In this document: positions 1 to 64,000 of the stretch, piece after piece | Layout of the letters: every line of letters starts with the position of its first letter | How positions within the stretch are numbered: position 1 is the stretch's first letter | IMG/VR virus record: IMGVR_UViG_2724679122_000005 | Direction: 5' to 3' (one strand) | Length of the DNA: 64,000 nt | Source of the DNA: an uncultured virus (IMG/VR IMGVR_UViG_2724679122_000005) | Taxonomy: Duplodnaviria; Heunggongvirae; Uroviricota; Caudoviricetes | Translations under genes and position numbers: made by a program | The notes under the pieces: model-generated | Told to the model about the DNA's origin: nothing | Databases searched by the model: none | What the model saw: the letters and a program-made list of their open reading frames with translations, nothing else

Positions 1-241
1 GGAGAAATCTAACAAAGATTTGAGGTCAGTCGAGTAAAATTATACCTGTTTTTCTATGGCTTCACCGAAATTTAAAAATTATTAAAAATTAGTCTTCTAA
101 TGTATTAGACCAAGTAAAAATAGTTTTGTTGTTAGGAGAAACTGTCTACATATAATTTTTTCTTTTTTACGTATTTACAGTATTTATTTACATTTAATCA
201 GGATAAGTATATTTAAAGATGAATATGAAAATGTGAAATCT

Positions 242-584
242 ATGAAGTTAAAAATTTTAACAATGATGTTATGTGTGGCATTGCTCAGCGCATGTACGAA
301 ACAGGCAGAATCTGAGGCACCTCAAATTGATTATAAAGCTCAATTTGAAGAGTCGGACCGAAAAATTGGTGAATTTTTAGATCAGTTAGATAATCCAAAT
401 ACCCCTCAAGAAGTTAAAGTTAAAATTTTATGTCATGACTATCCTGATGTGTATAAAAAACAATACACTGCCTGCATTAATAAAAGTTTCACCAAAACCG
501 TATACTGAAGAAAAATTATTGTCAGATTTGAAAAGTGCAACTGACTACTATAAAGGGACTTTGGGGATAAAATGTAATGAATAA
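242..584 (+). CDS. Putative lipoprotein (host side of att; one apparent homopolymer frameshift near 455-465)
   Basis: Lipobox LLSAC; a shifted frame continues to TAA at 582-584; span is 3n+1. Confidence 0.6.
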
Positions 585-691
585 TATTTGAATTAAATCA
601 CGTTAAAAATTTAAAAGTGTGAATTGATTGGCATTATTTAGTTGTGCTAAATTTCTTCTGTTAATTACTTCAACTTTTCTCTGGATTTGAA

Positions 692-805
692 ATGCAGATC
701 TTAAAATTTTTACAGAGTTTTAATACAGTCGGCACCTATTTAACACTTGCTTCCATCTTGCTTGTGGTCATGATCATTTATTTTTATGTAATTAATCCTG
801 GATGA
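692..805 (+). CDS. 37-aa single-TM small protein
   Basis: MQILKFLQSFNTVGTYLTLASILLVVMIIYFYVINPG, translated by hand. Confidence 0.4.
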   Translation: MQILKFLQSFNTVGTYLTLASILLVVMIIYFYVINPG

Positions 806-877
806 ACATTTTGAAAGGAATAGGTCTTCTCATCTATTACTTTTTTAAGAACGGAAGATGAATAATAGGATAGGGAT

Positions 878-1195
878 ATGAAATTTAAAATATTATTATT
901 AAGTTTTATTGCCACCGGTTGCTATGCTAATGAAAGTACAGCTGATCCGGATATTTGTAATATCGTAAAAAAGGTCGCTTATAACGTGATGGAAGCACGA
1001 CAGCAAAAAGTACCAGCACAAGATTTACAACAAATTGCCGATGGGCTAGCAGATGAAAAAGCCAAGCAGCTTTATCAAGACTTAATTAGCTCAGCTTATG
1101 CTGCCAAAGTATTTAAGACAAGTTTCTTTAAACGCCAAGCAATTGAAGATTTCCAAGCAGGATGGTATGAGGAATGTTTACGTAGAAATGAATAA
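878..1195 (+). CDS. Exported protein or lipoprotein
   Basis: Signal peptide ending IATGC; RBS-like AGGGA upstream. Confidence 0.7.
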   Translation: MKFKILLLSFIATGCYANESTADPDICNIVKKVAYNVMEARQQKVPAQDLQQIADGLADEKAKQLYQDLISSAYAAKVFKTSFFKRQAIEDFQAGWYEECLRRNE

Positions 1196-1330
1196 TAATT
1201 AAAAAAATAATGAGTATTTAATTTTTAAGAACAACTAATTAGTTAAGAGAATAAAAAATATACTGACAGGTCTGTCTAGGTATTTTAATTTGAAAATAAA
1301 ATTCGAATTTATAGGTATTTATTTAAAAAT

Positions 1331-1386
1331 AAATGCTCCGAAGATGCCGCTGCATGTCGTTACCCTTGAACCCTAAAGTTCAAGGT
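1331..1386 (-). ncRNA. ssrS: 3' fragment of 6S RNA, serving as prophage att core
   Basis: Reverse complement ACCTTGAACTTTAGGGTTCAAGGGTAACGACATGCAGCGGCATCTTCGGAGC resembles the E. coli 6S 3' end (CCTTGAACCAAGGGTTCAAGGG...GCGGCATCTCGGAG); the 5' part is not seen. Confidence 0.8.
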
Positions 1387-1518
1387 AATTTTGTAAATCT
1401 TTGCAACATTAGGCGACATTAAACAATATTATGCAACAATAAAAGCCTAAATAAATCATTATTTTAGTGATTATGCAACATTAAACAATATTATGCGCTA
1501 TTTGGCTTTTATGGTTGT

Positions 1519-1576
1519 GGCTACATACTGGCTACACGGCTACATTTTTAATTTTTTAGGCTACATCTTGGCTACA
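1519..1576 (+). repeat. 5x GGCTACA direct repeats (putative integrase arm sites)
   Basis: Copies at 1519, 1530, 1538, 1559, 1570, between att core and xis-like gene. Confidence 0.75.
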
Positions 1577-1599
1577 TTTACAGGCATTAAAAAAGCGGC

Positions 1600-1881
1600 T
1601 TATGAGCCGCTTACATTAGACGTATTAGTTCCTTTTCTTTTCTTTACATACTCAATAACGTCTGACTTGATGTAAAGAACTTTACGTGGACTGACTTTTG
1701 TATAGGGAATTCCACCACCATGGGTTCGCTTTTGCTGCAGAAGCGAAGTTGAAACATCCAGAACCACGGCGACCACTTCTGGCGGAAATGGCTCATCATT
1801 TGCAGCTTCCCAAAATTCTTTTTTAAGTGCAGATTTTTCCTCTGGAGTCATGCGGGCTAATTTATTTAAACGTTTCATCAT
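1600..1881 (-). CDS. Excisionase/AlpA-like HTH protein
   Basis: Small basic wHTH-type sequence (GGGIPYTKV..KVLYIKSDV); last gene of the left operon, next to att. Confidence 0.7.
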   Translation of the reverse strand: MMKRLNKLARMTPEEKSALKKEFWEAANDEPFPPEVVAVVLDVSTSLLQQKRTHGGGIPYTKVSPRKVLYIKSDVIEYVKKRKGTNTSNVSGS

Positions 1882-2231
1882 TACTCCTTACTTTCCGCTT
1901 TAACTTCTCGATCAAGACGCTCAATCTCCGCAATTAATAAAGCGGCTGCACGAACCAAATCTTGTCTTGGGCTTTTTGGTTTCCAGAAAGTATCAGCAAA
2001 AGGCCACCATCCTGCAGCATCCTCATCCATATACACTTCGGGGCCGAAATCTTTGCTGTTATAAACCCAACCTCTACTTACTACATGATCAACGTAACAA
2101 GATGCAGCTCGTGGCAATTCATTTGCTTCATAGAGATTATCAAATTCAGGTAAATACCCTTCTTTTATAATTTGGCGTTCTCTTTCATTAAGAACATCTT
2201 TGACAGCTTGACTGCTATATAATTCACTCAT
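1881..2231 (-). CDS. Phage early protein
   Basis: 116-aa ORF with WWPF..FWKP..PRQDLVRAAALLIAEIERLDR; coupled to neighbours. Confidence 0.75.
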   Translation of the reverse strand: MSELYSSQAVKDVLNERERQIIKEGYLPEFDNLYEANELPRAASCYVDHVVSRGWVYNSKDFGPEVYMDEDAAGWWPFADTFWKPKSPRQDLVRAAALLIAEIERLDREVKAESKE

Positions 2232-2557
2232 CCCTCAGCTCCCGATTCGCTTGCCACTTCAACCATCAAAGAATAAATAGGCGTGTAATGATCACGAGTC
2301 CCATCGCCCCAATGGAATCCACTATTTTCTAAACAGCTAACAACGCTGTCTGGAATCTCTTTCGGTACCAAACAGTAACCCTCTGGCACCGCCTGAGCTT
2401 TGGCTTTTTCTAGCTCTGCTCTAAGTTCATTAATTTCTGCCTGTTTTAATTCAGCACAAGCTTTCCACAAATCCCAATCTCTGCAGAAAAACTCTTCTTT
2501 CTCTATTCTGGCCTTTGCAGCCATGTAGAGCTCTCTTTCCTTATTCAAATCTGTCAT
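2228..2557 (-). CDS. Phage early (Ea-region-like) protein
   Basis: VPEGYCLVPKE motif; ATGA overlap. Confidence 0.7.
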   Translation of the reverse strand: MTDLNKERELYMAAKARIEKEEFFCRDWDLWKACAELKQAEINELRAELEKAKAQAVPEGYCLVPKEIPDSVVSCLENSGFHWGDGTRDHYTPIYSLMVEVASESGAEG

Positions 2558-2868
2558 GCTGCCACCTCAAAGCCTTGAGCTTTTAAAAACTATTGAATTG
2601 ACTTGATAATATTTTTCAGCCAATTACGTTCTTGATGTGCTCGTGTTCTTGCCAGTGAAGTAACCAAGTATTCGATGTTATCCATCAACAAAAATCTTTC
2701 TACTTCCTCAACCCAGTGAGCACCCCAGTAGGCTGTCCATGCCTTATCCCAACAACGAATAACTACTTGAGATCTATGTTCACCGTACCAAGTTATAAAC
2801 AAATCAATCGGATCGATGTTGTTTTGAGAAGGGATGCGATAAATCCTTGTTTCTTTAATTTCCATCAT
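2554..2868 (-). CDS. Phage hypothetical protein with in-frame TAG at 2590-2592
   Basis: Frame stays open past TAG to FEVAA-TGA, which overlaps the next start. Confidence 0.6.
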
Positions 2869-2878
2869 GTCGATTTCC

Positions 2879-3148
2879 TTAGCTCGGTCTTTTATTGAAT
2901 TTGTCGAGCGTTGCCATGAACTGATCAACACTGAATTGAATTGTTTTCTTGGCATTGTGCGGTTCAAATTGAGCTGCATATAAAGCCATACCAAGCCACA
3001 TTACTGAGAATGTGAAAATCTTTGCCGAGTCTTTATCTTGGCTATTCATTTCATCAACCATTGGCTCAATAATTTTCTGAAATACTTCCGTAGCGATTTG
3101 GTCGGACGTTCCGCTAATTATGTTTAATTCGATTTTTTTCATGATCAC
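2879..3148 (-). CDS. Phage hypothetical protein
   Basis: 89-aa ORF in operon. Confidence 0.65.
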   Translation of the reverse strand: MIMKKIELNIISGTSDQIATEVFQKIIEPMVDEMNSQDKDSAKIFTFSVMWLGMALYAAQFEPHNAKKTIQFSVDQFMATLDKFNKRPS

Positions 3149-3383
3149 GCCTTTAAATGATTTTCAAATTCTTTATAAAGTTGGGTAGCTGCTTTATTCA
3201 TTTTTCCGTCATACATGATGTGTACGTTTCTAGGAAAAAGTTTGCTGACTGTGGCGCAATAAAACTCCATACGCCCACATGGTCTAACAATTCCGCGATA
3301 CCCAATCTTTGTAAGCCACAATAAAAAACGCCTTAAAAAAGAACCTCCCTAGAGAGGTCGGCGTAATTAACGCCGTCCGTCAT
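3145..3383 (-). CDS. Phage protein, homolog of 7949-8200 (frameshifted in homopolymer)
   Basis: C-terminus NKAATQLYKEF versus NKPAQQLYKEF. Confidence 0.55.
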
Positions 3384-3784
3384 TTTTAAAACCTTCCGTA
3401 AGTGTTTTAGAGATGGCTGCATTCGCAGGAGCTAAATGATTTGTGTTGATTTCTTGCGTCTCTGGGACGACCTCTAGGTGTGTAATATTATTTTTCAGCT
3501 CATCAAGTTGGTATTGACCACCAGTTAATTGAGCAAGTTCACCGTTGTGATAATCCTGAGACAGATCTGCATGTGTTTTGGCAATATCAATCAAGCGAAA
3601 AGTTTTATCAAAAGCAAACTTACTTAAGTTATGGTCCTTAAGTTTTTCAACAAGACTTAGCTCAATTGCAGAGAGTAGGGCGTTTTATATCGCCCATATC
3701 ATTTTTCGCTTCGCTACGCGCCGCAATAAGGTCATCCACAGTCACGCTTTTGTTTTCTGGAAAAAGTTGTGAACTAGTACGCAT
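3367..3784 (-). CDS. Phage hypothetical protein (frameshift near 3685)
   Basis: ATG at 3784 (MRTSSQLFPEN) joins ORF 3367-3594 after a shift. Confidence 0.55.
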
Positions 3785-3786
3785 GA

Positions 3787-4518
3787 TTATTCCCCTTTAT
3801 TTTTAAGTGAAGCTAAGCGCTCTTTGTGAGCATCGATTAGAGCTTGATAGCAATCACTAGTACGGCCATCTAAAGCCATTAAATCTTCAGTGGACACAAC
3901 GCCTGAGTGAATCTCAACTTTGCGACCAGGACATGTTTTGGAAAAATACTGTTTTGCACTAATGGCATCTAACAAATCAATAAACCACTCCGATGACATA
4001 GAGATGCCTTGGTCAGACTCATCTAATGCTGTAGCCATGTAATAGTGACAAGCACTTTCAGTGTTTTGAGTTTCTTGCCAACGCAATGTTTCATCATAAT
4101 TTGGTACAAGTTTTACCAACTCTTCATGAGACATTTTCTGAACTTGAAGATTTATTAGTCGGTACTCATGAAAATTGAGCCAAACTCGCTCCCACATTGG
4201 CGCCTCTTCGTCTTCAAAATTTAAAGCAGAGGTGGCAAAAGCGCCTGCAGTAATGTAGTAATCCACTTCTGGATTTGAGCTTTTTAAGCTTTCTAGCTTT
4301 CTTTCTGCTTGATCAAGATGAAAGAACGGACGGTTAATAATTCCAAATGGGTAAATTTCTTTACCAGTAATTTGAATTGAAAGGTAATGGCATAAGCTTT
4401 CATCTGCCATCCATGCATCAAGCTGAGAAAGTAGTTTTTCAGCAGGCTTGTTTTTATTAGTAGAACGGAGATGCGAATTAGCGCCGACTTGTTGACTAAT
4501 ATCTGTGATTTGGTTCAT
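3787..4518 (-). CDS. Phage hypothetical protein, first gene of the pL operon
   Basis: 243-aa ORF. Confidence 0.75.
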   Translation of the reverse strand: MNQITDISQQVGANSHLRSTNKNKPAEKLLSQLDAWMADESLCHYLSIQITGKEIYPFGIINRPFFHLDQAERKLESLKSSNPEVDYYITAGAFATSALNFEDEEAPMWERVWLNFHEYRLINLQVQKMSHEELVKLVPNYDETLRWQETQNTESACHYYMATALDESDQGISMSSEWFIDLLDAISAKQYFSKTCPGRKVEIHSGVVSTEDLMALDGRTSDCYQALIDAHKERLASLKNKGE

Positions 4519-4630
4519 AATGTGACCACCAAAAAGTTACTTGTCCCGATCCTCGACCAAAATTTTCAGGACAAAAATTTATCTTAAAATACCAGAGCAT
4601 TGACTCTGGGTTTCGTGTTTATAAAATGAA

Positions 4631-4705
4631 TCAATCATTTTGTGTAATTTAAGATAAATCATTTTGTTTAAACTAGTCAAGATAATTTTAAATCATTTTG
4701 ATTAA
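4631..4705. promoter_or_regulatory. OL operators, type 1 (17-bp, TAAATCA-N3-TGATTTA-like)
   Basis: Sites at 4631, 4655, 4689. Confidence 0.7.
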
Positions 4706-4720
4706 TTATTTTTAGTTAAT

Positions 4721-4756
4721 AAAAAAGCCCGCTTTTTTGAATAGCGGGCTTTTTTT
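4721..4756. terminator. Bidirectional intrinsic terminator after cI
   Basis: AAAAAAGCCCGCT...AGCGGGCTTTTTTT. Confidence 0.8.
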
Positions 4757-4768
4757 ATTTTATTTTTC

Positions 4769-5461
4769 TTAATCTAAATATATATTCTGCATGGGTTGAA
4801 CTGGATACTCATACACATGCTTACTTGGCGGGATGATATCAGATACCGCAACAATTGCAGACACATCCTCCATATCAATAGTCATCCTTGCCTCGCCATT
4901 TACAGCTAAAAGATGAAGTACATTATTAACGATCCCAATAAATTCTTTAATGGTTCGTCTACCATCTTTCAGTTGAACCTCTACAAATTCTGTAGGTGTT
5001 GGCTCTGCATCTGGATCACAAACCACATACCAACCATTACGAATAGCAGGATACATTGAATCACCTGTACCTTTTACAGCGTAAGCATTTGGCCCTGCTG
5101 TAAGAGAAGGTACATAGCCGTCCCCACCATTACCTAAATATCCCATTTCAGTGTAATAGCCGTCCATTCCCATCTTTGAGTATGACTTCACAGGAACCCA
5201 ACCACCTCGTTTAGTATCTGTGGTGATTTTTTCATTTCTAACACTATCAATGGATGGTGAACCCTTTCCAGTAAGAATCCAGCCGAGATCAATATTAAAT
5301 TTATTGGATACTTTGAAAGCACCAGTTTTTGAAATACCTCGGCGCTCCCAATTGTAAACAATTTGAGGAGTCTCATCTAAGGCGTAAGCCAAATCGGCCC
5401 CAGTGATTTTTGTGACTTGGTAGACGCGTTCCATTGTTGGGTGAATTTGCTTCTTTTCCAT
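4769..5461 (-). CDS. cI: CI-like repressor (HTH + S24 peptidase), type 1
   Basis: N-terminal HTH, GDSMYP serine motif, TIKE lysine; divergent from cro; likely start MEKKQ at 5461. Confidence 0.9.
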   Translation of the reverse strand: MEKKQIHPTMERVYQVTKITGADLAYALDETPQIVYNWERRGISKTGAFKVSNKFNIDLGWILTGKGSPSIDSVRNEKITTDTKRGGWVPVKSYSKMGMDGYYTEMGYLGNGGDGYVPSLTAGPNAYAVKGTGDSMYPAIRNGWYVVCDPDAEPTPTEFVEVQLKDGRRTIKEFIGIVNNVLHLLAVNGEARMTIDMEDVSAIVAVSDIIPPSKHVYEYPVQPMQNIYLD

Positions 5462-5501
5462 GACTCTCTCGGCAAGGCTTAGAATTAATTGCTGCAAATA
5501 A

Positions 5502-5576
5502 TAACACATTTTGTGTAAATCAAAATGATTGAATGATTTTTTTGTTTGTGTATACTGAATCAATCAAAATGATTTA
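5502..5576. promoter_or_regulatory. OR operators, type 1
   Basis: Same 17-bp motif at 5502, 5516, 5560. Confidence 0.7.
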
Positions 5577-5589
5577 TTTCGAGGTGCTA

Positions 5590-5775
5590 ATGAGTAGTGT
5601 CCAAAAAGATGCTGAGCTTATCGACAAGCACGGAGGTGCTACTGCACTGGCTCAAACCTTGGGCTACAACGTTCAGCGTGTTCAAAACTGGAAAATTAGA
5701 GGCATTCCCGCTAAGGAAAGACTTAAACACCCTGAATTACTCTTAGTCGATTTTATTCCAACACCAAAGAAATAA
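5590..5775 (+). CDS. cro: Cro-like protein
   Basis: GGATALAQTLG..QRVQNWKIRGIP; GAGGTG RBS. Confidence 0.85.
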   Translation: MSSVQKDAELIDKHGGATALAQTLGYNVQRVQNWKIRGIPAKERLKHPELLLVDFIPTPKK

Positions 5776-5833
5776 AAACCGCCATCTGCTGTAACAGATA
5801 GCGGTTTGAATATCGTATTTGGAGCAAACCAAA

Positions 5834-6130
5834 ATGAATGAACAAATCTTAGCACAAAATTCAATCTGTGCAAGCCCATATGATGATGAGGATCAAGTCC
5901 TTACTCAATGGCAAATTGACCATGATGCTTATGTTGAAACGATTGATGCTTATAGAAAAGCACATAAGGATCTTGAAAAAGCTTTAGGAATTAAGAAGGA
6001 CTTTGACAAAACTTCTCATAGCGCAAAGGAAATCATTGAAGACTTGCGAAAGAACGGGCACTTGTACGCACTAATTAACCGCTTTGAAGATGCCGTAATC
6101 AACCGTCTAAGAGCAAAGGATAAGTTGTAA
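5834..6130 (+). CDS. Phage hypothetical protein
   Basis: ORF between cro and the replication gene. Confidence 0.65.
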   Translation: MNEQILAQNSICASPYDDEDQVLTQWQIDHDAYVETIDAYRKAHKDLEKALGIKKDFDKTSHSAKEIIEDLRKNGHLYALINRFEDAVINRLRAKDKL

Positions 6131-6241
6131 TGCATTACTACGAGCGAAATATAGGCGACTATTACCGCAAGGCTGGAAGATTAAATATTTTGCAGCATGG
6201 GGTTTATAACTTGCTCATGGATGCCTGTTACGACCGTGAAT
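6130..6241 (+). CDS. Replication protein, YdaU/DUF1376-like (5' end, cut by gap)
   Basis: MHYYERNIGDY..HGVYNLLMDACY. Confidence 0.75.
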
Positions 6242-6458
6242 NNNNNNNNNNNNNNNNNNNNNNNNNNNNNNNNNNNNNNNNNNNNNNNNNNNNNNNNNNN
6301 NNNNNNNNNNNNNNNNNNNNNNNNNNNNNNNNNNNNNNNNNTTTTAAGAAGGCAGAACCCTGATAGGATAAGGGTTCTGTGAAATTTGTCGTGTACAGAG
6401 TAATTTATATTAAAGCAATACAATGCAATATTACACAATCTTTAGCAATACAAAAATA

Positions 6459-6525
6459 GTCTATTAATGGTCTATTTTGATAAATACGGTCTATTTTTCA
6501 AGTTTAAGTCTATTAAAGGTCTATT
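6459..6525 (+). repeat. 5x GTCTATT direct repeats (putative integrase arm sites)
   Basis: Copies at 6459, 6470, 6489, 6508, 6519. Confidence 0.75.
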
Positions 6526-6556
6526 TTTGGTGATTAAAAAAGCGGCACTTAGCCGC

Positions 6557-6820
6557 TTATGCTGTATGTGCCATTTTGTTTTGTTCAATATAAGCCAAAA
6601 CATCAGACTTCATATAATTTACTTGTCGTTTATGAGGTTTAGAGAATGGAATGCCGCCACCTTCACATCTTTTCTTCTGCAACCACGGTAAGGATACGTG
6701 CATAACAATAGCTACTGTTTCAGGTGGAAAAGTTTGATTATCAGCAGCTTCCCAAAATTCCTTCTTAGCAGCCTCTTTTTCTGCATGAGTCATACGATCT
6801 AATTTAGTTAAACGTGACAT
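6557..6820 (-). CDS. Excisionase/AlpA-like HTH protein, homolog of 1600-1881
   Basis: Shared KKEFWEAA, FPPE.VA and GGGIP motifs. Confidence 0.7.
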   Translation of the reverse strand: MSRLTKLDRMTHAEKEAAKKEFWEAADNQTFPPETVAIVMHVSLPWLQKKRCEGGGIPFSKPHKRQVNYMKSDVLAYIEQNKMAHTA

Positions 6821-7543
6821 TTATTTCTCCTTACTTTCCGCTTTAGGATTTGCCCACCAAAGTACAGGGCCATCTTCTGAATCAAATGCTGCAATTAAAA
6901 AGAGTCCTTGTTCTGGCGGTTCTGGCTTCCAGTTTGGCCAAACTACTGCATCTTCCGGTATATTTGGTATTTCATCGTAATCTAATAGTTGAGTTTCAAT
7001 TTCAACTCTAAGATTCATTTGAAGTTGTGCCCACTGTTCTCTTGTATAGGCTTCAGCTCCTTCTTCAATGGTGTCAAACAATTCAATATCTGGATGAAAC
7101 CAATTGAAAAGGTTTTCAGGTGGTTCTATTGGCTGGATCTGATATTTAAAACCCGTCTCACTAGATCCATAAAATAGTTTTGCTTCATCAAAGCTTTTGG
7201 TTACAAGAGGGGCAGAGCCTTTCTTGTAGCAAATTACTATTTCATCAAATTTAAAAACACGTTCAGCTGTCTTCAAATCAAAGCATTGGTACATAGGTTC
7301 ACTAAACCAACTCTCAACATAAAATAGATTTTTAATATGATCTTTGCGGGAACCGTGCCATTTCTGAACTTTGATAACATCATCAAAAATTTCTAAGAAA
7401 AAGTTGTTGCCTTCCTTTTCATGCATTTTTCTATAACGCTCAACAGCTCGCTCAGCTATCTCTTTTGAAGCTGCTGGCGTTTGCTTAAAAGGGCTGTAAC
7501 CTTCAGGTCGCATTGCAACCGCCCATAAAGTTGATTCACTCAT
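6821..7543 (-). CDS. Phage early protein
   Basis: 240-aa ORF; C-terminus KAESKE shared with 1881-2231. Confidence 0.75.
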   Translation of the reverse strand: MSESTLWAVAMRPEGYSPFKQTPAASKEIAERAVERYRKMHEKEGNNFFLEIFDDVIKVQKWHGSRKDHIKNLFYVESWFSEPMYQCFDLKTAERVFKFDEIVICYKKGSAPLVTKSFDEAKLFYGSSETGFKYQIQPIEPPENLFNWFHPDIELFDTIEEGAEAYTREQWAQLQMNLRVEIETQLLDYDEIPNIPEDAVVWPNWKPEPPEQGLFLIAAFDSEDGPVLWWANPKAESKEK

Positions 7544-7948
7544 CCTTCAGCTCCCGATTCGCTAACACCCAACTTAATGCAACCTTCCTCAGGTAAATCA
7601 GCATACCAACAGTAGTATCCTTCACCGTCATAACCATCTTGGAGCCATTTGATGGTCATTTCAGTTTCCATCTGGAATTGATCTTTTTCCCCATCTGGCG
7701 CACCAAAATCAAAGGCTTCTTTTAGTTCAGCGCAAGTTAGAGTGACACTAGGGGTGGGAGTATCTGGCACCGTCTCGGCTTTGGCTTTATTCCATAACTG
7801 CCAAGCATCATTAGTTACAATATTGAAATAGCCATTCATTGTTTCACTGAATGCTAGGATGTCATTTTTACGAATAGCACTTTCACGTTTAAAAAATTTC
7901 TGTAGTTTTGAATTGTGATTCAAAAGGGATACGTTCATTACCTGTCAT
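7540..7948 (-). CDS. Phage early protein (5' homopolymer frameshift)
   Basis: ORF 7540-7938 plus ATG at 7948; C-terminus SESGAEG shared with 2228-2557. Confidence 0.65.
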
Positions 7949-8200
7949 TTAAGCCACCATCTCTGCATATTCTTCTTTAGTCCATTCAACAAACTCTTTA
8001 TAAAGCTGCTGCGCGGGTTTATTTAACCGGTTGTGATAGTCGATCGTTATGCGGCGCCAAGCGACTGGTACCGCATAATGCTTGGTTAGAAACATCGCTT
8101 GATCCATGCCTTGCCGGACTATTACGTAGCCCAGCAATTGCAAGTAGTACATAAAACCAAGCATGTGTTTTTGGCTCACTTTCTTGTACTGATCTTTCAT
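7949..8200 (-). CDS. Phage hypothetical protein
   Basis: 83-aa ORF. Confidence 0.7.
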   Translation of the reverse strand: MKDQYKKVSQKHMLGFMYYLQLLGYVIVRQGMDQAMFLTKHYAVPVAWRRITIDYHNRLNKPAQQLYKEFVEWTKEEYAEMVA

Positions 8201-8201
8201 A

Positions 8202-9019
8202 TTAGAAACCGTCTCCTAATAAATAATCAGGCTCAGCCTCTTGAAGTGGCGTAGATGTAGGGTTCTCTAATTCAAAGCGGCGTTTCTTAACAAAGTCCAT
8301 GAGTCGTGATTGAATCTGTGGATCTCGTGCGGCCACATCTATTTCCAAAGCATCTAATGTTGTGAGATCGGGCGCGTTTTGGATCTGGACCATTAGTGAA
8401 GGTGGTTCAGTTGCTTGCGCCTTAGATTTTTCGAGCTCTTCAAGACGTTTGTGAGTTGCAAGTAGCAAAGGCTCCATTTGTTTATCAGACCAAGTGCGTG
8501 TATATCGATAAACTGCATTTACTTCGTCTGGTGTTTTTGAGTCCTTAACTCGTTGCAGCAGGGTATCAAGTTTCTTCTGATATTCTGAATCAGCGGTTTC
8601 TGATTCAATAGCCGGCTCAGCTGTTTGTGCTTTTTCTACAACCTCTGGTTTTGAATTTTTAACTTTTAGAGATTCCGCATGACTTTCTGAAGGCTTTTCT
8701 TCTTCGACTTCTTCAGTAGGCTTATTTAGAAGTTTTAGAATGTCTTCCGCAAACTCACCACCGCTGATTTTAATAATCGCGCAGCAATGAGCAAATGCAT
8801 TATCAAAACTTGAGTGAACTTGGCCATGCTGGAGCATGCGCAATTGTCCTTTAGATCCATTCCACTTAAACTGCTGCACACCTAATTCAACAGTTGGGCT
8901 AGGGTAAGAGCAAGTAGAACCTTTTTCTGGCGCAACTCTTAATGGTTCTGGTACCTCAAATTCACCAATAAAAATAGTTCTAGGCTTTAATTGAAATTCG
9001 AATTTATCAAAAACATCAA
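8202..9019 (-). CDS. Phage protein (5' end in gap)
   Basis: ORF 8202-8879 and upstream coding-like sequence running to the gap. Confidence 0.65.
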
Positions 9020-9125
9020 NNNNNNNNNNNNNNNNNNNNNNNNNNNNNNNNNNNNNNNNNNNNNNNNNNNNNNNNNNNNNNNNNNNNNNNNNNNNNNNNN
9101 NNNNNNNNNNNNNNNNNNNTTATCC

Positions 9126-9449
9126 TTATCTTGAGCCAGTGAAGCCGCGCTTAGTTTTATAAGCTTTGCGGTCATAGGTAGGGATGTTTGTTTCACGCAG
9201 TTTTATAGCGAGCTGCTTTCTGCGCTGAAAATCGATTTCTTGGGTGAGTTCATTCCAAACTTTTGGATAAGAAGTTTGGAACCTGAACACATTTAAAGGC
9301 GTCTTAACTCCGTCTTTAACTTTGTAAAGAACTGAGCCATTAGCATTAGATGCGTACACTTGCCAGCCAATGCGAACAGAGTAGAGGCCCTTATCATCAC
9401 GGCCTAAAAATGACATGTAGCCATCAGGGTGCTTTTTGAAATTAGTCAT
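9126..9449 (-). CDS. Conserved phage early protein (copies at 16585-16721 and 23269-23592)
   Basis: Near-identical paralogs. Confidence 0.75.
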   Translation of the reverse strand: MTNFKKHPDGYMSFLGRDDKGLYSVRIGWQVYASNANGSVLYKVKDGVKTPLNVFRFQTSYPKVWNELTQEIDFQRRKQLAIKLRETNIPTYDRKAYKTKRGFTGSR

Positions 9450-9451
9450 CT

Positions 9452-9892
9452 TTAAGCCTCCACCAACTTGTTACGTTCGATGAAGCCTTTTAGAAGACCA
9501 TTGATGTTTCGGATGTCTTCAAATTCGGTGAAATCGTTATATGACTTACCATTAATGTCAGTGATTTCATTTACAGTGAGTTGGGTAATATCAACAGCGG
9601 TGAATTCAGAACCTGGAACGCCGTAGCTGTCTGGATAGGCTTCAAAATCAAAGCTAACGTTTAAACGGAAGCTATCTAATTTGATGACGGCAACGCCAGA
9701 ATCTTTACCTGTGATTTTCGCGGTTAACACACCGTAAGTACTTGGTTGAATTTTAGGTGTAAAAAGAGTAGGTACTTCTTTTGTTTGGAAAGCTGGCTGC
9801 AATTGGCAAGCAACTAAAGAACCACCAGAAATTGCAAGAGCAGCCATGCTGACAAATGCAAATGAGTTGAAAGGAGGAGCTTTTACGTTCAT
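9452..9892 (-). CDS. First pL-operon gene; lipoprotein-like (copies at 17004 and 23585)
   Basis: Hydrophobic N-terminus ending SLVAC; three copies in window. Confidence 0.75.
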   Translation of the reverse strand: MNVKAPPFNSFAFVSMAALAISGGSLVACQLQPAFQTKEVPTLFTPKIQPSTYGVLTAKITGKDSGVAVIKLDSFRLNVSFDFEAYPDSYGVPGSEFTAVDITQLTVNEITDINGKSYNDFTEFEDIRNINGLLKGFIERNKLVEA

Positions 9893-9970
9893 AATTGATC
9901 TCGCAGTTTTGCAAAAGCACATCGGACCTGGGGAGGGGCGGTGTGCTTTTTTGTTGTCTGTGAGATAAAT

Positions 9971-10029
9971 ATCGCATTTCCGATATTATTAGTCAATAGG
10001 TAATCCGATATTTTTATAGAAAATCCGAT
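9971..10029. promoter_or_regulatory. OL operators, type 2 (ATMG-N6-CGAT, 14 bp)
   Basis: Sites at 9971, 9996, 10016. Confidence 0.75.
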
Positions 10030-10099
10030 TTTTTATGCTTTAATAGACAAAAGAAAACCCACACGGGGTGGGTTGGGTGAGAAGGGTAGTGTTTGATTT

Positions 10100-10603
10100 T
10101 TATTTATTGCTCATTACTTTGCTTCTGGCCTCTCTCGCCTCTTTACGAGCCTTAAGGGTTTTCTCAAGCATAGATATTTCTTTTAAATCACTCCATGCCA
10201 AAAAGAAACTTAATATTGAGGTTAAGCCTACAGATAAGACTAATGCTAAAAGATGCTGATTTGATAGTAAATTCAATTCATTGAAAACATACATTCCAAA
10301 AACAATCACTATAAATAAAATGGCAACATATAGTGATGATTTGCTCCTTATATCCACAGTGGACGTGAGGCGATCCCGCTCTGATTGATTTAAACCATCA
10401 AGCTTCAATGCATCGAGCATACCTTTGTAGGCTAGATAAATTTGACTTAACGGTAATAACAAAACAAAGGAAAATTGAACCAAGTTGATATTTACATCAA
10501 GGGCAAGAAATTTAAAAGTAACTGAAAAAATGACAAATAGAGCTACTAACACTAATGCAATAAATTTAGCGTTGTTGTAAAACGGCAAGTAGCGTTTAGC
10601 CAT
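10100..10603 (-). CDS. 167-aa membrane protein (~4 TM), rexB position
   Basis: Four hydrophobic segments and a basic C-terminal helix. Confidence 0.8.
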   Translation of the reverse strand: MAKRYLPFYNNAKFIALVLVALFVIFSVTFKFLALDVNINLVQFSFVLLLPLSQIYLAYKGMLDALKLDGLNQSERDRLTSTVDIRSKSSLYVAILFIVIVFGMYVFNELNLLSNQHLLALVLSVGLTSILSFFLAWSDLKEISMLEKTLKARKEAREARSKVMSNK

Positions 10604-10605
10604 GA

Positions 10606-11609
10606 TTAATCACCAAAATTAATATTGGTAGTCATCCAATTGTACAATTGAACTTTAAGGCCGTCGTTATAAACTTTATTATTGATTGTTTCAACAGATA
10701 TTTTTCCACTCATCTTTAAGTTATCCGCTGTGACCTTAGTACCATCTTCAAGAGTTATAACATAATCATCATTATGTCTCATAGATGATGCAACAGTATC
10801 AATTACTTTTTGCCCGCTTTTGGATGTTTTTCGATTATAGGTGAGTGTTAATTTAAGCTTTAAATTAGCGTCATCAAGGCCATCTTCAAGTTTTAAATCA
10901 TCCAAATCGACACCAAATGCAGTTTTTAAAACATCAACCACATTTTCTTCAATTTTGTAATCAATCTTAGCTGGTACGTTCGACTCTATTTTGTGAATCG
11001 GTTGCAATTCTGTTGATCCAATTCCAGATGAGATTGAGATGGTCTTGGCTGGCGTTGATTCCAATTTTTCTTTAATTGCCGGGTTCGGAGCATCTTTTAA
11101 GATTAAGGCACTATTCGCTGGTAAGGCTTTAGCTGCTTCACCCAAAAGCCAACCTAAATAAGACTCAAGAGTTCTTGCTGTTAATGATCTGGATTGAATA
11201 ATTGCAACATGATTATCAATCACTCCAAAATATAAAACACTATCAATAAATTCTTTGCGCACTACTTCAACAGATTCATCCTCATCATCAGGTAAATCTT
11301 CCGTTAAGTAAGTTTTGATTGGGAATTCGGTAGCACTATCATTGTCTATTTTTAAAACAGCTTGAGCTTTACCAGACTCCACTATGATTAGCTCTCCAAA
11401 GAACATACTTTGATGTGAACTTGCGTGATTTATAAGGATAAAATCATCTTTAGTAGCCGATACAAATTGCTGCCTATTAATAGCTTTATGATAAAAAGAG
11501 TCTTTATCTAATAGTTGGGCTTTAAGTAAGTTTCCAAGGTTCGCGCCTTTTTAGAAAGTCTACTTTTTTTGTAGTGTACGGTTTTGTCTTTTACAACTGT
11601 CTTACTCAT
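10606..11609 (-). CDS. ~333-aa soluble protein, rexA position (two homopolymer insertions near 5' end)
   Basis: Aligns over full length with intact paralog 18740-19747. Confidence 0.8.
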
Positions 11610-11659
11610 TATTTTCCCCACCCGATCTGTTGTAAAGACTGTGTCGGGTTCACAGTTTA

Positions 11660-11875
11660 TTAATCTTTTGTGTTATTAATTTTCTGTCCTAGCTTTCCTT
11701 CTTTTACCAACTGCACGACCTGCTCATTAGTAAGCACAGGAATAAAGACTTTGTCGCCAATATCTTTAGAAAGAATCTTTACCTCTTCAGCAGTCAGCAC
11801 CAAAGCTTCACCATGTTTAGCTGCATCATTGATACGAGCAATAATCTGGTTGATTGGTAGTTTTGAATTGTCCAT
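11660..11875 (-). CDS. 71-aa protein directly downstream of cI
   Basis: 70/71 aa identical to 19799-20014. Confidence 0.8.
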   Translation of the reverse strand: MDNSKLPINQIIARINDAAKHGEALVLTAEEVKILSKDIGDKVFIPVLTNEQVVQLVKEGKLGQKINNTKD

Positions 11876-11895
11876 ATATCACCTAAAACCTTAAT

Positions 11896-12570
11896 TTAAC
11901 TTTTTCTAACACGCTTTGGACGTGATCCGCCTAATGGTCTAAATGCATCAATAACTAAGCCTACGAGCTCCATACCATCTTCAAATTCAATAATATTGGG
12001 ATGGAAGTTGGGGTTTAATGCTTGCAAGTATTTGCGCTGGTCGCTTTCAATTACAAGCTTCTTAAAGGTTGCGTCTGAATTATTTCTAACAACGATGAGG
12101 TCATCAGCGATTAGATCGCAAACTTGATAGTTTGGATTAACTAAAATGTAGTCTCCCTCTTCATATCTAGGGGAATTACTTACTCCAACTACTCTCAAAT
12201 AAAAACAACCATCTGGATCATCTGCACTAAGTGGTGGCAACCATTCATTTATTTTATTAGGATCGATAGCTTCTACTGATGTCATTGTCCCTGCCTGCAC
12301 CCAAGAAAGAACGGGAATTAGTTTTTTAGTTATAGGCTCAACATTATTGTCAAACTTACTGACAATTCCTTTTTTTAGCTCTTCTGCGGTAACACCAAGT
12401 GCGGTAGCCAGCTCAAGTATAGAGCCTGTCGATTTGGCATTCCCTGTTTCGAGATCAGAAATTACAGATTGTTTGACACCTGACTTCATAGCCAGTTCTT
12501 TTTGAGTCATTTTCTTAGCTTTGCGAATTGCTTTTAAGTTTTCGCCCAAAGTAGCCATAAATTTGTCCAT
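11896..12570 (-). CDS. cI: CI-like repressor (XRE HTH + S24), type 2
   Basis: MTQKELA..SVISDLETG HTH; VQAG cleavage motif; ATFKKL. Confidence 0.92.
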   Translation of the reverse strand: MDKFMATLGENLKAIRKAKKMTQKELAMKSGVKQSVISDLETGNAKSTGSILELATALGVTAEELKKGIVSKFDNNVEPITKKLIPVLSWVQAGTMTSVEAIDPNKINEWLPPLSADDPDGCFYLRVVGVSNSPRYEEGDYILVNPNYQVCDLIADDLIVVRNNSDATFKKLVIESDQRKYLQALNPNFHPNIIEFEDGMELVGLVIDAFRPLGGSRPKRVRKS

Positions 12571-12580
12571 CGTTACTTCT

Positions 12581-12641
12581 ATCGGAATTCTGATACATAT
12601 TTCAATCGGTTTGGCTATTGAATAAATATCGGAAAACCTAT
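12581..12641. promoter_or_regulatory. OR operators, type 2
   Basis: ATCG-N6-YKAT at 12581, 12605, 12628. Confidence 0.75.
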
Positions 12642-12671
12642 ATATTTAATAAAAATTATCGGAGACCGCCC

Positions 12672-12872
12672 ATGAATCAATGGCAGAAGATGATCTCTGA
12701 GTTAAGGGAAAAGGGTCTTACTCAGACATTTATAGCCGCAGAAATCGGGTGCTCACAGAATTACGTTAGTGATTTAGAGCGCGGGTTATGTGGGAAACGC
12801 CTTTCATATGATCTAGGAAGAAAACTAGAAAATTTATGGAAGGAATATTGTTCAAAACAATTAACCGCTTAG
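12672..12872 (+). CDS. cro: Cro-like protein
   Basis: GLTQTFIAAEIGCSQNYVSDLERG HTH; GGAGA RBS. Confidence 0.85.
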   Translation: MNQWQKMISELREKGLTQTFIAAEIGCSQNYVSDLERGLCGKRLSYDLGRKLENLWKEYCSKQLTA

Positions 12873-12882
12873 GAACTAAACC

Positions 12883-13245
12883 ATGAGCAAAGTATCAACC
12901 GAATTGAGTGCAAGTGCGAGAAATAGCATTACAAGGGTTTTACGCATTCTTGCAAACAGTAATAACTCCCAGATTGCTGAAAAGTTGGGGCTAGATCCAA
13001 CTACATTTTCAAGATTTAAAAATGACAAGAAAAACAATGGCTTGTCAGATATTGAGAATGTTTGCGCAATGTTGGATTTGCTTGAATTAAAAATCGTACC
13101 GAAGAAATACAAGTTAATTCACAAGGAAAAGTTGGCAGCGCTTTTGAATCTATCAAAGGCTTATATGGGACGCCTAGGTTCAGTCGATGATCTTTTTCAA
13201 GATGACATTGAAGACTTTGGAATTAATGAAGAACTCGGATATTAA
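12883..13245 (+). CDS. CII-like regulator
   Basis: Position after cro; IAEKLGLDPTTFSRFK HTH. Confidence 0.7.
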   Translation: MSKVSTELSASARNSITRVLRILANSNNSQIAEKLGLDPTTFSRFKNDKKNNGLSDIENVCAMLDLLELKIVPKKYKLIHKEKLAALLNLSKAYMGRLGSVDDLFQDDIEDFGINEELGY

Positions 13246-13301
13246 AAAACCGCTTCCTGCGCGAACAGGTTAGCGGTCACGTTCAATCGGAGAAGGACCA
13301 A

Positions 13302-13460
13302 ATGAACTATTCAATATTAGCAGACATTGAACTAAATCGGAAGATTAGTTTGTTTCAAAAAGCGGTTGAGGCTTATGTGCTTAATCGAACTCTCGAAAAC
13401 TCTATGGCATTGGCTAAAGCAAAAGCTGATTTAGCTGCATTTGTATTGAGAGGTGTTTGA
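13302..13460 (+). CDS. 52-aa phage protein
   Basis: AAGGA RBS; TGA overlaps next ATG. Confidence 0.6.
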   Translation: MNYSILADIELNRKISLFQKAVEAYVLNRTLENSMALAKAKADLAAFVLRGV

Positions 13461-14349
13461 TGGGTGCATCAATTCCAATTATTAAGTTGATTGAAGCTAT
13501 GAACGAACAGCCAATAGCATTCAACAAGCACTATGTATTTTTAGGATGTGGGATCAATGGGGCATTAATGCTCTCTCAATTGGTCTACTGGACTTCTCGC
13601 ACTAAAGACAGTGAAGGTTGGATCTTTAAAACACATCATGAGTGGACTCAAGAAACTGGTCTTACTCGTCGTGAGCAAGATACGGCCAGAGCAACACTTA
13701 AATCACTTAAATTCATCTCTGAGAAAAAGATGGGTGTGCCTTGTCGTGTTTACTACCGTGTAGAGCGTGAAACCTATATCAAGCTTTGATCGAATACTCT
13801 GAAAGCATTGATATTAATAGTATGCACAATTCCGCCATACTGAATGCACAGAACAGCCATACTGAATGCACAAATCCGCCAGACTGTATGCACAATTCCG
13901 CCATACTGAATGCACAAATCCGCCCATCTAATACAGAGAATACATACAGAGAATACACAGAGAATACTACAGATATTATTTGTGCTGATTCAGCACCAAA
14001 AACACAAAAATTCAAAGCGAAAGATTTCTTGTTGAAAAACGGAGTATCTGAGCAAACAGCAACAGAATATCTTGATCTTCGCAACAAGAAGAAAAAACCA
14101 GTAACTCAACGTGCTTTACAACTTGTTTTCAAACAAGCTCAGGAAGCAAAGCTAAGCAATGAGCGTGTATTCCAAATTATCGTTGTTCGTGGTTGGGAAT
14201 CTTTCAAAGCTGCTTGGAACTGGCAAGAGACAAATGCAGAGCTTGAGCAATTAGAAAATCCAGTTGCTGAGCAGCAACAAACTATCCATGAACAACCAGC
14301 AACACAATTCAAAGGTGTTGCTAAGAAATTTAAGGGGATGGACCAATGA
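13460..14349 (+). CDS. Replication initiator (one-base frameshift near 13770)
   Basis: LSQLVYW..WIFKT..EWTQETGL motif; internal iterons; upstream of helicase. Confidence 0.8.
13821..13973 (+). repeat. Replication origin: five 22-bp iterons, then ACAGAGAATAC repeats
   Basis: ATGCACA at 13822, 13844, 13866, 13888, 13910. Confidence 0.8.
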
Positions 14350-15719
14350 TTGAATTATTTTCTATCCCTGTTGAGCAAAGCATCTTGTCTACGTTCATGA
14401 CAATCGATCAGGCAGCAGATGAGTTTATCTCTCAGATCGATGCACAAGATTTCTATGCATCACAACACCAGATCATCTTTGCCCACATCAAGAGCCAATT
14501 GAATAAGGGTGAAGCGTTTGATGAGGTGACTGTATTCGAGTTGATTAAAGCTAATCCGCTTGAAGCAAACCAAATCGATGAGCAGTTTCTTGTGAACCTC
14601 ATGAACCGCGCAAGCAATGTGAGCTTGTTAGTAACACACATCAAAAAGCTAAAAGATTTCTCTACTCGCAGAAAGCTTCAAGAGACTAGCAAGTTGATTA
14701 GTTCGATCGCTAACGACATGGCAACTCACACTGCTGAATCTGCTGTGAACAAAGCACAATCGTTAGTTCAAAACTTAGATTTTGGTGCTGGTGAGGAAAA
14801 GCTTAAACATGCTCATGAGTTTTCAAAAGAAGCTGTAAAAGAGTTCCTTGATCGCCACATGGCAATTCATAACCAAATGCCTTATGAGGGCGGTATCAAG
14901 ACTGGCTTTACTGCTCTGGACAACAAACTAGGTGAAATCAGCAAAGGCGATCTAGTCATCATTGGTGCGCGTCCTTCAATGGGTAAAACAACGTTTGCTC
15001 AAAACATTGCAGCAGACATGATGATTAACCAGTCTTTACCAGTTCTGTTTATCTCAATCGAAATGAAGGGCAGACAGATTGCACAGCGTTTAATTAGTGG
15101 CATTGGTGGGGTAGAGCTACGCAAAGTATTAACAGGACATATTGATCCAAATAGCGACGATACACAGAAGGTGAATAACGCTGCTCTGGTACTTGAGAAA
15201 GCACCTTTGATGATCGACGACAACAACCGCGCAACTGTGGCAACTATCCGCAGATCAGCTAAGAAGGTTCAAGCCAAATACGGAAAGATTGGCGCAATCT
15301 TTGTTGATTACATCCAGAAAGTAACACCACTCACTAAAAACAACTTTGGTCGTTCTGACAAAGATATCGGTGAAATATCTAATGAGCTTAAGCGTATGGC
15401 AGGTGACTTTGATTGTCCTGTGATCGCACTAGCACAGCTTAACCGTAACTTAGAGAACCGCCCAAACAAACGCCCTGTAAATGCAGATCTAAAAGAATCA
15501 GGCGACTTAGAGCAAGACGCAGACATCATCATGTTTATTTACCGCGATGAAGTCTACAACAAGGATTCTAAAGAAGCAGGTACAGCAGAAATCATCATAG
15601 GTAAGGCTCGTAACGGCTCAATTGGCACAGTTCGATTAGCTACAGACTTGTCACGCGCAACTTTCGCTGACTTAAGCCCTGAGTATTACCAGTCTATGGA
15701 AGAGAGAGGTGCAGCGTGA
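14346..15719 (+). CDS. dnaB: Phage-encoded replicative DnaB-like helicase
   Basis: GARPSMGKT, VDYIQ, LAQLNR, DLKESGDLEQDAD, KARNG motifs. Confidence 0.95.
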   Translation: MIELFSIPVEQSILSTFMTIDQAADEFISQIDAQDFYASQHQIIFAHIKSQLNKGEAFDEVTVFELIKANPLEANQIDEQFLVNLMNRASNVSLLVTHIKKLKDFSTRRKLQETSKLISSIANDMATHTAESAVNKAQSLVQNLDFGAGEEKLKHAHEFSKEAVKEFLDRHMAIHNQMPYEGGIKTGFTALDNKLGEISKGDLVIIGARPSMGKTTFAQNIAADMMINQSLPVLFISIEMKGRQIAQRLISGIGGVELRKVLTGHIDPNSDDTQKVNNAALVLEKAPLMIDDNNRATVATIRRSAKKVQAKYGKIGAIFVDYIQKVTPLTKNNFGRSDKDIGEISNELKRMAGDFDCPVIALAQLNRNLENRPNKRPVNADLKESGDLEQDADIIMFIYRDEVYNKDSKEAGTAEIIIGKARNGSIGTVRLATDLSRATFADLSPEYYQSMEERGAA

Positions 15720-15967
15720 AAGCAATAAAACGAGTTAAAGCATTCCAAAACATTTTTGACATTTTGTTATTCGCTACACATGCAACACAACCTTTCACGA
15801 TGAAGGATTTGCATGACCATGTGTTAGATGCACCTAACAACACTATCCAATGCTATGTGCAGGAATTAATTAAAAGCGGCTACTTGGAAAAGGACTCATA
15901 CGCAACTTACAAAGCAACTCAGTTTGCAAAGGACTTGCTGAATGTTAAAGGGGAGCTGAAAGCATGA
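15716..15967 (+). CDS. Small winged-HTH-like protein
   Basis: 83-aa ORF coupled to dnaB. Confidence 0.65.
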   Translation: MKAIKRVKAFQNIFDILLFATHATQPFTMKDLHDHVLDAPNNTIQCYVQELIKSGYLEKDSYATYKATQFAKDLLNVKGELKA

Positions 15968-16140
15968 TCGAATTTGCAGATTACACCTCAATGATGAAGC
16001 TGCGTAGAGCGTACAACCTCGGTACTCGTAATGAAGAAACAAGAGCAGCAGCGAACCTCTATGAGAAATTAAGAAAGCTGAAAATGCTAGACCAGCTTAA
16101 GCAGGAAGCCATGACTAGACGTTACAAGGAGGCGGTATGA
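15964..16140 (+). CDS. 58-aa phage protein
   Basis: ATGA overlaps at both ends. Confidence 0.6.
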   Translation: MIEFADYTSMMKLRRAYNLGTRNEETRAAANLYEKLRKLKMLDQLKQEAMTRRYKEAV

Positions 16141-16469
16141 AACCAGAACAGTTTATTCGTGAGTACAGGGTGGAGAAGGCGAGGGAGGTTGTTGCTAATC
16201 AGCCAAAAATGAATGCAACTCAATACAGGGCTAAAGACAAGAAATATTCGTCTCTGTTTAAACCAAGCCCAGAGATTGTTTATGTAGCTGACCTCAAGCG
16301 TCTGGTGGAGTCTATTGATTTAGTCGAATCATGGGGTGGCATTGAGGACTTAAAACTATATGACTTGTCTCATTGCAAAGATAAACCTGAATCTGCTGGA
16401 TACAAGCTGCTTAAAGCAATTGCTGATTACGAATCAATATACGGAGGCGGTGAATCTCATGCCAACTAG
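16137..16469 (+). CDS. Phage nin-region protein
   Basis: C-terminus ESIYGGGESHAN shared with 28321-28743. Confidence 0.7.
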   Translation: MKPEQFIREYRVEKAREVVANQPKMNATQYRAKDKKYSSLFKPSPEIVYVADLKRLVESIDLVESWGGIEDLKLYDLSHCKDKPESAGYKLLKAIADYESIYGGGESHAN

Positions 16470-16713
16470 ATATAACTATATACTNNNNNNNNNNNNNNNN
16501 NNNNNNNNNNNNNNNNNNNNNNNNNNNNNNNNNNNNNNNNNNNNNNNNNNNNNNNNNNNNNNNNNNNNNNNNNNNNNNNNNNNNTAAAAACCCTGTAAAG
16601 AACTGAGCCATTAGCATTAGATGCGTACACTTGCCAGCCGATGCGAACTGAATACAGCCCTTTATCATCACGACCTAAAAAAAGACTTATAGCCGTCAGG
16701 GTGCTTTTTGAAA

Positions 16714-17004
16714 TTAGACATGTTCAGCCTCCTTACATTCGCATGCACCAACAAAGGCATACGTAAGCGGGCTAGGAGCATCTACAGGTGAGACGTCCTT
16801 AATATTTAAAGGAATAATTTCTTTGCGATATTTAACTAAAACCACATCACCTTCACGGCAATCGACAATTCCTTCTTTTGAAGAAAAACGAGCAGATTTA
16901 GAAGATTGGGTTACTCTGCAAAATGAAACCTCATCACCAGCTTTGATTTTTGAACGGTCAACAGGAATCATCTTCTTGCAAGTAGGGCAGTTGTAATCTT
17001 TCAT
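16714..17004 (-). CDS. Cys-rich phage protein
   Basis: CPTC and CEC motifs; absent from fragments C and E. Confidence 0.7.
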   Translation of the reverse strand: MKDYNCPTCKKMIPVDRSKIKAGDEVSFCRVTQSSKSARFSSKEGIVDCREGDVVLVKYRKEIIPLNIKDVSPVDAPSPLTYAFVGACECKEAEHV

Positions 17005-17447
17005 TAGGCTGCCTCCACCAACTTGTTACGTTCGATGAAGCCTTTTAGAAGGCTATTGATGTTGCGGATGTCTTCAAATTCGGTGAAATCGTTATATGAC
17101 TTACCATTAATGTCAGTGATTTCATTTACTGTGAGTTGGGTAATATCAACAGTGGTGAATTCAGAACCCGGAACGCCGTAGCTGTCTGGATGAGCTTCAA
17201 AATCAAAGCTAACGTTTAAACGGAAGCTATCTAATTTAATTACAGCAACTCCAGAATGCTTACCTGTGATTTTTGCGGTTAACACGCTGTAAGTACTTGG
17301 TTGAGTTTTAGGTGTAAAAAGAGTAGGTGCGTCTTTTGTTTGGAAAGCTGGTTGCAATTGGCAAGCAACTAAAGAACCACCAGAGATTGCAAGAGCAGCC
17401 ATGCTGACAAATGCAAATGAGTTGAAAGGGGTAGCTTTTACGTTCAT
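17004..17447 (-). CDS. First pL-operon gene (paralog of 9452-9892)
   Basis: Near-identical protein. Confidence 0.75.
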   Translation of the reverse strand: MNVKATPFNSFAFVSMAALAISGGSLVACQLQPAFQTKDAPTLFTPKTQPSTYSVLTAKITGKHSGVAVIKLDSFRLNVSFDFEAHPDSYGVPGSEFTTVDITQLTVNEITDINGKSYNDFTEFEDIRNINSLLKGFIERNKLVEAA

Positions 17448-17525
17448 AATTGATCTCGCAGTTTGCAAAAGCACATCGGAAGGTAAGAGAGTCGATGTGC
17501 TTTTTTGTTGTCTACGAGATTTATA

Positions 17526-17596
17526 TTAACTATGGTTAATTTTTTAGTCAAGAGAAAAGTTAACAATGGTTAATCTTTTTTATTAACTATAATTCA
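17526..17596. promoter_or_regulatory. OL operators, type 3 (TTAAC-N4-GTTAA)
   Basis: Sites at 17526, 17560, 17583. Confidence 0.75.
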
Positions 17597-17641
17597 TGCT
17601 TTAATAGACAAAAGAAAACCCAACTATCAAAGGTGATAGAA

Positions 17642-17884
17642 ATGAGTCTAGGCGAAGAAATGTTTGAATGGCGCAAGCAGATGGTTGAGAAACTACTGCT
17701 TCAGGAAAGTAATATTGATCAACTAGAAGAAAAAGTTGATCGTGCTGAAAAGATTCTTTTTGGTGATTGCACAGCCGCTTTCAAAATAGAGTGCACGCTT
17801 CGGAACGCGTATGCGCTGAAAGCTATTCTTGATGACTTTGCCACCAAGAATAACTGCAAGGTAAGTATAGTAGAGTGTGAGTAA
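17642..17884 (+). CDS. Small moron protein
   Basis: 80-aa ORF with AGGTG RBS. Confidence 0.55.
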   Translation: MSLGEEMFEWRKQMVEKLLLQESNIDQLEEKVDRAEKILFGDCTAAFKIECTLRNAYALKAILDDFATKNNCKVSIVECE

Positions 17885-17890
17885 TCAGGG

Positions 17891-18094
17891 TTAGCTCATT
17901 CCTGAAATGGGTTTTGATGTGGCTTTAGGCTTTGGCTTAAGTTCTTTTAAAGCTTCTTCTACCGCTTTCAGTGATTCCTGGTAGGTTTTAACCCAAAGAT
18001 CAGCACTTTTTATATTGATGGTTGAAGGATCAGTATCAGCAATGGTTGCCTTAGTAAGCTCTAACGCTAGAGCTTCTATGATTTCAGTTTTCAT
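17891..18094 (-). CDS. Small moron protein
   Basis: 67-aa ORF with GGAGA RBS. Confidence 0.65.
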   Translation of the reverse strand: MKTEIIEALALELTKATIADTDPSTINIKSADLWVKTYQESLKAVEEALKELKPKPKATSKPISGMS

Positions 18095-18233
18095 ATTTTC
18101 TCCGATATTAATGGTTATTTAAGATCAATGTTGGCACAAAGTCTTAATCCCATAATATCAGGGAAAATTTGAATATATTAAAAAAAGAAAACCCACCGTG
18201 GTGGTGGGTAGATTAGATGAATTGGATCGCTTT

Positions 18234-18738
18234 TTACTTATTGCTCAATACTTTTGCTTTTGCCTCTCTTGATTCTTTGCGATCTTTTAATGTTTTTTCA
18301 AGCAAAGAGATTTCTCTTAAGTCAGACCAAGCTAAGAAGAAGCTAAAAAATTGAGGTGAGTCCAACAGAAAGTATTAGAGCTAAAAGATGCTTAGCTGAA
18401 AGTAAGCCTAATAAATTAAGTATATACATACTAAAAACAAGAATAATAAAAAGCATAGCCACATATAAAGATGACTTACTTCTTATGTCCACAGTTGAAG
18501 TCAACCTATCTCGTTCTGACTGATTTAAACCATCAAGCTTTAATGCATCGAGCATACCTTTATAAGCCAAATAAATTTGACTTAAAGGGAGAAGCAGTAC
18601 AAATGAAAATTGAACCAGATTTATTGTAATATTTAACTCTAAATATTTAAAAATTATTGAAAATATAGCAAACAGACCGACTAACACTAGTGCGATAAAT
18701 CTAGCATTATTGTAGAAGGGTAAGTAGCGTTTAGCCAT
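18234..18738 (-). CDS. 167-aa membrane protein, rexB position, copy 2 (one homopolymer insertion)
   Basis: Span of 505 nt = 504+1; homolog of 10100-10603. Confidence 0.8.
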
Positions 18739-18739
18739 A

Positions 18740-19747
18740 TTAGTCACCAAAATTTATATTGGTAGTCATCCAATTATACAATTGAACTTTTAGGCCGTCG
18801 TTATAAACTTTATTATTGATTGTTTCAACTGAAATCTTGCCGCTCATTTTTAGATTATCAGCCGTAACCTTGGTCCCATCCTCAAGAGTAATAACATAAT
18901 CATCATTATGTCGCATGGATGAAGCTACAGTATCAATAACTTTTTGCCCACTTTTTGAGGTTTTGCGGTTGTATGTAAGTGTTAATTTTAACTTTAGGTT
19001 TGCGTCATCAAGCCCATCCTCTAGTTTTAAATTTTCTAAATCAACTCCAAAAGCTGACTTAAGCACATCAACCACATTATCTTCAATTTTATAGTCAATT
19101 TTCGCAGGTATGCTTGATTCGACAGTATGAACAGGTTGAAGTTCTGTTGACCCAATGCCAGATGAGATTGAAATAGTTTTAGCTGGAGTTGATTCAAGCT
19201 TTTGCTTAACAGTGGGATTTGGAGCATCTTTTAATATTAATGCACTATTCTCTGGCAATGCTTTGGCTGCTTCACCCAAAAGCCAGCCCAAATATGACTC
19301 CAAGGTTCTAGCGGTAAGTGATCTTGATTGAATGATTGCGACATGGTTATCAATAACACCAAAGTAAAGAACACTATCAATAAACTCTTTTCTTACAACC
19401 TCTGTAGCGTCAACGCCATCTTCATCATCTGGCAGATCATCTGTTAAATAGGTTTTAATGGGAAATTCAGTAGCATCATCACTGTCTATCTTTAATACAG
19501 CCTGAGCTTTGCCTGACTCAACAATAATCAACTCGCCAAAGAACATGCTTTGGTGTGAACTAGCATGATTAATTAGAATAAAATCATCTTTTGTTGCGGA
19601 GACAAATTGTTGACGATTTATGGCTTTATAGTAAAAAGAATCCTTATCCAGCAATTGTGCTTTTAGTAATTGACCTAGATTGGCGCCTTTTAGAAAATCT
19701 ACTTTTTTGTAGTGTACTGTTTTGTCTTTTACTACTGTTTTACTCAT
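18740..19747 (-). CDS. 335-aa soluble protein, rexA position, copy 2
   Basis: Intact ORF; GGAGGAGG RBS before MSKTVV. Confidence 0.85.
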   Translation of the reverse strand: MSKTVVKDKTVHYKKVDFLKGANLGQLLKAQLLDKDSFYYKAINRQQFVSATKDDFILINHASSHQSMFFGELIIVESGKAQAVLKIDSDDATEFPIKTYLTDDLPDDEDGVDATEVVRKEFIDSVLYFGVIDNHVAIIQSRSLTARTLESYLGWLLGEAAKALPENSALILKDAPNPTVKQKLESTPAKTISISSGIGSTELQPVHTVESSIPAKIDYKIEDNVVDVLKSAFGVDLENLKLEDGLDDANLKLKLTLTYNRKTSKSGQKVIDTVASSMRHNDDYVITLEDGTKVTADNLKMSGKISVETINNKVYNDGLKVQLYNWMTTNINFGD

Positions 19748-19798
19748 TATTTCCTCCTCCCGAATCGCTCTAAAGTACTGTGTCGGGTTCACAACTTA

Positions 19799-20014
19799 TT
19801 AATCTTTGGTGTTGTTAATTTTCTGCCCAAGCTTTCCTTCTTTTACCAACTGCACTACTTGTTCATTTGTAAGGACTGGAATAAAGACTTTATCACCAAT
19901 GTCCTTTGAGAGGATCTTCACTTCTTCGGCTGTTAGCACCAAAGCTTCACCATGTTTCGCAGCATCATTGATGCGAGCAATAATCTGGTTGATTGGTCGT
20001 TTTGAATTGTCCAT
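19799..20014 (-). CDS. 71-aa protein downstream of cI, copy 2
   Basis: Paralog of 11660-11875. Confidence 0.8.
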   Translation of the reverse strand: MDNSKRPINQIIARINDAAKHGEALVLTAEEVKILSKDIGDKVFIPVLTNEQVVQLVKEGKLGQKINNTKD

Positions 20015-20028
20015 AAGTCTTCCTGTGA

Positions 20029-20782
20029 TTAATGCGAATAAGGATGTTCTTGTCTGTGCTGACTTGGCGGCACGATATCTGTAATAGCGGTAATACTTTC
20101 AACTTCGTCCATTTCAAAGAAAAATCGCTCACCACCATTCACAGAAAGCAAACTTAAAACCCCACCATTGATGCCGACAAATTCTTTAATTGTGCATCTT
20201 CCATCCTTCAAGCACACCTGAACAAACTCATTCGGCACAAGATCTGCATCAGGGTCGCATACAACATACCAGCCATTACGAATTGCTGGAAACATTGAGT
20301 CGCCAGTGCCTTTAATGCCATAGGCTCGTGGACCTGCTGTATGAGTTGGAACATAGCCATCCCCAGCATTTCCATCGTATCCCATATCTGTGAAATACCC
20401 ATCCATTCCCATTTTTGAATAGGCTTTAACTGGAACATATCTTTTTTGTATAGGGAAAGGCTTAGCTGGCGCTTGAACAAACTTAACGGCATCTTCACTA
20501 TCTGGAATATTGTACTTCTGCTTAAATGCTTCAATATCAATAACATTTAATTGAGCTAAATTGTTACTCGATTCTTGTTCATCCGATCCACCATAAAGCA
20601 ACCAATCGTCACTCACACCTAAAAATTTCGCAATGACTTTCAAATTTTCTGCTGTAGGTACGCTAGTTCCATCTAGCCATTTCTTTGCTGCAACAGGAGA
20701 TTTTTTAGTTGCTCTTGCTAAATCAGCGGCTCTTAATTTTTTTTTCTTCAAGTTTTTGCCTAATTCGAGTGTGTAAAGACAT
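20029..20782 (-). CDS. cI: CI-like repressor (HTH + S24), type 3 (5' homopolymer frameshift)
   Basis: ADLARATKKS..KWLDG HTH; GDSMFP; TIKE; likely start MSLHTRI. Confidence 0.9.
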
Positions 20783-20801
20783 AACAAATATTCCAAAAAC
20801 A

Positions 20802-20874
20802 TTAACTAATGTTAATACGATCTATTGAAACTATGGTTAACAAGTGGTAAATTTGGTTTATTAACTATAGTTAA
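20802..20874. promoter_or_regulatory. OR operators, type 3
   Basis: Sites at 20802, 20827, 20861. Confidence 0.75.
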
Positions 20875-20886
20875 CTTGGTGTAACC

Positions 20887-21075
20887 ATGAAAATTAGTGA
20901 CCTCATGACATACCACGGCTGCAAAAATCGGAAAGAGTTGTCTGAAAAAACTGGATATTCAACCGTGACCCTCTGGAAGTGGGAAAACAACGGTATACCA
21001 GCCAGAACTCAAGCAGTCCTGCAAGTCAAAACCAAAGGCAAACTTAAAGCCGATTTACAAGCATTAACCGCTTAG
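20887..21075 (+). CDS. cro: Cro-like protein
   Basis: ELSEKTGYSTVTLWKWENNGIP. Confidence 0.85.
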   Translation: MKISDLMTYHGCKNRKELSEKTGYSTVTLWKWENNGIPARTQAVLQVKTKGKLKADLQALTA

Positions 21076-21085
21076 GAACTAAACC

Positions 21086-21406
21086 ATGAGCAAAGTATTA
21101 AATGAATTGCCTGCAAGCGCTAGCAATAACGAATCGCTCATATTGCAAGCACTTAACGCTAGCAATCAAAGACAAGTAGCAGAGATGATAAATGTCGATG
21201 CAAGCATCCTTTCACGGATGAAAACAGAAAAGAAATCAAATGGATGGACTGAGATTGAGTTTATTAGCTTTTTGTTGACAGCCATTGGTTTGAAGGTTGT
21301 GCAAGAAAGTGATGTGTATTGCTCACCTGAAATTGCAGAAGCAACGCGAGTTTATTTAGCACATGCATTCACTTCACCTGAATACATGCGGATTTTATTC
21401 AAATAA
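21086..21406 (+). CDS. CII-like regulator
   Basis: QRQVAEMINVDASILSRMK; position after cro. Confidence 0.7.
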   Translation: MSKVLNELPASASNNESLILQALNASNQRQVAEMINVDASILSRMKTEKKSNGWTEIEFISFLLTAIGLKVVQESDVYCSPEIAEATRVYLAHAFTSPEYMRILFK

Positions 21407-21461
21407 AAAACCACTACCTGCTGTAACAGGAGTGGTTTCGCATTCACAAATTTAGGAACCC

Positions 21462-21740
21462 ATGAATATGCAAAACAATTTATCAAATCAAACAACCGAA
21501 CGCAACCAGCCAGAATTTTTAGTGGGTGACGTTGTAGTGCTTACTAAAGAGTGCCGTACTTTCAAATCAAATGATTTGTTTGAAGTTAAAAACAAAACTT
21601 TGACTAGGTTGTGGACTATCAAATCGGAGAATCATTTGATTCTGGTTTCATCAAAAGAAATCCGTACAGCAACAGTAGCAGAGCTCAACGCCAAACGCCG
21701 GCTAACAAGCGCAGAGCAAGCATTAGCGGAGGTGTCATGA
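21462..21740 (+). CDS. Phage protein (homolog of 25735-26007)
   Basis: Shared C-terminus. Confidence 0.7.
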   Translation: MNMQNNLSNQTTERNQPEFLVGDVVVLTKECRTFKSNDLFEVKNKTLTRLWTIKSENHLILVSSKEIRTATVAELNAKRRLTSAEQALAEVS

Positions 21741-22036
21741 ATAGTTAATTTAAGTATAAACCTGAGTACAAACAGATTCAGGAAATTCAGTCCTTCTTTG
21801 ATCCAGCGTTAGTGATTCTCAATGAGCTACATGATCGTAACCGTAAAAATCTAAGAGCCAAAGGTTATGACGAAAATAATGCTGCAATAACGCGTGAAGA
21901 ATTTTCACAAACTATGGCACAGCGTTTTCGCACTAATCAGTGGTTAGCAGGGCAGATCGTTAATAGTTTGGCTAATGCTGACTTGGTTCAAAAATTTGGT
22001 GGGTATGTAAAGCCTAAGGTCGGTGTACATGAGTAA
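21737..22036 (+). pseudogene. Homolog of 26004-26300 with TAA at codon 4
   Basis: ATG AAT AGT TAA is in frame with the rest of the ORF. Confidence 0.55.
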
Positions 22037-22438
22037 TTTTGTGCCTAATTCCTTTCAAGTGCCTAATGCATTTGTTGACGAGGTTTTAAATAAAATCTCT
22101 GATGCTGCATGCAAAATTTATTTAGTTATTTGCCGTAAAACTCGTGGCTGGAATAAGGAGATGGATTCCATCTCTTTAACTCAATTTGAAGAGATTACAG
22201 GGAAGAGTAGACCGACAGTTGTTAAATGCCTTAATGAATTAATTAAAGTTGGTTTAGTCGTGGAACAACCAAGCACAATTCATGGAAATACATTCAAATT
22301 AGGTAACGATACTAGCGTTGGTTTAGTGCTTAAATTCCCTAGTAAAAATTTTTTTACTACCTGAAATTTATGGCCAAACTAGTAAAAATTCTTTACCACT
22401 CTATTAAATTTAAACTTAACTATAGAAATTTTACGAAA
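22029..22438 (+). CDS. O-like replication initiator (5' part)
   Basis: FQVPNAFVD, ICRKTRGWNK..DSISLTQF; repeated CTAGTAAAAATT at ~22340 and 22379. Confidence 0.75.
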
Positions 22439-22538
22439 NNNNNNNNNNNNNNNNNNNNNNNNNNNNNNNNNNNNNNNNNNNNNNNNNNNNNNNNNNNNNN
22501 NNNNNNNNNNNNNNNNNNNNNNNNNNNNNNNNNNNNNN

Positions 22539-23257
22539 TTAAGGTTGTTAATGTGATCTTTAGCTTGAGTAATCAGGTCAGCCAAGAAAGTAGGGTGTGC
22601 TTTAAGATCAGGCACCCATACTTCACCGGTTTCACCGCCTAAAGCACCTGAGTTTTTCGCATGATGTGTAGGCGAAGGTTTGAAATTAATAACGCGGGCA
22701 TTTTTACCTTCACCAGTAGTAACAGTTGTTAGATAACCCATGACATCTGCAATACGGTAAAGCTCGTTACGGTTTTTACCACCTAGATCTGGTCGGTAAA
22801 TAATTTGATCACCGTTTTGATCTTCTGATGCGTGTGCAATGAAAACAACATCTTTACCTAAACTGATCAAAGTATTGATGTATTGCTTAAAAGTTTGGTT
22901 CGCTAAACCTTGAGCCTTTAACTTTAAAGAGCCATCTTTTTGACGGTTATTAGCAGTTAGCAATAGATGGGTTTTAATGCATTCAAGCATTGCACCCACG
23001 GTATCAATGACTACGGTTTTATATGGTGCTAAGTCCTGCGGAGTAAGGTTTGCAACATCACTCCATTGTTGAACCTGTACAACCGCACCTCGACGTAATT
23101 CACCAGTACGGTGAGCACCACGGTCAAAGTCAAAAGAAATTGCTTTTTCCGCAGTAAAGCCCATCGATGATTTACCTAAACCCGGATCCGCGTATAGGTA
23201 CACAATAATTGCTTGAACCAATAAAGTTTGGTCAGCAGTAATAATCGGTAGAGCCAT
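22539..23257 (-). CDS. AAA-family ATPase, Sak4-like recombinase (3' end in gap)
   Basis: YADPGLGKS Walker A; VVIDT Walker B; FIAH. Confidence 0.8.
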
Positions 23258-23268
23258 TTTTATTATCC

Positions 23269-23592
23269 TTATCTTGAGCCAGTGAAGCCGCGCTTAGTTT
23301 TATAAGCTTTGCGGTCATAGGTAGGGATGTTTGTTTCACGTAGCTTTATTGCGAGCTGCTTTCTGCGTTGGAAGTCGATTTCTTGTGTGAGTTCATTCCA
23401 AACTTTTGGATAGTCAGTTTGGAACTTTTCAACGTCCAAAGGTGTCTTAACTGAGTCCTTCACCTTGTAAAGAACTGAGCCATTAGCATTAGATGCGTAC
23501 ACTTGCCAGCCAATGCGGACAGAGTAGAGGCCCTTATCATCACGGCCTAAAAATGACTTGTAGCCGTCAGGGTGTTTTTTGAAATTAGTCAT
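23269..23592 (-). CDS. Conserved phage early protein
   Basis: Paralog of 9126-9449. Confidence 0.75.
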   Translation of the reverse strand: MTNFKKHPDGYKSFLGRDDKGLYSVRIGWQVYASNANGSVLYKVKDSVKTPLDVEKFQTDYPKVWNELTQEIDFQRRKQLAIKLRETNIPTYDRKAYKTKRGFTGSR

Positions 23593-24035
23593 CTTTAAGC
23601 TCCAACAACTTGTTACGTTCGATGAAGCCTTTTAGAAGGCCATTGATGTTTCGGATGTCTTCAAATTCGGTGAAATCGTTATATGACTTACCATTAACAT
23701 CAGTAATTTCATTTACTGTGAGTTGAGTAATTTCAACAGCAGTGAATTCAGAACCCGGAACGCCGTAACTGTCTGGATGGGCTTCAAAATCAAAGCTAAC
23801 GTTTAAACGGAAACTATCTAATTTAATTACAGCAACTCCAGAATGCTTACCTGTGATTTTTGCGGTTAACACGCTGTAAGTACTTGGTTGAGTTTTAGGT
23901 GTAAAAAGAGTAGGTGCGTCTTTTGTTTGGAAAGCTGGTTGCAATTGGCAAGCAACTAAAAGAACCACCAGAGATTGCAAGAGCAGCCATGCTGACAAAT
24001 GCAAATGAGTTGAATGAGTTAACTTTTACGTTCAT
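23585..24035 (-). CDS. First pL-operon gene (frameshift)
   Basis: Paralog of 9452-9892. Confidence 0.7.
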
Positions 24036-24113
24036 AAATTGATCTCGCAGTTTGAAAAAGCACATCAGATTTAGCGGTCGGTGTGCTTTTTTTTGTTGTC
24101 TGTGAGATAATGA

Positions 24114-24152
24114 TGAACCAAAAGTTCAGTTATGTAAAGAACCAAAAGTACA
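24114..24152. promoter_or_regulatory. OL operators, type 4 (TGAAC-N5-GTTCA)
   Basis: Sites at 24114, 24138. Confidence 0.7.
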
Positions 24153-24234
24153 TTTTTATAAACTAATAATTCTTTTAAATTATTTTTTACAAAAGAAAAC
24201 CCACCATTAAGGTGGGTTTCGGTTCATTTTAATA

Positions 24235-24989
24235 TTATCTTCTAACTCTTCGGCCTTCTGCTTTCCACCAGTATTGACCGACAATTTGTATATTATCTGC
24301 CTCTATCCGAGCGGGTGAATAGTATTCATCGGGAAAACGTACTTTATCAGGATTCCGTGAAACAGCTTTAAAGCCTCCTTTCCCCATTTCATCCCAATCA
24401 AATAAAATCTTAACTTTTAATTCATCACCTTTTAAAAAGGCATAGATCTCACCGTCATATATCTTCTTTGCTGAGGTGTCGATTGATATTCTTTGACCAG
24501 GATAAAGGTCTGGAACCATACTTTCACCATCAACTATAAATACTTTTGCATATTCAGGTTTTACATCATATTTTCTTAATTCATTTATTGGGAATAACAT
24601 TTTTACTGCACTTGGTTGTTCGATATTCAAATAACCACCTCCAGCACTTGCATAAACATCATCATAAAAATCAATCGCCATATATCCATCTGGGATTGGG
24701 TCTCCATCCTCATAAGTTAGGATTTCTAAATCAGTAATTCTGCCATTTTCTTTTAAAGTCGATCTCTCACTCCCTGTTAAAAGCCATTCAACCCCCTTAC
24801 CAACCATAACGCAATATCAATAAGCTTAGTCATTTCTGGAATAGATTCACCGTTAAGCCATTTACCAGCTGCTTTTGCAGAAACTTCAAATTTAGAAGCA
24901 AGTAAAACTGCTCGACCACGAACAGGAATAGCCATCTCATCAAGAGCTTCGTTTAAGCGCTTTGCAAAATCAATTCTGTGATCAGTCAT
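24235..24989 (-). CDS. cI: CI-like repressor (HTH + S24), type 4 (frameshift near 24805)
   Basis: HTH in 24777-25019; ASAGGG, GESMVP and KVK in 24235-24807. Confidence 0.88.
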
Positions 24990-25003
24990 AAAAATATTAC
25001 CAG

Positions 25004-25105
25004 TGAACCTTAAGTTCATAATAAAAGAGATTGAAAGAATTATCAGTTCTTGTTAAAGTTGAACTATTAGTTCATAAATGGTGGTTTAAATGAACCTTAA
25101 GTCCT
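25004..25105. promoter_or_regulatory. OR operators, type 4
   Basis: Sites at 25004, 25036, 25060, and a degenerate one at 25091. Confidence 0.75.
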
Positions 25106-25305
25106 GTATTGAAGACGCTGGTGGCGTTTATCAGGTTGCTCAGTGGATAGATTTGACACCAAGAGCTCTGTACAAGTGGATTAAAAAAGATGCACTCCCT
25201 CATACAGAATTCTCTGGCACCACTAACTACTGTGAAACCATTGAAAAAAAATCAAACGGCAAAGTTAAAAAAGAGACCCTTTTAAAAGTTGGTCGCCCTA
25301 AATAG
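25090..25305 (+). CDS. cro: Cro-like protein
   Basis: AGGVYQVAQWIDLTPRALYKW. Confidence 0.85.
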   Translation: MNLKSCIEDAGGVYQVAQWIDLTPRALYKWIKKDALPHTEFSGTTNYCETIEKKSNGKVKKETLLKVGRPK

Positions 25306-25315
25306 CGGAGTTTCT

Positions 25316-25672
25316 ATGAGCAGAGTATCAATTGAATTAAGTGCAAGAGCTAGAAATACACATTCGCTCATATTGCAATCTCTTGGAGGTGTGGTAAACG
25401 CGGCACTTGGAGAGGAAATTGGCTTTGATGGCCCGTGGGTGTCTAAGTTTAAAAATGATAAGAAAAACAATGGCTTGACCGATCTTGAAACACTTTGCGT
25501 AATTTTGGACAAACTTGGATTGAAAGTTATTCCGGAAAGCTATGAGTGTTACGACAAAAAATTTGTGGAAGCAATCTTCTTCTTAGCTCGTATGCAGATT
25601 ACTCACTCGGCAGATATTAACGACTACCAGTTTGCGTCTATAGCTCCACGCTTAGCGGAATTCGGGTATTAA
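25316..25672 (+). CDS. CII-like regulator
   Basis: Homolog of 12883-13245 (FKNDKKNNGL). Confidence 0.7.
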   Translation: MSRVSIELSARARNTHSLILQSLGGVVNAALGEEIGFDGPWVSKFKNDKKNNGLTDLETLCVILDKLGLKVIPESYECYDKKFVEAIFFLARMQITHSADINDYQFASIAPRLAEFGY

Positions 25673-25734
25673 AAAACCACTACCTGCTGTAACAGGAGTG
25701 GTTTCGCATTCACAAATTTAGGAACCCATGAAAT

Positions 25735-26007
25735 ATGCAAAACAATTTATCAGAACAACCAATCGAACTCAACTCGCAAGATTTTTTAGTAGGCGATGTG
25801 GTTGTGCTTACACCGCAAGGCTCCAAAGATCACTTGCTTGAAATCATTGACTACAAGTACACGAATGATTTGTTTCGAGTAAAGGTTATCTCCTCTGGTG
25901 CTTGTGGACCAATCCATAAAAGCCAGATTCGCCACGCAACAGTTGCAGAACTTAACGCTAAACGCCGACTAACAAGCGCTGAGCAAGCATTAGCGGAGGT
26001 GTCATGA
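25735..26007 (+). CDS. Phage protein
   Basis: ORF in operon. Confidence 0.7.
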   Translation: MQNNLSEQPIELNSQDFLVGDVVVLTPQGSKDHLLEIIDYKYTNDLFRVKVISSGACGPIHKSQIRHATVAELNAKRRLTSAEQALAEVS

Positions 26008-26300
26008 ACAGCTTTACACAGCAAATCAAAGTTTCTCGTCAGCAAAGTGAAATCCAATCTTTTTATGAACCTGCATTACGAGTACTTGGGCACCTATTTG
26101 AGGTGAAAAAGCAAAATTTACGTAACAAAGGTTATGACGAAAATAATGCAGCGGTAACAAAGATTGAATTTTCAGAGGCTATGGCTCGTCAATTTCGCAT
26201 AACGCAGTGGTTAGCACAGCAGATTGTAACCAGCTTAACCAAGGCGTGTTTGGTTGATTCTTTTGGAGGCTATGTTAAGCCAAAGGGTGGTGAAAAGTGA
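26004..26300 (+). CDS. Phage protein
   Basis: Coupled ORF. Confidence 0.7.
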   Translation: MNSFTQQIKVSRQQSEIQSFYEPALRVLGHLFEVKKQNLRNKGYDENNAAVTKIEFSEAMARQFRITQWLAQQIVTSLTKACLVDSFGGYVKPKGGEK

Positions 26301-26660
26301 GATATGCAGCAAGAAGAAAACAGGATATTTCCGTTTCCACCACACCGCTAGAGGTGGTAATTCCACTGGAGCAACCAGTAAAGATCTATACGGCTAAAGA
26401 ATTAGCAGCCATGCCACTTTCAGTCATGAATGCCGCAATTGAGGCTCAGGAAAGATTTTATCAACTTGAAGAATTAACTCATATGGGGGGGGCAGGCTAT
26501 AGCAGTTCGCCGTCTCATGGAGGATGGGCACAAACTAATTCAGGTGAAAGAAAAGTCTCGTACTCGCTACAAAATCAACAACGAATTTATTCCTCCAAGA
26601 ATTATTCGTCAGTTGGAAATGCGCGGTCTTGTAAAATTAGGAGCAGTCACTGATGTATAA
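26297..26660 (+). CDS. Phage protein (frameshift in G-run near 26490)
   Basis: Coupled ORF. Confidence 0.6.
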
Positions 26661-27582
26661 ATATCTCCACCATATCAGCGACTTTATGGTTGCTACAGCG
26701 CACCTTAGCCCAGTTGAAGAGTGCTTTTATCGCCGTGCTCTCGATTTCTATTATTTGAATGAAAAACCATTACCCAAAGAAACCCAGTCGGTTTTTCGTC
26801 GGTTACGTGCAAATACCCAAGAAGAAAGGGATGCAGTATTAATTGTGCTGCAAGAGTTTTTTGTGGAAGAGGAAGACGGGTTTCACAACAAACGTTGTGA
26901 TTCAGAAATCGCCGCTTATCAAAAAGTAGGGGATAAAAATCGTGAAAATGGTAAGAAAGGTGGGCGTCCACGTAAGGAAAAACCAAAAGAAAACCAAAGT
27001 GAAGGCGACTCGGTTAATTCTGAAAACCCACAAAAACCCAGTGGGTTAATTTTGGGTTCTGAAAGTGAAAGCCAAAAAAACCTTAACCATAAACCGTTAA
27101 CCGATAACCAATATATAGATAGTAGTAGTAATGCGCGTGAAGAAAATTCGCAATTTACACCAATCCAATTTGCTCAGTATCAGATCGATGATCACAAGCG
27201 TTACTCAATGCGTGAATTCATTTCTGAATACAGCGAGTTTCAATACGATTTCATCTCACTTGCTCAACAAAGATTTGTTTCTGTACCTGAAATCGACTTG
27301 AGAACCATGATTCAAAATTTCGGTGACTGGTACTTTGCAAACGAATCTAGTTCATTGAATACACCAAGCATCTGGTTGGTTAAGTGGTTCTCTTGGGTTC
27401 AAAACAACGAGAAACAAGTTGCTGCTAACCGCAAGAAACAAGAGCAAATCAATTCAGCTGGTCAAAAACCACAAGAGTCGGGTTACTTCGCTAATCTTTT
27501 TGAAGAACAGAGCGAATCTCAAATCGTGGATGTAACCCCAGCAAAAAAGTTTCCAATGATTGAGGAGGTAGGTCATGCATGA
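26653..27582 (+). CDS. Replication initiator, YdaU/DUF1376-like
   Basis: YLHHISDF..HLSPVEECFYRRALDFYY; NGKKGGRP; AACC-rich origin-like stretch at ~26980-27110. Confidence 0.85.
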   Translation: MYKYLHHISDFMVATAHLSPVEECFYRRALDFYYLNEKPLPKETQSVFRRLRANTQEERDAVLIVLQEFFVEEEDGFHNKRCDSEIAAYQKVGDKNRENGKKGGRPRKEKPKENQSEGDSVNSENPQKPSGLILGSESESQKNLNHKPLTDNQYIDSSSNAREENSQFTPIQFAQYQIDDHKRYSMREFISEYSEFQYDFISLAQQRFVSVPEIDLRTMIQNFGDWYFANESSSLNTPSIWLVKWFSWVQNNEKQVAANRKKQEQINSAGQKPQESGYFANLFEEQSESQIVDVTPAKKFPMIEEVGHA

Positions 27583-28324
27583 GATTACCTTGAACGAAGT
27601 GCGTCAATTAATCGCATCTCTTCGCACTGTTTACGCTGCTCAGTTCAATAAGCAATTTCCAGCAACAGGCGAAAGCGCAATTCCTCTGTCAGTGGTTGAG
27701 CAAATCGCACTTAAAACACTGGTTGGCGTTCAACAAAACCAATTTAACAACGCACTTGCTCGATTACTTACAGCAGGTGGACGTTTTATGCCGTCATTTG
27801 CTGAGTTTCGCACCTGGTGTATTGGTGAAAGTTGGATGTCTCCAGAGGAAGCTTGGTCACGTGCATGTAAGTTTACGACTGACAGTACCGTGGTTATTAC
27901 ACAAATTACAAAATATGCATTAGACGAAGTGATGTATTTGATCGAAGCCGGCCAAATGCGAGCAGCTCAAGATAATTTCTTCGGAACCTATAACGTGATG
28001 GTGGCTAAAGCTCAATTGAAAGGTCGTCAGCAAGAGTTTTACGCTCCACCGCTACAACTAGAACACAAAGAACCTAAACACGTTCCTGTGAGCAATGACG
28101 AGGCTCAAAAGCATCTCAAATCATTGATGGAAAGATTAAAAATCAATGGTCGTAAACCTGCACCAGTTCAAAAACTTGAGGCAAAAGAAAAAGAGCCTGA
28201 GCTTGCAAAAGAATTAGGTCCAGATCCTTTCGACAATCCGCACGAATACGCTGAGATGTGCCGCCGTGAAGGTATGCCAATACCTAGAAATATTCTTCAG
28301 CTAATTGATGGGGCGAATGCATGA
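27575..28324 (+). CDS. Replication protein, P-like helicase loader
   Basis: Follows initiator; FMPSFAEFRTWC..PEEAW motif. Confidence 0.6.
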   Translation: MHEITLNEVRQLIASLRTVYAAQFNKQFPATGESAIPLSVVEQIALKTLVGVQQNQFNNALARLLTAGGRFMPSFAEFRTWCIGESWMSPEEAWSRACKFTTDSTVVITQITKYALDEVMYLIEAGQMRAAQDNFFGTYNVMVAKAQLKGRQQEFYAPPLQLEHKEPKHVPVSNDEAQKHLKSLMERLKINGRKPAPVQKLEAKEKEPELAKELGPDPFDNPHEYAEMCRREGMPIPRNILQLIDGANA

Positions 28325-28743
28325 AAGCATCTAAATTGATTAGAGATAAAGGACTGCAATACGCGAAGGAAATCGTAGATTCAGCACCCGATAACGCAAC
28401 TGAATGGAACGAGGGTTATGAGTTCCAATGTGGTCAAAGTGTAGAAATCAGCCCAGCAGATCGTGAGAAGTATTTTGTAGATTTGGTTGAGCTTAAACGT
28501 CTGGTGGAGTCTTTGAAAATCATCAGCGATTTAGGTGGAGTTGAGAAGCTAACGCCTGCATTCATTACGACAGATAAGCATGTTGGTTACACGCATGTTC
28601 GCATGGTGGGAAATGGGAGATTGAGCTTTCTTGATGATTTTTGCGACTTCATTCCAGATGGTTCCATTTCAATTAAGCGTGTGATGACTGCTATCCGCGA
28701 CCACGAATCAATATACGGAGGCGGTGAATCTCATGCCAACTAG
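28321..28743 (+). CDS. Phage nin-region protein
   Basis: Homolog of 16137-16469. Confidence 0.7.
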   Translation: MKASKLIRDKGLQYAKEIVDSAPDNATEWNEGYEFQCGQSVEISPADREKYFVDLVELKRLVESLKIISDLGGVEKLTPAFITTDKHVGYTHVRMVGNGRLSFLDDFCDFIPDGSISIKRVMTAIRDHESIYGGGESHAN

Positions 28744-28921
28744 ATATAACACAGGCGNNNNNNNNNNNNNNNNNNNNNNNNNNNNNNNNNNNNNNNNNNN
28801 NNNNNNNNNNNNNNNNNNNNNNNNNNNNNNNNNNNNNNNNNNNNNNNNNNNNNNNNNTCAGCACAGAGCAAGTGAAAGCAGGCGTGGCGATTAAACAAAT
28901 TGAGCAATTGGTAGGTGAAAA

Positions 28922-29398
28922 ATGAGTGCAGTTTTAAAAACACAACAAATGGATTGGTCTAAATATACTATTGACGGTTGGTTAGAGCAGTTTGGCGCAT
29001 GGTGTGAAACAGTTAGAATGAAAGGGGGTGATTTGCCAGATGGGCTTCATATCAATCAAATTTACTGGTTGATGCGTGAAGCTGGCAAAGAAGTACAAAA
29101 AAGTAAATCTTATATTCGATGTGAGATCAGTGATTATGAGGCGGATCAAATTCAAGCACTTTTACGAAGTCTATTAAATTCTGATAAAACAGATTTTACA
29201 ACTAAGTTTGCATTAATTTGTTTAATTAAAAATAAGGTTGAAAATAAAGGATTGTTGAAGGTTGCTCAAGAAACAAACCAATCTAAAGCTCAGGTCGCAA
29301 TTATGGTGAGTTGCGCTAGATTTTATTTATTAGGTCATGATAAAAGATTAAGACAAAATGGAGGTTCAAATGAAAACATACACTGTAAAACTATATGA
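28922..29398 (+). CDS. Late antiterminator, Q-like
   Basis: WLEQFGAW motif; position before late promoter. Confidence 0.65.
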   Translation: MSAVLKTQQMDWSKYTIDGWLEQFGAWCETVRMKGGDLPDGLHINQIYWLMREAGKEVQKSKSYIRCEISDYEADQIQALLRSLLNSDKTDFTTKFALICLIKNKVENKGLLKVAQETNQSKAQVAIMVSCARFYLLGHDKRLRQNGGSNENIHCKTI

Positions 29399-29624
29399 AG
29401 GCGTTAGTCGGGAGAAAGTTAATGAAACTTTGAAATACTACCCTGATTATTTTGGTAAAATATCAATAATTACAAATGTAATTAATAATAAATTGCAATT
29501 AACACTAAAAGCATTTGAAGGAATCGACGTTATAACTGCCAATGATCTAATGATTAAAATCGTTGAACGTTTAAAAGCTTCTCAATTAGTAGAAAAGCAT
29601 AATTTAGACTTGTTGACTGTCTAG
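29370..29624 (+). CDS. Phage hypothetical protein
   Basis: GGAGG RBS; 84 aa. Confidence 0.65.
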   Translation: MKTYTVKLYEGVSREKVNETLKYYPDYFGKISIITNVINNKLQLTLKAFEGIDVITANDLMIKIVERLKASQLVEKHNLDLLTV

Positions 29625-29712
29625 ACGCTTTATGGCATATTTTTGATATAGTGGACAAAGTTATAAGCGTTGCACCAATTTGTTTTAAAAGCTCACTTAA
29701 TCGTGGGCTTTT
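29613..29712 (+). promoter_or_regulatory. Putative late promoter pR' and terminator tR'
   Basis: TTGACT-17 bp-CATATT, then AAAGCTCAC..GTGGGCTTTT hairpin at 29688-29712. Confidence 0.55.
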
Positions 29713-29870
29713 AATTAGGATTTGAAAAAACATGAAATTTATCGTATATTAAACTTACTATATGATGTCTATTTCCATTATAGTGTTTTTCAGTTGAAAA
29801 GCTTAGTCCGTACTTTCCCCAAGGTACGGATTTTTTTTTATTTTTTGCTATATAGTCCAGGCTGGTAAAA

Positions 29871-30089
29871 ATGAATATCTGTGTTGGTGGTGAATTAGAT
29901 GGGCAAGTGATCGAAAAAGAAGGCAGATTACTTAAGGCTTCTGACATTGATCCATCATTCAAAACTGAGTACTACAAGCAAGTTTTTAACCGTGACAACA
30001 TTAATTATCATTTTTGGCTACCAATAGGGTCCAACTTGCATGAAATGTCAAAGCGAGTTTTGGATATTTTGAGAGCATCAAAAAATTAA
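29871..30089 (+). CDS. 72-aa moron protein
   Basis: MNICVGGELDGQV; degenerate copy at 31681. Confidence 0.7.
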   Translation: MNICVGGELDGQVIEKEGRLLKASDIDPSFKTEYYKQVFNRDNINYHFWLPIGSNLHEMSKRVLDILRASKN

Positions 30090-30302
30090 GCTTAAAGTAT
30101 ATTGTAAATACATCTTCTAACTTGTATGATATGTCACAAATACTGCGCTGAAAGTTTTTTGTTTTTTGACCCGTTTCTTTTTAGAAGCGGGTTTTTTAAT
30201 TTTTCTTTATGTATTTAAATTAGATGAAAGTATATGTTGCTTTTATTAGGTAGCTTATTGTTTACTTCGCATTAAAATTATTCTTTCTAAGAAGTTAATA
30301 AA

Positions 30303-30856
30303 ATGAAAAATTATTTAATAGGGTTAGTTATTACTTTGGGTATTAGTGGATGTGTATCTATACCGTCCATAGACTTTTCGCAGCAAAAAAGTTGAAAGGT
30401 TTAATCCAGTTAAAAAATTGGATTAGTGTTGATACCGCTCCAGTCAAGGATATGCCAAATGGCAAAGAAATCTTTAAATTGAAAGGGGGAAGTGAAGTTT
30501 ATGTATTCTGGTACCAAGATGAATGGGCGTTATTAAATCCAAATATGGATAGACAACAATGGATTGATACTAAATATTTGTGCAGTTTTGCTGGTTGTTA
30601 TACTCCACCAGTCACCTATAGATATTCAAAAGGGAGTTTTGATAACAGGCAGCCTGTTTACTCAACTCCTCAAAGAGAATCAAAAGGCTATAATAATACT
30701 AGAACTAGAAGTTCTGCTACTACACGGACTCCAAGAAGTTATAGTAAAACGACTAATAACTCTTGTTACTGCACATCTGGAACTTATTGTGTTGGGCCTA
30801 GAGGTGGACATTACTGCCTTAATAGCACAGGTTCAAAAAGATATCTTCCACGATAA
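30303..30856 (+). CDS. Lipoprotein with SH3b-like domain and Cys/GPRGG tail (homopolymer shifts in 5' part)
   Basis: MKNYLIGLVITLGISGC lipobox; CYCTSGTYCVGPRGGHYC. Confidence 0.7.
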
Positions 30857-30938
30857 ACTGTATAAGCTTTAAGAAGCTCTGCTAAATATCGATTATTGGC
30901 GGGGCTATTTTATTGTTAAGTATTTCTGTAAGATCTGA

Positions 30939-31021
30939 GTGTTGCTTTAAACAACAATAAACCTTAATGATCAGCGCAAAAGTCATAAGGGGAAAGCCTA
31001 CTTGAAAGAGTAGGCTTTTTT
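30939..31021 (+). ncRNA. Candidate sRNA, copy 1
   Basis: Non-coding unit repeated at 33076; -10-like TAAGAT upstream; intrinsic terminator. Confidence 0.5.
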
Positions 31022-31029
31022 ATGAGAAA

Positions 31030-31264
31030 TCATTCAAGTTCAAGTTGATTGTCATCCTTAGTAACTTTTATTTTTAATTTTTTGTATTTGCGTTTGTTTG
31101 GATCTAAAGCGGAGTTTGATACTTCATCGGCAAATTTAGGATTCTGCATTAATTCGTAATAGGTTTTATACCCAATACGAATTCTAGTTGGTGGGCAGTC
31201 AGTTCTTTTTTGAGTAATATTCAATCTGCGAATTTAATTCGTCTAAAAGTGTTTGGTGTTCCAT
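31030..31264 (-). CDS. Small moron protein (frameshift)
   Basis: ATG at 31264 (MEHQTLLDELN) joins ORF 31030-31224. Confidence 0.55.
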
Positions 31265-31680
31265 TGTGTTATTGATTTTGGCAGTTAGGTAAACTAAGGA
31301 TACTGTAATTTACAAAATCAAGCAGAAGTAATTGATACACATTGTGTTTATAGGTTGTAATGGTTAGTGCATTAATAAGATTAAATGTGACTTATTTAAC
31401 AAAAAAAAGTGTTGAGTGAAATTTAATCAAAATGTCACATGGCTGGTTTAAATTATATTTATAAAAATAAAAATGATAGAAGATTGCAACGGACAATAAC
31501 TATGCAAGCATGATTCTCAAACGATTGAATTAAGCTGACTCTAACAAGTTGGCTTTTTTTTTAGCTATCGATTTTTAAATGTGCTAGCCGGGAAATACGG
31601 CAAAGCCTCACTATTGATTAGTGGGGGCTTTTTTCTTTTTTGTGTTAAGCTGATCTCCATAATTTTTATGGATTAGTACA

Positions 31681-31776
31681 ATGTTTATTTGCGTTGATGG
31701 TGAACTCAATGGGCAAGTGATAGAAAAAAGGGGCGTTAAGAACAAAGATGTATATAAATATTATAAAACTCAGTAA
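31681..31776 (+). pseudogene. Truncated paralog of 29871-30089
   Basis: MFICVDGELNGQVIEK versus MNICVGGELDGQVIEK. Confidence 0.6.
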
Positions 31777-31911
31777 TTGCATAATAAATTCAAATATTTA
31801 CTTAAAATCAGGGTGACAGAATTTAAACAATCTTTACCTAGGCGAAGGATTTAGTAAATCAAATAAACATTATTTTAGACGGATAATTATAAAAAACGGA
31901 GTACAAATGTC

Positions 31912-32275
31912 GTGAATAAGAATGTAGAGCTAATAAATTACATTGATGTAGCTGAGACAGTTTACGAACGGGTATATGAAAATAATAAAATTTCAAATAA
32001 TTTGATCGTTAATCTAAATCGCATTATGGCTGAGATAAAGAATCAAGCTGCAGAAAAAAAGACTCAAATTGAAGTACAGCTCAATAGACTTTGAACATTG
32101 TTTAAGTTTGCCTTTAGCTGATCGCAAGATAAAAGTAGATTTAAGTCTTATACCTCATTTTGAAGATCGTGAAGAAAGTATTTTGTGGTTAACTAACTTT
32201 ATTGGAAAAATTTGTGAGCCCAGAAAGATGCAAAGACAGAAAAAAAAAACTTCATTAAGTACCTGTGAATTTTAG
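31912..32275 (+). CDS. Moron protein B (frameshift in A-run)
   Basis: Two ORF pieces; paralog of 33372-33829. Confidence 0.6.
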
Positions 32276-32466
32276 ATGAACAGCCCTTAAAGCGGTTTTT
32301 TATTGCTAGTAGAATATTTAAGGTATCTTTTCTAATAGGCACATACTATTAAAGTGTTTTTTATTTATTTTTTAGATTGAAAAGATTGCTATTGGAGTAA
32401 TTTAAATATAAAAATCTTTATTGATTGAGCGTAGTTGTTATACAGGATATTTATAAGGATTTTAAA

Positions 32467-32703
32467 ATGACAATTATCACATTGCTTGATGTTGAGACGA
32501 AGAAGAAGGTGATAGTTCGGTCCGTAATAGACCCAATAGCAAGAATAGACAAAAAAGGGAATATACAAATTATTCAAATTCATAAATGGCTAGATGATGA
32601 ATCTGGAGATTTTGTTGATGAAGACTTATATGAGGCACTCAACAATGGAGAAGTTGGAATATACTTAACTTTGCAGTATATGATCATTGATATTGAAAAT
32701 TAA
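32467..32703 (+). CDS. 78-aa moron protein
   Basis: AAGGA RBS before MTIITLLD. Confidence 0.6.
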   Translation: MTIITLLDVETKKKVIVRSVIDPIARIDKKGNIQIIQIHKWLDDESGDFVDEDLYEALNNGEVGIYLTLQYMIIDIEN

Positions 32704-33075
32704 TTATTTTTTATTTTTAGTCAGTGTGATTTCTTACTCTCTAGAGCCTAATGGTTACTACACATAAGACCTTATTAAGTATTACCTATTGATGGGCACA
32801 TATTCTTTATAAGTCTTGATAAGTAAAAAAATTATGTAGGCTAAAAATAAAACCATTTAAAAAAAGAAATCTTTATCTATTTAAATATGAATATTTGATA
32901 TTTTTAATTCAATCCCTATTGCTAGTGCTTAAATATTATGCCAATATGAAGTTGGAGATATTTCCGAATAGATATTTCCTATTTCAGGTCTAAGCGTTTT
33001 TTTTTCGCTAAGCCCATTTCTGAATAAAAATAGGAAGTGGGCTTTTTTATTTTTGAATATTTCAGTATTATCAGT

Positions 33076-33160
33076 GTGTTGCTTTAAGTAACCCTAAACC
33101 TTATTGATCAGCGCAAATATCAAAAAAGGGGGGGAGCTTGCCTACTAGGCAAGCTTTTTT
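33076..33160 (+). ncRNA. Candidate sRNA, copy 2
   Basis: Homolog of 30939-31021; TATTAT -10; AGCTTGCCTA/TAGGCAAGCT terminator. Confidence 0.5.
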
Positions 33161-33371
33161 AAATTGATAATTTAAACACAATAATCCATTTTAAAGCTCA
33201 ATAGAAAAATCAAACTTTCCCTAGCTTTTATTCGTACTAATTTATTGAATATAATCGTTTTTATAATTTTTAAAATTTCCTTAAACTAAAAATGGAAAAT
33301 TTCTTGTTGCAACATTGTTATAATAGGACTACCTTAAGAAAAATACTTTATAAAAATGAGGAGCTGCCGAA

Positions 33372-33829
33372 ATGCCACAGTATCTCATGTTTGCGGAAAA
33401 TATTTATAACAAAATTAAAGATGAGGAATTGTTTTCACATGACTGTATTGAAAATATGAACTTACTTATGACATGTATACGCAGAGAAATTGAGGGAACA
33501 GAATTTAAATTAAAATATAATTTTATTGATTTTGTTGAATTGTTTAGTAAACAATTAGATGAATGTAAAGTAAAAAATAGATGTGAGTTTGATTCCTCCT
33601 CATAATTCAGAAGGTGAGTATATTTTATGGTTAGCTGGATTTATCGAAAAAAATTACAGAAGGTGGACCTAAACCACCTCCGCCTATAAAGAAATTTATT
33701 CCAGAGTATATGAGCTTGAAATATGAATTAGATTTTTTACCTTTAAATGAGGAAAAAATTCAAACCGAAGGTAAAGAAATTACGGATTACTTTAATTCAA
33801 AGCTTTATAAGGCAACTTTTAAGAAATAA
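33372..33829 (+). CDS. Moron protein B' (frameshifts in A-runs)
   Basis: GAGGAG RBS; paralog of 31912-32275. Confidence 0.6.
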
Positions 33830-33889
33830 TAGTTAGTTGTCTCTATTTTTAGCCACCGCCTTAGGGCGGTTTTTTTATGGGTAAGAATA

Positions 33890-34324
33890 ATGGATTCTAC
33901 AGAATACTTTTGGCTTACTCGGAAAAAAGAACCTAAAACTAAACCTAAAAGCCGGCCACTGCCAAAGCCTACACAAAAATATCTCGAGGCTGAGGCAACA
34001 CTTAAGGAAGAGCTTGAGGATTTGTCGATTGGATTTGAACAGAAGTTTCAGCCGATCCATACCAAACACTGGCGCTTTGACTTTCATATTGTGAAATTGC
34101 GTTTGCTCATTGAAATTGAGGGCGGTTCCTGGTCTGGTGGGCGTAGTGGAAAACTGTCAAATAAAGCATGGAGTCTTGATCGATATGATCATGCTGAAGA
34201 GATGGGTTACAAAATAGAGCGCTTTCATCCAGACTCTGTTTTGTCGGGATATGTCATTAACTGGATAAAAGACGAATTAGCGAGAATTGAAGATGGAGCA
34301 GATCAGACCATTTCCACCGACTGA
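33890..34324 (+). CDS. DUF559/Vsr-like PD-(D/E)xK endonuclease
   Basis: WRFDF..LLIEIEGG motif. Confidence 0.75.
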   Translation: MDSTEYFWLTRKKEPKTKPKSRPLPKPTQKYLEAEATLKEELEDLSIGFEQKFQPIHTKHWRFDFHIVKLRLLIEIEGGSWSGGRSGKLSNKAWSLDRYDHAEEMGYKIERFHPDSVLSGYVINWIKDELARIEDGADQTISTD

Positions 34325-34934
34325 TTTTATTGATCAAGCAGATGAAGAAGAAGCAATAAGACTAACACCAGCACCAGATCTAAAAAAATGGGTTGTTGCT
34401 AATTACTTAACTATTGGTGGACCTCTTTATAATCCCGATCATGATCACATAGCTGAGCTGCTTCACGATAATGAAGAATTTTTAGCATGTGCTTGGGCCT
34501 CTTCTGCATATAAAAGCAAGCAAGCTATGGTGTTAGGTCAGTGCGAAAAAGTCATGTTCAATGTTGGTGGATGGCGTAAGGCCAGACAAGAGCAACAGAT
34601 GCGAGACTGGTTCGGCTTTGTGCCAACATACTTGATCACCATTGATGCTACATTTTGCGACAAAGCAAATGATCGTGAGTTTTGTGCTTTGCTTGAGCAT
34701 GAACTCTACCATATAGGCGTAGAACGTGATGAAGACGGTGAAATGATCTTTAGTAGCTCAACAGGTTTACCTAAACATTATTTAGCTGGTCACGATGTCG
34801 AAGAGTTTGTTGGTGTAACCAAACGGTGGGGGGCGAGTCAAAGCGTTAAACGTATCGTTGAAGCTGCAAAGAATCCGCCGTTTGTTTCGAAACTTGATAT
34901 TTCAAAATGCTGCGGAAACTGCGTAATCAACTGA
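34293..34934 (+). CDS. Putative phage metallopeptidase
   Basis: LLEHELYH (HExxH); HDVEEF. Confidence 0.75.
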   Translation: MEQIRPFPPTDFIDQADEEEAIRLTPAPDLKKWVVANYLTIGGPLYNPDHDHIAELLHDNEEFLACAWASSAYKSKQAMVLGQCEKVMFNVGGWRKARQEQQMRDWFGFVPTYLITIDATFCDKANDREFCALLEHELYHIGVERDEDGEMIFSSSTGLPKHYLAGHDVEEFVGVTKRWGASQSVKRIVEAAKNPPFVSKLDISKCCGNCVIN

Positions 34935-34992
34935 GCCGAATGGCTCTTTTTTTTGCCTTCTTTGCTAGACGTAGCTAGACAAAGGTGGGGGT

Positions 34993-35508
34993 ATGGCTGC
35001 ACTTAAAGAACAGGTAAAAATATTTATTGTTCAAGCGCTTGCCTGCATGGATACCCCTCAACAGGTAGCTAATGCTGTCAAGCAAGAATTTAACATTGAG
35101 ATTGATCGAAAACAGGTACAACTTTATGACCCGACAAAAGCGGCAGGAAAGAATTTAAGTAAGAAATATAAAGACCTTTTTCATAAAACCCGAGAGGACT
35201 TTAAAAAGAATGTTTATGACATCCCTTTAGCTAATAAAGCCTATCGGCTTAAAGAACTTCAGAAGATCTATGAAGACTGGAAGAACAACAGGCTTATGAA
35301 GCAAGGGGTTATTAAACAGGTTAGGGAAGAAATGCAGGGTTATGACCTCATGCTTTTAAATCTTGAGTTAAAGCAACTTGAGATTGAAAAGTTAAGAGAG
35401 GGTGAAGGTGATGAAGATCCAACACCAGTCAAGGTAACTATTCAAGTTGTAGATGCGAGTAAAAAAGATGCCGAACATCAATCCGACACTGAATGTACCT
35501 CAGGCTAA
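34993..35508 (+). CDS. Terminase small subunit (DUF2280-like)
   Basis: FIVQALAC.DTP..YDPTK; immediately upstream of terL. Confidence 0.75.
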   Translation: MAALKEQVKIFIVQALACMDTPQQVANAVKQEFNIEIDRKQVQLYDPTKAAGKNLSKKYKDLFHKTREDFKKNVYDIPLANKAYRLKELQKIYEDWKNNRLMKQGVIKQVREEMQGYDLMLLNLELKQLEIEKLREGEGDEDPTPVKVTIQVVDASKKDAEHQSDTECTSG

Positions 35509-36761
35509 TTTTTTTGCAGATGGAAAAGAAGTTCCGCGCATTTGTCGCTGGCTTTGGATCGGGAAAGACTTGGGTTGGATGCTCCAGTTTATGCAACAAA
35601 GCTTGGGAATTCCCAAAAGTACCTTTGGGTTATTTTGCTCCAACTTACCCGCAGATTCGCGACATTTTCTTTCCAACTATTGAAGAGGTTGCTTTCGATT
35701 GGGGGCTTAAAACTAAGGTTTATGAAACCAATAAAGAGGTGGATATCTATTATGGTCGGCAATATCGAACTACAATCATTTGCCGGTCTATGGAGAAACC
35801 AGCAACCATTGTAGGTTTTAAAATTGGCCACGCCTTGATTGATGAGCTTGATGTTATGGCCAAGGTCAAAGCTCAACAGGCTTGGCGTAAGATCATCGCT
35901 CGTATGCGTTATAAGCAAGCTGGTTTGCTCAACGGTATTGATGTGGCCACAACACCAGAAGGTTTTAAGTTTACATACGAGCAATTTGTTAAAGAGGCAA
36001 ATAAATCAGAGGCTAAGCGTAAGCTCTATGGAATGATTCAAGCTTCAACTTATGACAATGAAGCTAATCTTCCAGATGACTACATATCATCACTTTATGA
36101 GTCTTATCCGCCGCAATTAATTTCAGCTTATTTAAGAGGGCAGTTTGTCAATTTAACCAGTGGTGCTGTTTACCCCGACTTTGATCGAGTTCTAAACCAC
36201 ACGGATGAAGAAATTAAGAAAGGTGAGCCTTTACTCATTGGTATGGATTTTAACGTGCTTAAAATGGCTGCTGTGGTTTATGTCATTAGAGAAGGGAAGC
36301 CAAGAGCTTTAGATGAACTGGTTGGCGTGAGAGATACACCGACGATGTGTCAACTGATTAATGAGCGCTTTCCAGATCACGATATTACTGTGATTCCAGA
36401 TGCTTCAGGTCAGGCAACATCATCAAAGAACTTCAGTGAATCTGATCATGCAATCTTAAAGAAAAATGGATTCAAAGTTGAAGTTAATGGTGTGAATCCC
36501 GGTATTAAAGATCGTATCACTGCAGTTAATGCACAAATTCTGAATGCTGAGGGTGAACGACACTTAAAAGTGAACACAAACAAGTGTCCTAACTTTACGG
36601 CTACTTTAGAACAGCAAGTCTATGATGATTTTGGAATGCCAGATAAAAGCGCTGGTTTGGACCACGTTGGGGACGCTGGTGGATATCCAATAGCTAAGAG
36701 ATTCCCAGTCATCATTCAGAAAATATTTAAACGGCGCGCAATCGCTGGTTTTTCTCGTTAA
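35468..36761 (+). CDS. terL: Terminase large subunit (5' homopolymer frameshift)
   Basis: AGFGSGKT Walker A; IDE Walker B; IGMDFN and DHVGDA nuclease motifs. Confidence 0.92.
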
Positions 36762-36800
36762 TCAATGCACCTTCTCAGGTGCTTTTTTATTGGTGTTTTT

Positions 36801-38142
36801 ATGGCAGTTACTGATAAACATCCGCAGTATATTGCTGCACAAAAAAAGCTGGGAGATTATGCGGGACGCCGTTGCTGGTGAAGAGCAGATCAAACAGGCA
36901 CAAACAAAGTACCTAGCTAAATCGGCCGGAATGATTGAGGCTGAAAAGCAAGGTGATACGACTGGAGAGATTTATAAGGCCTATCTAAGTCGAGCTCAGT
37001 ATCCGCTATGGGTTCAGGACGCATTACGCACGATGATTGGTTTAGTTTCAAAGCTGGAACCTAACATCGTAATTGAAAGTTCTCTGTTAAAGGGTTTGAT
37101 AGAGAATGCAACCAATGATGGTTTTGGGCTTAAACAGCTCTTTATTCGCATTTGTTCAGAGTTGCTAGAGTTTGGGCGCTGTGGTTTGCTTGTCGATGTT
37201 GATGGGGCTGGTGTGCCATATTTCGCTCTATATGATGCGCTATCAATCATTAACTGGAAGGAAAACAGCATTGGTGGCCGTAAGGATCTAAAGCTGTTAG
37301 TGCTCGAGGAACAATTCGAAAATAGTGAAGATGAGTTTGGGCATGATACAAAGACGGTTCACCGTGTTTTATCTATGGTTGATGGTGCGCTAACTGTACG
37401 GTTATTTGATGGCTCTGTTGAAGAAGATAAAACGCCAGATCTCGGCGGTAATCAGCTATCTTTCACGCCGTTTGTTTTCTGTGGAACGACCGATAATTCT
37501 CCACAAGTTGGAACGGTACCATTGCTTACCATGGCCAAGGCAGCACTCAAGTATTACCAGCTAAGTGCGGATTATTACCAGTCACTTCACCATACAGCTC
37601 ATCCGCAGCCTTGGATTAATGGACTTGAGGGTGATGAAGATATTAGCGTTACTGGTGTGATGGCTGTCTGGAGCCTTCCTAGTGAATCTCAGTGTGGTTA
37701 TCTCGAAATTTCAGGTAGTGGCATTGAACTCACTAAAAAGGAAATGGATGCTCAAAAGAATTCGGCATTAGAAGCTGGAGCAAAGGTGATTGATACCAAC
37801 TCACAAGAATCAGGTGAAGCACGACGTGCGCGTCAGGATGACCAACAAGCAAGCCTACATAGCATTGTCACTTGTGCTGCTGCAGCTATTGAACAAGCTA
37901 TCAAATATGCAGCTCAGTGGTTAAAGCTGGATTCAACAAAATATGCATTTACGGTTGAACCTGAATTTATCGTTCAGCAATACGATATCAATCTGGCCAA
38001 ACAACTTTATGAAGGTGCTATTGCCGGAAAGAACTCTTTCCGCACATATTGGGAATACCTGATGACAGGTAAATTACCAGCTCACGACTATCAGGAAGAA
38101 GTGAAGCGGGTTGAAGGTGAACGGGACAGTATGCCGTTGTAG
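36801..38142 (+). CDS. Portal protein (DUF4055-like; 5' frameshift)
   Basis: Follows terL; YKAYLSRA, GRCGLLVD. Confidence 0.85.
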
Positions 38143-38151
38143 AGGTGACGT

Positions 38152-39258
38152 ATGGCTTCAAAAGAAGATAAATCATTGATTGAAGTACTTACCCAACATC
38201 AGGCGTACTTATATCGGGTGTCTTCTCAATCTGTTAATGAGCTACTAAAAATCTTTAATGATGAGTCAATATTAATGTTGGCAAAGCTTCGGGATTTGCT
38301 TGATGAATTAAATGATTCTGAAAAGATGGCTCTAGCAAGTGGACAGTACACTACAACTAATCTTAAAGAAATTCGTGATCTGATTGCTCAGTGGTTTATA
38401 GGACTAAATACTGCATTACCTGAAGCTTTCGCAGTTTCTGCTACTGCCTTGGCAGTATATGAAGCCAATTATACGGCGAAGCTATATGGCGGCAAGATCA
38501 AAAAGCCAAATGGTGAAAAGCTTTATGCAGCAGCTAAAAAAGTACCGTTGGTGGGAGGAGCACTGGTTGATGAGCTGCTTTCTAAGATTGCTGAAACTGC
38601 ACGCCAAAAAGTTGAGTATGCCATTCGGGATGGTATCAACTCAGGTAAAACAAATCAGGAAATAGTTCAGCGCATTCGCGGCACCAAGCGGCTTAATTAT
38701 GAGGATGGGCTTCTAAGTAGCAGTAAGACTGATATCGACCGTACGGTGAGAACAGTTCGTAGTCATGTAGCCAATCAAGCTTATCTCAATAGCTTTAACC
38801 AGATTGGCTTTGAATACGTAAGACTGGTAGCAACTTTAGACGGAAGAACTTCAAAACTTTGCGCAACTCTTGATGGTTCCGTATGGGAGATTAACGATCC
38901 GGCAAAGCGCGTACCGCCGTTGCATCCTAATTGCCGAAGTATTCTGGTACCTGTAGAGAAAGACGGGAAATTAGTTGGTGAACGGCCATTTGTTATGGAC
39001 GAACGTCGAGTTAAAGACATCCCGAAAGAAGAGCGTAGCCAGTTAATAGGGCAGCTAGATGCCAATACTACGTTTAGAGAGTTCTTCAAGAAGACAGATG
39101 ATTTCTTTCAAAGAGAATGGTTGGGGCCGAAACGTTACAAGCTCTATAAGGAAGGAAAATTTGATTTTGATAAGTTCTTCGATCCAGAGGGGCGGTTATA
39201 TACATTGGACCAACTTCGAAAGTTGGATGAGCAAACCTTTAAGGAGTTGGGCTTATGA
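38152..39258 (+). CDS. Minor head protein (SPP1 gp7/Mu F-like)
   Basis: ATLDGRTSKLC..PPLHPNCRS. Confidence 0.9.
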   Translation: MASKEDKSLIEVLTQHQAYLYRVSSQSVNELLKIFNDESILMLAKLRDLLDELNDSEKMALASGQYTTTNLKEIRDLIAQWFIGLNTALPEAFAVSATALAVYEANYTAKLYGGKIKKPNGEKLYAAAKKVPLVGGALVDELLSKIAETARQKVEYAIRDGINSGKTNQEIVQRIRGTKRLNYEDGLLSSSKTDIDRTVRTVRSHVANQAYLNSFNQIGFEYVRLVATLDGRTSKLCATLDGSVWEINDPAKRVPPLHPNCRSILVPVEKDGKLVGERPFVMDERRVKDIPKEERSQLIGQLDANTTFREFFKKTDDFFQREWLGPKRYKLYKEGKFDFDKFFDPEGRLYTLDQLRKLDEQTFKELGL

Positions 39259-39485
39259 GTGAGTCAAGACATTTAGTGCTAAAGCGTCACCCTACTTTGA
39301 AAGGTTATCTGGTTATTTGTGATGAAGAAACTGGACAACCACTAGCTGGACAAAGAGCAGTACAGATGAATTCTGATGCCTTAAATGGACCTGCAACAAT
39401 TACTGTAACTTTTGAAGCATATGGTGCTCATGGTGTTCGCTTACTGACTGATGAACCAAGGCCGACTCAAACAAAGCAAATGTAG
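39255..39485 (+). CDS. Phage hypothetical protein
   Basis: ATGA-coupled 76-aa ORF. Confidence 0.65.
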   Translation: MSESRHLVLKRHPTLKGYLVICDEETGQPLAGQRAVQMNSDALNGPATITVTFEAYGAHGVRLLTDEPRPTQTKQM

Positions 39486-39500
39486 CGAAAGGTACTACAA

Positions 39501-39653
39501 ATGTCTGAAAAGCAAATCAATATGTCGGATGCTCAATATATTCTGAGCACAAAATTAATTCTGGTGCCATTTCTTCAAATTAAGATTTCAAGAGCCATGG
39601 CAATTTATGGTTTTACTTTTGAAAGATTAAAAGCGATTGCACTCATCAATTAG
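39501..39653 (+). CDS. 50-aa hypothetical protein
   Basis: Translated by hand; AAGG upstream. Confidence 0.4.
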   Translation: MSEKQINMSDAQYILSTKLILVPFLQIKISRAMAIYGFTFERLKAIALIN

Positions 39654-39859
39654 AACTTAATTTTTAACCTTAGCACCTTCGGGTGCTTTTTTTGTGAGAA
39701 GAAAANNNNNNNNNNNNNNNNNNNNNNNNNNNNNNNNNNNNNNNNNNNNNNNNNNNNNNNNNNNNNNNNNNNNNNNNNNNNNNNNNNNNNNNNNNNNNNN
39801 NNNNNCACCATTTTTTTTTTAACCTTAGCACCTTCGGGTGCTTTTTTTGTGAGAAGAAA

Positions 39860-40174
39860 ATGATCAAAGAAGTAACAGAGCAAGAGTTAGCTGAAAAGTC
39901 TGTGGCACCCCGAGTAACTAAAGCGCAAATTGATTCATTGATGGAGCGTGTTACATATACGGTTGAGCAACGCCCCGGTGGCACGACATCTACTTTTGTC
40001 CATGCATTTTTAGATGGAAAGTTTTTCCTAGCAACGGGTTTTAGTGCATGTGTGAATGCTGAAAACTTTGATGCTGAAATTGGTGAGCGTATGGCTCGTG
40101 GAAATGCAGAAAAGTCAGCTGAAAATAAACTTTGGGAGCTAGAAGGCTACCGTTTATTTGCAACAAATTACTAA
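39860..40174 (+). CDS. N4 Gp49/Sf6 Gp66-family protein (candidate nucleotide sponge)
   Basis: APRVT, GFSACVNAENFDAEIG, KLWELEGYRL motifs. Confidence 0.75.
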   Translation: MIKEVTEQELAEKSVAPRVTKAQIDSLMERVTYTVEQRPGGTTSTFVHAFLDGKFFLATGFSACVNAENFDAEIGERMARGNAEKSAENKLWELEGYRLFATNY

Positions 40175-40260
40175 GTTTTCAATCGAAATTTAGCGTCCTT
40201 AGGGGCGCTTTTTTAATGCCTTGAGATAAGTCTTTACCCAATCAAACGAGAGGTTTGAAC

Positions 40261-41052
40261 ATGTCATTGCCATTTATTGTTGATTCACTTGATGCAATCA
40301 AAGAAGAACACCGAGCTTTATATGTCGAGGAAAACGGGAAGTTTCGCCTCGACTTAGAAGGTTATGAAGATCCAAAAGGTTTGAAATCTGCACTTCAAAG
40401 CGAGCGAGATGCTGCTAAGAATGCAAAGTTGGAACTTCAAAAACTTCAGAAACAATTTGAAGGAATTGATCCTGAAATTGTTAAGAAAGTCTTTGCTCAA
40501 ATTGACCAGGATGAAGAGGCCAAATTAATCGCAGAAGGCAAGGTTAACGAAGTGATTCAGAAGCGCACCGAGAAGATGCGTGAAGAGCATGAAAAGTTAC
40601 TGAAGGCCGAAAAAGAACGTGCCGATAAAGCCGAAGCTTATGCTCAAAAGTTCAAGCAATCAGTAATTCAAAGCCAAATTGTGCAGGCTGCAATTGAACT
40701 TGAAGCATTGCCAGAAGCGACCCCTGATATCGCCTTTTTAGCTCAGTCAAAGTTTGCATTAGATGAAAACGGCAAAGCTGTGGCAGTTGATGAAAACGGG
40801 GAAGTAGTCATTGGTAAAGACGGCCAAACACCGATGACCCCAAAAGAATGGGTTGAATCTCTACGCGAGCAAAAACCGTATTACTGGCCTAAACCTAATG
40901 GCATGGGCGCACCTGGTAGCAACAATTCAAAAGGTCAGCCAGACATTCTCAAAGCAGATGGCTCGGTAAATATGACCAAATTGGCGCAATTACGAAATGA
41001 AAACCCGCAACTAGCTAAAGAGCTAGCGGCAAAACACGGTATTAAACTTTAA
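40261..41052 (+). CDS. Capsid scaffolding protein
   Basis: Coiled-coil; directly upstream of capsid gene. Confidence 0.8.
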   Translation: MSLPFIVDSLDAIKEEHRALYVEENGKFRLDLEGYEDPKGLKSALQSERDAAKNAKLELQKLQKQFEGIDPEIVKKVFAQIDQDEEAKLIAEGKVNEVIQKRTEKMREEHEKLLKAEKERADKAEAYAQKFKQSVIQSQIVQAAIELEALPEATPDIAFLAQSKFALDENGKAVAVDENGEVVIGKDGQTPMTPKEWVESLREQKPYYWPKPNGMGAPGSNNSKGQPDILKADGSVNMTKLAQLRNENPQLAKELAAKHGIKL

Positions 41053-41065
41053 GGAGTAAAGCCTA

Positions 41066-42016
41066 ATGGCTGAGACAAAAATTGCTGATGTAATCGTACC
41101 TGAGTTATTTACTCCGTACGTATTAAATAAGACTGCCGAGAAGTCTGCATTATGGCAGTCAGGCATTGTTGGGGAGCTTGATGAAAAAGTCGCTTTTGGT
41201 ACAGAAGGCGGTACCACAGTAAATATTCCTTTCTGGAATGATTTAAGCGGTGAGTCCGAAGTACTTTCAGATGGTAAAGCTCTTGGGGTAAATAACATCA
41301 CGGCTGGTAAAGATATTGCTATTTTGCATGCCCGTGGTAAGGCTTGGGGTGCAAATGATTTATCTAAAGCATTATCTGGTGATGACCCATTGGGTGCGAT
41401 TGCTGATCTTGTAGCAGATTACTGGGCTCGTGAATTTCAGGGGTTTACCGTAAATACACTTAAAGGTGTATTTGGGTCTGCAAGCATGGCAGGTAATACC
41501 CATGACATTTCGGCTGGTACTGGAGCAGCAGCCGTAATTGATGGTCATTCATTTATCGATGCATCTTATAAATTGGGAGATGCTGTTGATAAATTAACAG
41601 CGATTTCAATGCACTCATTCACAATGGCAGCACTAGCCAAGCAAGGTTTAATTGAAACTGTGCGTGATGCTGATGGTGTGGTGCTTTACAAAACTTTTAT
41701 GGATCGCCGTGTGATTGTCGATGACGGTATGCCAGTGGATGGTGATGTATTTACCTCTTTCTTGTTTGGCCAAGGTGCGATTGGTTTCCAAGATATTGGT
41801 GCACCAGTTGGTGTAGAGACTGACCGAGACAGCCTAGCAGGTACAGATATTCTTATTAACCGCCGTCACTTTGTATTGCATCCTCGTGGCATTAAGTGGG
41901 CAGGTGATACAGGTATTGCACCTAATAATGCTGGTCTAGCAACAGCCGCAAACTGGGAACGTGTCTACGATCCTAAACAGATCCGTATTGTGGCATTCAA
42001 GCACAAGATCAAATAA
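41066..42016 (+). CDS. Major capsid protein, type 1
   Basis: TKIADVIVPELFTPY, NIPFWNDL, HPRGIKW, NWERVYD. Confidence 0.9.
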   Translation: MAETKIADVIVPELFTPYVLNKTAEKSALWQSGIVGELDEKVAFGTEGGTTVNIPFWNDLSGESEVLSDGKALGVNNITAGKDIAILHARGKAWGANDLSKALSGDDPLGAIADLVADYWAREFQGFTVNTLKGVFGSASMAGNTHDISAGTGAAAVIDGHSFIDASYKLGDAVDKLTAISMHSFTMAALAKQGLIETVRDADGVVLYKTFMDRRVIVDDGMPVDGDVFTSFLFGQGAIGFQDIGAPVGVETDRDSLAGTDILINRRHFVLHPRGIKWAGDTGIAPNNAGLATAANWERVYDPKQIRIVAFKHKIK

Positions 42017-42060
42017 CAAAAAGGCGGGTAACACCGCCTTATCTTTTTGGAGATCCACAT

Positions 42061-42396
42061 ATGGGACTTTCATCATTTAACCGTGCACGGGAAAGACAAC
42101 AAATGACAGAAACAAAAATTGCTGAACTCGAAGAACAACTGGCAACAGTAAAGGGCGAATTTATTGCCTTTCAAAATGATACCGAAGCAATGAAAGCACG
42201 TATTGCTGAACTTGAATCAGGTGAAGGTGGTCAAACACCTGAAGATGACCAAAAACCAAGTGATACTCAACCACAACCAATTAACTATGCTGGTCTAAAA
42301 GTAGATGAGCTTCGAGCTGTACTAACTGAAAAAGGCATTGCATTTGAAGCAGGTGCTAAAAAAGATGAACTTTTAGCATTAATTCCAAAGGAATAA
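42061..42396 (+). CDS. Coiled-coil protein with HeH/LEM-like tail
   Basis: LKVDELRAVL..GAKKDELLALI. Confidence 0.75.
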   Translation: MGLSSFNRARERQQMTETKIAELEEQLATVKGEFIAFQNDTEAMKARIAELESGEGGQTPEDDQKPSDTQPQPINYAGLKVDELRAVLTEKGIAFEAGAKKDELLALIPKE

Positions 42397-42399
42397 TTC

Positions 42400-42780
42400 A
42401 TGAGCTTTATCACTGAACAAGAAGCGATAGAACATGTTGAAGGCTTTGATGCTTTATCTGCCAGTGATAAGGCTCAATACCTCCAAATGGCCGAAGCATA
42501 TCTATTAGCACGTAACGTTAAGCCTTATGAAGATGCTACCCAAGTACCTGAACCTTTAAAAACGGCCTCCTATCAAATCATCAAGGGCATTATGAAAGGT
42601 GATCTATATCAAGGGCAGGAACAGGCACTAAAACGTAAGAAGGTCAAAGCTGATACGGTTGAGACCGAAAAGGAATATCAGGACGGATCAGTAAAGCTTA
42701 GTGCAATCGAACAATTCATTCTTGATTTGATTAAGCCTTACAGCAAACGAAAAGCTGTATTTTTTGTCAGGAAAATTTAA
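42400..42780 (+). CDS. Head-tail adaptor
   Basis: Position; homolog at 51428. Confidence 0.7.
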   Translation: MSFITEQEAIEHVEGFDALSASDKAQYLQMAEAYLLARNVKPYEDATQVPEPLKTASYQIIKGIMKGDLYQGQEQALKRKKVKADTVETEKEYQDGSVKLSAIEQFILDLIKPYSKRKAVFFVRKI

Positions 42781-43149
42781 ATGGGCTTACGTGAAGAAAT
42801 TCAGGCAGATATTGCTGAAGCATTTAATGATGATTTAGCGGACGCCGTTCATTCATTTACTTGTGACCGGATCTCAAGAAAAGATTGGGATCCTAAAACT
42901 GAAACTTATGTCGAAGTTAAAGAAAACTATTCTGGTCGTGGCGTTCTGTTTGGCTCATACAGTCAATATGAGATTCAGACGCTTGGAGTACTGGCCACAG
43001 ATAAAAAGGCTACAGTGCTGCAGAATGAAGTTACCAAAGAGCCAAAGATTGATGATGAGTGGTTAACAGCCTTAGGCTCATTCCGGGTAATTCATATTCA
43101 ACAGGATCCAGCTTCTACTATTTGGAAATGTCAGTTGAGGAAGGTATAA
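42781..43149 (+). CDS. Head closure protein
   Basis: Position; near-identical to 51821-52189. Confidence 0.7.
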   Translation: MGLREEIQADIAEAFNDDLADAVHSFTCDRISRKDWDPKTETYVEVKENYSGRGVLFGSYSQYEIQTLGVLATDKKATVLQNEVTKEPKIDDEWLTALGSFRVIHIQQDPASTIWKCQLRKV

Positions 43150-43217
43150 GCTTGTATTGATTAATTTAGTTGATTTAAGCTATATACCTATTTTTAAAAT
43201 ACTTTCTTGGGGAAATT

Positions 43218-43415
43218 ATGGGGTATATCGTTAAGTTAACCGATTCTGGTAAATATTTAATTCCAGACAATGAGGGATTGCTTACTACAACAGATTCAAA
43301 AGAAAAAGCTGTAGAATTTGGTCAAATAGATGATGAAGAGTCTGCTAAGTTAACTGCCCATAGTTTTAGTGGTGGAATGACAACTGGCGTTGATTTCATA
43401 ATTGAGAAGGTGTAA
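43218..43415 (+). CDS. Moron protein, 65 aa
   Basis: Absent from the parallel module at 52189-52198. Confidence 0.65.
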   Translation: MGYIVKLTDSGKYLIPDNEGLLTTTDSKEKAVEFGQIDDEESAKLTAHSFSGGMTTGVDFIIEKV

Positions 43416-43422
43416 TTAAATT

Positions 43423-43716
43423 ATGGCAACTCAAGCATATGTAATCGTCATTGAAATCCCAGAAAAGAAATGCCCAAATGTAAGAGGCAAAGCTAGTCTA
43501 ATTAAAGATGGTAAGGCAAAAGTTTATCTTTCAAATAATACAACTTCTAGAGATGCTGAAAATGGCTTTGACCGATATGGAGTTACAGGTGGTCGAAATG
43601 CTGTAGTAGTAACTGAGGCAACATTTCCAAAATACGAAGAAGAAATTACTAACTATCTTAATCGAAGATTTGGAGAAGACTGGTCTTTAAAATTAGAAAA
43701 GTGCTCAGTTGCATAA
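43423..43716 (+). CDS. Moron protein, 97 aa
   Basis: Followed by AAACCCAC-TTCG-GTGGGTTT terminator. Confidence 0.7.
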   Translation: MATQAYVIVIEIPEKKCPNVRGKASLIKDGKAKVYLSNNTTSRDAENGFDRYGVTGGRNAVVVTEATFPKYEEEITNYLNRRFGEDWSLKLEKCSVA

Positions 43717-43767
43717 ATTAAAACCCACTTCGGTGGGTTTTTTAATGGGCGCAATTTAGGAGTTTGA

Positions 43768-44177
43768 ATGGTAAATACAACTACGTTCCTTTGTGGCTTA
43801 TCTCACCATTTCAGCATGTGCATTACACATTAGTTCGAAATCAACTGCATATGGATTTGCTATTTGAGGACATGAATAAGGTCGATCAATTCTTGTCTAT
43901 TGAAGGGGCTGCAGCTCAGGTTGATTTCTATTCCGAAGGTGCATATGCAGTTGTTCAGCTTGGTGATACTTCAGAAAGAAATCAGATTGAAGTGTATGGA
44001 TTGCTTTTACATGAAGCTGTTCATGTCTGGCAAAAGATTAAAAAGCTCATGGGTGAACGAGAACCGAGCTCTGAGTTTGAAGCTTATTCAATTCAGGCGA
44101 TCGCTCAGGATCTCTTTAAGATGTATGAGGAAAGCGAGGTTAAAAGTCATGGGGTGGAAGGGGAAAAAGCCGACTAG
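43768..44177 (+). CDS. Phage protein with HExxH motif (5' frameshift)
   Basis: LLHEAVH; homolog at 52198. Confidence 0.7.
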
Positions 44178-44517
44178 TTTTAGTCTTGATGTGTCTAAAG
44201 CAGCAGAAGCACATGTAAAGAATATTGTCATGGATACCGTGCAATCCTTAGTTAATTTAAGTCCTGTTGATACTGGAGCATACCGTGCTTCACATATTGT
44301 TTCGATTGGATCTGCTGATTTCGGCGTGCGTGAACCTGAAACAAACCCAATTCAAGATGCAGCAATTCAAGCTGTAAAGATTAAATTGGGCAATTTGGTT
44401 TATATCCAGAACAATAAAGCTTATGCACCCCGCTTAGAAAACGGCTGGTCTGATCAAGCACCACAAGGTATTTATGGCCTCACGTTTAACTTTATTTCTC
44501 AAAAGTACGGTGGTTAA
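44149..44517 (+). CDS. HK97 gp10-like tail component
   Basis: SPVDTGAYRAS, YAPRLENGWS. Confidence 0.85.
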   Translation: MGWKGKKPTSFSLDVSKAAEAHVKNIVMDTVQSLVNLSPVDTGAYRASHIVSIGSADFGVREPETNPIQDAAIQAVKIKLGNLVYIQNNKAYAPRLENGWSDQAPQGIYGLTFNFISQKYGG

Positions 44518-44518
44518 G

Positions 44519-44917
44519 ATGGCAATGACTTTAGAGCAAACAAGGCAAGCTATTATTGATCGTATGCAAAGCTTTACTGGTATTGCGCAGGACAGAATAC
44601 AGTATCCAAATGCTCCAGGCTTTAATGTACCTAAAGATGGTGTTTGGTGCCGCTTAACGATTGCAGGTGGTCCCAGTTTTAATTCTGGCATTGCAGATAA
44701 GCCATGTACTCGCCGTACCGGTAATATCATGATTCAATGCTTTGCACGTCCCAATTCAGGAATAATTGAAATCACAAAATTGAGTGATGCATTACTTGCT
44801 CATTTTGAATATTTCACAATCGAACACTTAGAATGTTTGAATGGCCAATCTATTTATGCGGGTAAAGATGCTGATTTCATTCAGTATAATGTGAGCATTG
44901 GGTACAAGGTGAATTGA
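44519..44917 (+). CDS. Tail terminator-like protein
   Basis: Position; homolog at 52944. Confidence 0.7.
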   Translation: MAMTLEQTRQAIIDRMQSFTGIAQDRIQYPNAPGFNVPKDGVWCRLTIAGGPSFNSGIADKPCTRRTGNIMIQCFARPNSGIIEITKLSDALLAHFEYFTIEHLECLNGQSIYAGKDADFIQYNVSIGYKVN

Positions 44918-44918
44918 T

Positions 44919-45137
44919 ATGTCATGTATGCTGACTTTAGAAGAAATCGAAATTAAACGGCAAGAACTGGAACGGCATCTTGAAGATGTTATGTCTGTTG
45001 AGTTGAGCAAATGGCAATCTGAAAACAAGCTATGTGTTTCTGATGTGAATATACGCTTGGCTAATGTTGTTAGTCTCGGAGGGCCTAAACATAACGTTGT
45101 TACTGGAGTAAGTGTCGATTTAGATAATGAGCTTTGA
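44919..45137 (+). CDS. Phage hypothetical protein
   Basis: 72-aa ORF. Confidence 0.65.
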   Translation: MSCMLTLEEIEIKRQELERHLEDVMSVELSKWQSENKLCVSDVNIRLANVVSLGGPKHNVVTGVSVDLDNEL

Positions 45138-45245
45138 GTTCAAGAAAAAGCTACTGCAAGGCGATTATTTTTAATGACCTCAGCATATTATCATTTGTGA
45201 TTACATTCTGTTACAGTAATGGAAATTTATAACAAATGGTAAAAC

Positions 45246-45767
45246 ATGAAAAAATCAACTTTAGGCTGGGGTGCCGCAGGATTAGTAGCTTTAGGGATTT
45301 TTGGTTCAGGCAATGATAACTCTCCAAAACAAACTTCAGACTCAGAAAATGCGCAGAGTGCAGTAGAGGAAGTTATCGAATCAAAATATATCAACACTAA
45401 TTCTTTAAATATTAGAGATAAACCAAACGGTCAAGTAGTAGGAAAGTTAGGACGTGGGGAAAAAGTTGATATTTATGAGATGAAAGGAAACTGGGCACGT
45501 ATTTCCTTAAATTCCTCATCACCTCAGTGGTTATCAACAAAGCTATTATGTGAAACGGATGGCTGTTTTAAACAAAAGTCTCGATCAACCACGTCAAATA
45601 ATTATCAGGCCTTAAAATCTCATCCTCATCATTCTGAAAGAAAACAGAAAAAAACCTACTACGATAGTGATTGTTCATGTGCTGTGGTGGATTATTGCGT
45701 GGGTCCTAGAGGTGGGCACTACTGTATTACGAGTGGAGGAAACAAGAGATATAAACCTAGATATTAA
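45246..45767 (+). CDS. Exported SH3b-domain protein with Cys/GPRGG tail
   Basis: LNIRDKP..VVGKL..GEKV..NWARI; CSC..YCVGPRGGHYC. Confidence 0.8.
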   Translation: MKKSTLGWGAAGLVALGIFGSGNDNSPKQTSDSENAQSAVEEVIESKYINTNSLNIRDKPNGQVVGKLGRGEKVDIYEMKGNWARISLNSSSPQWLSTKLLCETDGCFKQKSRSTTSNNYQALKSHPHHSERKQKKTYYDSDCSCAVVDYCVGPRGGHYCITSGGNKRYKPRY

Positions 45768-45864
45768 TTAATTTGAATTATGAGACCTCCATTTTGAGAG
45801 GTACTTTATGTCTTAATCACTACCACCTCATCGGTGGTTTTTTTTATGTCTATAGGAATCACTT

Positions 45865-46218
45865 ATGAGCAATTTTGTATTTAAGCGTGGTGACACTTTC
45901 AACTTAAATCTTCAGCTAGTTGATATGGATGAAGCCCTGCAATATCCACCAGATGATGTGCGCCGTGCAATTGATCTTACAGGTTATACCTTCACTTCAC
46001 AGGTTAAAGCTCTGGCTGATGGTGCTACTGTGGCCACATTAACTTGTACTGCATTAAGCCAAAGCACACAGAAAGGGTGGCTGAACATTAAATCTAGTGC
46101 AAGCACTGCAACTTGGCCTTTAGGGCTGTGTCAGATGGATATTAAAGCTGTAGTTAGTGGCACTACACAGCACACTGAAACTTTGACTTTCCAAGTGATT
46201 GACGGAGTAACAGCATAA
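45865..46218 (+). CDS. Virion accessory/baseplate-like protein
   Basis: KRGDTF..IDLTGYTFTSQVK. Confidence 0.6.
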   Translation: MSNFVFKRGDTFNLNLQLVDMDEALQYPPDDVRRAIDLTGYTFTSQVKALADGATVATLTCTALSQSTQKGWLNIKSSASTATWPLGLCQMDIKAVVSGTTQHTETLTFQVIDGVTA

Positions 46219-47397
46219 TGGCAAATCTTGTTTTTAAATTTAGTTGGGATCATCGGCCATTCCCATATAACGCCTCACAGGGCAAGCGGCAGTTTATGTT
46301 GCCATTTGCGTCAGGTATTCCCAATCTGGCACCCAACTTTTCTCAAGTAGTTGGTACTGCAGCTATCTCTCAAGGTGGAACGGGGGCAACTACAGCGGCT
46401 GGTGCACGAGCTAACCTAGGCGCAGCTGCAAGTGGGGTAAATAGTGATATTAGTGAGCTTAAGGGACTTACAACCCCTTTATCAATTTCTCAGGGAGGAT
46501 TAGGAGCTGATAATGCACAGACAGCTAGAATGAATTTGGGGTTAGGAACTGCTGCTGTACTAGCGTCAACAACAAGTCAATATGATCCTACGCCGGGACG
46601 AGCACTAAGAGTCGGTGATTGGGGGATAGGGGCTGAAGGTTCTCGTGTATCTGATATGGTTGCTCCTCTTAATAATGGTTTTTTTCGAACAGATGACACT
46701 TTAACAAATGATACTGGTAATAGTATTGGTCCTTATGGTTTCTTTTTACACTGTACCCGACGCTCAATGGGTTTATATACAAATGGAAGTCATTCATTTC
46801 AGCTTGGGAAAGCTGCCTCATATTCTGCCCTGAAGTATCGATTTAATAATAGTGGTACTTGGTCTAATTGGTTTAATTTATTGACTGCACAAAATACTAC
46901 AACTGATGGAAATGGTTTTATTAAAGCCGCTTCACCAGTCGTTAAGCTTTTCCAAAGTCATATTGAGCTAAATAACGATGCTGCCAAGCAACCGATCACT
47001 TTTTGACAAATTAGGCACTGGTGACTATCTGATTAAGGGCTCTTTAGGCTTTGCACAGGAAGGTTGGTATATCGAAGTACCTAAGGATGCCAACGGTAAT
47101 ACGGTAGTAGCAGTTGAATATTCAACCTTAGAAAATGGTGATCTTTCTATTAAAACTTATAAACGTAAGTTTGATGTGGAAAAGGCAGCCATTGTAGCTG
47201 ATCTCGAAAATCCACTTGATATTCCAGAAGGCCGCTGGATTGATATCCGTCTGCATGAAGAACCTGAACCAGAGCCTGAAGAGCCGTTGAGTGAAACACC
47301 AGTGGATTTCCAGCCGACTAACTTATCTCAGGCAGTTGCTGCAGCCATGAATGGCGTGGAACCGCCAGAAATCTCAGAAACAGACGAAACACTTTAA
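46218..47397 (+). CDS. Tail-fibre-like protein (frameshift near 47003)
   Basis: GGTGATTAAGARANLG repeats; WSNW; DGNGFIKAASP..GTGDY. Confidence 0.75.
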
Positions 47398-47449
47398 TAA
47401 CCCGCTTAAACAGCGGGTTTTTTATTGCCTAAATTTTGGAGAACCATAA

Positions 47450-48367
47450 ATGAGTTCAGGCGCAAAAATTCGATTATATGCTTGTGAGGAAGCAGTTTTA
47501 GGAACAACTCCTGCAAATCCAGTCTGGTACACCGTTCGCCGTGTTACTGATAGTTTGACTGAAAATGTTACTACTGAAGATAGCAGTGAAGTAGTTGATT
47601 CACGTTTTCGCCAAGGCGCTGTTGTAACGGAAGCCGAAGTAACTGGTCAACTAGAGTTTGAATTATCACTAGGTACCTTTGACTTATTCTTAAATGTTCT
47701 CGCTTTCAATAACTGGGCTGCAAATGCTTTAAGTTTTGGTGGTGGAGTACGTAAGTCTCTTACCTTGGTAAAAGTCTTTGAAGATATTGGTCAAGTCTTT
47801 ATTTATCGTGGTATTCAAGTGAATACAGGTGAAATGACGATCCAGACCACAGGCAAAATCACTGGTAACTTTGGTTTAGTAGGTAGCTCATTTACGCGAC
47901 AGCAGGTTAATCCTGTTACAAATCCTATTCCAGCATCGACTCGCCCTCTGGTGAGTATGCCAAATGTTGAAAAGCTACTTATTAATGGTCAATCAATTCA
48001 GGGTAAAGCTTGTCTGCAGACACTTACCATCAACTTTAGTAATAATCTGGAAGCGATCCGTTGTATCGGTTCTGGTAAGTACACGCCTGAGTTTTACTTA
48101 GAGAAAATGATGGATATTGGCGTAAATGCTAATTTCATGTTTTCAGCAACATCTGCTTCTTGGATTGATGCTATTAAAACCCGTGATGTATTTACATTGA
48201 CCTTCGATATTACAGATACCAAAGGCAGTAAGTACTCGTTTAACTTCCCGCAACTTGAAGTTAAGGAAGCAAATCACCCTGATGGTGGTGGCGATGACAT
48301 TATTACAATAGATATCAATTTTGCCCAAGTGCGTACCAGTCCAACGATTGTACGTGCTCTTGTGTAA
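47450..48367 (+). CDS. Major tail tube protein
   Basis: MSSGAK..GTTP; size and position. Confidence 0.85.
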   Translation: MSSGAKIRLYACEEAVLGTTPANPVWYTVRRVTDSLTENVTTEDSSEVVDSRFRQGAVVTEAEVTGQLEFELSLGTFDLFLNVLAFNNWAANALSFGGGVRKSLTLVKVFEDIGQVFIYRGIQVNTGEMTIQTTGKITGNFGLVGSSFTRQQVNPVTNPIPASTRPLVSMPNVEKLLINGQSIQGKACLQTLTINFSNNLEAIRCIGSGKYTPEFYLEKMMDIGVNANFMFSATSASWIDAIKTRDVFTLTFDITDTKGSKYSFNFPQLEVKEANHPDGGGDDIITIDINFAQVRTSPTIVRALV

Positions 48368-48635
48368 TCAACTTATTCAGTAACAAAGCCTATGGAAACC
48401 CATGGGCTTTTTTATTTCTAAAAATTAGAGGTTGTTATGGCTTTAAAAGTCGGAATTATTAAAAGCTCAGACGTATCAAAANNNNNNNNNNNNNNNNNNN
48501 NNNNNNNNNNNNNNNNNNNNNNNNNNNNNNNNNNNNNNNNNNNNNNNNNNNNNNNNNNNNNNNNNNNNNNNNNNNNNNNNNTTGAAGTTAATTTTTAACC
48601 ATAGCACCTTCGGGTGCTTTTTTTGTGAGAAGAAA

Positions 48636-48827
48636 ATGCCAAGCCCTATTATCCAATATTTCCAATATGAACATTTACCTGAACATTTGCAGCAAGTTAG
48701 TAAGCCAATTGGTGATTTAGCTCGGCAAATGGATGAGCAACTTCCTGACGGGCCTGAAAAATCCACTGGATTAAGAAAGCTACTTGAAGCAAAAGATGCA
48801 TTTGTACGCCAAGCTTTAAGTAAATAA
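48636..48827 (+). CDS. 63-aa helical-hairpin protein (candidate Acb2/Tad1-like sponge)
   Basis: YFQYEHLP..LP.GPEKSTGLRKLLEAKDAFVR; same leader as 39860. Confidence 0.7.
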   Translation: MPSPIIQYFQYEHLPEHLQQVSKPIGDLARQMDEQLPDGPEKSTGLRKLLEAKDAFVRQALSK

Positions 48828-48941
48828 TCATTTATAGAAATGAAGCGTCCTAAAGGGCGCTTTTTTTATTGCCTGCCGAAAGCGGATGCTAACGGCGAAT
48901 CCGGGCGGATGCCCATTTTGTATATATAGGTTGGATGACCA

Positions 48942-49709
48942 ATGAAACTTAAAACAGTAACAATCGACGGTAAAGTTTATGCGGAAGTAGACGGTGATAA
49001 GCCGATCTATATTCATGATGACGGCAAAGAAATGCCACATGATGCACCACACTCGGTAGCAACAATTGCACGCTTAAACAATGAAGCTAAAACACATCGT
49101 GAAGCCAAAGAAGCAGCTGAAAAAGCATTAAAAGCTTTTGAAGGAATCGAAGACCCTGCGGCAGCTAAAAAGGCATTACAAACAATCCAAAATCTCGACG
49201 ATAAAAAGCTGGTGGATGCTGGTGAAGTTGAGAAAGTGAAAGCTGAAGCTATCAAGGCAGTTGAAGAAAAATATGCTCCGATTGTTGAGCAACGTGACGC
49301 ACTAGAAGCCTCTTTACACAAAGAACTAATCGGCGGTGGTTTTGCTCGTTCTAAGTACATTCAAGACAACATTGCAGTACCTGTGGACATGGTTCAGGCA
49401 ACCTTTGGCCATCACTTCAAAATCGAAGAAGGCAAGGTGGTTGCATACGATCCGAACGGCGAAAAGATTTATTCACGTGTCCGCCCGGGTGAACTTGCAA
49501 ATGTTGATGAAGCTTTAGAGTCCTTGGTTGGTGGATACCAGCATAAAGACTTAATTCTTAAAGGTGGTAAAGGAACTGGTGGCGGTTTCCAAAGCGGGGG
49601 CAAAGGTGGAGCGCCTGCAGGAATGAAACGCAGTGAAATGTCTGTTTCTCAGAAAGCTGACTACATCAAAGAACATGGCAATGATGCCTTCCTAAAACTG
49701 CCGAACTAA
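48942..49709 (+). CDS. Capsid scaffolding protein, type 2
   Basis: Coiled-coil, Gly-rich linker, upstream of capsid gene. Confidence 0.8.
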   Translation: MKLKTVTIDGKVYAEVDGDKPIYIHDDGKEMPHDAPHSVATIARLNNEAKTHREAKEAAEKALKAFEGIEDPAAAKKALQTIQNLDDKKLVDAGEVEKVKAEAIKAVEEKYAPIVEQRDALEASLHKELIGGGFARSKYIQDNIAVPVDMVQATFGHHFKIEEGKVVAYDPNGEKIYSRVRPGELANVDEALESLVGGYQHKDLILKGGKGTGGGFQSGGKGGAPAGMKRSEMSVSQKADYIKEHGNDAFLKLPN

Positions 49710-49736
49710 TCATTAAAAATTTGGAGATAAGTAGTT

Positions 49737-50693
49737 ATGACTACAACAGTTAATTCAGACATGATCATCTACAATCAATTGGCTCAAACTGCTTATTTAG
49801 AGCGTTTGCAAGATAATTTGAATGTATTTAACCAAGCCTCTAATGGTGCAATTGTTTATCGCAATGAGATCATTGAAGGTGATTTCAATAAAGAAGCATT
49901 CTACAAAGTGGGCGGTAGCATCAAACATCGTGATGTGAATTCAACCGCCAAAGTAGTTCCAGAGAAAATTGGTTCTGGTGAATCTGTAGGTGTAAAAGTG
50001 CCATATAAATATGGTCCTTATGCTTCTACTGAAGAGGCATTCAAACGCCGTGCACGTACACCTGAAGAGTTTGCCATGATTCTTGGTTATGATTTAGCAG
50101 ATGCATTGGTTGCTGGTCGTTTACAGTACAGTTTAGCCTCCTTAAAAGCAGCTATTTCTAGCAACCCGGATATGGTTGCCAAAGGCAGTATTGCTGTAGA
50201 TGGGCGTAAAGCATTAACACGTGGTATGCGTAAGTTTGGCGATAAGTTTGGACGTATTAGTTTATGGGTAATGAACTCAGATACTTATTTCGATATTGTC
50301 GATGATGCAATCACTAATCAAATTTATGGCGAATCTGAAATCGTTATCTATGGTGGTTTACCGGGTACCTTAGGTAAGCCGGTATTGGTTACAGATGCCG
50401 TAGGTGATGATGATGCATTTGGTTTGCAAATGGGTGCAGTTACTGTTACAGAATCACAAGTACCAGGCTTCCGCGCGTATGACATCAATGATGAAGAAAA
50501 CTTGGCAATCGGTATGCGTGCTGAGGGTACATTTAACCTAGATATTCTTGGTTATAGCTGGGATACATCAAAAGGTGAAAACCCTGACCTTACTTTACTT
50601 GGTTCAAGTGCCAACTGGAAAAAACATGCTACTAGCAACAAAATGACAGCAGGCACATTGCTTGATCTATCTGGCACAACAACAACTGGTTAA
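49737..50693 (+). CDS. Major capsid protein, type 2
   Basis: QTAYLERLQDNLNVFNQASNGAI; GYSWD..NW. Confidence 0.85.
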   Translation: MTTTVNSDMIIYNQLAQTAYLERLQDNLNVFNQASNGAIVYRNEIIEGDFNKEAFYKVGGSIKHRDVNSTAKVVPEKIGSGESVGVKVPYKYGPYASTEEAFKRRARTPEEFAMILGYDLADALVAGRLQYSLASLKAAISSNPDMVAKGSIAVDGRKALTRGMRKFGDKFGRISLWVMNSDTYFDIVDDAITNQIYGESEIVIYGGLPGTLGKPVLVTDAVGDDDAFGLQMGAVTVTESQVPGFRAYDINDEENLAIGMRAEGTFNLDILGYSWDTSKGENPDLTLLGSSANWKKHATSNKMTAGTLLDLSGTTTTG

Positions 50694-50756
50694 CTCATAA
50701 ACATCTCACTATAAGAGGCTATTAAGCCATCTTTTTACATTTAAGAGAAATGCATC

Positions 50757-51423
50757 ATGAAGCTAATTTATACACGTATTGCTGCTGCAGCTGCGTTAGA
50801 GGTTGGAACTATTGCCAATCCTGATTATTACGAACATCCGAATCGAAGTGCTGAAGAAGTAATTATTTACGGTGATTACCCGAAAATCCAAAATGATTAC
50901 CAAGCTCTGGATATTCCTGTTGAAGTTCGCAAATTGGAAGAGCCTGCAAAAAACGACTTTGGCCACTGTAAATGTAGCGGTTGGAATTACTCCAGAGCTG
51001 CAAGAAGTTATTGATAAAACTAAAGCTGAGTGTGAAAAGGTTGTTGAGGAAAACGGACAACTTAAACAGAAAATCGAAATCTTGGAACAAGCTAGTGGTG
51101 ATAGTTCGGAGTTAATTTCTGAAAACTCACGTTTAAAAGATGCTGTACTCCAAGCTGACAATGCTACTAAAGCGGCTGAAGAAAAGGTAGTAAGCATTCA
51201 AGCAGAGTTTGATGCTTTTAAAAACGATATTCCCGCAATGCAAGCACGTATTGTTGAATTGGAAGCTGGAAAATCGGCAGAAAACCCAGCTACAGAAACG
51301 GCAGCTAATGATTTTGAAAACTGGTCAAATGATCAATTAAAAGAGTATTTGGCTAGTAAAAATATTGGTTACAAGCCGTCAGCAACAAAAGCAGAACTTC
51401 TTAAATTAATCCCTAAGGAATAA
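50757..51423 (+). CDS. Coiled-coil protein with HeH/LEM-like tail (frameshift)
   Basis: Two ORF pieces; ATKAELLKLIPKE. Confidence 0.7.
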
Positions 51424-51427
51424 TGCA

Positions 51428-51817
51428 ATGAGCTTTATTACTGTAGATGACGCAAATTCAATTTTGGGCAGCGATTTTGCACCAGACAGTGATAAAGCTC
51501 GTCTGGTTAAACTGTCAAATGTCTGGATGAAAAACAGAATAGGTTTTGTACCTGATCCTATTGATCCACTTCTTAAGGACGCGGCTTGTGAAATTATCAA
51601 AGGAATTCTGGCCAAAGTAATTTATAACGGCAAAGACCAGCAATTGAAGCGTAAAAAGGTCAAAGCTGATTCTGTTGAGTCAGAAAAAGAATACCAAGAC
51701 GGATCTGAAGCAATTTCTAGCTTTGAACAGATAGCAATTGATTATATTGATTCGCTTGATTTGAAAGATCCTAATGCAAGTTTTAATAGCTTCGGCATTC
51801 CACTTTACAGGGCATAA
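51428..51817 (+). CDS. Head-tail adaptor
   Basis: Homolog of 42400-42780. Confidence 0.7.
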   Translation: MSFITVDDANSILGSDFAPDSDKARLVKLSNVWMKNRIGFVPDPIDPLLKDAACEIIKGILAKVIYNGKDQQLKRKKVKADSVESEKEYQDGSEAISSFEQIAIDYIDSLDLKDPNASFNSFGIPLYRA

Positions 51818-51820
51818 ATA

Positions 51821-52189
51821 ATGGGCTTACGTGACGAAATTCAGGCAGATATTGCTGAAGCATTTAATGAAGATTTAGCAGATGCCGTTCATACCTTTAC
51901 ATGTGAGCGGATCTCAAAAACTAATTGGGATCCTAAAACTGAAACTTATGTTGAAGTTAAAGAAAACTATTCTGGCCGTGGCGTTCTGTTTGGTTCTTAC
52001 AGTCAATATGAGATTGAGACGCTTGGAGTGCTGGCTACTGATAAAAAAGCAACTGTGCTGCAAAATGAAGTATCCATGACTCCAAAAATTGACGATGAAT
52101 GGCTAACAGCTTTAGGCTCATTTCGAGTTATCCATATTCAACAAGATCCAGCCAGTACAATCTGGAAATGTCAGCTTCGAAAAGTGTAG
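51821..52189 (+). CDS. Head closure protein
   Basis: Homolog of 42781-43149. Confidence 0.7.
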   Translation: MGLRDEIQADIAEAFNEDLADAVHTFTCERISKTNWDPKTETYVEVKENYSGRGVLFGSYSQYEIETLGVLATDKKATVLQNEVSMTPKIDDEWLTALGSFRVIHIQQDPASTIWKCQLRKV

Positions 52190-52197
52190 GGGCTAAA

Positions 52198-52602
52198 ATG
52201 GTTAATCCTGATTATGTTCCTGAATGGTATATCTCGCCTTTTCAACATGTGCAGTACACGCTTGCTCGAAATCAACTACACATGGATTTGTTATTTGAAG
52301 ATATGGATAAAGCCGATCAATTTTTGGATATGGGAGCGGATGCACAGGTTAGTACTTTTTCTGATGGCGCATATGCAATCGTCCAAATTGGTGATACGGC
52401 GGATAAAGACCAAATTCAAGTTTATGGATTGCTTTTACATGAAGCTGTTCATATCTGGCAAATAGTAAAACGGAGAATGGGTGAGCGAGAGCCTAGTGTG
52501 GAATTTGAAGCTTATTCAATTCAGGCAATCGCTCAAGACCTATTTGAAATGTTCGAAGCTAATGAGGTAAATCATGGGATGGAAGGGGAAAAGGCCAACT
52601 GA
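52198..52602 (+). CDS. Phage protein with HExxH motif
   Basis: LLHEAVH. Confidence 0.7.
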   Translation: MVNPDYVPEWYISPFQHVQYTLARNQLHMDLLFEDMDKADQFLDMGADAQVSTFSDGAYAIVQIGDTADKDQIQVYGLLLHEAVHIWQIVKRRMGEREPSVEFEAYSIQAIAQDLFEMFEANEVNHGMEGEKAN

Positions 52603-52942
52603 TTTTAGTTTTGATGTGGCTAAAATGGCAGAGGAAAAAGTAAAGAAAATTACAATGGATGCTGTTCAGTCTTTGGTCGTTTCAAGTCCTGTTGATACTG
52701 GCGCTTATCGTGCTTCGCATATCGTTTCAATTGGATCTGGTGATTATGGTGTCCGTGGACCTGAAACAAATGCTATTCAGGATGCAGCTATTCAAGCTGT
52801 GAAGTTTAAGTTGGGCAATTTAGTTTATATCCAGAACAACCAGCCTTATGCACCCCGCTTAGAAAATGGGTGGTCTGATCAAGCACCACAAGGAATTTAC
52901 AACATCACCTTTACCTTTATTTCTCAGAAGTATGGCGGCTAA
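52574..52942 (+). CDS. HK97 gp10-like tail component
   Basis: SPVDTGAYRAS. Confidence 0.85.
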   Translation: MGWKGKRPTDFSFDVAKMAEEKVKKITMDAVQSLVVSSPVDTGAYRASHIVSIGSGDYGVRGPETNAIQDAAIQAVKFKLGNLVYIQNNQPYAPRLENGWSDQAPQGIYNITFTFISQKYGG

Positions 52943-52943
52943 A

Positions 52944-53269
52944 ATGGCAATGACTTTAGAGCAGACAAGGCAAGCTATTATCGATCGTATGCAAGCTTTT
53001 ACCGGTATTACGCAAGACAGAATCCAGTATCCAAATTTACCAGGCTTTAATGTACCTAAAGATGGTGTTTGGTGCCGCTTAACGATTGCAGGTGGTCCCA
53101 GTTTTACTTCTGGCATTGCAGATAAGCCATGTACTCGCCGTACCGGTAATATCATGATTCAATGCTTTGTACGTCCCAATTCAGGAATAATTGAAATCAC
53201 AAAATTGAGTGATGCATTACTTGCTCATTTTGAATATTTCACAATCGAACACTTAGAATGTTTGAATGG
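52944..53269 (+). CDS. Tail terminator-like protein (cut by gap)
   Basis: Homolog of 44519-44917. Confidence 0.7.
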
Positions 53270-53369
53270 NNNNNNNNNNNNNNNNNNNNNNNNNNNNNNN
53301 NNNNNNNNNNNNNNNNNNNNNNNNNNNNNNNNNNNNNNNNNNNNNNNNNNNNNNNNNNNNNNNNNNNNN

Positions 53370-53753
53370 CAGAAGATTCAGGAAGACGCAGACAAGGACA
53401 AGGCTTTAATTCTGGGAAAGTCATGGAGCTCTACAAATACCAAAAAACGTATGCGTCGAAAACGCCGCACGAAATCGAGCAAATCAAGTTCTTAGGCGGC
53501 CGTATTCCGGATCCGCCAGAATATTCGTATGCGGCTGATTCAATTCTTTCGGCATTTAGCACTATATGTCGATCCAGACGTTATGAGCAAAGCATACCGT
53601 TATCTTTAGATCAGCAGGCTATCAATGTCTATGCTGAGCATAATGATTTGCCAGTGGCTGCTCATATTTTTTAATGACTGTATTTTTGCGTTGGATAATT
53701 TGTTTTTGGAGGAGTGCCATAAGAAGATATCAACCAAAAGCAAAGGTAAGTGA
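53370..53753 (+). CDS. Tail assembly chaperone G/GT (3' part) with -1 slippery site GGGAAAG at 53414-53420
   Basis: Frame 0 stops at 53495; -1 frame continues; upstream of tape measure. Confidence 0.7.
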
Positions 53754-53900
53754 CCAAATTAGGTATTGCCAGGGACTGAAAAGCCTAATTTGGTCAAAAC
53801 GTCAAACAATTAAGCAGTTGCTCTTAAACGCGACTCAAAATAACGCAGTCGATGTTACAAAATACTTGATCTGGATTGACAGAAAATTACCTTTAAGGTG

Positions 53901-53954
53901 TTGCGCGTGATTATCAAATGATGAATAATCACCTTACCGTCAATATTTGACGGT
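53901..53954 (+). promoter_or_regulatory. TA promoter with inverted repeats
   Basis: TTGCGC-17 bp-AATAAT overlapped by GTGATTAT/ATAATCAC; ACCGTCAA-N3-TTGACGGT at 53936. Confidence 0.55.
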
Positions 53955-53983
53955 TCAGCATTCTTTTACTCTTTCCAAGAACC

Positions 53984-54298
53984 TTGGTGTTTGCTTGTAT
54001 GTGTTTAACATTAACTGAAGCTAAACAAAAACTTAGAGCATTTGCTAGAGATACTAGCAAAATCAAGTTAACTGCACATGCAAAAGAAAGAATGAAAGAA
54101 CGCTGTATCTCTATGAAGCAAATTATTTGCTGTTTTGAGCATGGAGATATTACTGAGGGGCCGTACCCAAATACTCGTGGTGATTGCCAGTTAAATGTTT
54201 CTGTTCGCACTGCAGGCGAATACATAACAACAGCTGTTGCAATCAAGCAGAGCGAGAACGGTGAATTCTCAGTAGTAGTCACTACATTTAGAGAGTAG
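53984..54298 (+). CDS. DUF4258-like putative toxin
   Basis: LTAHAKERMKERCI..VVVTT. Confidence 0.7.
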   Translation: MVFACMCLTLTEAKQKLRAFARDTSKIKLTAHAKERMKERCISMKQIICCFEHGDITEGPYPNTRGDCQLNVSVRTAGEYITTAVAIKQSENGEFSVVVTTFRE

Positions 54299-54306
54299 GC
54301 TAAATT

Positions 54307-54765
54307 ATGTATCACTATGAAGAATGCGGTCTGAGCAATATTTGGCTGCGCAATGGATTTACAATTGAAAATGATGAAGACTATGGTGAACTCGTATCTA
54401 TTGAATCTGTTCATGAGCTTCATAATGCCATTGGGTTGTTCTTAATTACGCAAAAGCCTGACTTGAATGGTGAGGAAATTCGTTTTTTACGTAAAGAACT
54501 AAACTTGTCACAGAAGAATCTTGCTGGGCTTTTAGGAGTCAGTGAGACTAGTATTAGACATTGGGAAGCTGATCGCGGTTTAATTGGTAAACCTACTGAG
54601 CTATTACTTCGTGCATTATATAAAGAGCATGTTCAAGGTGATGGCAAACTAAGAAGTATGATTGAGTCATTAAATCATCAGGAACGAACTTTAGTACCAA
54701 GTGAAATTAGTTTTTCATATGGAAATAACCATTCATGGCATCAAACCAATTGTGAAATAGCTTAG
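54307..54765 (+). CDS. XRE-HTH antitoxin (MqsA/HigA-like)
   Basis: MYHYEECGLSNIWL.NG; EIRFLRKELNLSQKNLA..WE. Confidence 0.75.
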   Translation: MYHYEECGLSNIWLRNGFTIENDEDYGELVSIESVHELHNAIGLFLITQKPDLNGEEIRFLRKELNLSQKNLAGLLGVSETSIRHWEADRGLIGKPTELLLRALYKEHVQGDGKLRSMIESLNHQERTLVPSEISFSYGNNHSWHQTNCEIA

Positions 54766-54869
54766 TTAGTTTTATTTGATAGAAACCACCTTCGGGTGGT
54801 TTTCCTTTATGTGACATTTAGTAACCAGTTTGTTAAAGTTAGTACACTTTATAACAAACGGTGAAATTC

Positions 54870-55550
54870 ATGAAAAAAATATTGGCTGCGGGTTTAATTG
54901 GTCTTGGGTTGGTGGGGTGCGCTACTCCAGCCTATAATTATCAAGCTATACCTAAAAATATAAGCAAACCGCCAATTGGATCAGTTAATAAAGCATTTGT
55001 AGGGGATCAAATGCTTGAACAGGGAATGGTGGTTGATCGTGAAGTTCTAAACGTCCCTGAAAATATTAAAATTAGTTTTGCTTATTCACTTACTTCAGGC
55101 ATTTACTTAAAAACAGGCAAAAATGAAAAAGGGCAATATTTTCAGCCATTCAACACTGTCAGTGGTGGGGGGATGGTTCAGAAAAACCCTTTAGCTGACC
55201 CATTTAAAGTAGTTATGTTAGATACTGAAGGTAAGCTCTGTGTAGTAACAGTATTTAATGCAAAAAACTGTACTGATAAACATCAAGCTACTATGAAGAC
55301 AGTAGCAATTGCATCAGATAATTCCTTCCAACAAACATTAATTTATAGTGGAAAATTTGGAAATAAAATTAATGTCGGGTACCGTGAATTCTCAAGTAAT
55401 CAAGCACGTCCTGCATTCAATAATGATGTTGAATATGATTTAAGCCAATCTAAGCAAATAGGTTATAAAGGTGCTTTATTGGAAGTAATTGATGCCACTA
55501 ATCAAGATATTACTTACAAAGTTTTGAAGAACTTTAACAAGGTAGATTAA
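54870..55550 (+). CDS. Moron lipoprotein
   Basis: GLVGC lipobox; FQQTLIYSG..YREF. Confidence 0.8.
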   Translation: MKKILAAGLIGLGLVGCATPAYNYQAIPKNISKPPIGSVNKAFVGDQMLEQGMVVDREVLNVPENIKISFAYSLTSGIYLKTGKNEKGQYFQPFNTVSGGGMVQKNPLADPFKVVMLDTEGKLCVVTVFNAKNCTDKHQATMKTVAIASDNSFQQTLIYSGKFGNKINVGYREFSSNQARPAFNNDVEYDLSQSKQIGYKGALLEVIDATNQDITYKVLKNFNKVD

Positions 55551-55551
55551 G

Positions 55552-55815
55552 ATGAGTGCACCACAATATAAACCAATGAGAGAAAGTGAAGTTTGTAATG
55601 CTATCGGGTGGGTGTTAATAGCTCTTGGCTTTATCGCAGGTTTTTTATTTATTCTTGCATTTGGTCGAATTGAAGTAGCTTCTTACTATGGTAAAGAAAC
55701 GGTTTGGTCTGGAGTTATGATAGCAACAGGAATCGGAATTATATTTAATGGATTCCTTGCAGGCTACTTATTTCAAAAAGTAGCTAGTATTCTTCGTTAC
55801 CATGAGAATAAATAA
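55552..55815 (+). CDS. 2-TM membrane protein
   Basis: Two hydrophobic segments. Confidence 0.75.
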   Translation: MSAPQYKPMRESEVCNAIGWVLIALGFIAGFLFILAFGRIEVASYYGKETVWSGVMIATGIGIIFNGFLAGYLFQKVASILRYHENK

Positions 55816-55943
55816 TATCTTGCATAAGCACCCTAGGATGCTTTTTAAAATTGGTTTAACTACCCTGCTTGGTAATTATATTTAACTTAAAAAGAACTAC
55901 CCACTCATTGAGTGGGTTTTTTTATTGCCTAGAGGAAAGTAAA

Positions 55944-58900
55944 ATGGCACAAGAATCCCGTTTGGTCATTGTTATTGATTCGCAAAATGCTGAACGTAAT
56001 GCGCGTAATCTAGGCAATGAACTTGTTAGCATTGAACGTAAAGGTGAATTTGCATCTAAGTCTATGGACAGCTTGTCTGTAGCCACCAGAGCTTTAGCTG
56101 GACACATGGCTGGTTTATTAACAGTAGGTTCAGCCATTTCAAAGATGGATACATATACTGGATTACAAAATCGCCTTAAGTTAGTCACTAACAATCAAGT
56201 TGAACTAAATAAAGCAACGGAAGACACTTTCCGAATTGCTCAAAAAACCTATTCAGCTTGGGATTCTGTGTTACAGGTTTACCAGCGTTTTAGTGATAAT
56301 GCCAAAACTTTAAACCTCACAATGGATGACACAGCACGTTTAACTGAAACAGTTTCTAAAGCTGTAGCAATTAGTGGTGCAAGCGCAGAAGCTGCTGATG
56401 CAGCTTTAGTTCAGTTCGGGCAGGCCTTGGCTAGTGGAACGTTGCGTGGAGAAGAACTTAATTCTGTAATGGAGCAAACCCCAGCACTAGCAAAGGCTAT
56501 TGCTAAAGGTATGGGTATTACTGTAGGTGAATTACGTTCAGTAGCAGCTGAAGGAAAAATTACTTCACAAGAAATTGTAAAAGCGCTTAGAAATGTAGAA
56601 TCTGATGTTGATGCTCTTTTTGCTAAAACAGATATCACAATCGGGCAGTCTCTCACACTCCTAAACAACGAGATCACAAAATTTGTTGGCGAAGCAGGTA
56701 AGGGAAGTGGTGCGGCACAGGTATTAGCTGGATCAGTTCAAACTCTTGCAAGTAATTTAGATTTAATTGCTGATGGGGCTTTAGTAGTTGGTATTGGATA
56801 TATCACTCGTGCAATTTTGATGAAGAGCGCTGCTATTAAAGAGGGAATGGCTTCAACTTTAGCGAGCCGCCAAGCATCTGTATTAAATGCTCAAGCAGAA
56901 TATGCAGAAGCTACCGCTGCTTTGAATGCAGCAAAAGCTCATCTCGCGAATGTGCGAGCAACAAATGCAGAAACCCAAGCTAAATTTGGCGCAACAGCGG
57001 CAGCAACTCGATACGCACAAGCACAGGCAGCAGTAACTGCTGCTACAAATGCACAAACAGCAGCTCAAATTAAGCTAAATACTGCAACTTCAATTGCAGG
57101 GAGACTAGCTAAAGGGGCGTTTGGATTAATTGGTGGGTGGGCTGGAGTTGCAACATTAGGAGTAATGGGATTAGCGGCAGCCTATTCTTATTTTAATAAT
57201 AAGGCAGAGGAGGCAAAGCAAAAGCTTGCTGAACAAGCTAAAGTTGCTGAGAAAGCTGATGAGGAGTTAAAAAAATTAACTGGCAATGATAAGGCTAAAG
57301 CAGTTAATGATTTAACTACTGCTTTTAATGCACAAAATAAAGCATTAGAGAAATCATCGCGTGCTGTAGGGTCTGCATTAATTGATATCGAGAACTATGC
57401 ACGAGGAAATAGGGAGGTTGAAAAAATTTCCCAAGAAGCGAGAACTGGAACTATCAGCTATACAGAAGCCATTGAACGTCTAAATAAAATTAAGTTGCCT
57501 ACAGATCTATATGAAAATCTGAAAAAACAGGCTGCGCAGTATGATGACAATGCATCTAAAGCAAGTTTATCAGCTGAGAAACTTAAATTATTAAGAGTTG
57601 AAGTGAAACTTGGAGGTAATGAAGCACAAAATGCGGCAATTCAGCATCAAAAACAAGCGGATGCTTTAGGAAATACTGCTACTGAAGCAGAAAAGGCAAC
57701 TAAGGCTTTGCAAGATTATCAAGCCAAGCAAAAAGATAGCGTTATTGATTCAATCTATAAATCAGGTTGGCTTGATAAAGGTTACACTGTTGCTCAAGCT
57801 AATGCCATTTTAGAACTGCAAAAAGCTAAAGGAATGAGTGCAATTTTGTCTAAAGATGAAATTGATAGCGCACTTAGAAATCTCAAGATCATCGAAGAAC
57901 AACAGGAGCGAGAAGATAAATTAACTGAAGCTAAAAGAAAGCAGACGCAGGAAATTGAAAAACAAGCAAAACTTACTAAACGCTTGGTCGGTATTTCCGG
58001 TCAATCCGGTATTGGTACTGGTCCACATCTTGACGTCCGATATGGTGGCTCATTGTCAGGTCAGAAAGTTTCTAATGAACATCTGGCTCGATTACAGGCG
58101 GGAGGAAAACCTTTAACTTCCTACAAGATCAGTTCTAATTATGGTCCACGAAAAGCCCCAACTAAAGGGGCTTCTTCATTTCATAAAGGTATTGATTTTT
58201 CAATGCCTGAAGGAACACCAATCACGACCAATGTTGCTGTGAAAGATATCAAGACATGGTATGACAGCAAGGGAGGTGGTTATGTCAGTGAAGTGATCTT
58301 TGAGGATGGAGTGTCTCTTAAGCTTCTACATCAATCTCCCAAGATGCAGAGCAAGGTGAAAGGTGGTGCAAGTAAAGGAAGTGATAAAGCAGCTGGTGAT
58401 ATTCAATCTCAACTTGAACGTCAACAGGATTTGCAACGGTCACTTGAAAATGAGGTGGCTAGTGAAGTCGGACGGATTAACAATAATAGAAAGGCAAGAC
58501 TGGAGGATGTTGATAAAGCAAACTTTAGCCCGGAACGTACTGCAGAAATAAAGGCGGAAATAAATCGTCGTGCAGATAATGATATTGCTATAGCCAAACA
58601 AGCCCTTAGAACGAAATTGGAAGACTATAAGGAGTTCCAGAAAACCGAGGAACAGTTACTAGAAGAGTCCTTTAACCGTAAAAAGTTCAATGCAGCTCAT
58701 GACCTTGAATTAAGTAAGTTTGAGCAGAAGCAAGCTGTTGAATTGCTGGAACAGCAAAAACAGCAAGAGTTAGGGTTATTAAAACTAGCTCAGGAACAGC
58801 GGTTGTTTCAAGCCCGTTTATCTCTGCTTTCTGAAACGCAAGCCATGCAGGAACGTTACAGACTCGAACGGGAGGAAATTCTTAAGAATACCAAGCTTTC

Positions 58901-60254
58901 TATAGAAGAGCGGCAAAAGCTAATCGCATTATCTAAAGCCAATCAGGATAAAGAGACACGCGATAAAGTGAATAATGCTGTTCAAAACTGGGGTGGTATC
59001 CAAGCGGATATGAATGGTACCGGAGAATTTTTCAGACAGGATCAGGAACGATTTAGCCGTTTAAATGCTGCAAATGATTTAGCAGATAGTCAATTTGCTG
59101 CTACTGATCTTGATGAAAAAAATGGTTTAGATGTTCTAAATGCACACATGGAAGCAGGACTCATCAAGCAACAGGACTTCGAAAACCGGAAAACAGCTAT
59201 CATTCAAGCTGCTCAGGACCAACGCAATCAGATCGCTGCCGAATATGCTCAGAATGCTCAGGATATTGAAGATAAGTATCACCAAGATCGATTGAATGCT
59301 CAAATTGCTCTTGGTGGCCAAATGATGGGTTCACTCACATCGATGTTTGGTTCAATGTTTGGCGAGCAATCAAAAGCATACAAGATCATGTTTGCTGCTG
59401 ATAAAGCTTATGCCATTGCAGCTGCAGGTATTTCTATTCAGCAAAGTATTGCAAAGGCGGCTAGTGTTGGTTTTCCAGCAAATATCCCATTAATTGCAAG
59501 TGCTATTGCACAAGGTGCAAGCATCATTGCAAACATCCGGGCAATTAAAGATCAAGGCTTTGCTGACGGTGGTTACACTGGATCAGGTGGGAAATATCAG
59601 CCTGCTGGTATTGTCCATAAAGGAGAGGTGGTCTGGTCCCAAGAAGATATTAAACGCTGGGGCGGTGTTGGCTTAGTCGAGAAAATGCGTAAGAGTGCAA
59701 ACCCTGAAGCTTTTCTCAATAACAATGCCTTGGCAGATAGTGTCATGCGCCGTGCAATGATGAGCTCTAGTGCCTTTATAGAAAGCCAAAAGCAGGCTGA
59801 CATCTTTAATCAACCGGTTCAAGATACTCAGATTATCTATAAGGGTAATAGAGACACACCTAAATTAGCTTCTTCTGGAAATTTAGACTTATTCCATGAT
59901 GGCAAGGTCTACTTCTCATCCAATGGTTTAGTTCAGGATCGTTCAAATCTGGATGATGTTCAGGACTTTACTTTAGGAAGTACTTCACGCCCTCAAGCTG
60001 AGATGATGCCTTCAATTGAGCCAGCTTCACCGACAATCAATTTCAAAATTGAAGTGATTAATCAGGTGAGTGGGGCGACAGTTGAAGCCGAACAACTGGA
60101 CGAGCAAACAGTCCGGATCATTGTTAAAGATGAACTGGATAAGCAGCTTCCAAGAACGGTACCTAAGCTTGTAAGTGATCAAATCGCAAATCCAAACTCA
60201 ACCATTAGTCGGTCTTTGACTGAGAATACGACAGCGAGAAGAAATCGTACTTAA
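55944..60254 (+). CDS. Tape measure protein with internal M23-like domain
   Basis: QFGQALASGTLRGEELNSV; Ala-rich helices; FADGGYTG..AGIVHKGE. Confidence 0.95.
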   Translation: MAQESRLVIVIDSQNAERNARNLGNELVSIERKGEFASKSMDSLSVATRALAGHMAGLLTVGSAISKMDTYTGLQNRLKLVTNNQVELNKATEDTFRIAQKTYSAWDSVLQVYQRFSDNAKTLNLTMDDTARLTETVSKAVAISGASAEAADAALVQFGQALASGTLRGEELNSVMEQTPALAKAIAKGMGITVGELRSVAAEGKITSQEIVKALRNVESDVDALFAKTDITIGQSLTLLNNEITKFVGEAGKGSGAAQVLAGSVQTLASNLDLIADGALVVGIGYITRAILMKSAAIKEGMASTLASRQASVLNAQAEYAEATAALNAAKAHLANVRATNAETQAKFGATAAATRYAQAQAAVTAATNAQTAAQIKLNTATSIAGRLAKGAFGLIGGWAGVATLGVMGLAAAYSYFNNKAEEAKQKLAEQAKVAEKADEELKKLTGNDKAKAVNDLTTAFNAQNKALEKSSRAVGSALIDIENYARGNREVEKISQEARTGTISYTEAIERLNKIKLPTDLYENLKKQAAQYDDNASKASLSAEKLKLLRVEVKLGGNEAQNAAIQHQKQADALGNTATEAEKATKALQDYQAKQKDSVIDSIYKSGWLDKGYTVAQANAILELQKAKGMSAILSKDEIDSALRNLKIIEEQQEREDKLTEAKRKQTQEIEKQAKLTKRLVGISGQSGIGTGPHLDVRYGGSLSGQKVSNEHLARLQAGGKPLTSYKISSNYGPRKAPTKGASSFHKGIDFSMPEGTPITTNVAVKDIKTWYDSKGGGYVSEVIFEDGVSLKLLHQSPKMQSKVKGGASKGSDKAAGDIQSQLERQQDLQRSLENEVASEVGRINNNRKARLEDVDKANFSPERTAEIKAEINRRADNDIAIAKQALRTKLEDYKEFQKTEEQLLEESFNRKKFNAAHDLELSKFEQKQAVELLEQQKQQELGLLKLAQEQRLFQARLSLLSETQAMQERYRLEREEILKNTKLSIEERQKLIALSKANQDKETRDKVNNAVQNWGGIQADMNGTGEFFRQDQERFSRLNAANDLADSQFAATDLDEKNGLDVLNAHMEAGLIKQQDFENRKTAIIQAAQDQRNQIAAEYAQNAQDIEDKYHQDRLNAQIALGGQMMGSLTSMFGSMFGEQSKAYKIMFAADKAYAIAAAGISIQQSIAKAASVGFPANIPLIASAIAQGASIIANIRAIKDQGFADGGYTGSGGKYQPAGIVHKGEVVWSQEDIKRWGGVGLVEKMRKSANPEAFLNNNALADSVMRRAMMSSSAFIESQKQADIFNQPVQDTQIIYKGNRDTPKLASSGNLDLFHDGKVYFSSNGLVQDRSNLDDVQDFTLGSTSRPQAEMMPSIEPASPTINFKIEVINQVSGATVEAEQLDEQTVRIIVKDELDKQLPRTVPKLVSDQIANPNSTISRSLTENTTARRNRT

Positions 60255-60344
60255 TAATTTGAACCCTTTTCGGAGGGTTCATTTTCATAATATTTAAATT
60301 TCAAGGTGATAGAGTCTGTTGGCATTAAAATTGATGGTTAAGAC

Positions 60345-60932
60345 ATGAAAAAAATAATTGTAATTTCTACAACACTTTTAGGCCTTACGGGATGTGCCAT
60401 TCCTGCGGTAAATAATCTCGTAAGATCCACAAATATGTATCAGGATGATGTTTCGGGAAATACTGCAAATTTAAGGGTTTATAGAAGTAATATTCCCATG
60501 GTGCAGTTCTATATTACTTATCAAAATAATGAGGGTGAAAAAATTTCAAAAAACCTAATAACTAAGCAGATTTCAAATAATTTAACAAAGTATGGCTCTA
60601 TGCATGAGCCCAAAAAATTAAATATGCCTAAACCCACAATCAGTTTAAATAATGGTGAAGAGTTTTTTGAGTTTAAAGTACCCGCAAATAAGAAGTTAAC
60701 TTTCAGGCTTACTTCTGTTATTGGGTCAACTACTATGTATAGTTGTGATGTAAAAATGGACTATCAGTTGGAAAGAAATGGAAATTATGAATTGATCCGT
60801 TTAAAACAGATCAAAGATTTTGTGAATCCAGCTTTACTGACTGAACCATCTCAAGATGAAGCCTACTGCAAGTTTGTAGTAAAAGAGATTTTTGAAGATG
60901 GTAAAGAAACTATTATTAAATCGATTTCTTAA
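60345..60932 (+). CDS. Moron lipoprotein
   Basis: GLTGC lipobox; flanked by terminator hairpins. Confidence 0.8.
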   Translation: MKKIIVISTTLLGLTGCAIPAVNNLVRSTNMYQDDVSGNTANLRVYRSNIPMVQFYITYQNNEGEKISKNLITKQISNNLTKYGSMHEPKKLNMPKPTISLNNGEEFFEFKVPANKKLTFRLTSVIGSTTMYSCDVKMDYQLERNGNYELIRLKQIKDFVNPALLTEPSQDEAYCKFVVKEIFEDGKETIIKSIS

Positions 60933-61024
60933 TGTTAAATCGTTTTTGTAATTAATTTAAATATCTAAACCTTATTTCATCAAACCACCTTTCGGGGTGG
61001 TTTTTTATTACCTGAAGGAAAGTT

Positions 61025-61423
61025 ATGTACAAGTTAAAGCTAAATCCTCAGACCAGCGGCTATGGCGTAACACCGGGTGATGATGTGAAACGTCAGCAGA
61101 TGGATGGCGGTCGTGGTCGCTATTACATCGATGTGAAACGTAACAGCCACATTGTTGATGTGAACTGGAACTTAAGTAAAACCGATTTCAATAAAATGAT
61201 GGCTTTCTGGCGGGTCTACCAGAACAAACCAGCCTCATTTTATGCGGATTTGGTGATTGATCAGGGAACACGTCAGCAATATCTATGCAATTTCATTCCA
61301 AACTCGTTCAAGACCAATGAAGTCAACGGCAACTTATATCGTGTGAACGCGCAGCTCGAAGTTGTTCAAAACCAGCCTAACCTGAATGCCGATATAGCAT
61401 TAATTAAAGATTGGGAGGTCTAA
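61025..61423 (+). CDS. Distal/minor tail protein
   Basis: Position after tape measure; MDGGRGRY. Confidence 0.65.
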   Translation: MYKLKLNPQTSGYGVTPGDDVKRQQMDGGRGRYYIDVKRNSHIVDVNWNLSKTDFNKMMAFWRVYQNKPASFYADLVIDQGTRQQYLCNFIPNSFKTNEVNGNLYRVNAQLEVVQNQPNLNADIALIKDWEV

Positions 61424-61929
61424 TGGATAACGAATATGCCAAGTTCTTTTTCAATCGGAAAGTTGATGTCTATCAACTGGAGTGTATTGAGCTATCACAT
61501 CCTTCTTTTATGAATACTTATCGGGTAGTCCGTAATGATGACCGAGGTGTCTATGTACAACATAAGGAAGGATCCGGTCAGGTCTATTATGAGTTCTTGC
61601 CAGTCTCTATACAAAGATCCGGAATGCTTGGTGATCTGGACCAGACATTAACCGTTTCTATCTCTGGTCTAGGTGATGTGATGCCTGATGAGTTTGAACG
61701 GGTAATCGAAGGGCAATATCCAGATGTAAAGCCAACCGTAAATTACCGGATTTACAGTTCAGACAATCTGAACTCTCCAATGTTTTATTTACTTGGACTG
61801 CAACTCTCAAGTGTCGCCATGAACCATAAAGCTGTGACATTCAAGGCTGAATCACCACGATTAAATACCACTAAAACTGGGGACATTTTTGCACTGGATC
61901 GCTTTAGTGGTTTGAAGGGGGCTATATGA
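61423..61929 (+). CDS. DUF1833-like tail tip protein
   Basis: LECIELSHPSF..YRVVRN. Confidence 0.75.
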   Translation: MDNEYAKFFFNRKVDVYQLECIELSHPSFMNTYRVVRNDDRGVYVQHKEGSGQVYYEFLPVSIQRSGMLGDLDQTLTVSISGLGDVMPDEFERVIEGQYPDVKPTVNYRIYSSDNLNSPMFYLLGLQLSSVAMNHKAVTFKAESPRLNTTKTGDIFALDRFSGLKGAI

Positions 61930-62288
61930 AAAGTCATGATCATTTGCTCGATAGGCAATATGACGAGGATCACTACAACTGTGTTCACTTTGTTCATGAA
62001 GCTGCAATGGACCTATATGGCATAGATCGGGCTGAAGCGCTTGAACTCTTTATGCAGCCTAAGGGCAAAATTACTTTTTTATCTTCACGGTTAAAACTTT
62101 TAAATCCGCTACCCATGCCCAAGGAAGGCTGCATAGTCGCCTTCCATCCGAGACAAAGAAATAAGCCCCCGCATGTGGGGCTTTTTCGTGGGCAAAAGAT
62201 TCTTCACCTCATGGAAAGCGGAGTCACTTATTTGCCTGAAGAGGTTGTGATGGAAATGGGGTTTAATCGGGTCAGTTATTATGATTAA
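61926..62288 (+). CDS. NlpC/P60-like tail protein
   Basis: YNCVHFV, HVGL, ILH. Confidence 0.8.
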   Translation: MKSHDHLLDRQYDEDHYNCVHFVHEAAMDLYGIDRAEALELFMQPKGKITFLSSRLKLLNPLPMPKEGCIVAFHPRQRNKPPHVGLFRGQKILHLMESGVTYLPEEVVMEMGFNRVSYYD

Positions 62289-62909
62289 AGTTATTTATAA
62301 AAAAAGACGCTTTGTCTGAAGAAAAGACAATTGAGCAGGCTCAAACCATTGGGCAATGGCTCACTTCAAAATATGAACATATGCCTGAGCATGTCCGTAT
62401 CTTTCATACTACAAGCAATATGGATCATGCCGAAATTTCATTTGCGAATGAAGTCACACCAAAGAATGCATATGACTTAAAGCAGCTTGATTTCTTACCG
62501 GGCACTTTTATCGTAGTTGAGAACCCTAAATGGGTCGCGGCTATTGTTTCGATTGTGATTAGTATTGCGATCGCATTTTTAATGCCAACGCCATCAATAG
62601 CACAAACGACTCAAAATACTAACCAGTCTTCTTCAGCAAACAATGAACTTTCTAACCGGGAAAACAAGATCCGGGTGAATGGTCGTATTGCTGATAACTA
62701 TGGAGCTGGGTGGAATACTCCCGACCTAATCGCAGTACCTTACAAGGTATATGAAAACAACGTTGAAGTTGAGCATGTAGTGGGCTGTATTGGGCGTGGA
62801 CACTATAAAATCAATAGAGCTTATGACGGTGAAACCAATATTGTCGATATTGCTGGCGCATCGGTAGAAGTCTTTCGACCAGGTGTAGATATTGTTTCAG
62901 GTTAACCAT
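62281..62909 (+). CDS. Central tail/host-specificity protein (5' part)
   Basis: NKIRVNGRIADNYG..PDL..GRGHY. Confidence 0.7.
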
Positions 62910-63009
62910 NNNNNNNNNNNNNNNNNNNNNNNNNNNNNNNNNNNNNNNNNNNNNNNNNNNNNNNNNNNNNNNNNNNNNNNNNNNNNNNNNNNNNNNNNNN
63001 NNNNNNNNN

Positions 63010-63064
63010 GTTATCGGGATAGTCTCTCAGAATATTGACTCTCCGACAAACCCGGTACGGTTCA
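63010..63064 (-). mobile_element. Terminal end of an IS3-family insertion sequence
   Basis: Reverse complement TGAACCGTACCGGGTTTGTCGGAGAGTC..., a TG-start IR typical of IS3/IS51-group elements; replaces tape-measure sequence. Confidence 0.7.
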
Positions 63065-63578
63065 TAGTGTCATGCGCCGTGCAATGATGAGCTCTAGTGC
63101 CTTTATAGAAAGCCAAAAGCAAGCTGACATCTTTAATCAACCGGTTCAAGATACTCAGATTATCTATAAAGGTAATAGAGACACACCTAAGTTAGCGTCT
63201 TCGGCAAATTCCGACTTATTCCATGATGGCAAGGTCTACTTCTCATCTAATGGTTTAGTTCAGGATCGTTCAAATCTGGATGATGTTCAGGATTTTACTT
63301 TAGGACGTACTTCACGCCCTCAAGCTGAAATTATGCCTTCAATTGAGCCTGCTTCACCGACAATCAATTTTAAAATTGAAGTGATTAATCAGGTGAGTGG
63401 TGCGACAGTTGAAGCCGAACAACTGGATGAGCAAACTGTCCGGATCATTGTTAAAGATGAATTGGATAAGCAGCTTCCAAGAACGGTACCTAAGCTTGTA
63501 AGTGATCAAATCGCAAATCCAAACTCAACCATTAGTCGGTCTTTGACTGAGAATACGACAGCAAGACGGAATCGTTAA
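63065..63578 (+). pseudogene. 3' end of a second tape measure gene, downstream of the IS end
   Basis: Near-identical to 59738-60254. Confidence 0.75.
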
Positions 63579-63653
63579 TTTAAAAGCTACCTTTAGAGGT
63601 AGCTTTTTTAAATAAATTAGGACAAAATTTCAAAAAAATTGGTGAATATTCTT

Positions 63654-64000
63654 ATGCTTCCTCCAGTTCCTAAAACTAAGTCATCAGAAGTAACCGATAT
63701 TATTAACTCTGCTGTTCCTACTGGATCGATAAGTGAATTTCAGTATTTTAGATGTAAACGGTTGCTTAATGATATTAAAGAAACTGAGCCATTAGATTGG
63801 TTTTTATTAAGCAATAGTATTATTGAAATGTATTTTGATAATCCTGTTCTTGCGCATCAATACGCTCGAGAAGTACTGAAAATTAGCAATAGTGTATCGA
63901 TTTTATCGAATCTTTATTTTGTTTTTCTTAGCTCAGTAGATTTTTCTGGCGCTAATGAAAATATTGATAAAATTATTAGTTTGTGTAGTAAACAAAATTT
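63654..64000 (+). CDS. Moron protein (helical; runs off window)
   Basis: MLPPVPKTKSSEVTDIIN..., open to window end. Confidence 0.6.
   Translation, partial: MLPPVPKTKSSEVTDIINSAVPTGSISEFQYFRCKRLLNDIKETEPLDWFLLSNSIIEMYFDNPVLAHQYAREVLKISNSVSILSNLYFVFLSSVDFSGANENIDKIISLCSKQN

Follow-up and report, generated by a model that had tools for sequence, protein, structure and literature searches.

Rex of phage lambda was the first abortive-infection system to be discovered and, to our knowledge, the mechanism by which it is triggered is still not known. By the count given in a 2026 paper, only five Rex-like systems have been described (PMC12894663, excerpt). The same excerpt presents the Pseudomonas putida pair PP_5643/PP_5644, which lies behind a CI-like repressor, has a four-TM partner and was shown to provide defence, and in which the likeness to RexA was visible by HHpred and structure only. 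Rex-like pairs are also known from actinobacteriophages, namely Sbash gp30/gp31, CarolAnn gp44/gp43 and Butters gp30/gp31, according to the available parts of PMC6426596 and PMC7542560.

Here we consider a locus within a window of 64,000 nucleotides, the whole stretch of DNA that was analysed, from an uncultured Caudoviricetes virus (IMG/VR IMGVR_UViG_2724679122_000005). An earlier reading of the letters, hereafter the original prediction, had proposed an undescribed three-gene anti-phage cassette in the position that rexAB occupies in lambda. We conclude that the interval 10087-11633 is probably a two-gene abortive-infection module of the RexAB type, which an Acinetobacter prophage carries as accessory cargo within its immunity operon. 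The features of the locus are as follows.

12625-12663, no strand: OR-type operator-like repeats upstream of cI (AATATCGGA-like, at 12625-12633 and 12655-12663)
11896-12570, minus strand: cI-type repressor, 224 aa (HTH_3 PF01381, 1.9e-13; Peptidase_S24 PF00717, 2.7e-15; phrog_4, transcriptional repressor)
11660-11875, minus strand: 71-aa gene (phrog_2719, no assigned function, 4.2e-50)
11636-11658, no strand: conserved inverted repeat that separates the 71-aa gene from the pair, with an 8-pair stem
10606-11609, minus strand: gene of the RexA-like soluble protein (phrog_3482; 333 aa in relatives)
10100-10603, minus strand: gene of the RexB-like membrane protein, 167 aa (phrog_4510; four long helices)
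10046-10074, minus strand: intrinsic-terminator-like hairpin (10074-10056) with T-tail, the operon end
9968-10032, no strand: OL-type operator-like repeat cluster with four AATATCGGA-like sites

The ORFs, the hairpin and the repeats agree with the predicted arrangement of three co-oriented minus-strand genes behind cI and ahead of a terminator and operator-like repeats. The lambda rexAB position is likewise borne out, with the pair flanked by cI plus the 71-aa gene on one side and by the operon terminator on the other. The succession of cI, soluble gene, membrane gene, and terminator with operators is the cI-rexA-rexB order of lambda, and the location within the immunity operon (3' of cI, 5' of the terminator and OL) is a feature of the RexAB type. 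Spacing between the soluble and membrane genes, put at 1-2 nt beforehand, measures 2 nt from the stop of the first (10606-10608) to the ATG of the second (10603-10601). The window holds 24 AATATCGGA-like matches against 12.75 expected, a number that 0 of 100 shuffles get to, and the repeat clusters fit OL- and OR-type operators at either side of the operon. A promoter scan stayed at chance level (8 sites vs 10.0 expected), and no separate promoter is claimed for the pair. Contigs from three RNA-seq studies, which carry neither strand nor level and may contain DNA, cover the pair; one of 2222 nt, also possibly of DNA origin, extends from the soluble gene across cI (10666-12600). In run X20 cI (11856-12600) lacked coverage, and its strain probably has another cI allele.

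The extent of the mobile unit is set by a related genome, G001, in which 10087-11633 is exactly replaced by another cassette, a Peptidase_M78 plus DUF4411 pair, and the same cI and 71-aa gene are kept. Homology to G001 (L011) stops at 11634 and starts again at 10086, and one RNA-run contig also diverges at 11634. The swappable unit has its right-hand boundary at the inverted repeat (11636-11658), and a terminator hairpin lies near the left-hand one. Among the matches listed, 22 of 30 phage records matched the 71-aa gene alone, with or without cI. This gene goes with cI and is outside the mobile unit, which consists of two genes: the proposed three-gene cassette does not survive a comparison in which the 71-aa gene remains beside cI when the pair is swapped out. 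The cassette is accessory, as had been argued, given that G001 has another pair in the slot and that two other cI genes have an empty slot behind them. Behind the cI at 24235, phrog_1984 and phrog_1824, the same genes as lie beyond the terminator here, come directly after, and behind the cI at 4769 a terminator and repeats come next. As the window joins 10 contigs with 100-N spacers between them, these two cI genes sit on other prophage contigs. In G001, the same cI works beside a different cassette.

Another contig of the window carries a second copy of the cassette, 80% identical, at 18183-20015 behind a fourth cI:

20029-20802, minus strand: cI of the second copy, a different allele, 257 aa
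19799-20014, minus strand: 71-aa gene of the second copy
18743-19747, minus strand: second RexA-like gene, intact, 335 aa (P0001, the protein used for modelling)
18234-18738, minus strand: second RexB-like gene, interrupted in the window by a single additional homopolymer base at ~18349

The fold of the soluble protein was predicted on this intact paralogue (P0001, 335 aa), not on the first gene, which is broken in the window. The AF2 model has a pLDDT of 71.9 and a pTM of 0.71, with 204 of 335 residues at pLDDT >=70 and about one third (residues 105-118 and 197-252) of low confidence. Foldseek against the PDB returned only two matches at E<=1e-3, both of them chains of lambda RexA 8TWQ (3.6e-5 and 4.8e-4), in an alignment that spans just 153 of 279 RexA residues at 11% identity. 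The model has the two-domain RexA fold, a split globular domain plus a dimerisation domain, which is related to RdgC. The runners-up were Chl4 with CENP-N, which we take to be its counterpart, Iml3 and RdgC. In the excerpt of PMC11077077, RdgC, Iml3 and Chl4 are reported as structural relatives of RexA. The original prediction had suggested a Foldseek comparison with RexA and RdgC as well as a PADLOC scan; both were run, and the former placed RexA 8TWQ first and RdgC third in the PDB ranking. It should be said that a shared fold alone does not show a shared function.

Sequence methods gave no link to either Rex protein. Neither Pfam RexA (PF15969) and RexB (PF15968) nor the PADLOC models of RexA (PDLC02339) and RexB (PDLC02340) matched the pair at E<=1, and the same PADLOC models recovered lambda's own RexA at 9e-110 and RexB at 8.6e-61, with a lambda RexA control also at 1e-97. 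RexA models matched 0 of 81 family members at E<=0.01, and an NCBIfam scan of the pair gave no match. A profile search against PDB sequences found no RexA and only chance DARPin matches. With hhalign, the soluble family (A2 or A6) against a 25-sequence RexA alignment gave E-values of 0.18 and 0.082 at a probability below 1%, and the membrane family (A4) against lambda RexB a probability of about 1%. The view that the sequences belong to no named family is thus upheld in Pfam, PADLOC and NCBIfam. Several other matches were dismissed as chance: LapA (E 7e-4, under its cut-off) and weak matches to a BapA-prefix domain and to DcuC. A protein atlas yielded unnamed clusters only, together with a weak DUF6731 lead (15% of one Bacillota cluster).

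The membrane partner was modelled as four long helices with a pLDDT of 83, and this model together with the 2-nt spacing agrees with the description of RexB as a small four-TM inner-membrane protein directly after rexA. Among the 26 loci collected, the last runs off its contig; in all 25 that can be assessed, the soluble gene is followed by a co-oriented protein of 161-225 aa with 3-4 hydrophobic segments, the two genes overlapping or abutting, and the partner accompanies all Pseudomonas family members found (9/9). Across the partner alignment E75 and R153 are invariant, and P51 and R78 nearly so. E75 and R78 both fall in the TM2-TM3 loop, where conservation across the membrane family is highest; this loop is also charged, and so is the C-terminal helix, itself conserved. 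By the positive-inside rule, the charged N-terminus, central loop and C-terminal helix of the predicted inner-membrane protein would be cytoplasmic. Sbash gp31 loses its defence activity through R70A and D73A, substitutions in the same central loop (PMC6426596, excerpt). The alignments of both partners also suggest that the conserved loop and helix residues could be contact sites between the two proteins.

Because the predicted soluble fold is that of lambda RexA, we regard the locus as a divergent RexAB-type pair and not as an undescribed system; the claim of novelty is further weakened by the comparable pair already shown in P. putida (PMC12894663, excerpt). On the models, the pair is most likely a sequence-divergent and hard-to-recognise Rex relative whose function is predicted. 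The expectation of a sensor/membrane-effector exclusion type agrees with the architecture of a soluble plus a four-TM protein, as far as predicted function goes. Under such a scheme, the pair would be transcribed together with cI in the lysogen, and the RexA-like protein, probably a DNA-binding dimer, would sense a product of the infecting phage or a DNA-protein intermediate. It would then engage the cytoplasmic loop and/or the C-terminal helix of the membrane protein, which may oligomerise into a channel or pore. The membrane would become depolarised or leaky, growth would stop and the infection would be aborted.

An alternative is that the pair belongs to some other sensor/membrane system, such as a Kiwa-like one, a toxin-antitoxin or stabilisation pair, or an entry-blocking superinfection exclusion protein with its regulator, and that the likeness to RexA reflects a shared ancient fold. 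This would sit comfortably with the missing sequence link to RexA and RexB, with the other roles that the RexA/RdgC fold serves (RdgC, kinetochore Chl4/Iml3) and with four-TM partners being common across many defence systems; a weak match to the PADLOC '4TM' effector model (E 0.0042) points the same way, although we dismissed it as chance. However, RexA alone heads both structure searches of the soluble model, and gene order, adjacency and the cI-proximal slot are all as in Rex, so that we consider this alternative unlikely. In Kiwa, to which the locus had been likened, two genes likewise encode one membrane and one soluble protein, KwaA and the DUF4868-bearing KwaB, and the gene for KwaA comes first. 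The gene order here is the opposite, with the soluble gene first, and neither Pfam DUF4868 nor the PADLOC Kiwa models matched the pair at E<=1, which argues against the comparison. No Kiwa chain was among the structure matches listed, an absence that is not in itself evidence against Kiwa.

The distribution of the family bears on a second alternative. The family comprises 831 representative clusters and occurs in Acinetobacter, Pseudomonas, Marinobacter and Enterobacterales, with carriers in 5 of 247 Acinetobacter and 9 of 401 Pseudomonas species genomes. Neighbours were scanned for 150 of 151 ORFs (L038:73-702 was left out), chosen from 228 as those of at least 80 aa and within ~2 kb of a pair. 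Seven of the 26 relatives lie directly behind an S24/CI-type repressor; six, on the opposite strand, are placed between Q antiterminator and lysis genes, three beside P2-type gpU/gpD, and one has SIR2 and HsdM as its neighbours. The two genes remain together even in distantly related bacteria, and as a conserved, mobile pair they occupy at least three prophage accessory slots. One phage record names an orthologue 'DefenseFinder protein'.

It could nevertheless be supposed that the main task of the pair, or of the RexA-like protein by itself, lies in the choice of its own prophage between lysis and lysogeny and not in defence: after induction, a clamp that binds DNA non-specifically would bias this switch, as lambda RexA does without RexB. 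The RexA/RdgC-like predicted fold and the place of the pair inside the immunity operon, between operator clusters, would both suit such a role, and lambda RexA biases the switch towards lytic growth according to the excerpted text of a 2021 bioRxiv preprint and of PMC11077077. Against this, the relatives at the Q-lysis, P2-type tail and SIR2/HsdM sites are far from repressors, and the cI of G001 functions with a different cassette in the slot. In addition, a purely DNA-level role leaves unexplained why the membrane partner is kept in every assessable locus. We therefore hold a switch role to be quite improbable and retain the RexAB-type defence reading.

A further question concerns the integrity of the soluble gene, which is broken as written in the window, where the longest ATG ORF has 266 aa and the stop-to-stop frame 314 codons. 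Compared with two phage records, the break consists of two 1-base insertions of A in A-runs, at ~11548 and 11564-11570. Both extra letters are absent from four of four sequencing runs covering the gene, namely three RNA-seq contig sets from three studies and one DNA run, the latter being otherwise identical to the window and perhaps its source. We therefore take the break to be an assembly artefact and the true gene to be intact at 333 aa. A neighbouring contig has six more 1-base homopolymer insertions relative to a 99.7%-identical genome, which is a signature of assembly error. The predicted size of ~335 aa is accordingly right once the artefact is removed, though not for the letters as written. 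That the gene is a frameshifted pseudogene and the cassette dead in its source genome, as the two insertions splitting it in the window would imply, is highly implausible in the light of these runs and of the assembly error seen next door.

Given a RexAB-type module that is intact, its wider importance lies in a family that is large and widespread, yet missed by the Pfam, NCBIfam and PADLOC v2 models tested. We tentatively propose, as a possibility somewhat short of an even chance, that the pair is the tip of a large branch of a Rex superfamily (831 clusters) unseen by sequence methods, a fixed unit hopping between at least three cargo slots and perhaps including RexABpp. The three slots are the one after cI, the one that separates Q from the lysis genes and the one next to P2-type tail genes. 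If true, Rex-type abortive infection would be among the commoner prophage-borne defences of Gammaproteobacteria, undetected by the HMM libraries tested, and a co-evolving pair with loop residues E75 and R78 would offer a route to the 70-year-old question of how RexA activates RexB. There may also be a practical side. Acinetobacter baumannii-type strains carry the pair in clinically relevant prophages, some of them related to Ab105-2phi, a phage engineered for therapy work, so that the range of therapeutic phages able to plate on these strains could be influenced by resident Rex-type exclusion.

Among the known systems, RdgC is the more distant relative, its match being far weaker than that of RexA, and it is a stand-alone housekeeping protein without a membrane partner. 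The actinobacteriophage pairs share the combination of a soluble RexA-like and a four-TM protein, theirs being prophage-expressed (excerpts of PMC6426596 and PMC7542560), but they come from other hosts and other sequence families. Sbash gp30 has a DUF4747 motif according to the available part of PMC6426596, whereas the soluble protein here has no DUF4747 match; in Butters, the two proteins have exchanged roles (PMC12894663, excerpt). The membrane-protein loop that is best conserved here, the central cytoplasmic one, is according to the excerpt of PMC6426596 likewise conserved, and essential for function in Sbash. A 165-aa Sbash protein ranked third for the membrane model in BFVD, at a non-significant E of 0.48 and TM of 0.49. 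RexABpp of P. putida prophage P1 (PP_5643/PP_5644) differs in being experimentally validated, the present pair being known from sequence and models. The seven published mutated residues of RexBpp are found at no more than chance level, with at most 3/7 in any of 33 partners (24 + 9). Finally, lambda RexA-RexB differs in showing no detectable sequence similarity for either protein, in having shorter proteins (279 vs 333 aa here, 144 vs 167 aa here) and in lacking the extra 71-aa gene that separates cI from the pair in this locus. What the two have in common is the order of cI, soluble and four-TM genes ahead of a terminator and OL, a soluble protein whose predicted fold best matches RexA 8TWQ, and a partner that is a small four-helix membrane protein.

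The window is a scaffold rather than one continuous molecule: nine runs of exactly 100 N (6242-6341, 9020-9119, 16485-16584, 22439-22538, 28758-28857, 39706-39805, 48482-48581, 53270-53369 and 62910-63009) divide it into ten contigs, and gene neighbourhood across these runs carries no meaning. There are four separate immunity regions, with cI genes at 4769, 11896, 20029 and 24235, and the pair of soluble and membrane genes lies behind the second of these, in the contig 9120-16484:

12625-12663: operator-like AATATCGGA repeats upstream of cI
11896-12570, minus strand: cI-type repressor, 224 aa (HTH_3 and Peptidase_S24)
11660-11875, minus strand: 71-aa gene, phrog_2719 (function unknown)
11636-11658: inverted repeat separating the soluble gene from the 71-aa gene
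10606-11609, minus strand: soluble-protein gene, phrog_3482
10100-10603, minus strand: gene for a 167-aa hydrophobic protein, phrog_4510, 2 nt after the soluble gene
10074-10046, minus strand: terminator-like hairpin with T-tail
9968-10032: cluster of four further AATATCGGA-like sites

Across the window the AATATCGGA motif has 24 matches, where 12.75 would be expected, and none of 100 shuffles attained that number. In the annotated lambda record the order is OR-cI-rexA-rexB-terminator-OL, the same layout as at the Acinetobacter locus, which upholds the original observation of a rex-type position behind cI and before a terminator and operator-like repeats; the 1-2 nt first given for the gap between the soluble and membrane genes proved to be 2 nt. 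The same slot had been described as empty behind the cI genes at 4769 and 24235, and the gene content downstream of both agrees: the former is followed by a terminator and then repeats, the latter immediately by phrog_1984 and phrog_1824, which are also the two genes found past the terminator at the pair locus. Both lie on other contigs and are therefore repressors of other prophages.

As written, the soluble gene is broken, with a longest ATG ORF of 266 aa, a stop-to-stop frame of 314 codons and a 33-codon start piece in a different frame. Aligned with two phage records, PQ859669 and KT588075, the window shows two surplus A's, one within A6 and one within A4, the two runs lying 18 nt apart; in both records the gene is annotated as an unbroken CDS of 333 aa. 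We compared four public runs over 10050-12600, namely three RNA-seq contig sets, each from a different study, and a DNA run that is otherwise identical to the window and may be its source. The frameshift is an artefact and the gene is intact in the organism, because all four runs lack both surplus letters (one at 11548, one at 11564); the length of about 335 aa first proposed was thus right in substance. In the neighbouring contig 16585-22438, comparison with a genome of 99.7% identity shows six more homopolymer runs with one base too many. The over-calls in A/T runs against near-identical references are systematic and fall at 16683, 17581, 18186, 18349, 20737 and 22349, besides 11548 and 11564-11570. 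The one at 20737 distorts the N-terminus of the cI at 20029-20802. Separately, overlapping short ORFs, for example at 43764-44517 and 52099-53674, suggest further over-calls in the window.

A second copy of the whole arrangement (71-aa, RexA-like and RexB-like genes), 80% identical, occupies 18183-20015:

20029-20802: a different cI allele, with the second-copy cassette behind it
19799-20014: second 71-aa gene
18743-19747: second soluble gene, intact, 335 aa (protein P0001)
about 18349: single homopolymer error that breaks the second membrane gene

Since this copy stands on another contig behind another cI allele, the strain has two prophages, each with its own paralogue of the Rex-type pair.

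The pair is an exchangeable unit of exactly two genes. The nearest genome compared, G001, has identical cI and 71-aa genes followed by a different pair, an HTH plus Peptidase_M78/ImmA-IrrE-like gene and a DUF4411 gene; homology with the window ends at 11634 and picks up again at 10086. That another pair fills the slot bears out the view of the cassette as accessory. The proposed three-gene cassette held for the soluble and membrane genes only: the 71-aa gene (phrog_2719) goes with cI rather than with the pair, because it is kept in G001 where the pair is replaced and is matched without the pair in phage records. Among the matches listed (30 of 47 matching phage records), five cover the pair, 22 have the 71-aa gene (some together with cI) but not the pair, and three match in fragments, making the 71-aa gene the most widely shared piece in the listed Acinetobacter phage records. 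It directly follows at least two different cI alleles (11660-11875 and 19799-20014), and the protein atlas returned only unnamed clusters for it; its product could be a small conserved protein of the immunity operon.

Several observations concern this junction and its variants. The inverted repeat at 11634-11663 coincides with the recombination boundary against G001, a 2437-nt contig of RNA-seq run X15 turns to unlike sequence at the same repeat, and the repeat may be a module junction for cassette exchange. In the G001 locus (L011, which is G001 C1:119000-127000; positions 3635-5292), the cI and 71-aa backbone carries the HTH-Peptidase_M78 gene (ImmA/IrrE-like, 373 aa) and the DUF4411 gene (177 aa), another candidate accessory or defence cassette, and then a pentapeptide-repeat protein. 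In Ab105-2phi (KT588075; L002, 2994-3975), identity falls to 74% in the 3' part of the membrane gene, which is followed by some 620 bp of additional DNA (ORF12/ORF13). The record annotates a 130-aa 'putative membrane protein', and the pair may be altered there.

Pairing is conserved well beyond this prophage. We drew 26 loci from species genomes by the family's most conserved peptide pattern, and in 25 the soluble gene overlaps or abuts a co-oriented gene whose product has 161-225 aa and 3-4 hydrophobic segments, the 26th running off its contig. Among 401 Pseudomonas genomes there were nine matches, all with the partner, including very divergent ones (E 1e-33 to 2e-7). A context scan of the 26 loci, covering 150 of 151 neighbour ORFs (80 aa or longer, no more than about 2 kb from the pair), placed the pair directly behind a co-oriented S24/CI-type repressor (7/26), between a Q antiterminator and holin/lysozyme genes on the opposite strand (6/26), beside P2-type gpU/gpD tail genes (3/26) or with a SIR2 protein on one side and a type I methylase on the other (1/26); the other nine loci lie by transposases, primase-type island genes, pyocin or tail fibre, or are uninformative. 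In Acinetobacter, the family occurs in only five of 247 species genomes. This patchy, slot-hopping, prophage-cargo distribution is typical of defence genes, and a housekeeping role does not fit it. Among relatives, a PAS-domain gene and a GGDEF diguanylate cyclase flank the pair in a prophage immunity region of A. faecalis (L015, 4021-4455 and 6834-7778), and in a Psychrobacter genome (L016, 2508-3302 and 6911-9274) its two neighbours are a SIR2 protein and a type I HsdM methylase, a setting that resembles a defence island.

Scans of both proteins against Pfam, NCBIfam and PADLOC gave no family at E<=1 beyond sub-threshold noise, and the only matches were the function-unknown phrog_3482 (soluble) and phrog_4510 (membrane), in keeping with the initial impression that the sequences belong to no named family. 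A word-indexed search found 61 relatives of the soluble protein, none with a precomputed Pfam domain, in Acinetobacter, Marinobacter, Thalassospira, Morganella, Halomonas, E. coli, Providencia, Xenorhabdus and Pantoea; an exhaustive profile search reached 831 representative clusters (E<=1e-3), of which 591 remain with a cut-off of 1e-10 and 283 with 1e-30. An AlphaFold2 model of P0001 was built from a 35-sequence alignment (pLDDT 71.9, pTM 0.71); the prediction is good for two alpha/beta domains and poor for the linkers (105-118, 197-252). The suggested Foldseek comparison with RexA and RdgC was fruitful: against the PDB, the only two matches at E<=1e-3 are both lambda RexA 8TWQ chains (3.6e-5 and 4.8e-4), with RdgC third. 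These agree with the RexA relatives (RdgC, Iml3 and Chl4) named in the RexA structure paper (PMC11077077). Against the viral models of BFVD, uncharacterised viral proteins account for all five significant matches, with phage RdgC proteins next. One phage record labels an orthologue 'DefenseFinder protein', which would fit a structure-based annotation. A protein-atlas feature search with P0001 also returned, at rank 19 (score 0.93), a Bacillota cluster with DUF6731 in 15% of members, which may lead to more distant RexA-like relatives.

The membrane protein is modelled as four long helices (12-32, 41-66, 73-109 and 115-166; pLDDT 83), and structure searches with it returned generic helical bundles only. 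K, R and E abound in its N-terminus, 67-80 loop and C-terminal helix, which by the positive-inside rule should face the cytoplasm. The partners are mutually homologous at 13-25% identity, with E75 and R153 invariant, P51 and R78 nearly so, and a 'GLSxxExRRL' motif in the loop between TM2 and TM3.

Our analysis establishes the anatomy, predicted fold, conserved pairing and mobility of the pair; its action can be sketched from known systems. According to PMC12894663 and PMC6426596, a soluble RexA-type protein of lambda, Sbash, CarolAnn and P. putida RexABpp stimulates a 4-TM protein, which then damages or depolarises the membrane, so that growth arrests and infection aborts. By this scheme, the lysogen would transcribe the pair together with cI. 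The RexA-like protein, which is probably a dimer that binds DNA, would sense a product of the infecting phage or a replication/recombination intermediate; its target would then be the membrane protein, at the conserved loop and the C-terminal helix, and the membrane protein would form a channel or pore. RNA-seq contigs from three studies cover the pair, one spanning the soluble gene through cI, and hint at expression in the lysogen, although such contigs tell neither strand nor abundance and could contain DNA.

The pair is a real, intact, accessory two-gene module, and most likely a sequence-divergent RexAB-type abortive-infection system. The claim of an undescribed system did not survive, as the soluble protein has a predicted RexA-type fold; Rex-like genes in the rex slot will not surprise a specialist. 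The family is nonetheless large, widespread, missed by the HMM libraries tested and present in prophages of clinically relevant Acinetobacter, and so worth recording and testing. Our literature search, with subscription-only papers and the supplements of cited papers outside it, found no account of the family or of a Rex-type system in Acinetobacter. All sequence-level tests of kinship with RexA or RexB were negative while positive controls worked, and a search of 33 membrane partners for the seven published mutated residues of RexABpp found no orthologue. The resemblance to RexA is one of predicted structure, aligned over about half of RexA, and a common fold does not prove common function; RexA itself has a second role, without RexB, in the lysis-lysogeny switch. 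Compared with lambda RexAB, then, the pair is similar in build and likely action but falls outside the RexA and RexB sequence families as now defined.

Follow-up and report, generated by a model that had tools for sequence, protein, structure and literature searches.

A small phage protein family in a cassette that alternates with an Acb4 gene, and its candidate role as an Acb2-like sponge

The gene at positions 48636 to 48827 of the DNA analysed here (a stretch of 64,000 nucleotides, hereafter the window) encodes a protein of 63 amino acids and belongs to a temperate Acinetobacter siphophage, of which it forms an accessory ('moron') cassette. The slot that it occupies among the head genes is filled in sister prophages, including one in the window, by an unrelated gene of the Acb4 anti-CBASS sponge family. 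The protein belongs to a widespread family of hypothetical phage proteins that is probably distantly homologous to the Acb2/Tad1 hairpin domain (PF24729). We propose that it acts as a hairpin sponge, similar to Acb2, for a signal that the published panel does not include, a reading that we consider to have an even chance of being correct. Sponges are a main phage route against signalling immunity (CBASS, Thoeris, Pycsar), and each new one has revealed signals that matter.

The gene, its cassette and its slot

Translation of 48636-48827 on the plus strand gives exactly the 63-residue sequence quoted in the first-pass annotation, which had placed the protein within 48598-48870; this interval is that of the whole cassette, consisting of a hairpin, a leader, the open reading frame (ORF) and a second hairpin. 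The features of the cassette and of the slot are the following.

39255..39485, plus strand: gene for a 76-residue protein, upstream flank of the slot, located after the head-morphogenesis gene (38152-39258) and used as anchor for the collection of loci
39860..40174, plus strand: first slot occupant, carried by the window's second prophage, a 104-residue Acb4-family protein (PF13876, Pfam match)
48603..48625, plus strand: upstream terminator-like hairpin AGCACC-TTCG-GGTGCT (48603-48618) and T-run, 5' boundary of the cassette
48626..48635, plus strand: purine-rich leader TGAGAAGAAA of 10 nt separating T-run and ATG, with the same sequence in the Acb4 cassette
48636..48827, plus strand: gene for the 63-residue protein, ATG at 48636, stop ending at 48827, PHROG 1761/5120 family
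48842..48870, plus strand: downstream terminator-like hairpin GAAGCGTCCT-AAAG-GGCGCTTT (48842-48863) and T-run, 3' boundary of the cassette
48942..49709, plus strand: gene for a scaffold-like protein (DUF6651, PHROG 784/206), flanking the slot downstream and preceding the major capsid gene (49737-50693)

In the mechanical list of ORFs the gene starts at TTG 48582 and encodes 81 amino acids, this TTG being the first base past a gap of 100 N (48482-48581). The 81-residue version is an artefact of the gap edge, as the first-pass annotation had already noted. The TTG start is wrong because the 18 codons that it adds cross the terminator-like hairpin at 48603-48618 and its T-run, because homologues begin with MPSPI or MPxPI, because annotated phages call the 63-residue form, and because the unrelated Acb4 cassette has the same leader and ATG. 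In the window, nine gaps of 100 N link ten contigs into a scaffold; its G+C content is 38.5%, and the gene lies near the start of the contig that comes after the gap at 48482-48581. Contigs from RNA-seq libraries (four runs from four studies), in which DNA carry-over is possible, cover the ORF and reach upstream into the expected flank of the slot, thus bridging the gap.

The ORF is real and under selection. The 59 gene copies found in the IMG/VR loci fetched represent four DNA alleles with nine variable codons, all of which (9/9) vary synonymously. An unchanged protein sequence (100% identity) occurs in 37 phage records, and at the DNA level 48 records of Acinetobacter phages, for the most part Vieuvirus-type siphophages of A. 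baumannii, show 92-99.9% identity. The gene of the window lies in a Vieuvirus-type Acinetobacter prophage, and the same slot position is seen in phage vB_AbaS_Gln.

The gene order in complete relatives is terminase small and large subunits, portal, head-morphogenesis, 76-residue protein, 63-residue protein, scaffold-like protein and major capsid. This order recurs in the other prophage of the window, where the slot contains the 104-residue gene (39860-40174). The product of that gene matched PF13876 with 58.9 bits (cut-off 27, E 7.3e-16); phmmer recovered no solved structure of this product. The Acb4 sponges, which act against CBASS, make up the PF13876 family, and their founding member, from phage SPO1, is a tetramer binding 3'3'-cGAMP (Chang et al.; Tal et al.). 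Eighty IMG/VR loci were collected with the 76-residue protein as anchor, and 76 of them reach the scaffold gene and thus include both flanks of the slot. These were distributed as follows.

Slot with Acb4-like gene (PF13876): 48 of 76 loci (scaffold type A 44, type B 4)
Slot with the 63-residue gene: 12 of 76 loci (scaffold type A 5, type B 7)
Slot empty: 16 of 76 loci (scaffold type A 16, type B 0)

Both occupants were therefore found with both types of scaffold gene. Moreover, the two cassettes have a common start, made up of the hairpin AGCACCTTCGGGTGCT, the T-run, the leader GTGAGAAGAAA and the ATG, and columns 21-57 of their alignment are identical through the ATG. The identical upstream hairpin precedes the Acb4 cassette of the window at 39827-39842, and the 3' hairpin of the 63-residue cassette resembles that of the Acb4 cassette at 40192-40209, both being GC-rich. 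Empty loci keep a single hairpin, which is the upstream one. We thus have an insert bounded by hairpins that otherwise collinear phages carry, lack or exchange for another, as is typical of moron and anti-defence cassettes. The common hairpin, leader and ATG, together with the slot counts, indicate that two unrelated genes are interchangeable cargo, independent of the flanking module. The first-pass annotation had predicted both that one slot alternates between two occupants and that these are unrelated; the counts bear out the former, and the latter holds in that the first occupant belongs to a verified sponge family and has no similarity to the 63-residue protein. No convincing promoter was found between the hairpin and the ATG of the 63-residue cassette, a reservation that extends to the Acb4 occupant. 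The gene lies 10 nt past the hairpin within the block of head genes, and since the scaffold and capsid genes are downstream of this hairpin, transcription must pass it.

The family and its relation to the Acb2/Tad1 hairpin domain

The 63-residue protein matched PHROG 1761 (E 8.1e-38, profile positions 78-140 of 148) and PHROG 5120 (E 1.2e-26, positions 13-71 of 79). Both groups consist of phage proteins of unknown function, and all source names of the family members found are 'hypothetical protein'. No Pfam family was matched, and the family has no Pfam model of its own. A match to Occludin_ELL (E 0.11), copied in some GenBank records as 'occludin homology domain protein', was rejected as a chance coiled-coil match. 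No paper naming or characterising the family, also under the name phrog_1761, was found in the literature accessible to us. The family is among the largest uncharacterised families of small phage proteins and occurs in well-known phage groups: a near-length search gave 3,369 clusters at 90% identity, 4,521 representatives of 50%-identity clusters were found at E<=0.001, and by tblastn the family is present in 370 of 50,697 phage records. The hosts of these include Vibrio (99 records), Mycobacterium (53), Erwinia (48), Acinetobacter (45), Brevibacterium (32) and Gordonia (30), and jumbo, T4-like and N4-like phages also carry members.

The conservation of the family across phages of Actinobacteria and Proteobacteria is striking for so small a protein. 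Identity to the 63-residue protein reaches 79% in Erwinia phage Yoloswag and 75% in Rhodobacter phage RcZahn, and is 55-68% in actinobacteriophages. Residues F9, H13, L14, P15, L18, S22, A29, L36 and P37 in the first half, and E41, G45, R47, K48, L49, L50, E51, A52, K53, D54, V57 and R58 in the second, are near-invariant.

The first-pass annotation had recognized in the motifs of the protein a resemblance to Acb2/Tad1-type hairpins, and this resemblance probably reflects distant homology. The protein itself had no match at E<=1 to the Pfam model of PF24729 (gathering cut-off 27 bits), and 12 of 116 family members gave matches below the threshold, the best with E 0.0037. At the level of profiles, homology to bona fide PF24729 members was found. 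PF24729 genes are present in 18 of 201 genomes of the host family and in none of the 30 of the same genus, and their products are of two types, namely PaMx33-like Acb2 proteins (with Y11 and K26) and 70-residue proteins that we call FTYHxP-type. When the 116 members were compared by hhalign with 64 FTYHxP-type proteins, all annotated as PF24729, the probability was 92.9% (E 3.6e-7, 53 columns). In this alignment F9 and Y11 stand opposite the F and Y of FTYH, P37 opposite the proline of the loop, E41 opposite an invariant Asp, and R47-K48-L49 and E51 opposite an invariant R-K-L-x-E. In addition, BLASTP of the 63-residue protein against one FTYHxP-type protein gave E 5e-5 over 25 residues. No match was obtained with 11 PaMx33-like Acb2 proteins; this comparison is powerless because the profile of bona fide FTYHxP-type PF24729 proteins fails against the same 11 proteins.

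The FTYHxP-type proteins are included in the 9,141 'Acb2 homologues' that Hadary et al. 2025 obtained by HHpred, and the available data of that study describe some of them as functional. Acb2_4 (67 amino acids) and Acb2_44 (70 amino acids) were validated by plaque assay against the CBASS of E. albertii and of Yersinia, respectively (Table S2), and Acb2_11 (80 amino acids, with FQYLRP and DGADKTYTLRKLRE motifs) was validated against type I Thoeris and CBASS. The family signatures LLEAKD and RKLLE occur in none of the 9,141 rows of Table S1. In a preprint on gp53-gp52 of phage D29, PF24729 genes figure solely as inserts between those genes and not as RNA-polymerase binders.

The fold predicted by AlphaFold2 (AF2) from the alignment of 116 sequences (monomer, pLDDT 96.6, pTM 0.81) has a short helix at residues 4-9 and long antiparallel helices at 16-35 and 40-60, and the model thus shows the arrangement that characterizes PF24729, in which a short N-terminal element precedes two long antiparallel helices. 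When the model was searched against BFVD, the first six matches were the family itself, and 14 of the top 50 are named 'Acb2/Tad1 hairpin domain-containing protein', the one at rank 7 having E 0.05 and TMq 0.71. Of the 30 ESM Atlas clusters nearest by features, 22 have some PF24729 members (18% of the members in one example). Natural tandem-duplicate forms were also found (seven among the best 150 representatives), and one such relative was predicted by AF2 as a single compact unit (pLDDT 87.1, pTM 0.81), a modelled fold that fits an even-numbered oligomer.

The Foldseek comparison with Acb2 and Tad1 that the first-pass annotation had proposed recovered neither chain among its PDB matches, which were generic helical hairpins (92 chains, best E 1.8). 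Similarly, VIA-align over all 48,161 PDB representatives (best Z 7.2, a designed mini-binder) and over the 92 chains from Foldseek gave no Acb2 or Tad1 chain. Because the fold is so simple, the absence of these chains from fold searches of the PDB says nothing either way. Searches of PDB sequences with the 63-residue protein, the family profile and the FTYHxP-type profile produced chance coiled-coil matches and no Acb2 or Tad1 chain; one of the sequence matches was to Gp22 of T4 (E 0.009, 44 residues). TadIV-1 (T4 Vs.3), Lockin (a beta-rich hexamer) and Tad3 were rejected as identities for the protein, having a different fold or no PDB sequence match. The initial resemblance can therefore be kept as distant homology by hhalign, BFVD and the ESM Atlas, and what did not follow from it was a match at the Pfam threshold or a solved chain.

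Candidate function and its alternatives

The domain composition of longer homologues gives further indications about the function. The counts given below refer to 120 listed of 245 longer homologues.

Clp_N (PF02861): 12 fusions
Sequestin (PF21825): 4 fusions
WDGH domain (PF25311): 4 fusions
Tad2-like (PF11195): 2 fusions
ClpP-type protease (PF00574): 1 fusion
Com zinc ribbon (PF10122): 1 fusion

About 22 further Sequestin fusions are found in Table S1 of Tal et al. 2025, who discovered Sequestin through the fact that sponges are often fused to each other, and one Tad1 homologue in Table S1 of Hadary et al. 2025 has the family domain at its C-terminus (a single occurrence). Among the literature matches listed for WDGH none was related. 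In 33 loci from phages of hosts other than Acinetobacter the gene mostly lies after the lysis cassette and before the terminase genes, which is a classic moron site, and in five of these 33 loci a Tad2-like gene is located three ORFs away or less.

A published search for sponges has already included members of the family. Tal et al. 2025 picked 124 short phage proteins for which homo-oligomers with positively charged pockets between protomers were predicted, and eight of these candidates bear the family signature ('Screen' rows 33, 35, 37, 39, 50, 94, 116 and 124). Seven are listed in their Table S2 as predicted 'hexamer' and one as 'dimer/hexamer'. A search with four short motifs found no protein identical to these eight in the collection searched. 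According to the same table, no culture collapse was seen with them in 37 successful of 40 transformations, and they were inactive against Thoeris I and II, cGAMP-CBASS and two Pycsar systems. The screen relied on heterologous expression with candidates tested in pairs, the available part of the report states no verification of protein levels, and the panel that it describes has no cyclic-trinucleotide system. It appears that the family has been flagged as sponge-shaped by specialists and that the five commonest signals are excluded. The ligand is thus probably not 3'cADPR, His-ADPR, 3'3'-cGAMP, cCMP or cUMP, and with these five standard signals apparently excluded the question of binding becomes directly testable.

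Four independent lines tie the family to sponges, namely the distant homology to PF24729, the fusions, the Tad2-like neighbours and the exact swap of the cassette with Acb4; the hairpin fold, the hints of an oligomer and the cyclic-trinucleotide CBASS of the host also count in favour of a sponge. We suggest that the protomers, each with two long antiparallel helices, would assemble into an even-numbered oligomer, with pockets between protomers that may be lined by the aromatic and His motif F9, Y11, H13 and by the charged helix-2 motif E41, R47, K48, E51, K53, D54, R58. By sequestering an immune signal derived from nucleotides, such pockets would keep the host effector from ever being switched on. 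Cyclic trinucleotides can be considered the first ligand candidates because the CBASS of A. baumannii uses 2'3'3'-cAAA, which signals to AbCap4 according to a review; moreover, Acb2 is described, in an abstract, as having a separate site for cyclic trinucleotides. Counting against a sponge are the eight inactive relatives, the missing PF24729 match, the failure to recover a solved Acb2 or Tad1 chain, the absence from the 9,141 homologues of Hadary's table, the fact that no promoter of its own was found, the fusion partners beyond sponges (Clp_N, WDGH, ClpP and zinc ribbon), and the identity of 55-80% across phages of Actinobacteria and Proteobacteria, which is atypical for sponges, as these have been described as fast-diverging.

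This very high conservation across phyla is also the first argument for a different explanation, that the protein serves in anti-defence or host takeover with a conserved protein as its binding target (the sensor or effector of a defence system, or host machinery like Clp) and not a small molecule, since it suggests a target with an invariant surface. The 12 Clp_N fusions and the ClpP fusion would agree with this, as would the negative result of the eight relatives in a screen of five signalling systems, and a review lists several recent Thoeris inhibitors (Tad3-Tad8) which bind ThsB or ThsA and not the signal. However, the homology and the fold point to Acb2-like hairpin sponges, the ClpP fusion may reflect mere adjacency to a head protease gene, and the fusions with Tad1, Tad2 and Sequestin and the alternation with Acb4 are better explained by a sponge. 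We regard protein binding as possible, with a chance well below even.

It is unlikely that the protein binds a non-immune nucleotide or metabolite, for example a housekeeping second messenger, or is a phage regulator unrelated to defence. Tal et al. 2025 do caution that nucleotides without a role in immunity can also be the ligands of positively charged pockets, and they expect most of their candidates not to be genuine sponges; the published screen was negative, and in one locus the gene is found among those for ribonucleotide reductase, ThyX and DUF3310. The slot is nevertheless shared with Acb4, and elsewhere there are Tad2 neighbours and fusions to sponges. A role as accessory protein of head assembly, suggested by the position between head-morphogenesis and scaffold genes in the window and in vB_AbaS_Gln, and after the portal gene in three other loci, is essentially excluded because the slot can be empty (16 of 76 loci) or swapped for the unrelated Acb4 gene (48 of 76), and in addition most enterobacterial loci have the gene after the lysis cassette and jumbo, T4-like and N4-like phages carry it too.

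Returning to the Acb2-like sponge, we think it rather improbable that the protein is an 'orphan' sponge for an immune signal outside current panels, which could be a cyclic trinucleotide, a longer cyclic oligoadenylate or an undescribed signal. If that were true, the near-invariance of the family would imply a ligand used by defence systems in many phyla, the protein could be used as bait to capture and identify this ligand, and the cassette slot would be a place to look for more anti-defence genes. In temperate phages of Acinetobacter the anti-defence cassette that is carried may affect which strains are open to growth.

Comparison with known sponges

The closest known proteins are the FTYHxP-type Acb2 proteins (Acb2_4, Acb2_44 and Acb2_11), which like the family are phage morons of 60-80 amino acids, and the relatives of the 63-residue protein are predicted hexamers, as Acb2 is a hexamer. 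Both have an N-terminal aromatic-x-Tyr-(x)-His-x-Pro followed by two long antiparallel helices, a loop P-x-G/S-x-E/D-K/Q-S/T, and then A/G-L-R-K-L-x-E. The tail of helix 2 is different, being LLEAKDxxVRA in the family and ExVMxANAAIA in the FTYHxP type, and unlike the latter the family is below the Pfam cut-off and far more conserved. Furthermore, according to the published tables, Acb2_4, Acb2_44 and Acb2_11 each inhibit at least one system, whereas the eight relatives inhibit neither cGAMP-CBASS nor Thoeris I/II.

With canonical Acb2 (PaMx33/PaP2; T4 acb2) the family shares the central pair of long antiparallel helices and a hexameric state, which for the relatives is predicted. In the hexamer of PaMx33 Acb2, as described, the protomers are two long antiparallel helices and Y11 stacks on the adenine of 3'3'-cGAMP; a Tyr is also conserved at position 11 in the family. 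On the other hand, the protein has 63 amino acids against about 74-94 in canonical Acb2, and it gave no sequence or profile match to it in a comparison in which the control failed too.

Sequestin (PF21825; T4 Y16O) is likewise an all-helical phage protein of 60-80 amino acids which is found both alone and fused to sponges. The 63-residue protein gave no match at E<=1 to its Pfam model. In fused proteins PF21825 forms a domain of its own at the C-terminus; in P0144, for example, it spans residues 74-132 and is preceded by the family domain. As both domains stand side by side in one chain, they are partners and not the same family. As a further difference, Sequestin is described as a dimer or tetramer binding 3'cADPR.

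Acb4 (PF13876; Bacillus phage SPO1) has in common with the protein the identical slot, leader and ATG in sister prophages. Unlike the 63-residue protein it is reported to have a beta-sandwich core plus helices and to form a tetramer, and there is no sequence similarity between the two. The proposed function is of a known kind, that of a small oligomeric sponge of the Acb2/Tad1-hairpin lineage, in a branch that is distinct in its motif, in its conservation and apparently also in its specificity.

Contig joins around the two cassettes

Ten contigs joined as one scaffold make up the window, with nine 100-N gaps across 6242-63009, and at least two related Vieuvirus-type prophages are represented in it by structural modules. 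Two of these gaps adjoin the cassettes that hold the Acb4-like gene and the 63-aa gene:

39706-39805, 100-N gap adjoining a cassette
48482-48581, 100-N gap adjoining a cassette

Both are placed on the upstream side of the slot, within its shared flank, and the contig breaks at these two positions are therefore probably repeat-induced, so that the neighbouring contigs are not necessarily adjacent. The contig preceding 48482 ends after a tail-tube gene.

Features upstream of the slot and its Acb4-like occupants

Two features precede the cassette site:

38152-39258 in the window and 3372-4475 in phage vB_AbaS_Gln (L001), head-morphogenesis gene upstream of the slot
about 39500-39650 in the window and 3247-3399 in locus L022, with equivalents elsewhere, 50-aa ORF that follows the 76-aa gene and precedes the upstream hairpin

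The head-morphogenesis gene is annotated as 'NAD+-asparagine ADP-ribosyltransferase' in one GenBank record.

In the slot survey the 50-aa ORF was found intact in all 48 loci with the Acb4-like gene and in all 16 empty loci; of the 12 loci carrying the 63-aa gene, 8 lacked it or had it in broken form. The alignment of the loci showed it to be disrupted by a stop or a frameshift in L059 and L036. The ORF ahead of the cassette is 50 aa long, but 71 aa in some loci, and it may be either a true gene or a regulatory stretch.

The Acb4-like occupant itself was called as 84 aa, not 104 aa, in nine of the 48 loci (L050, L053, L055, L060, L068, L083, L086, L088 and L093), and these calls could represent an allele of reduced length or a start site further downstream.

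Weak PDB match and domain fusions of the 63-aa family

When the profile of the 63-aa family was compared with the PDB, the sole match below 0.01 was a weak one to phage Gp22 (8jaj chain a; E 0.009, 44 residues). It includes a similar Y-x-H-F-Q-H-V-P ... LARQM stretch. This match is probably due to chance.

Among the matches listed, 12 of the 120 longer homologues are fusions to Clp_N (PF02861), namely P0195, P0205, P0209, P0211, P0212, P0214, P0216, P0220, P0223, P0225, P0231 and P0233. In these proteins PF02861 is N-terminal and is followed by an acidic repeat linker and by the 63-aa family domain at the C-terminus, an arrangement which could point to a connection with Clp adaptors. Four other proteins among the homologues listed (P0177, P0178, P0188 and P0197) have the family domain fused to a WDGH domain (PF25311), on which no paper was found among the literature matches listed. 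Because of this fusion WDGH may be a further anti-defence candidate, by the same logic that uncovered Sequestin.
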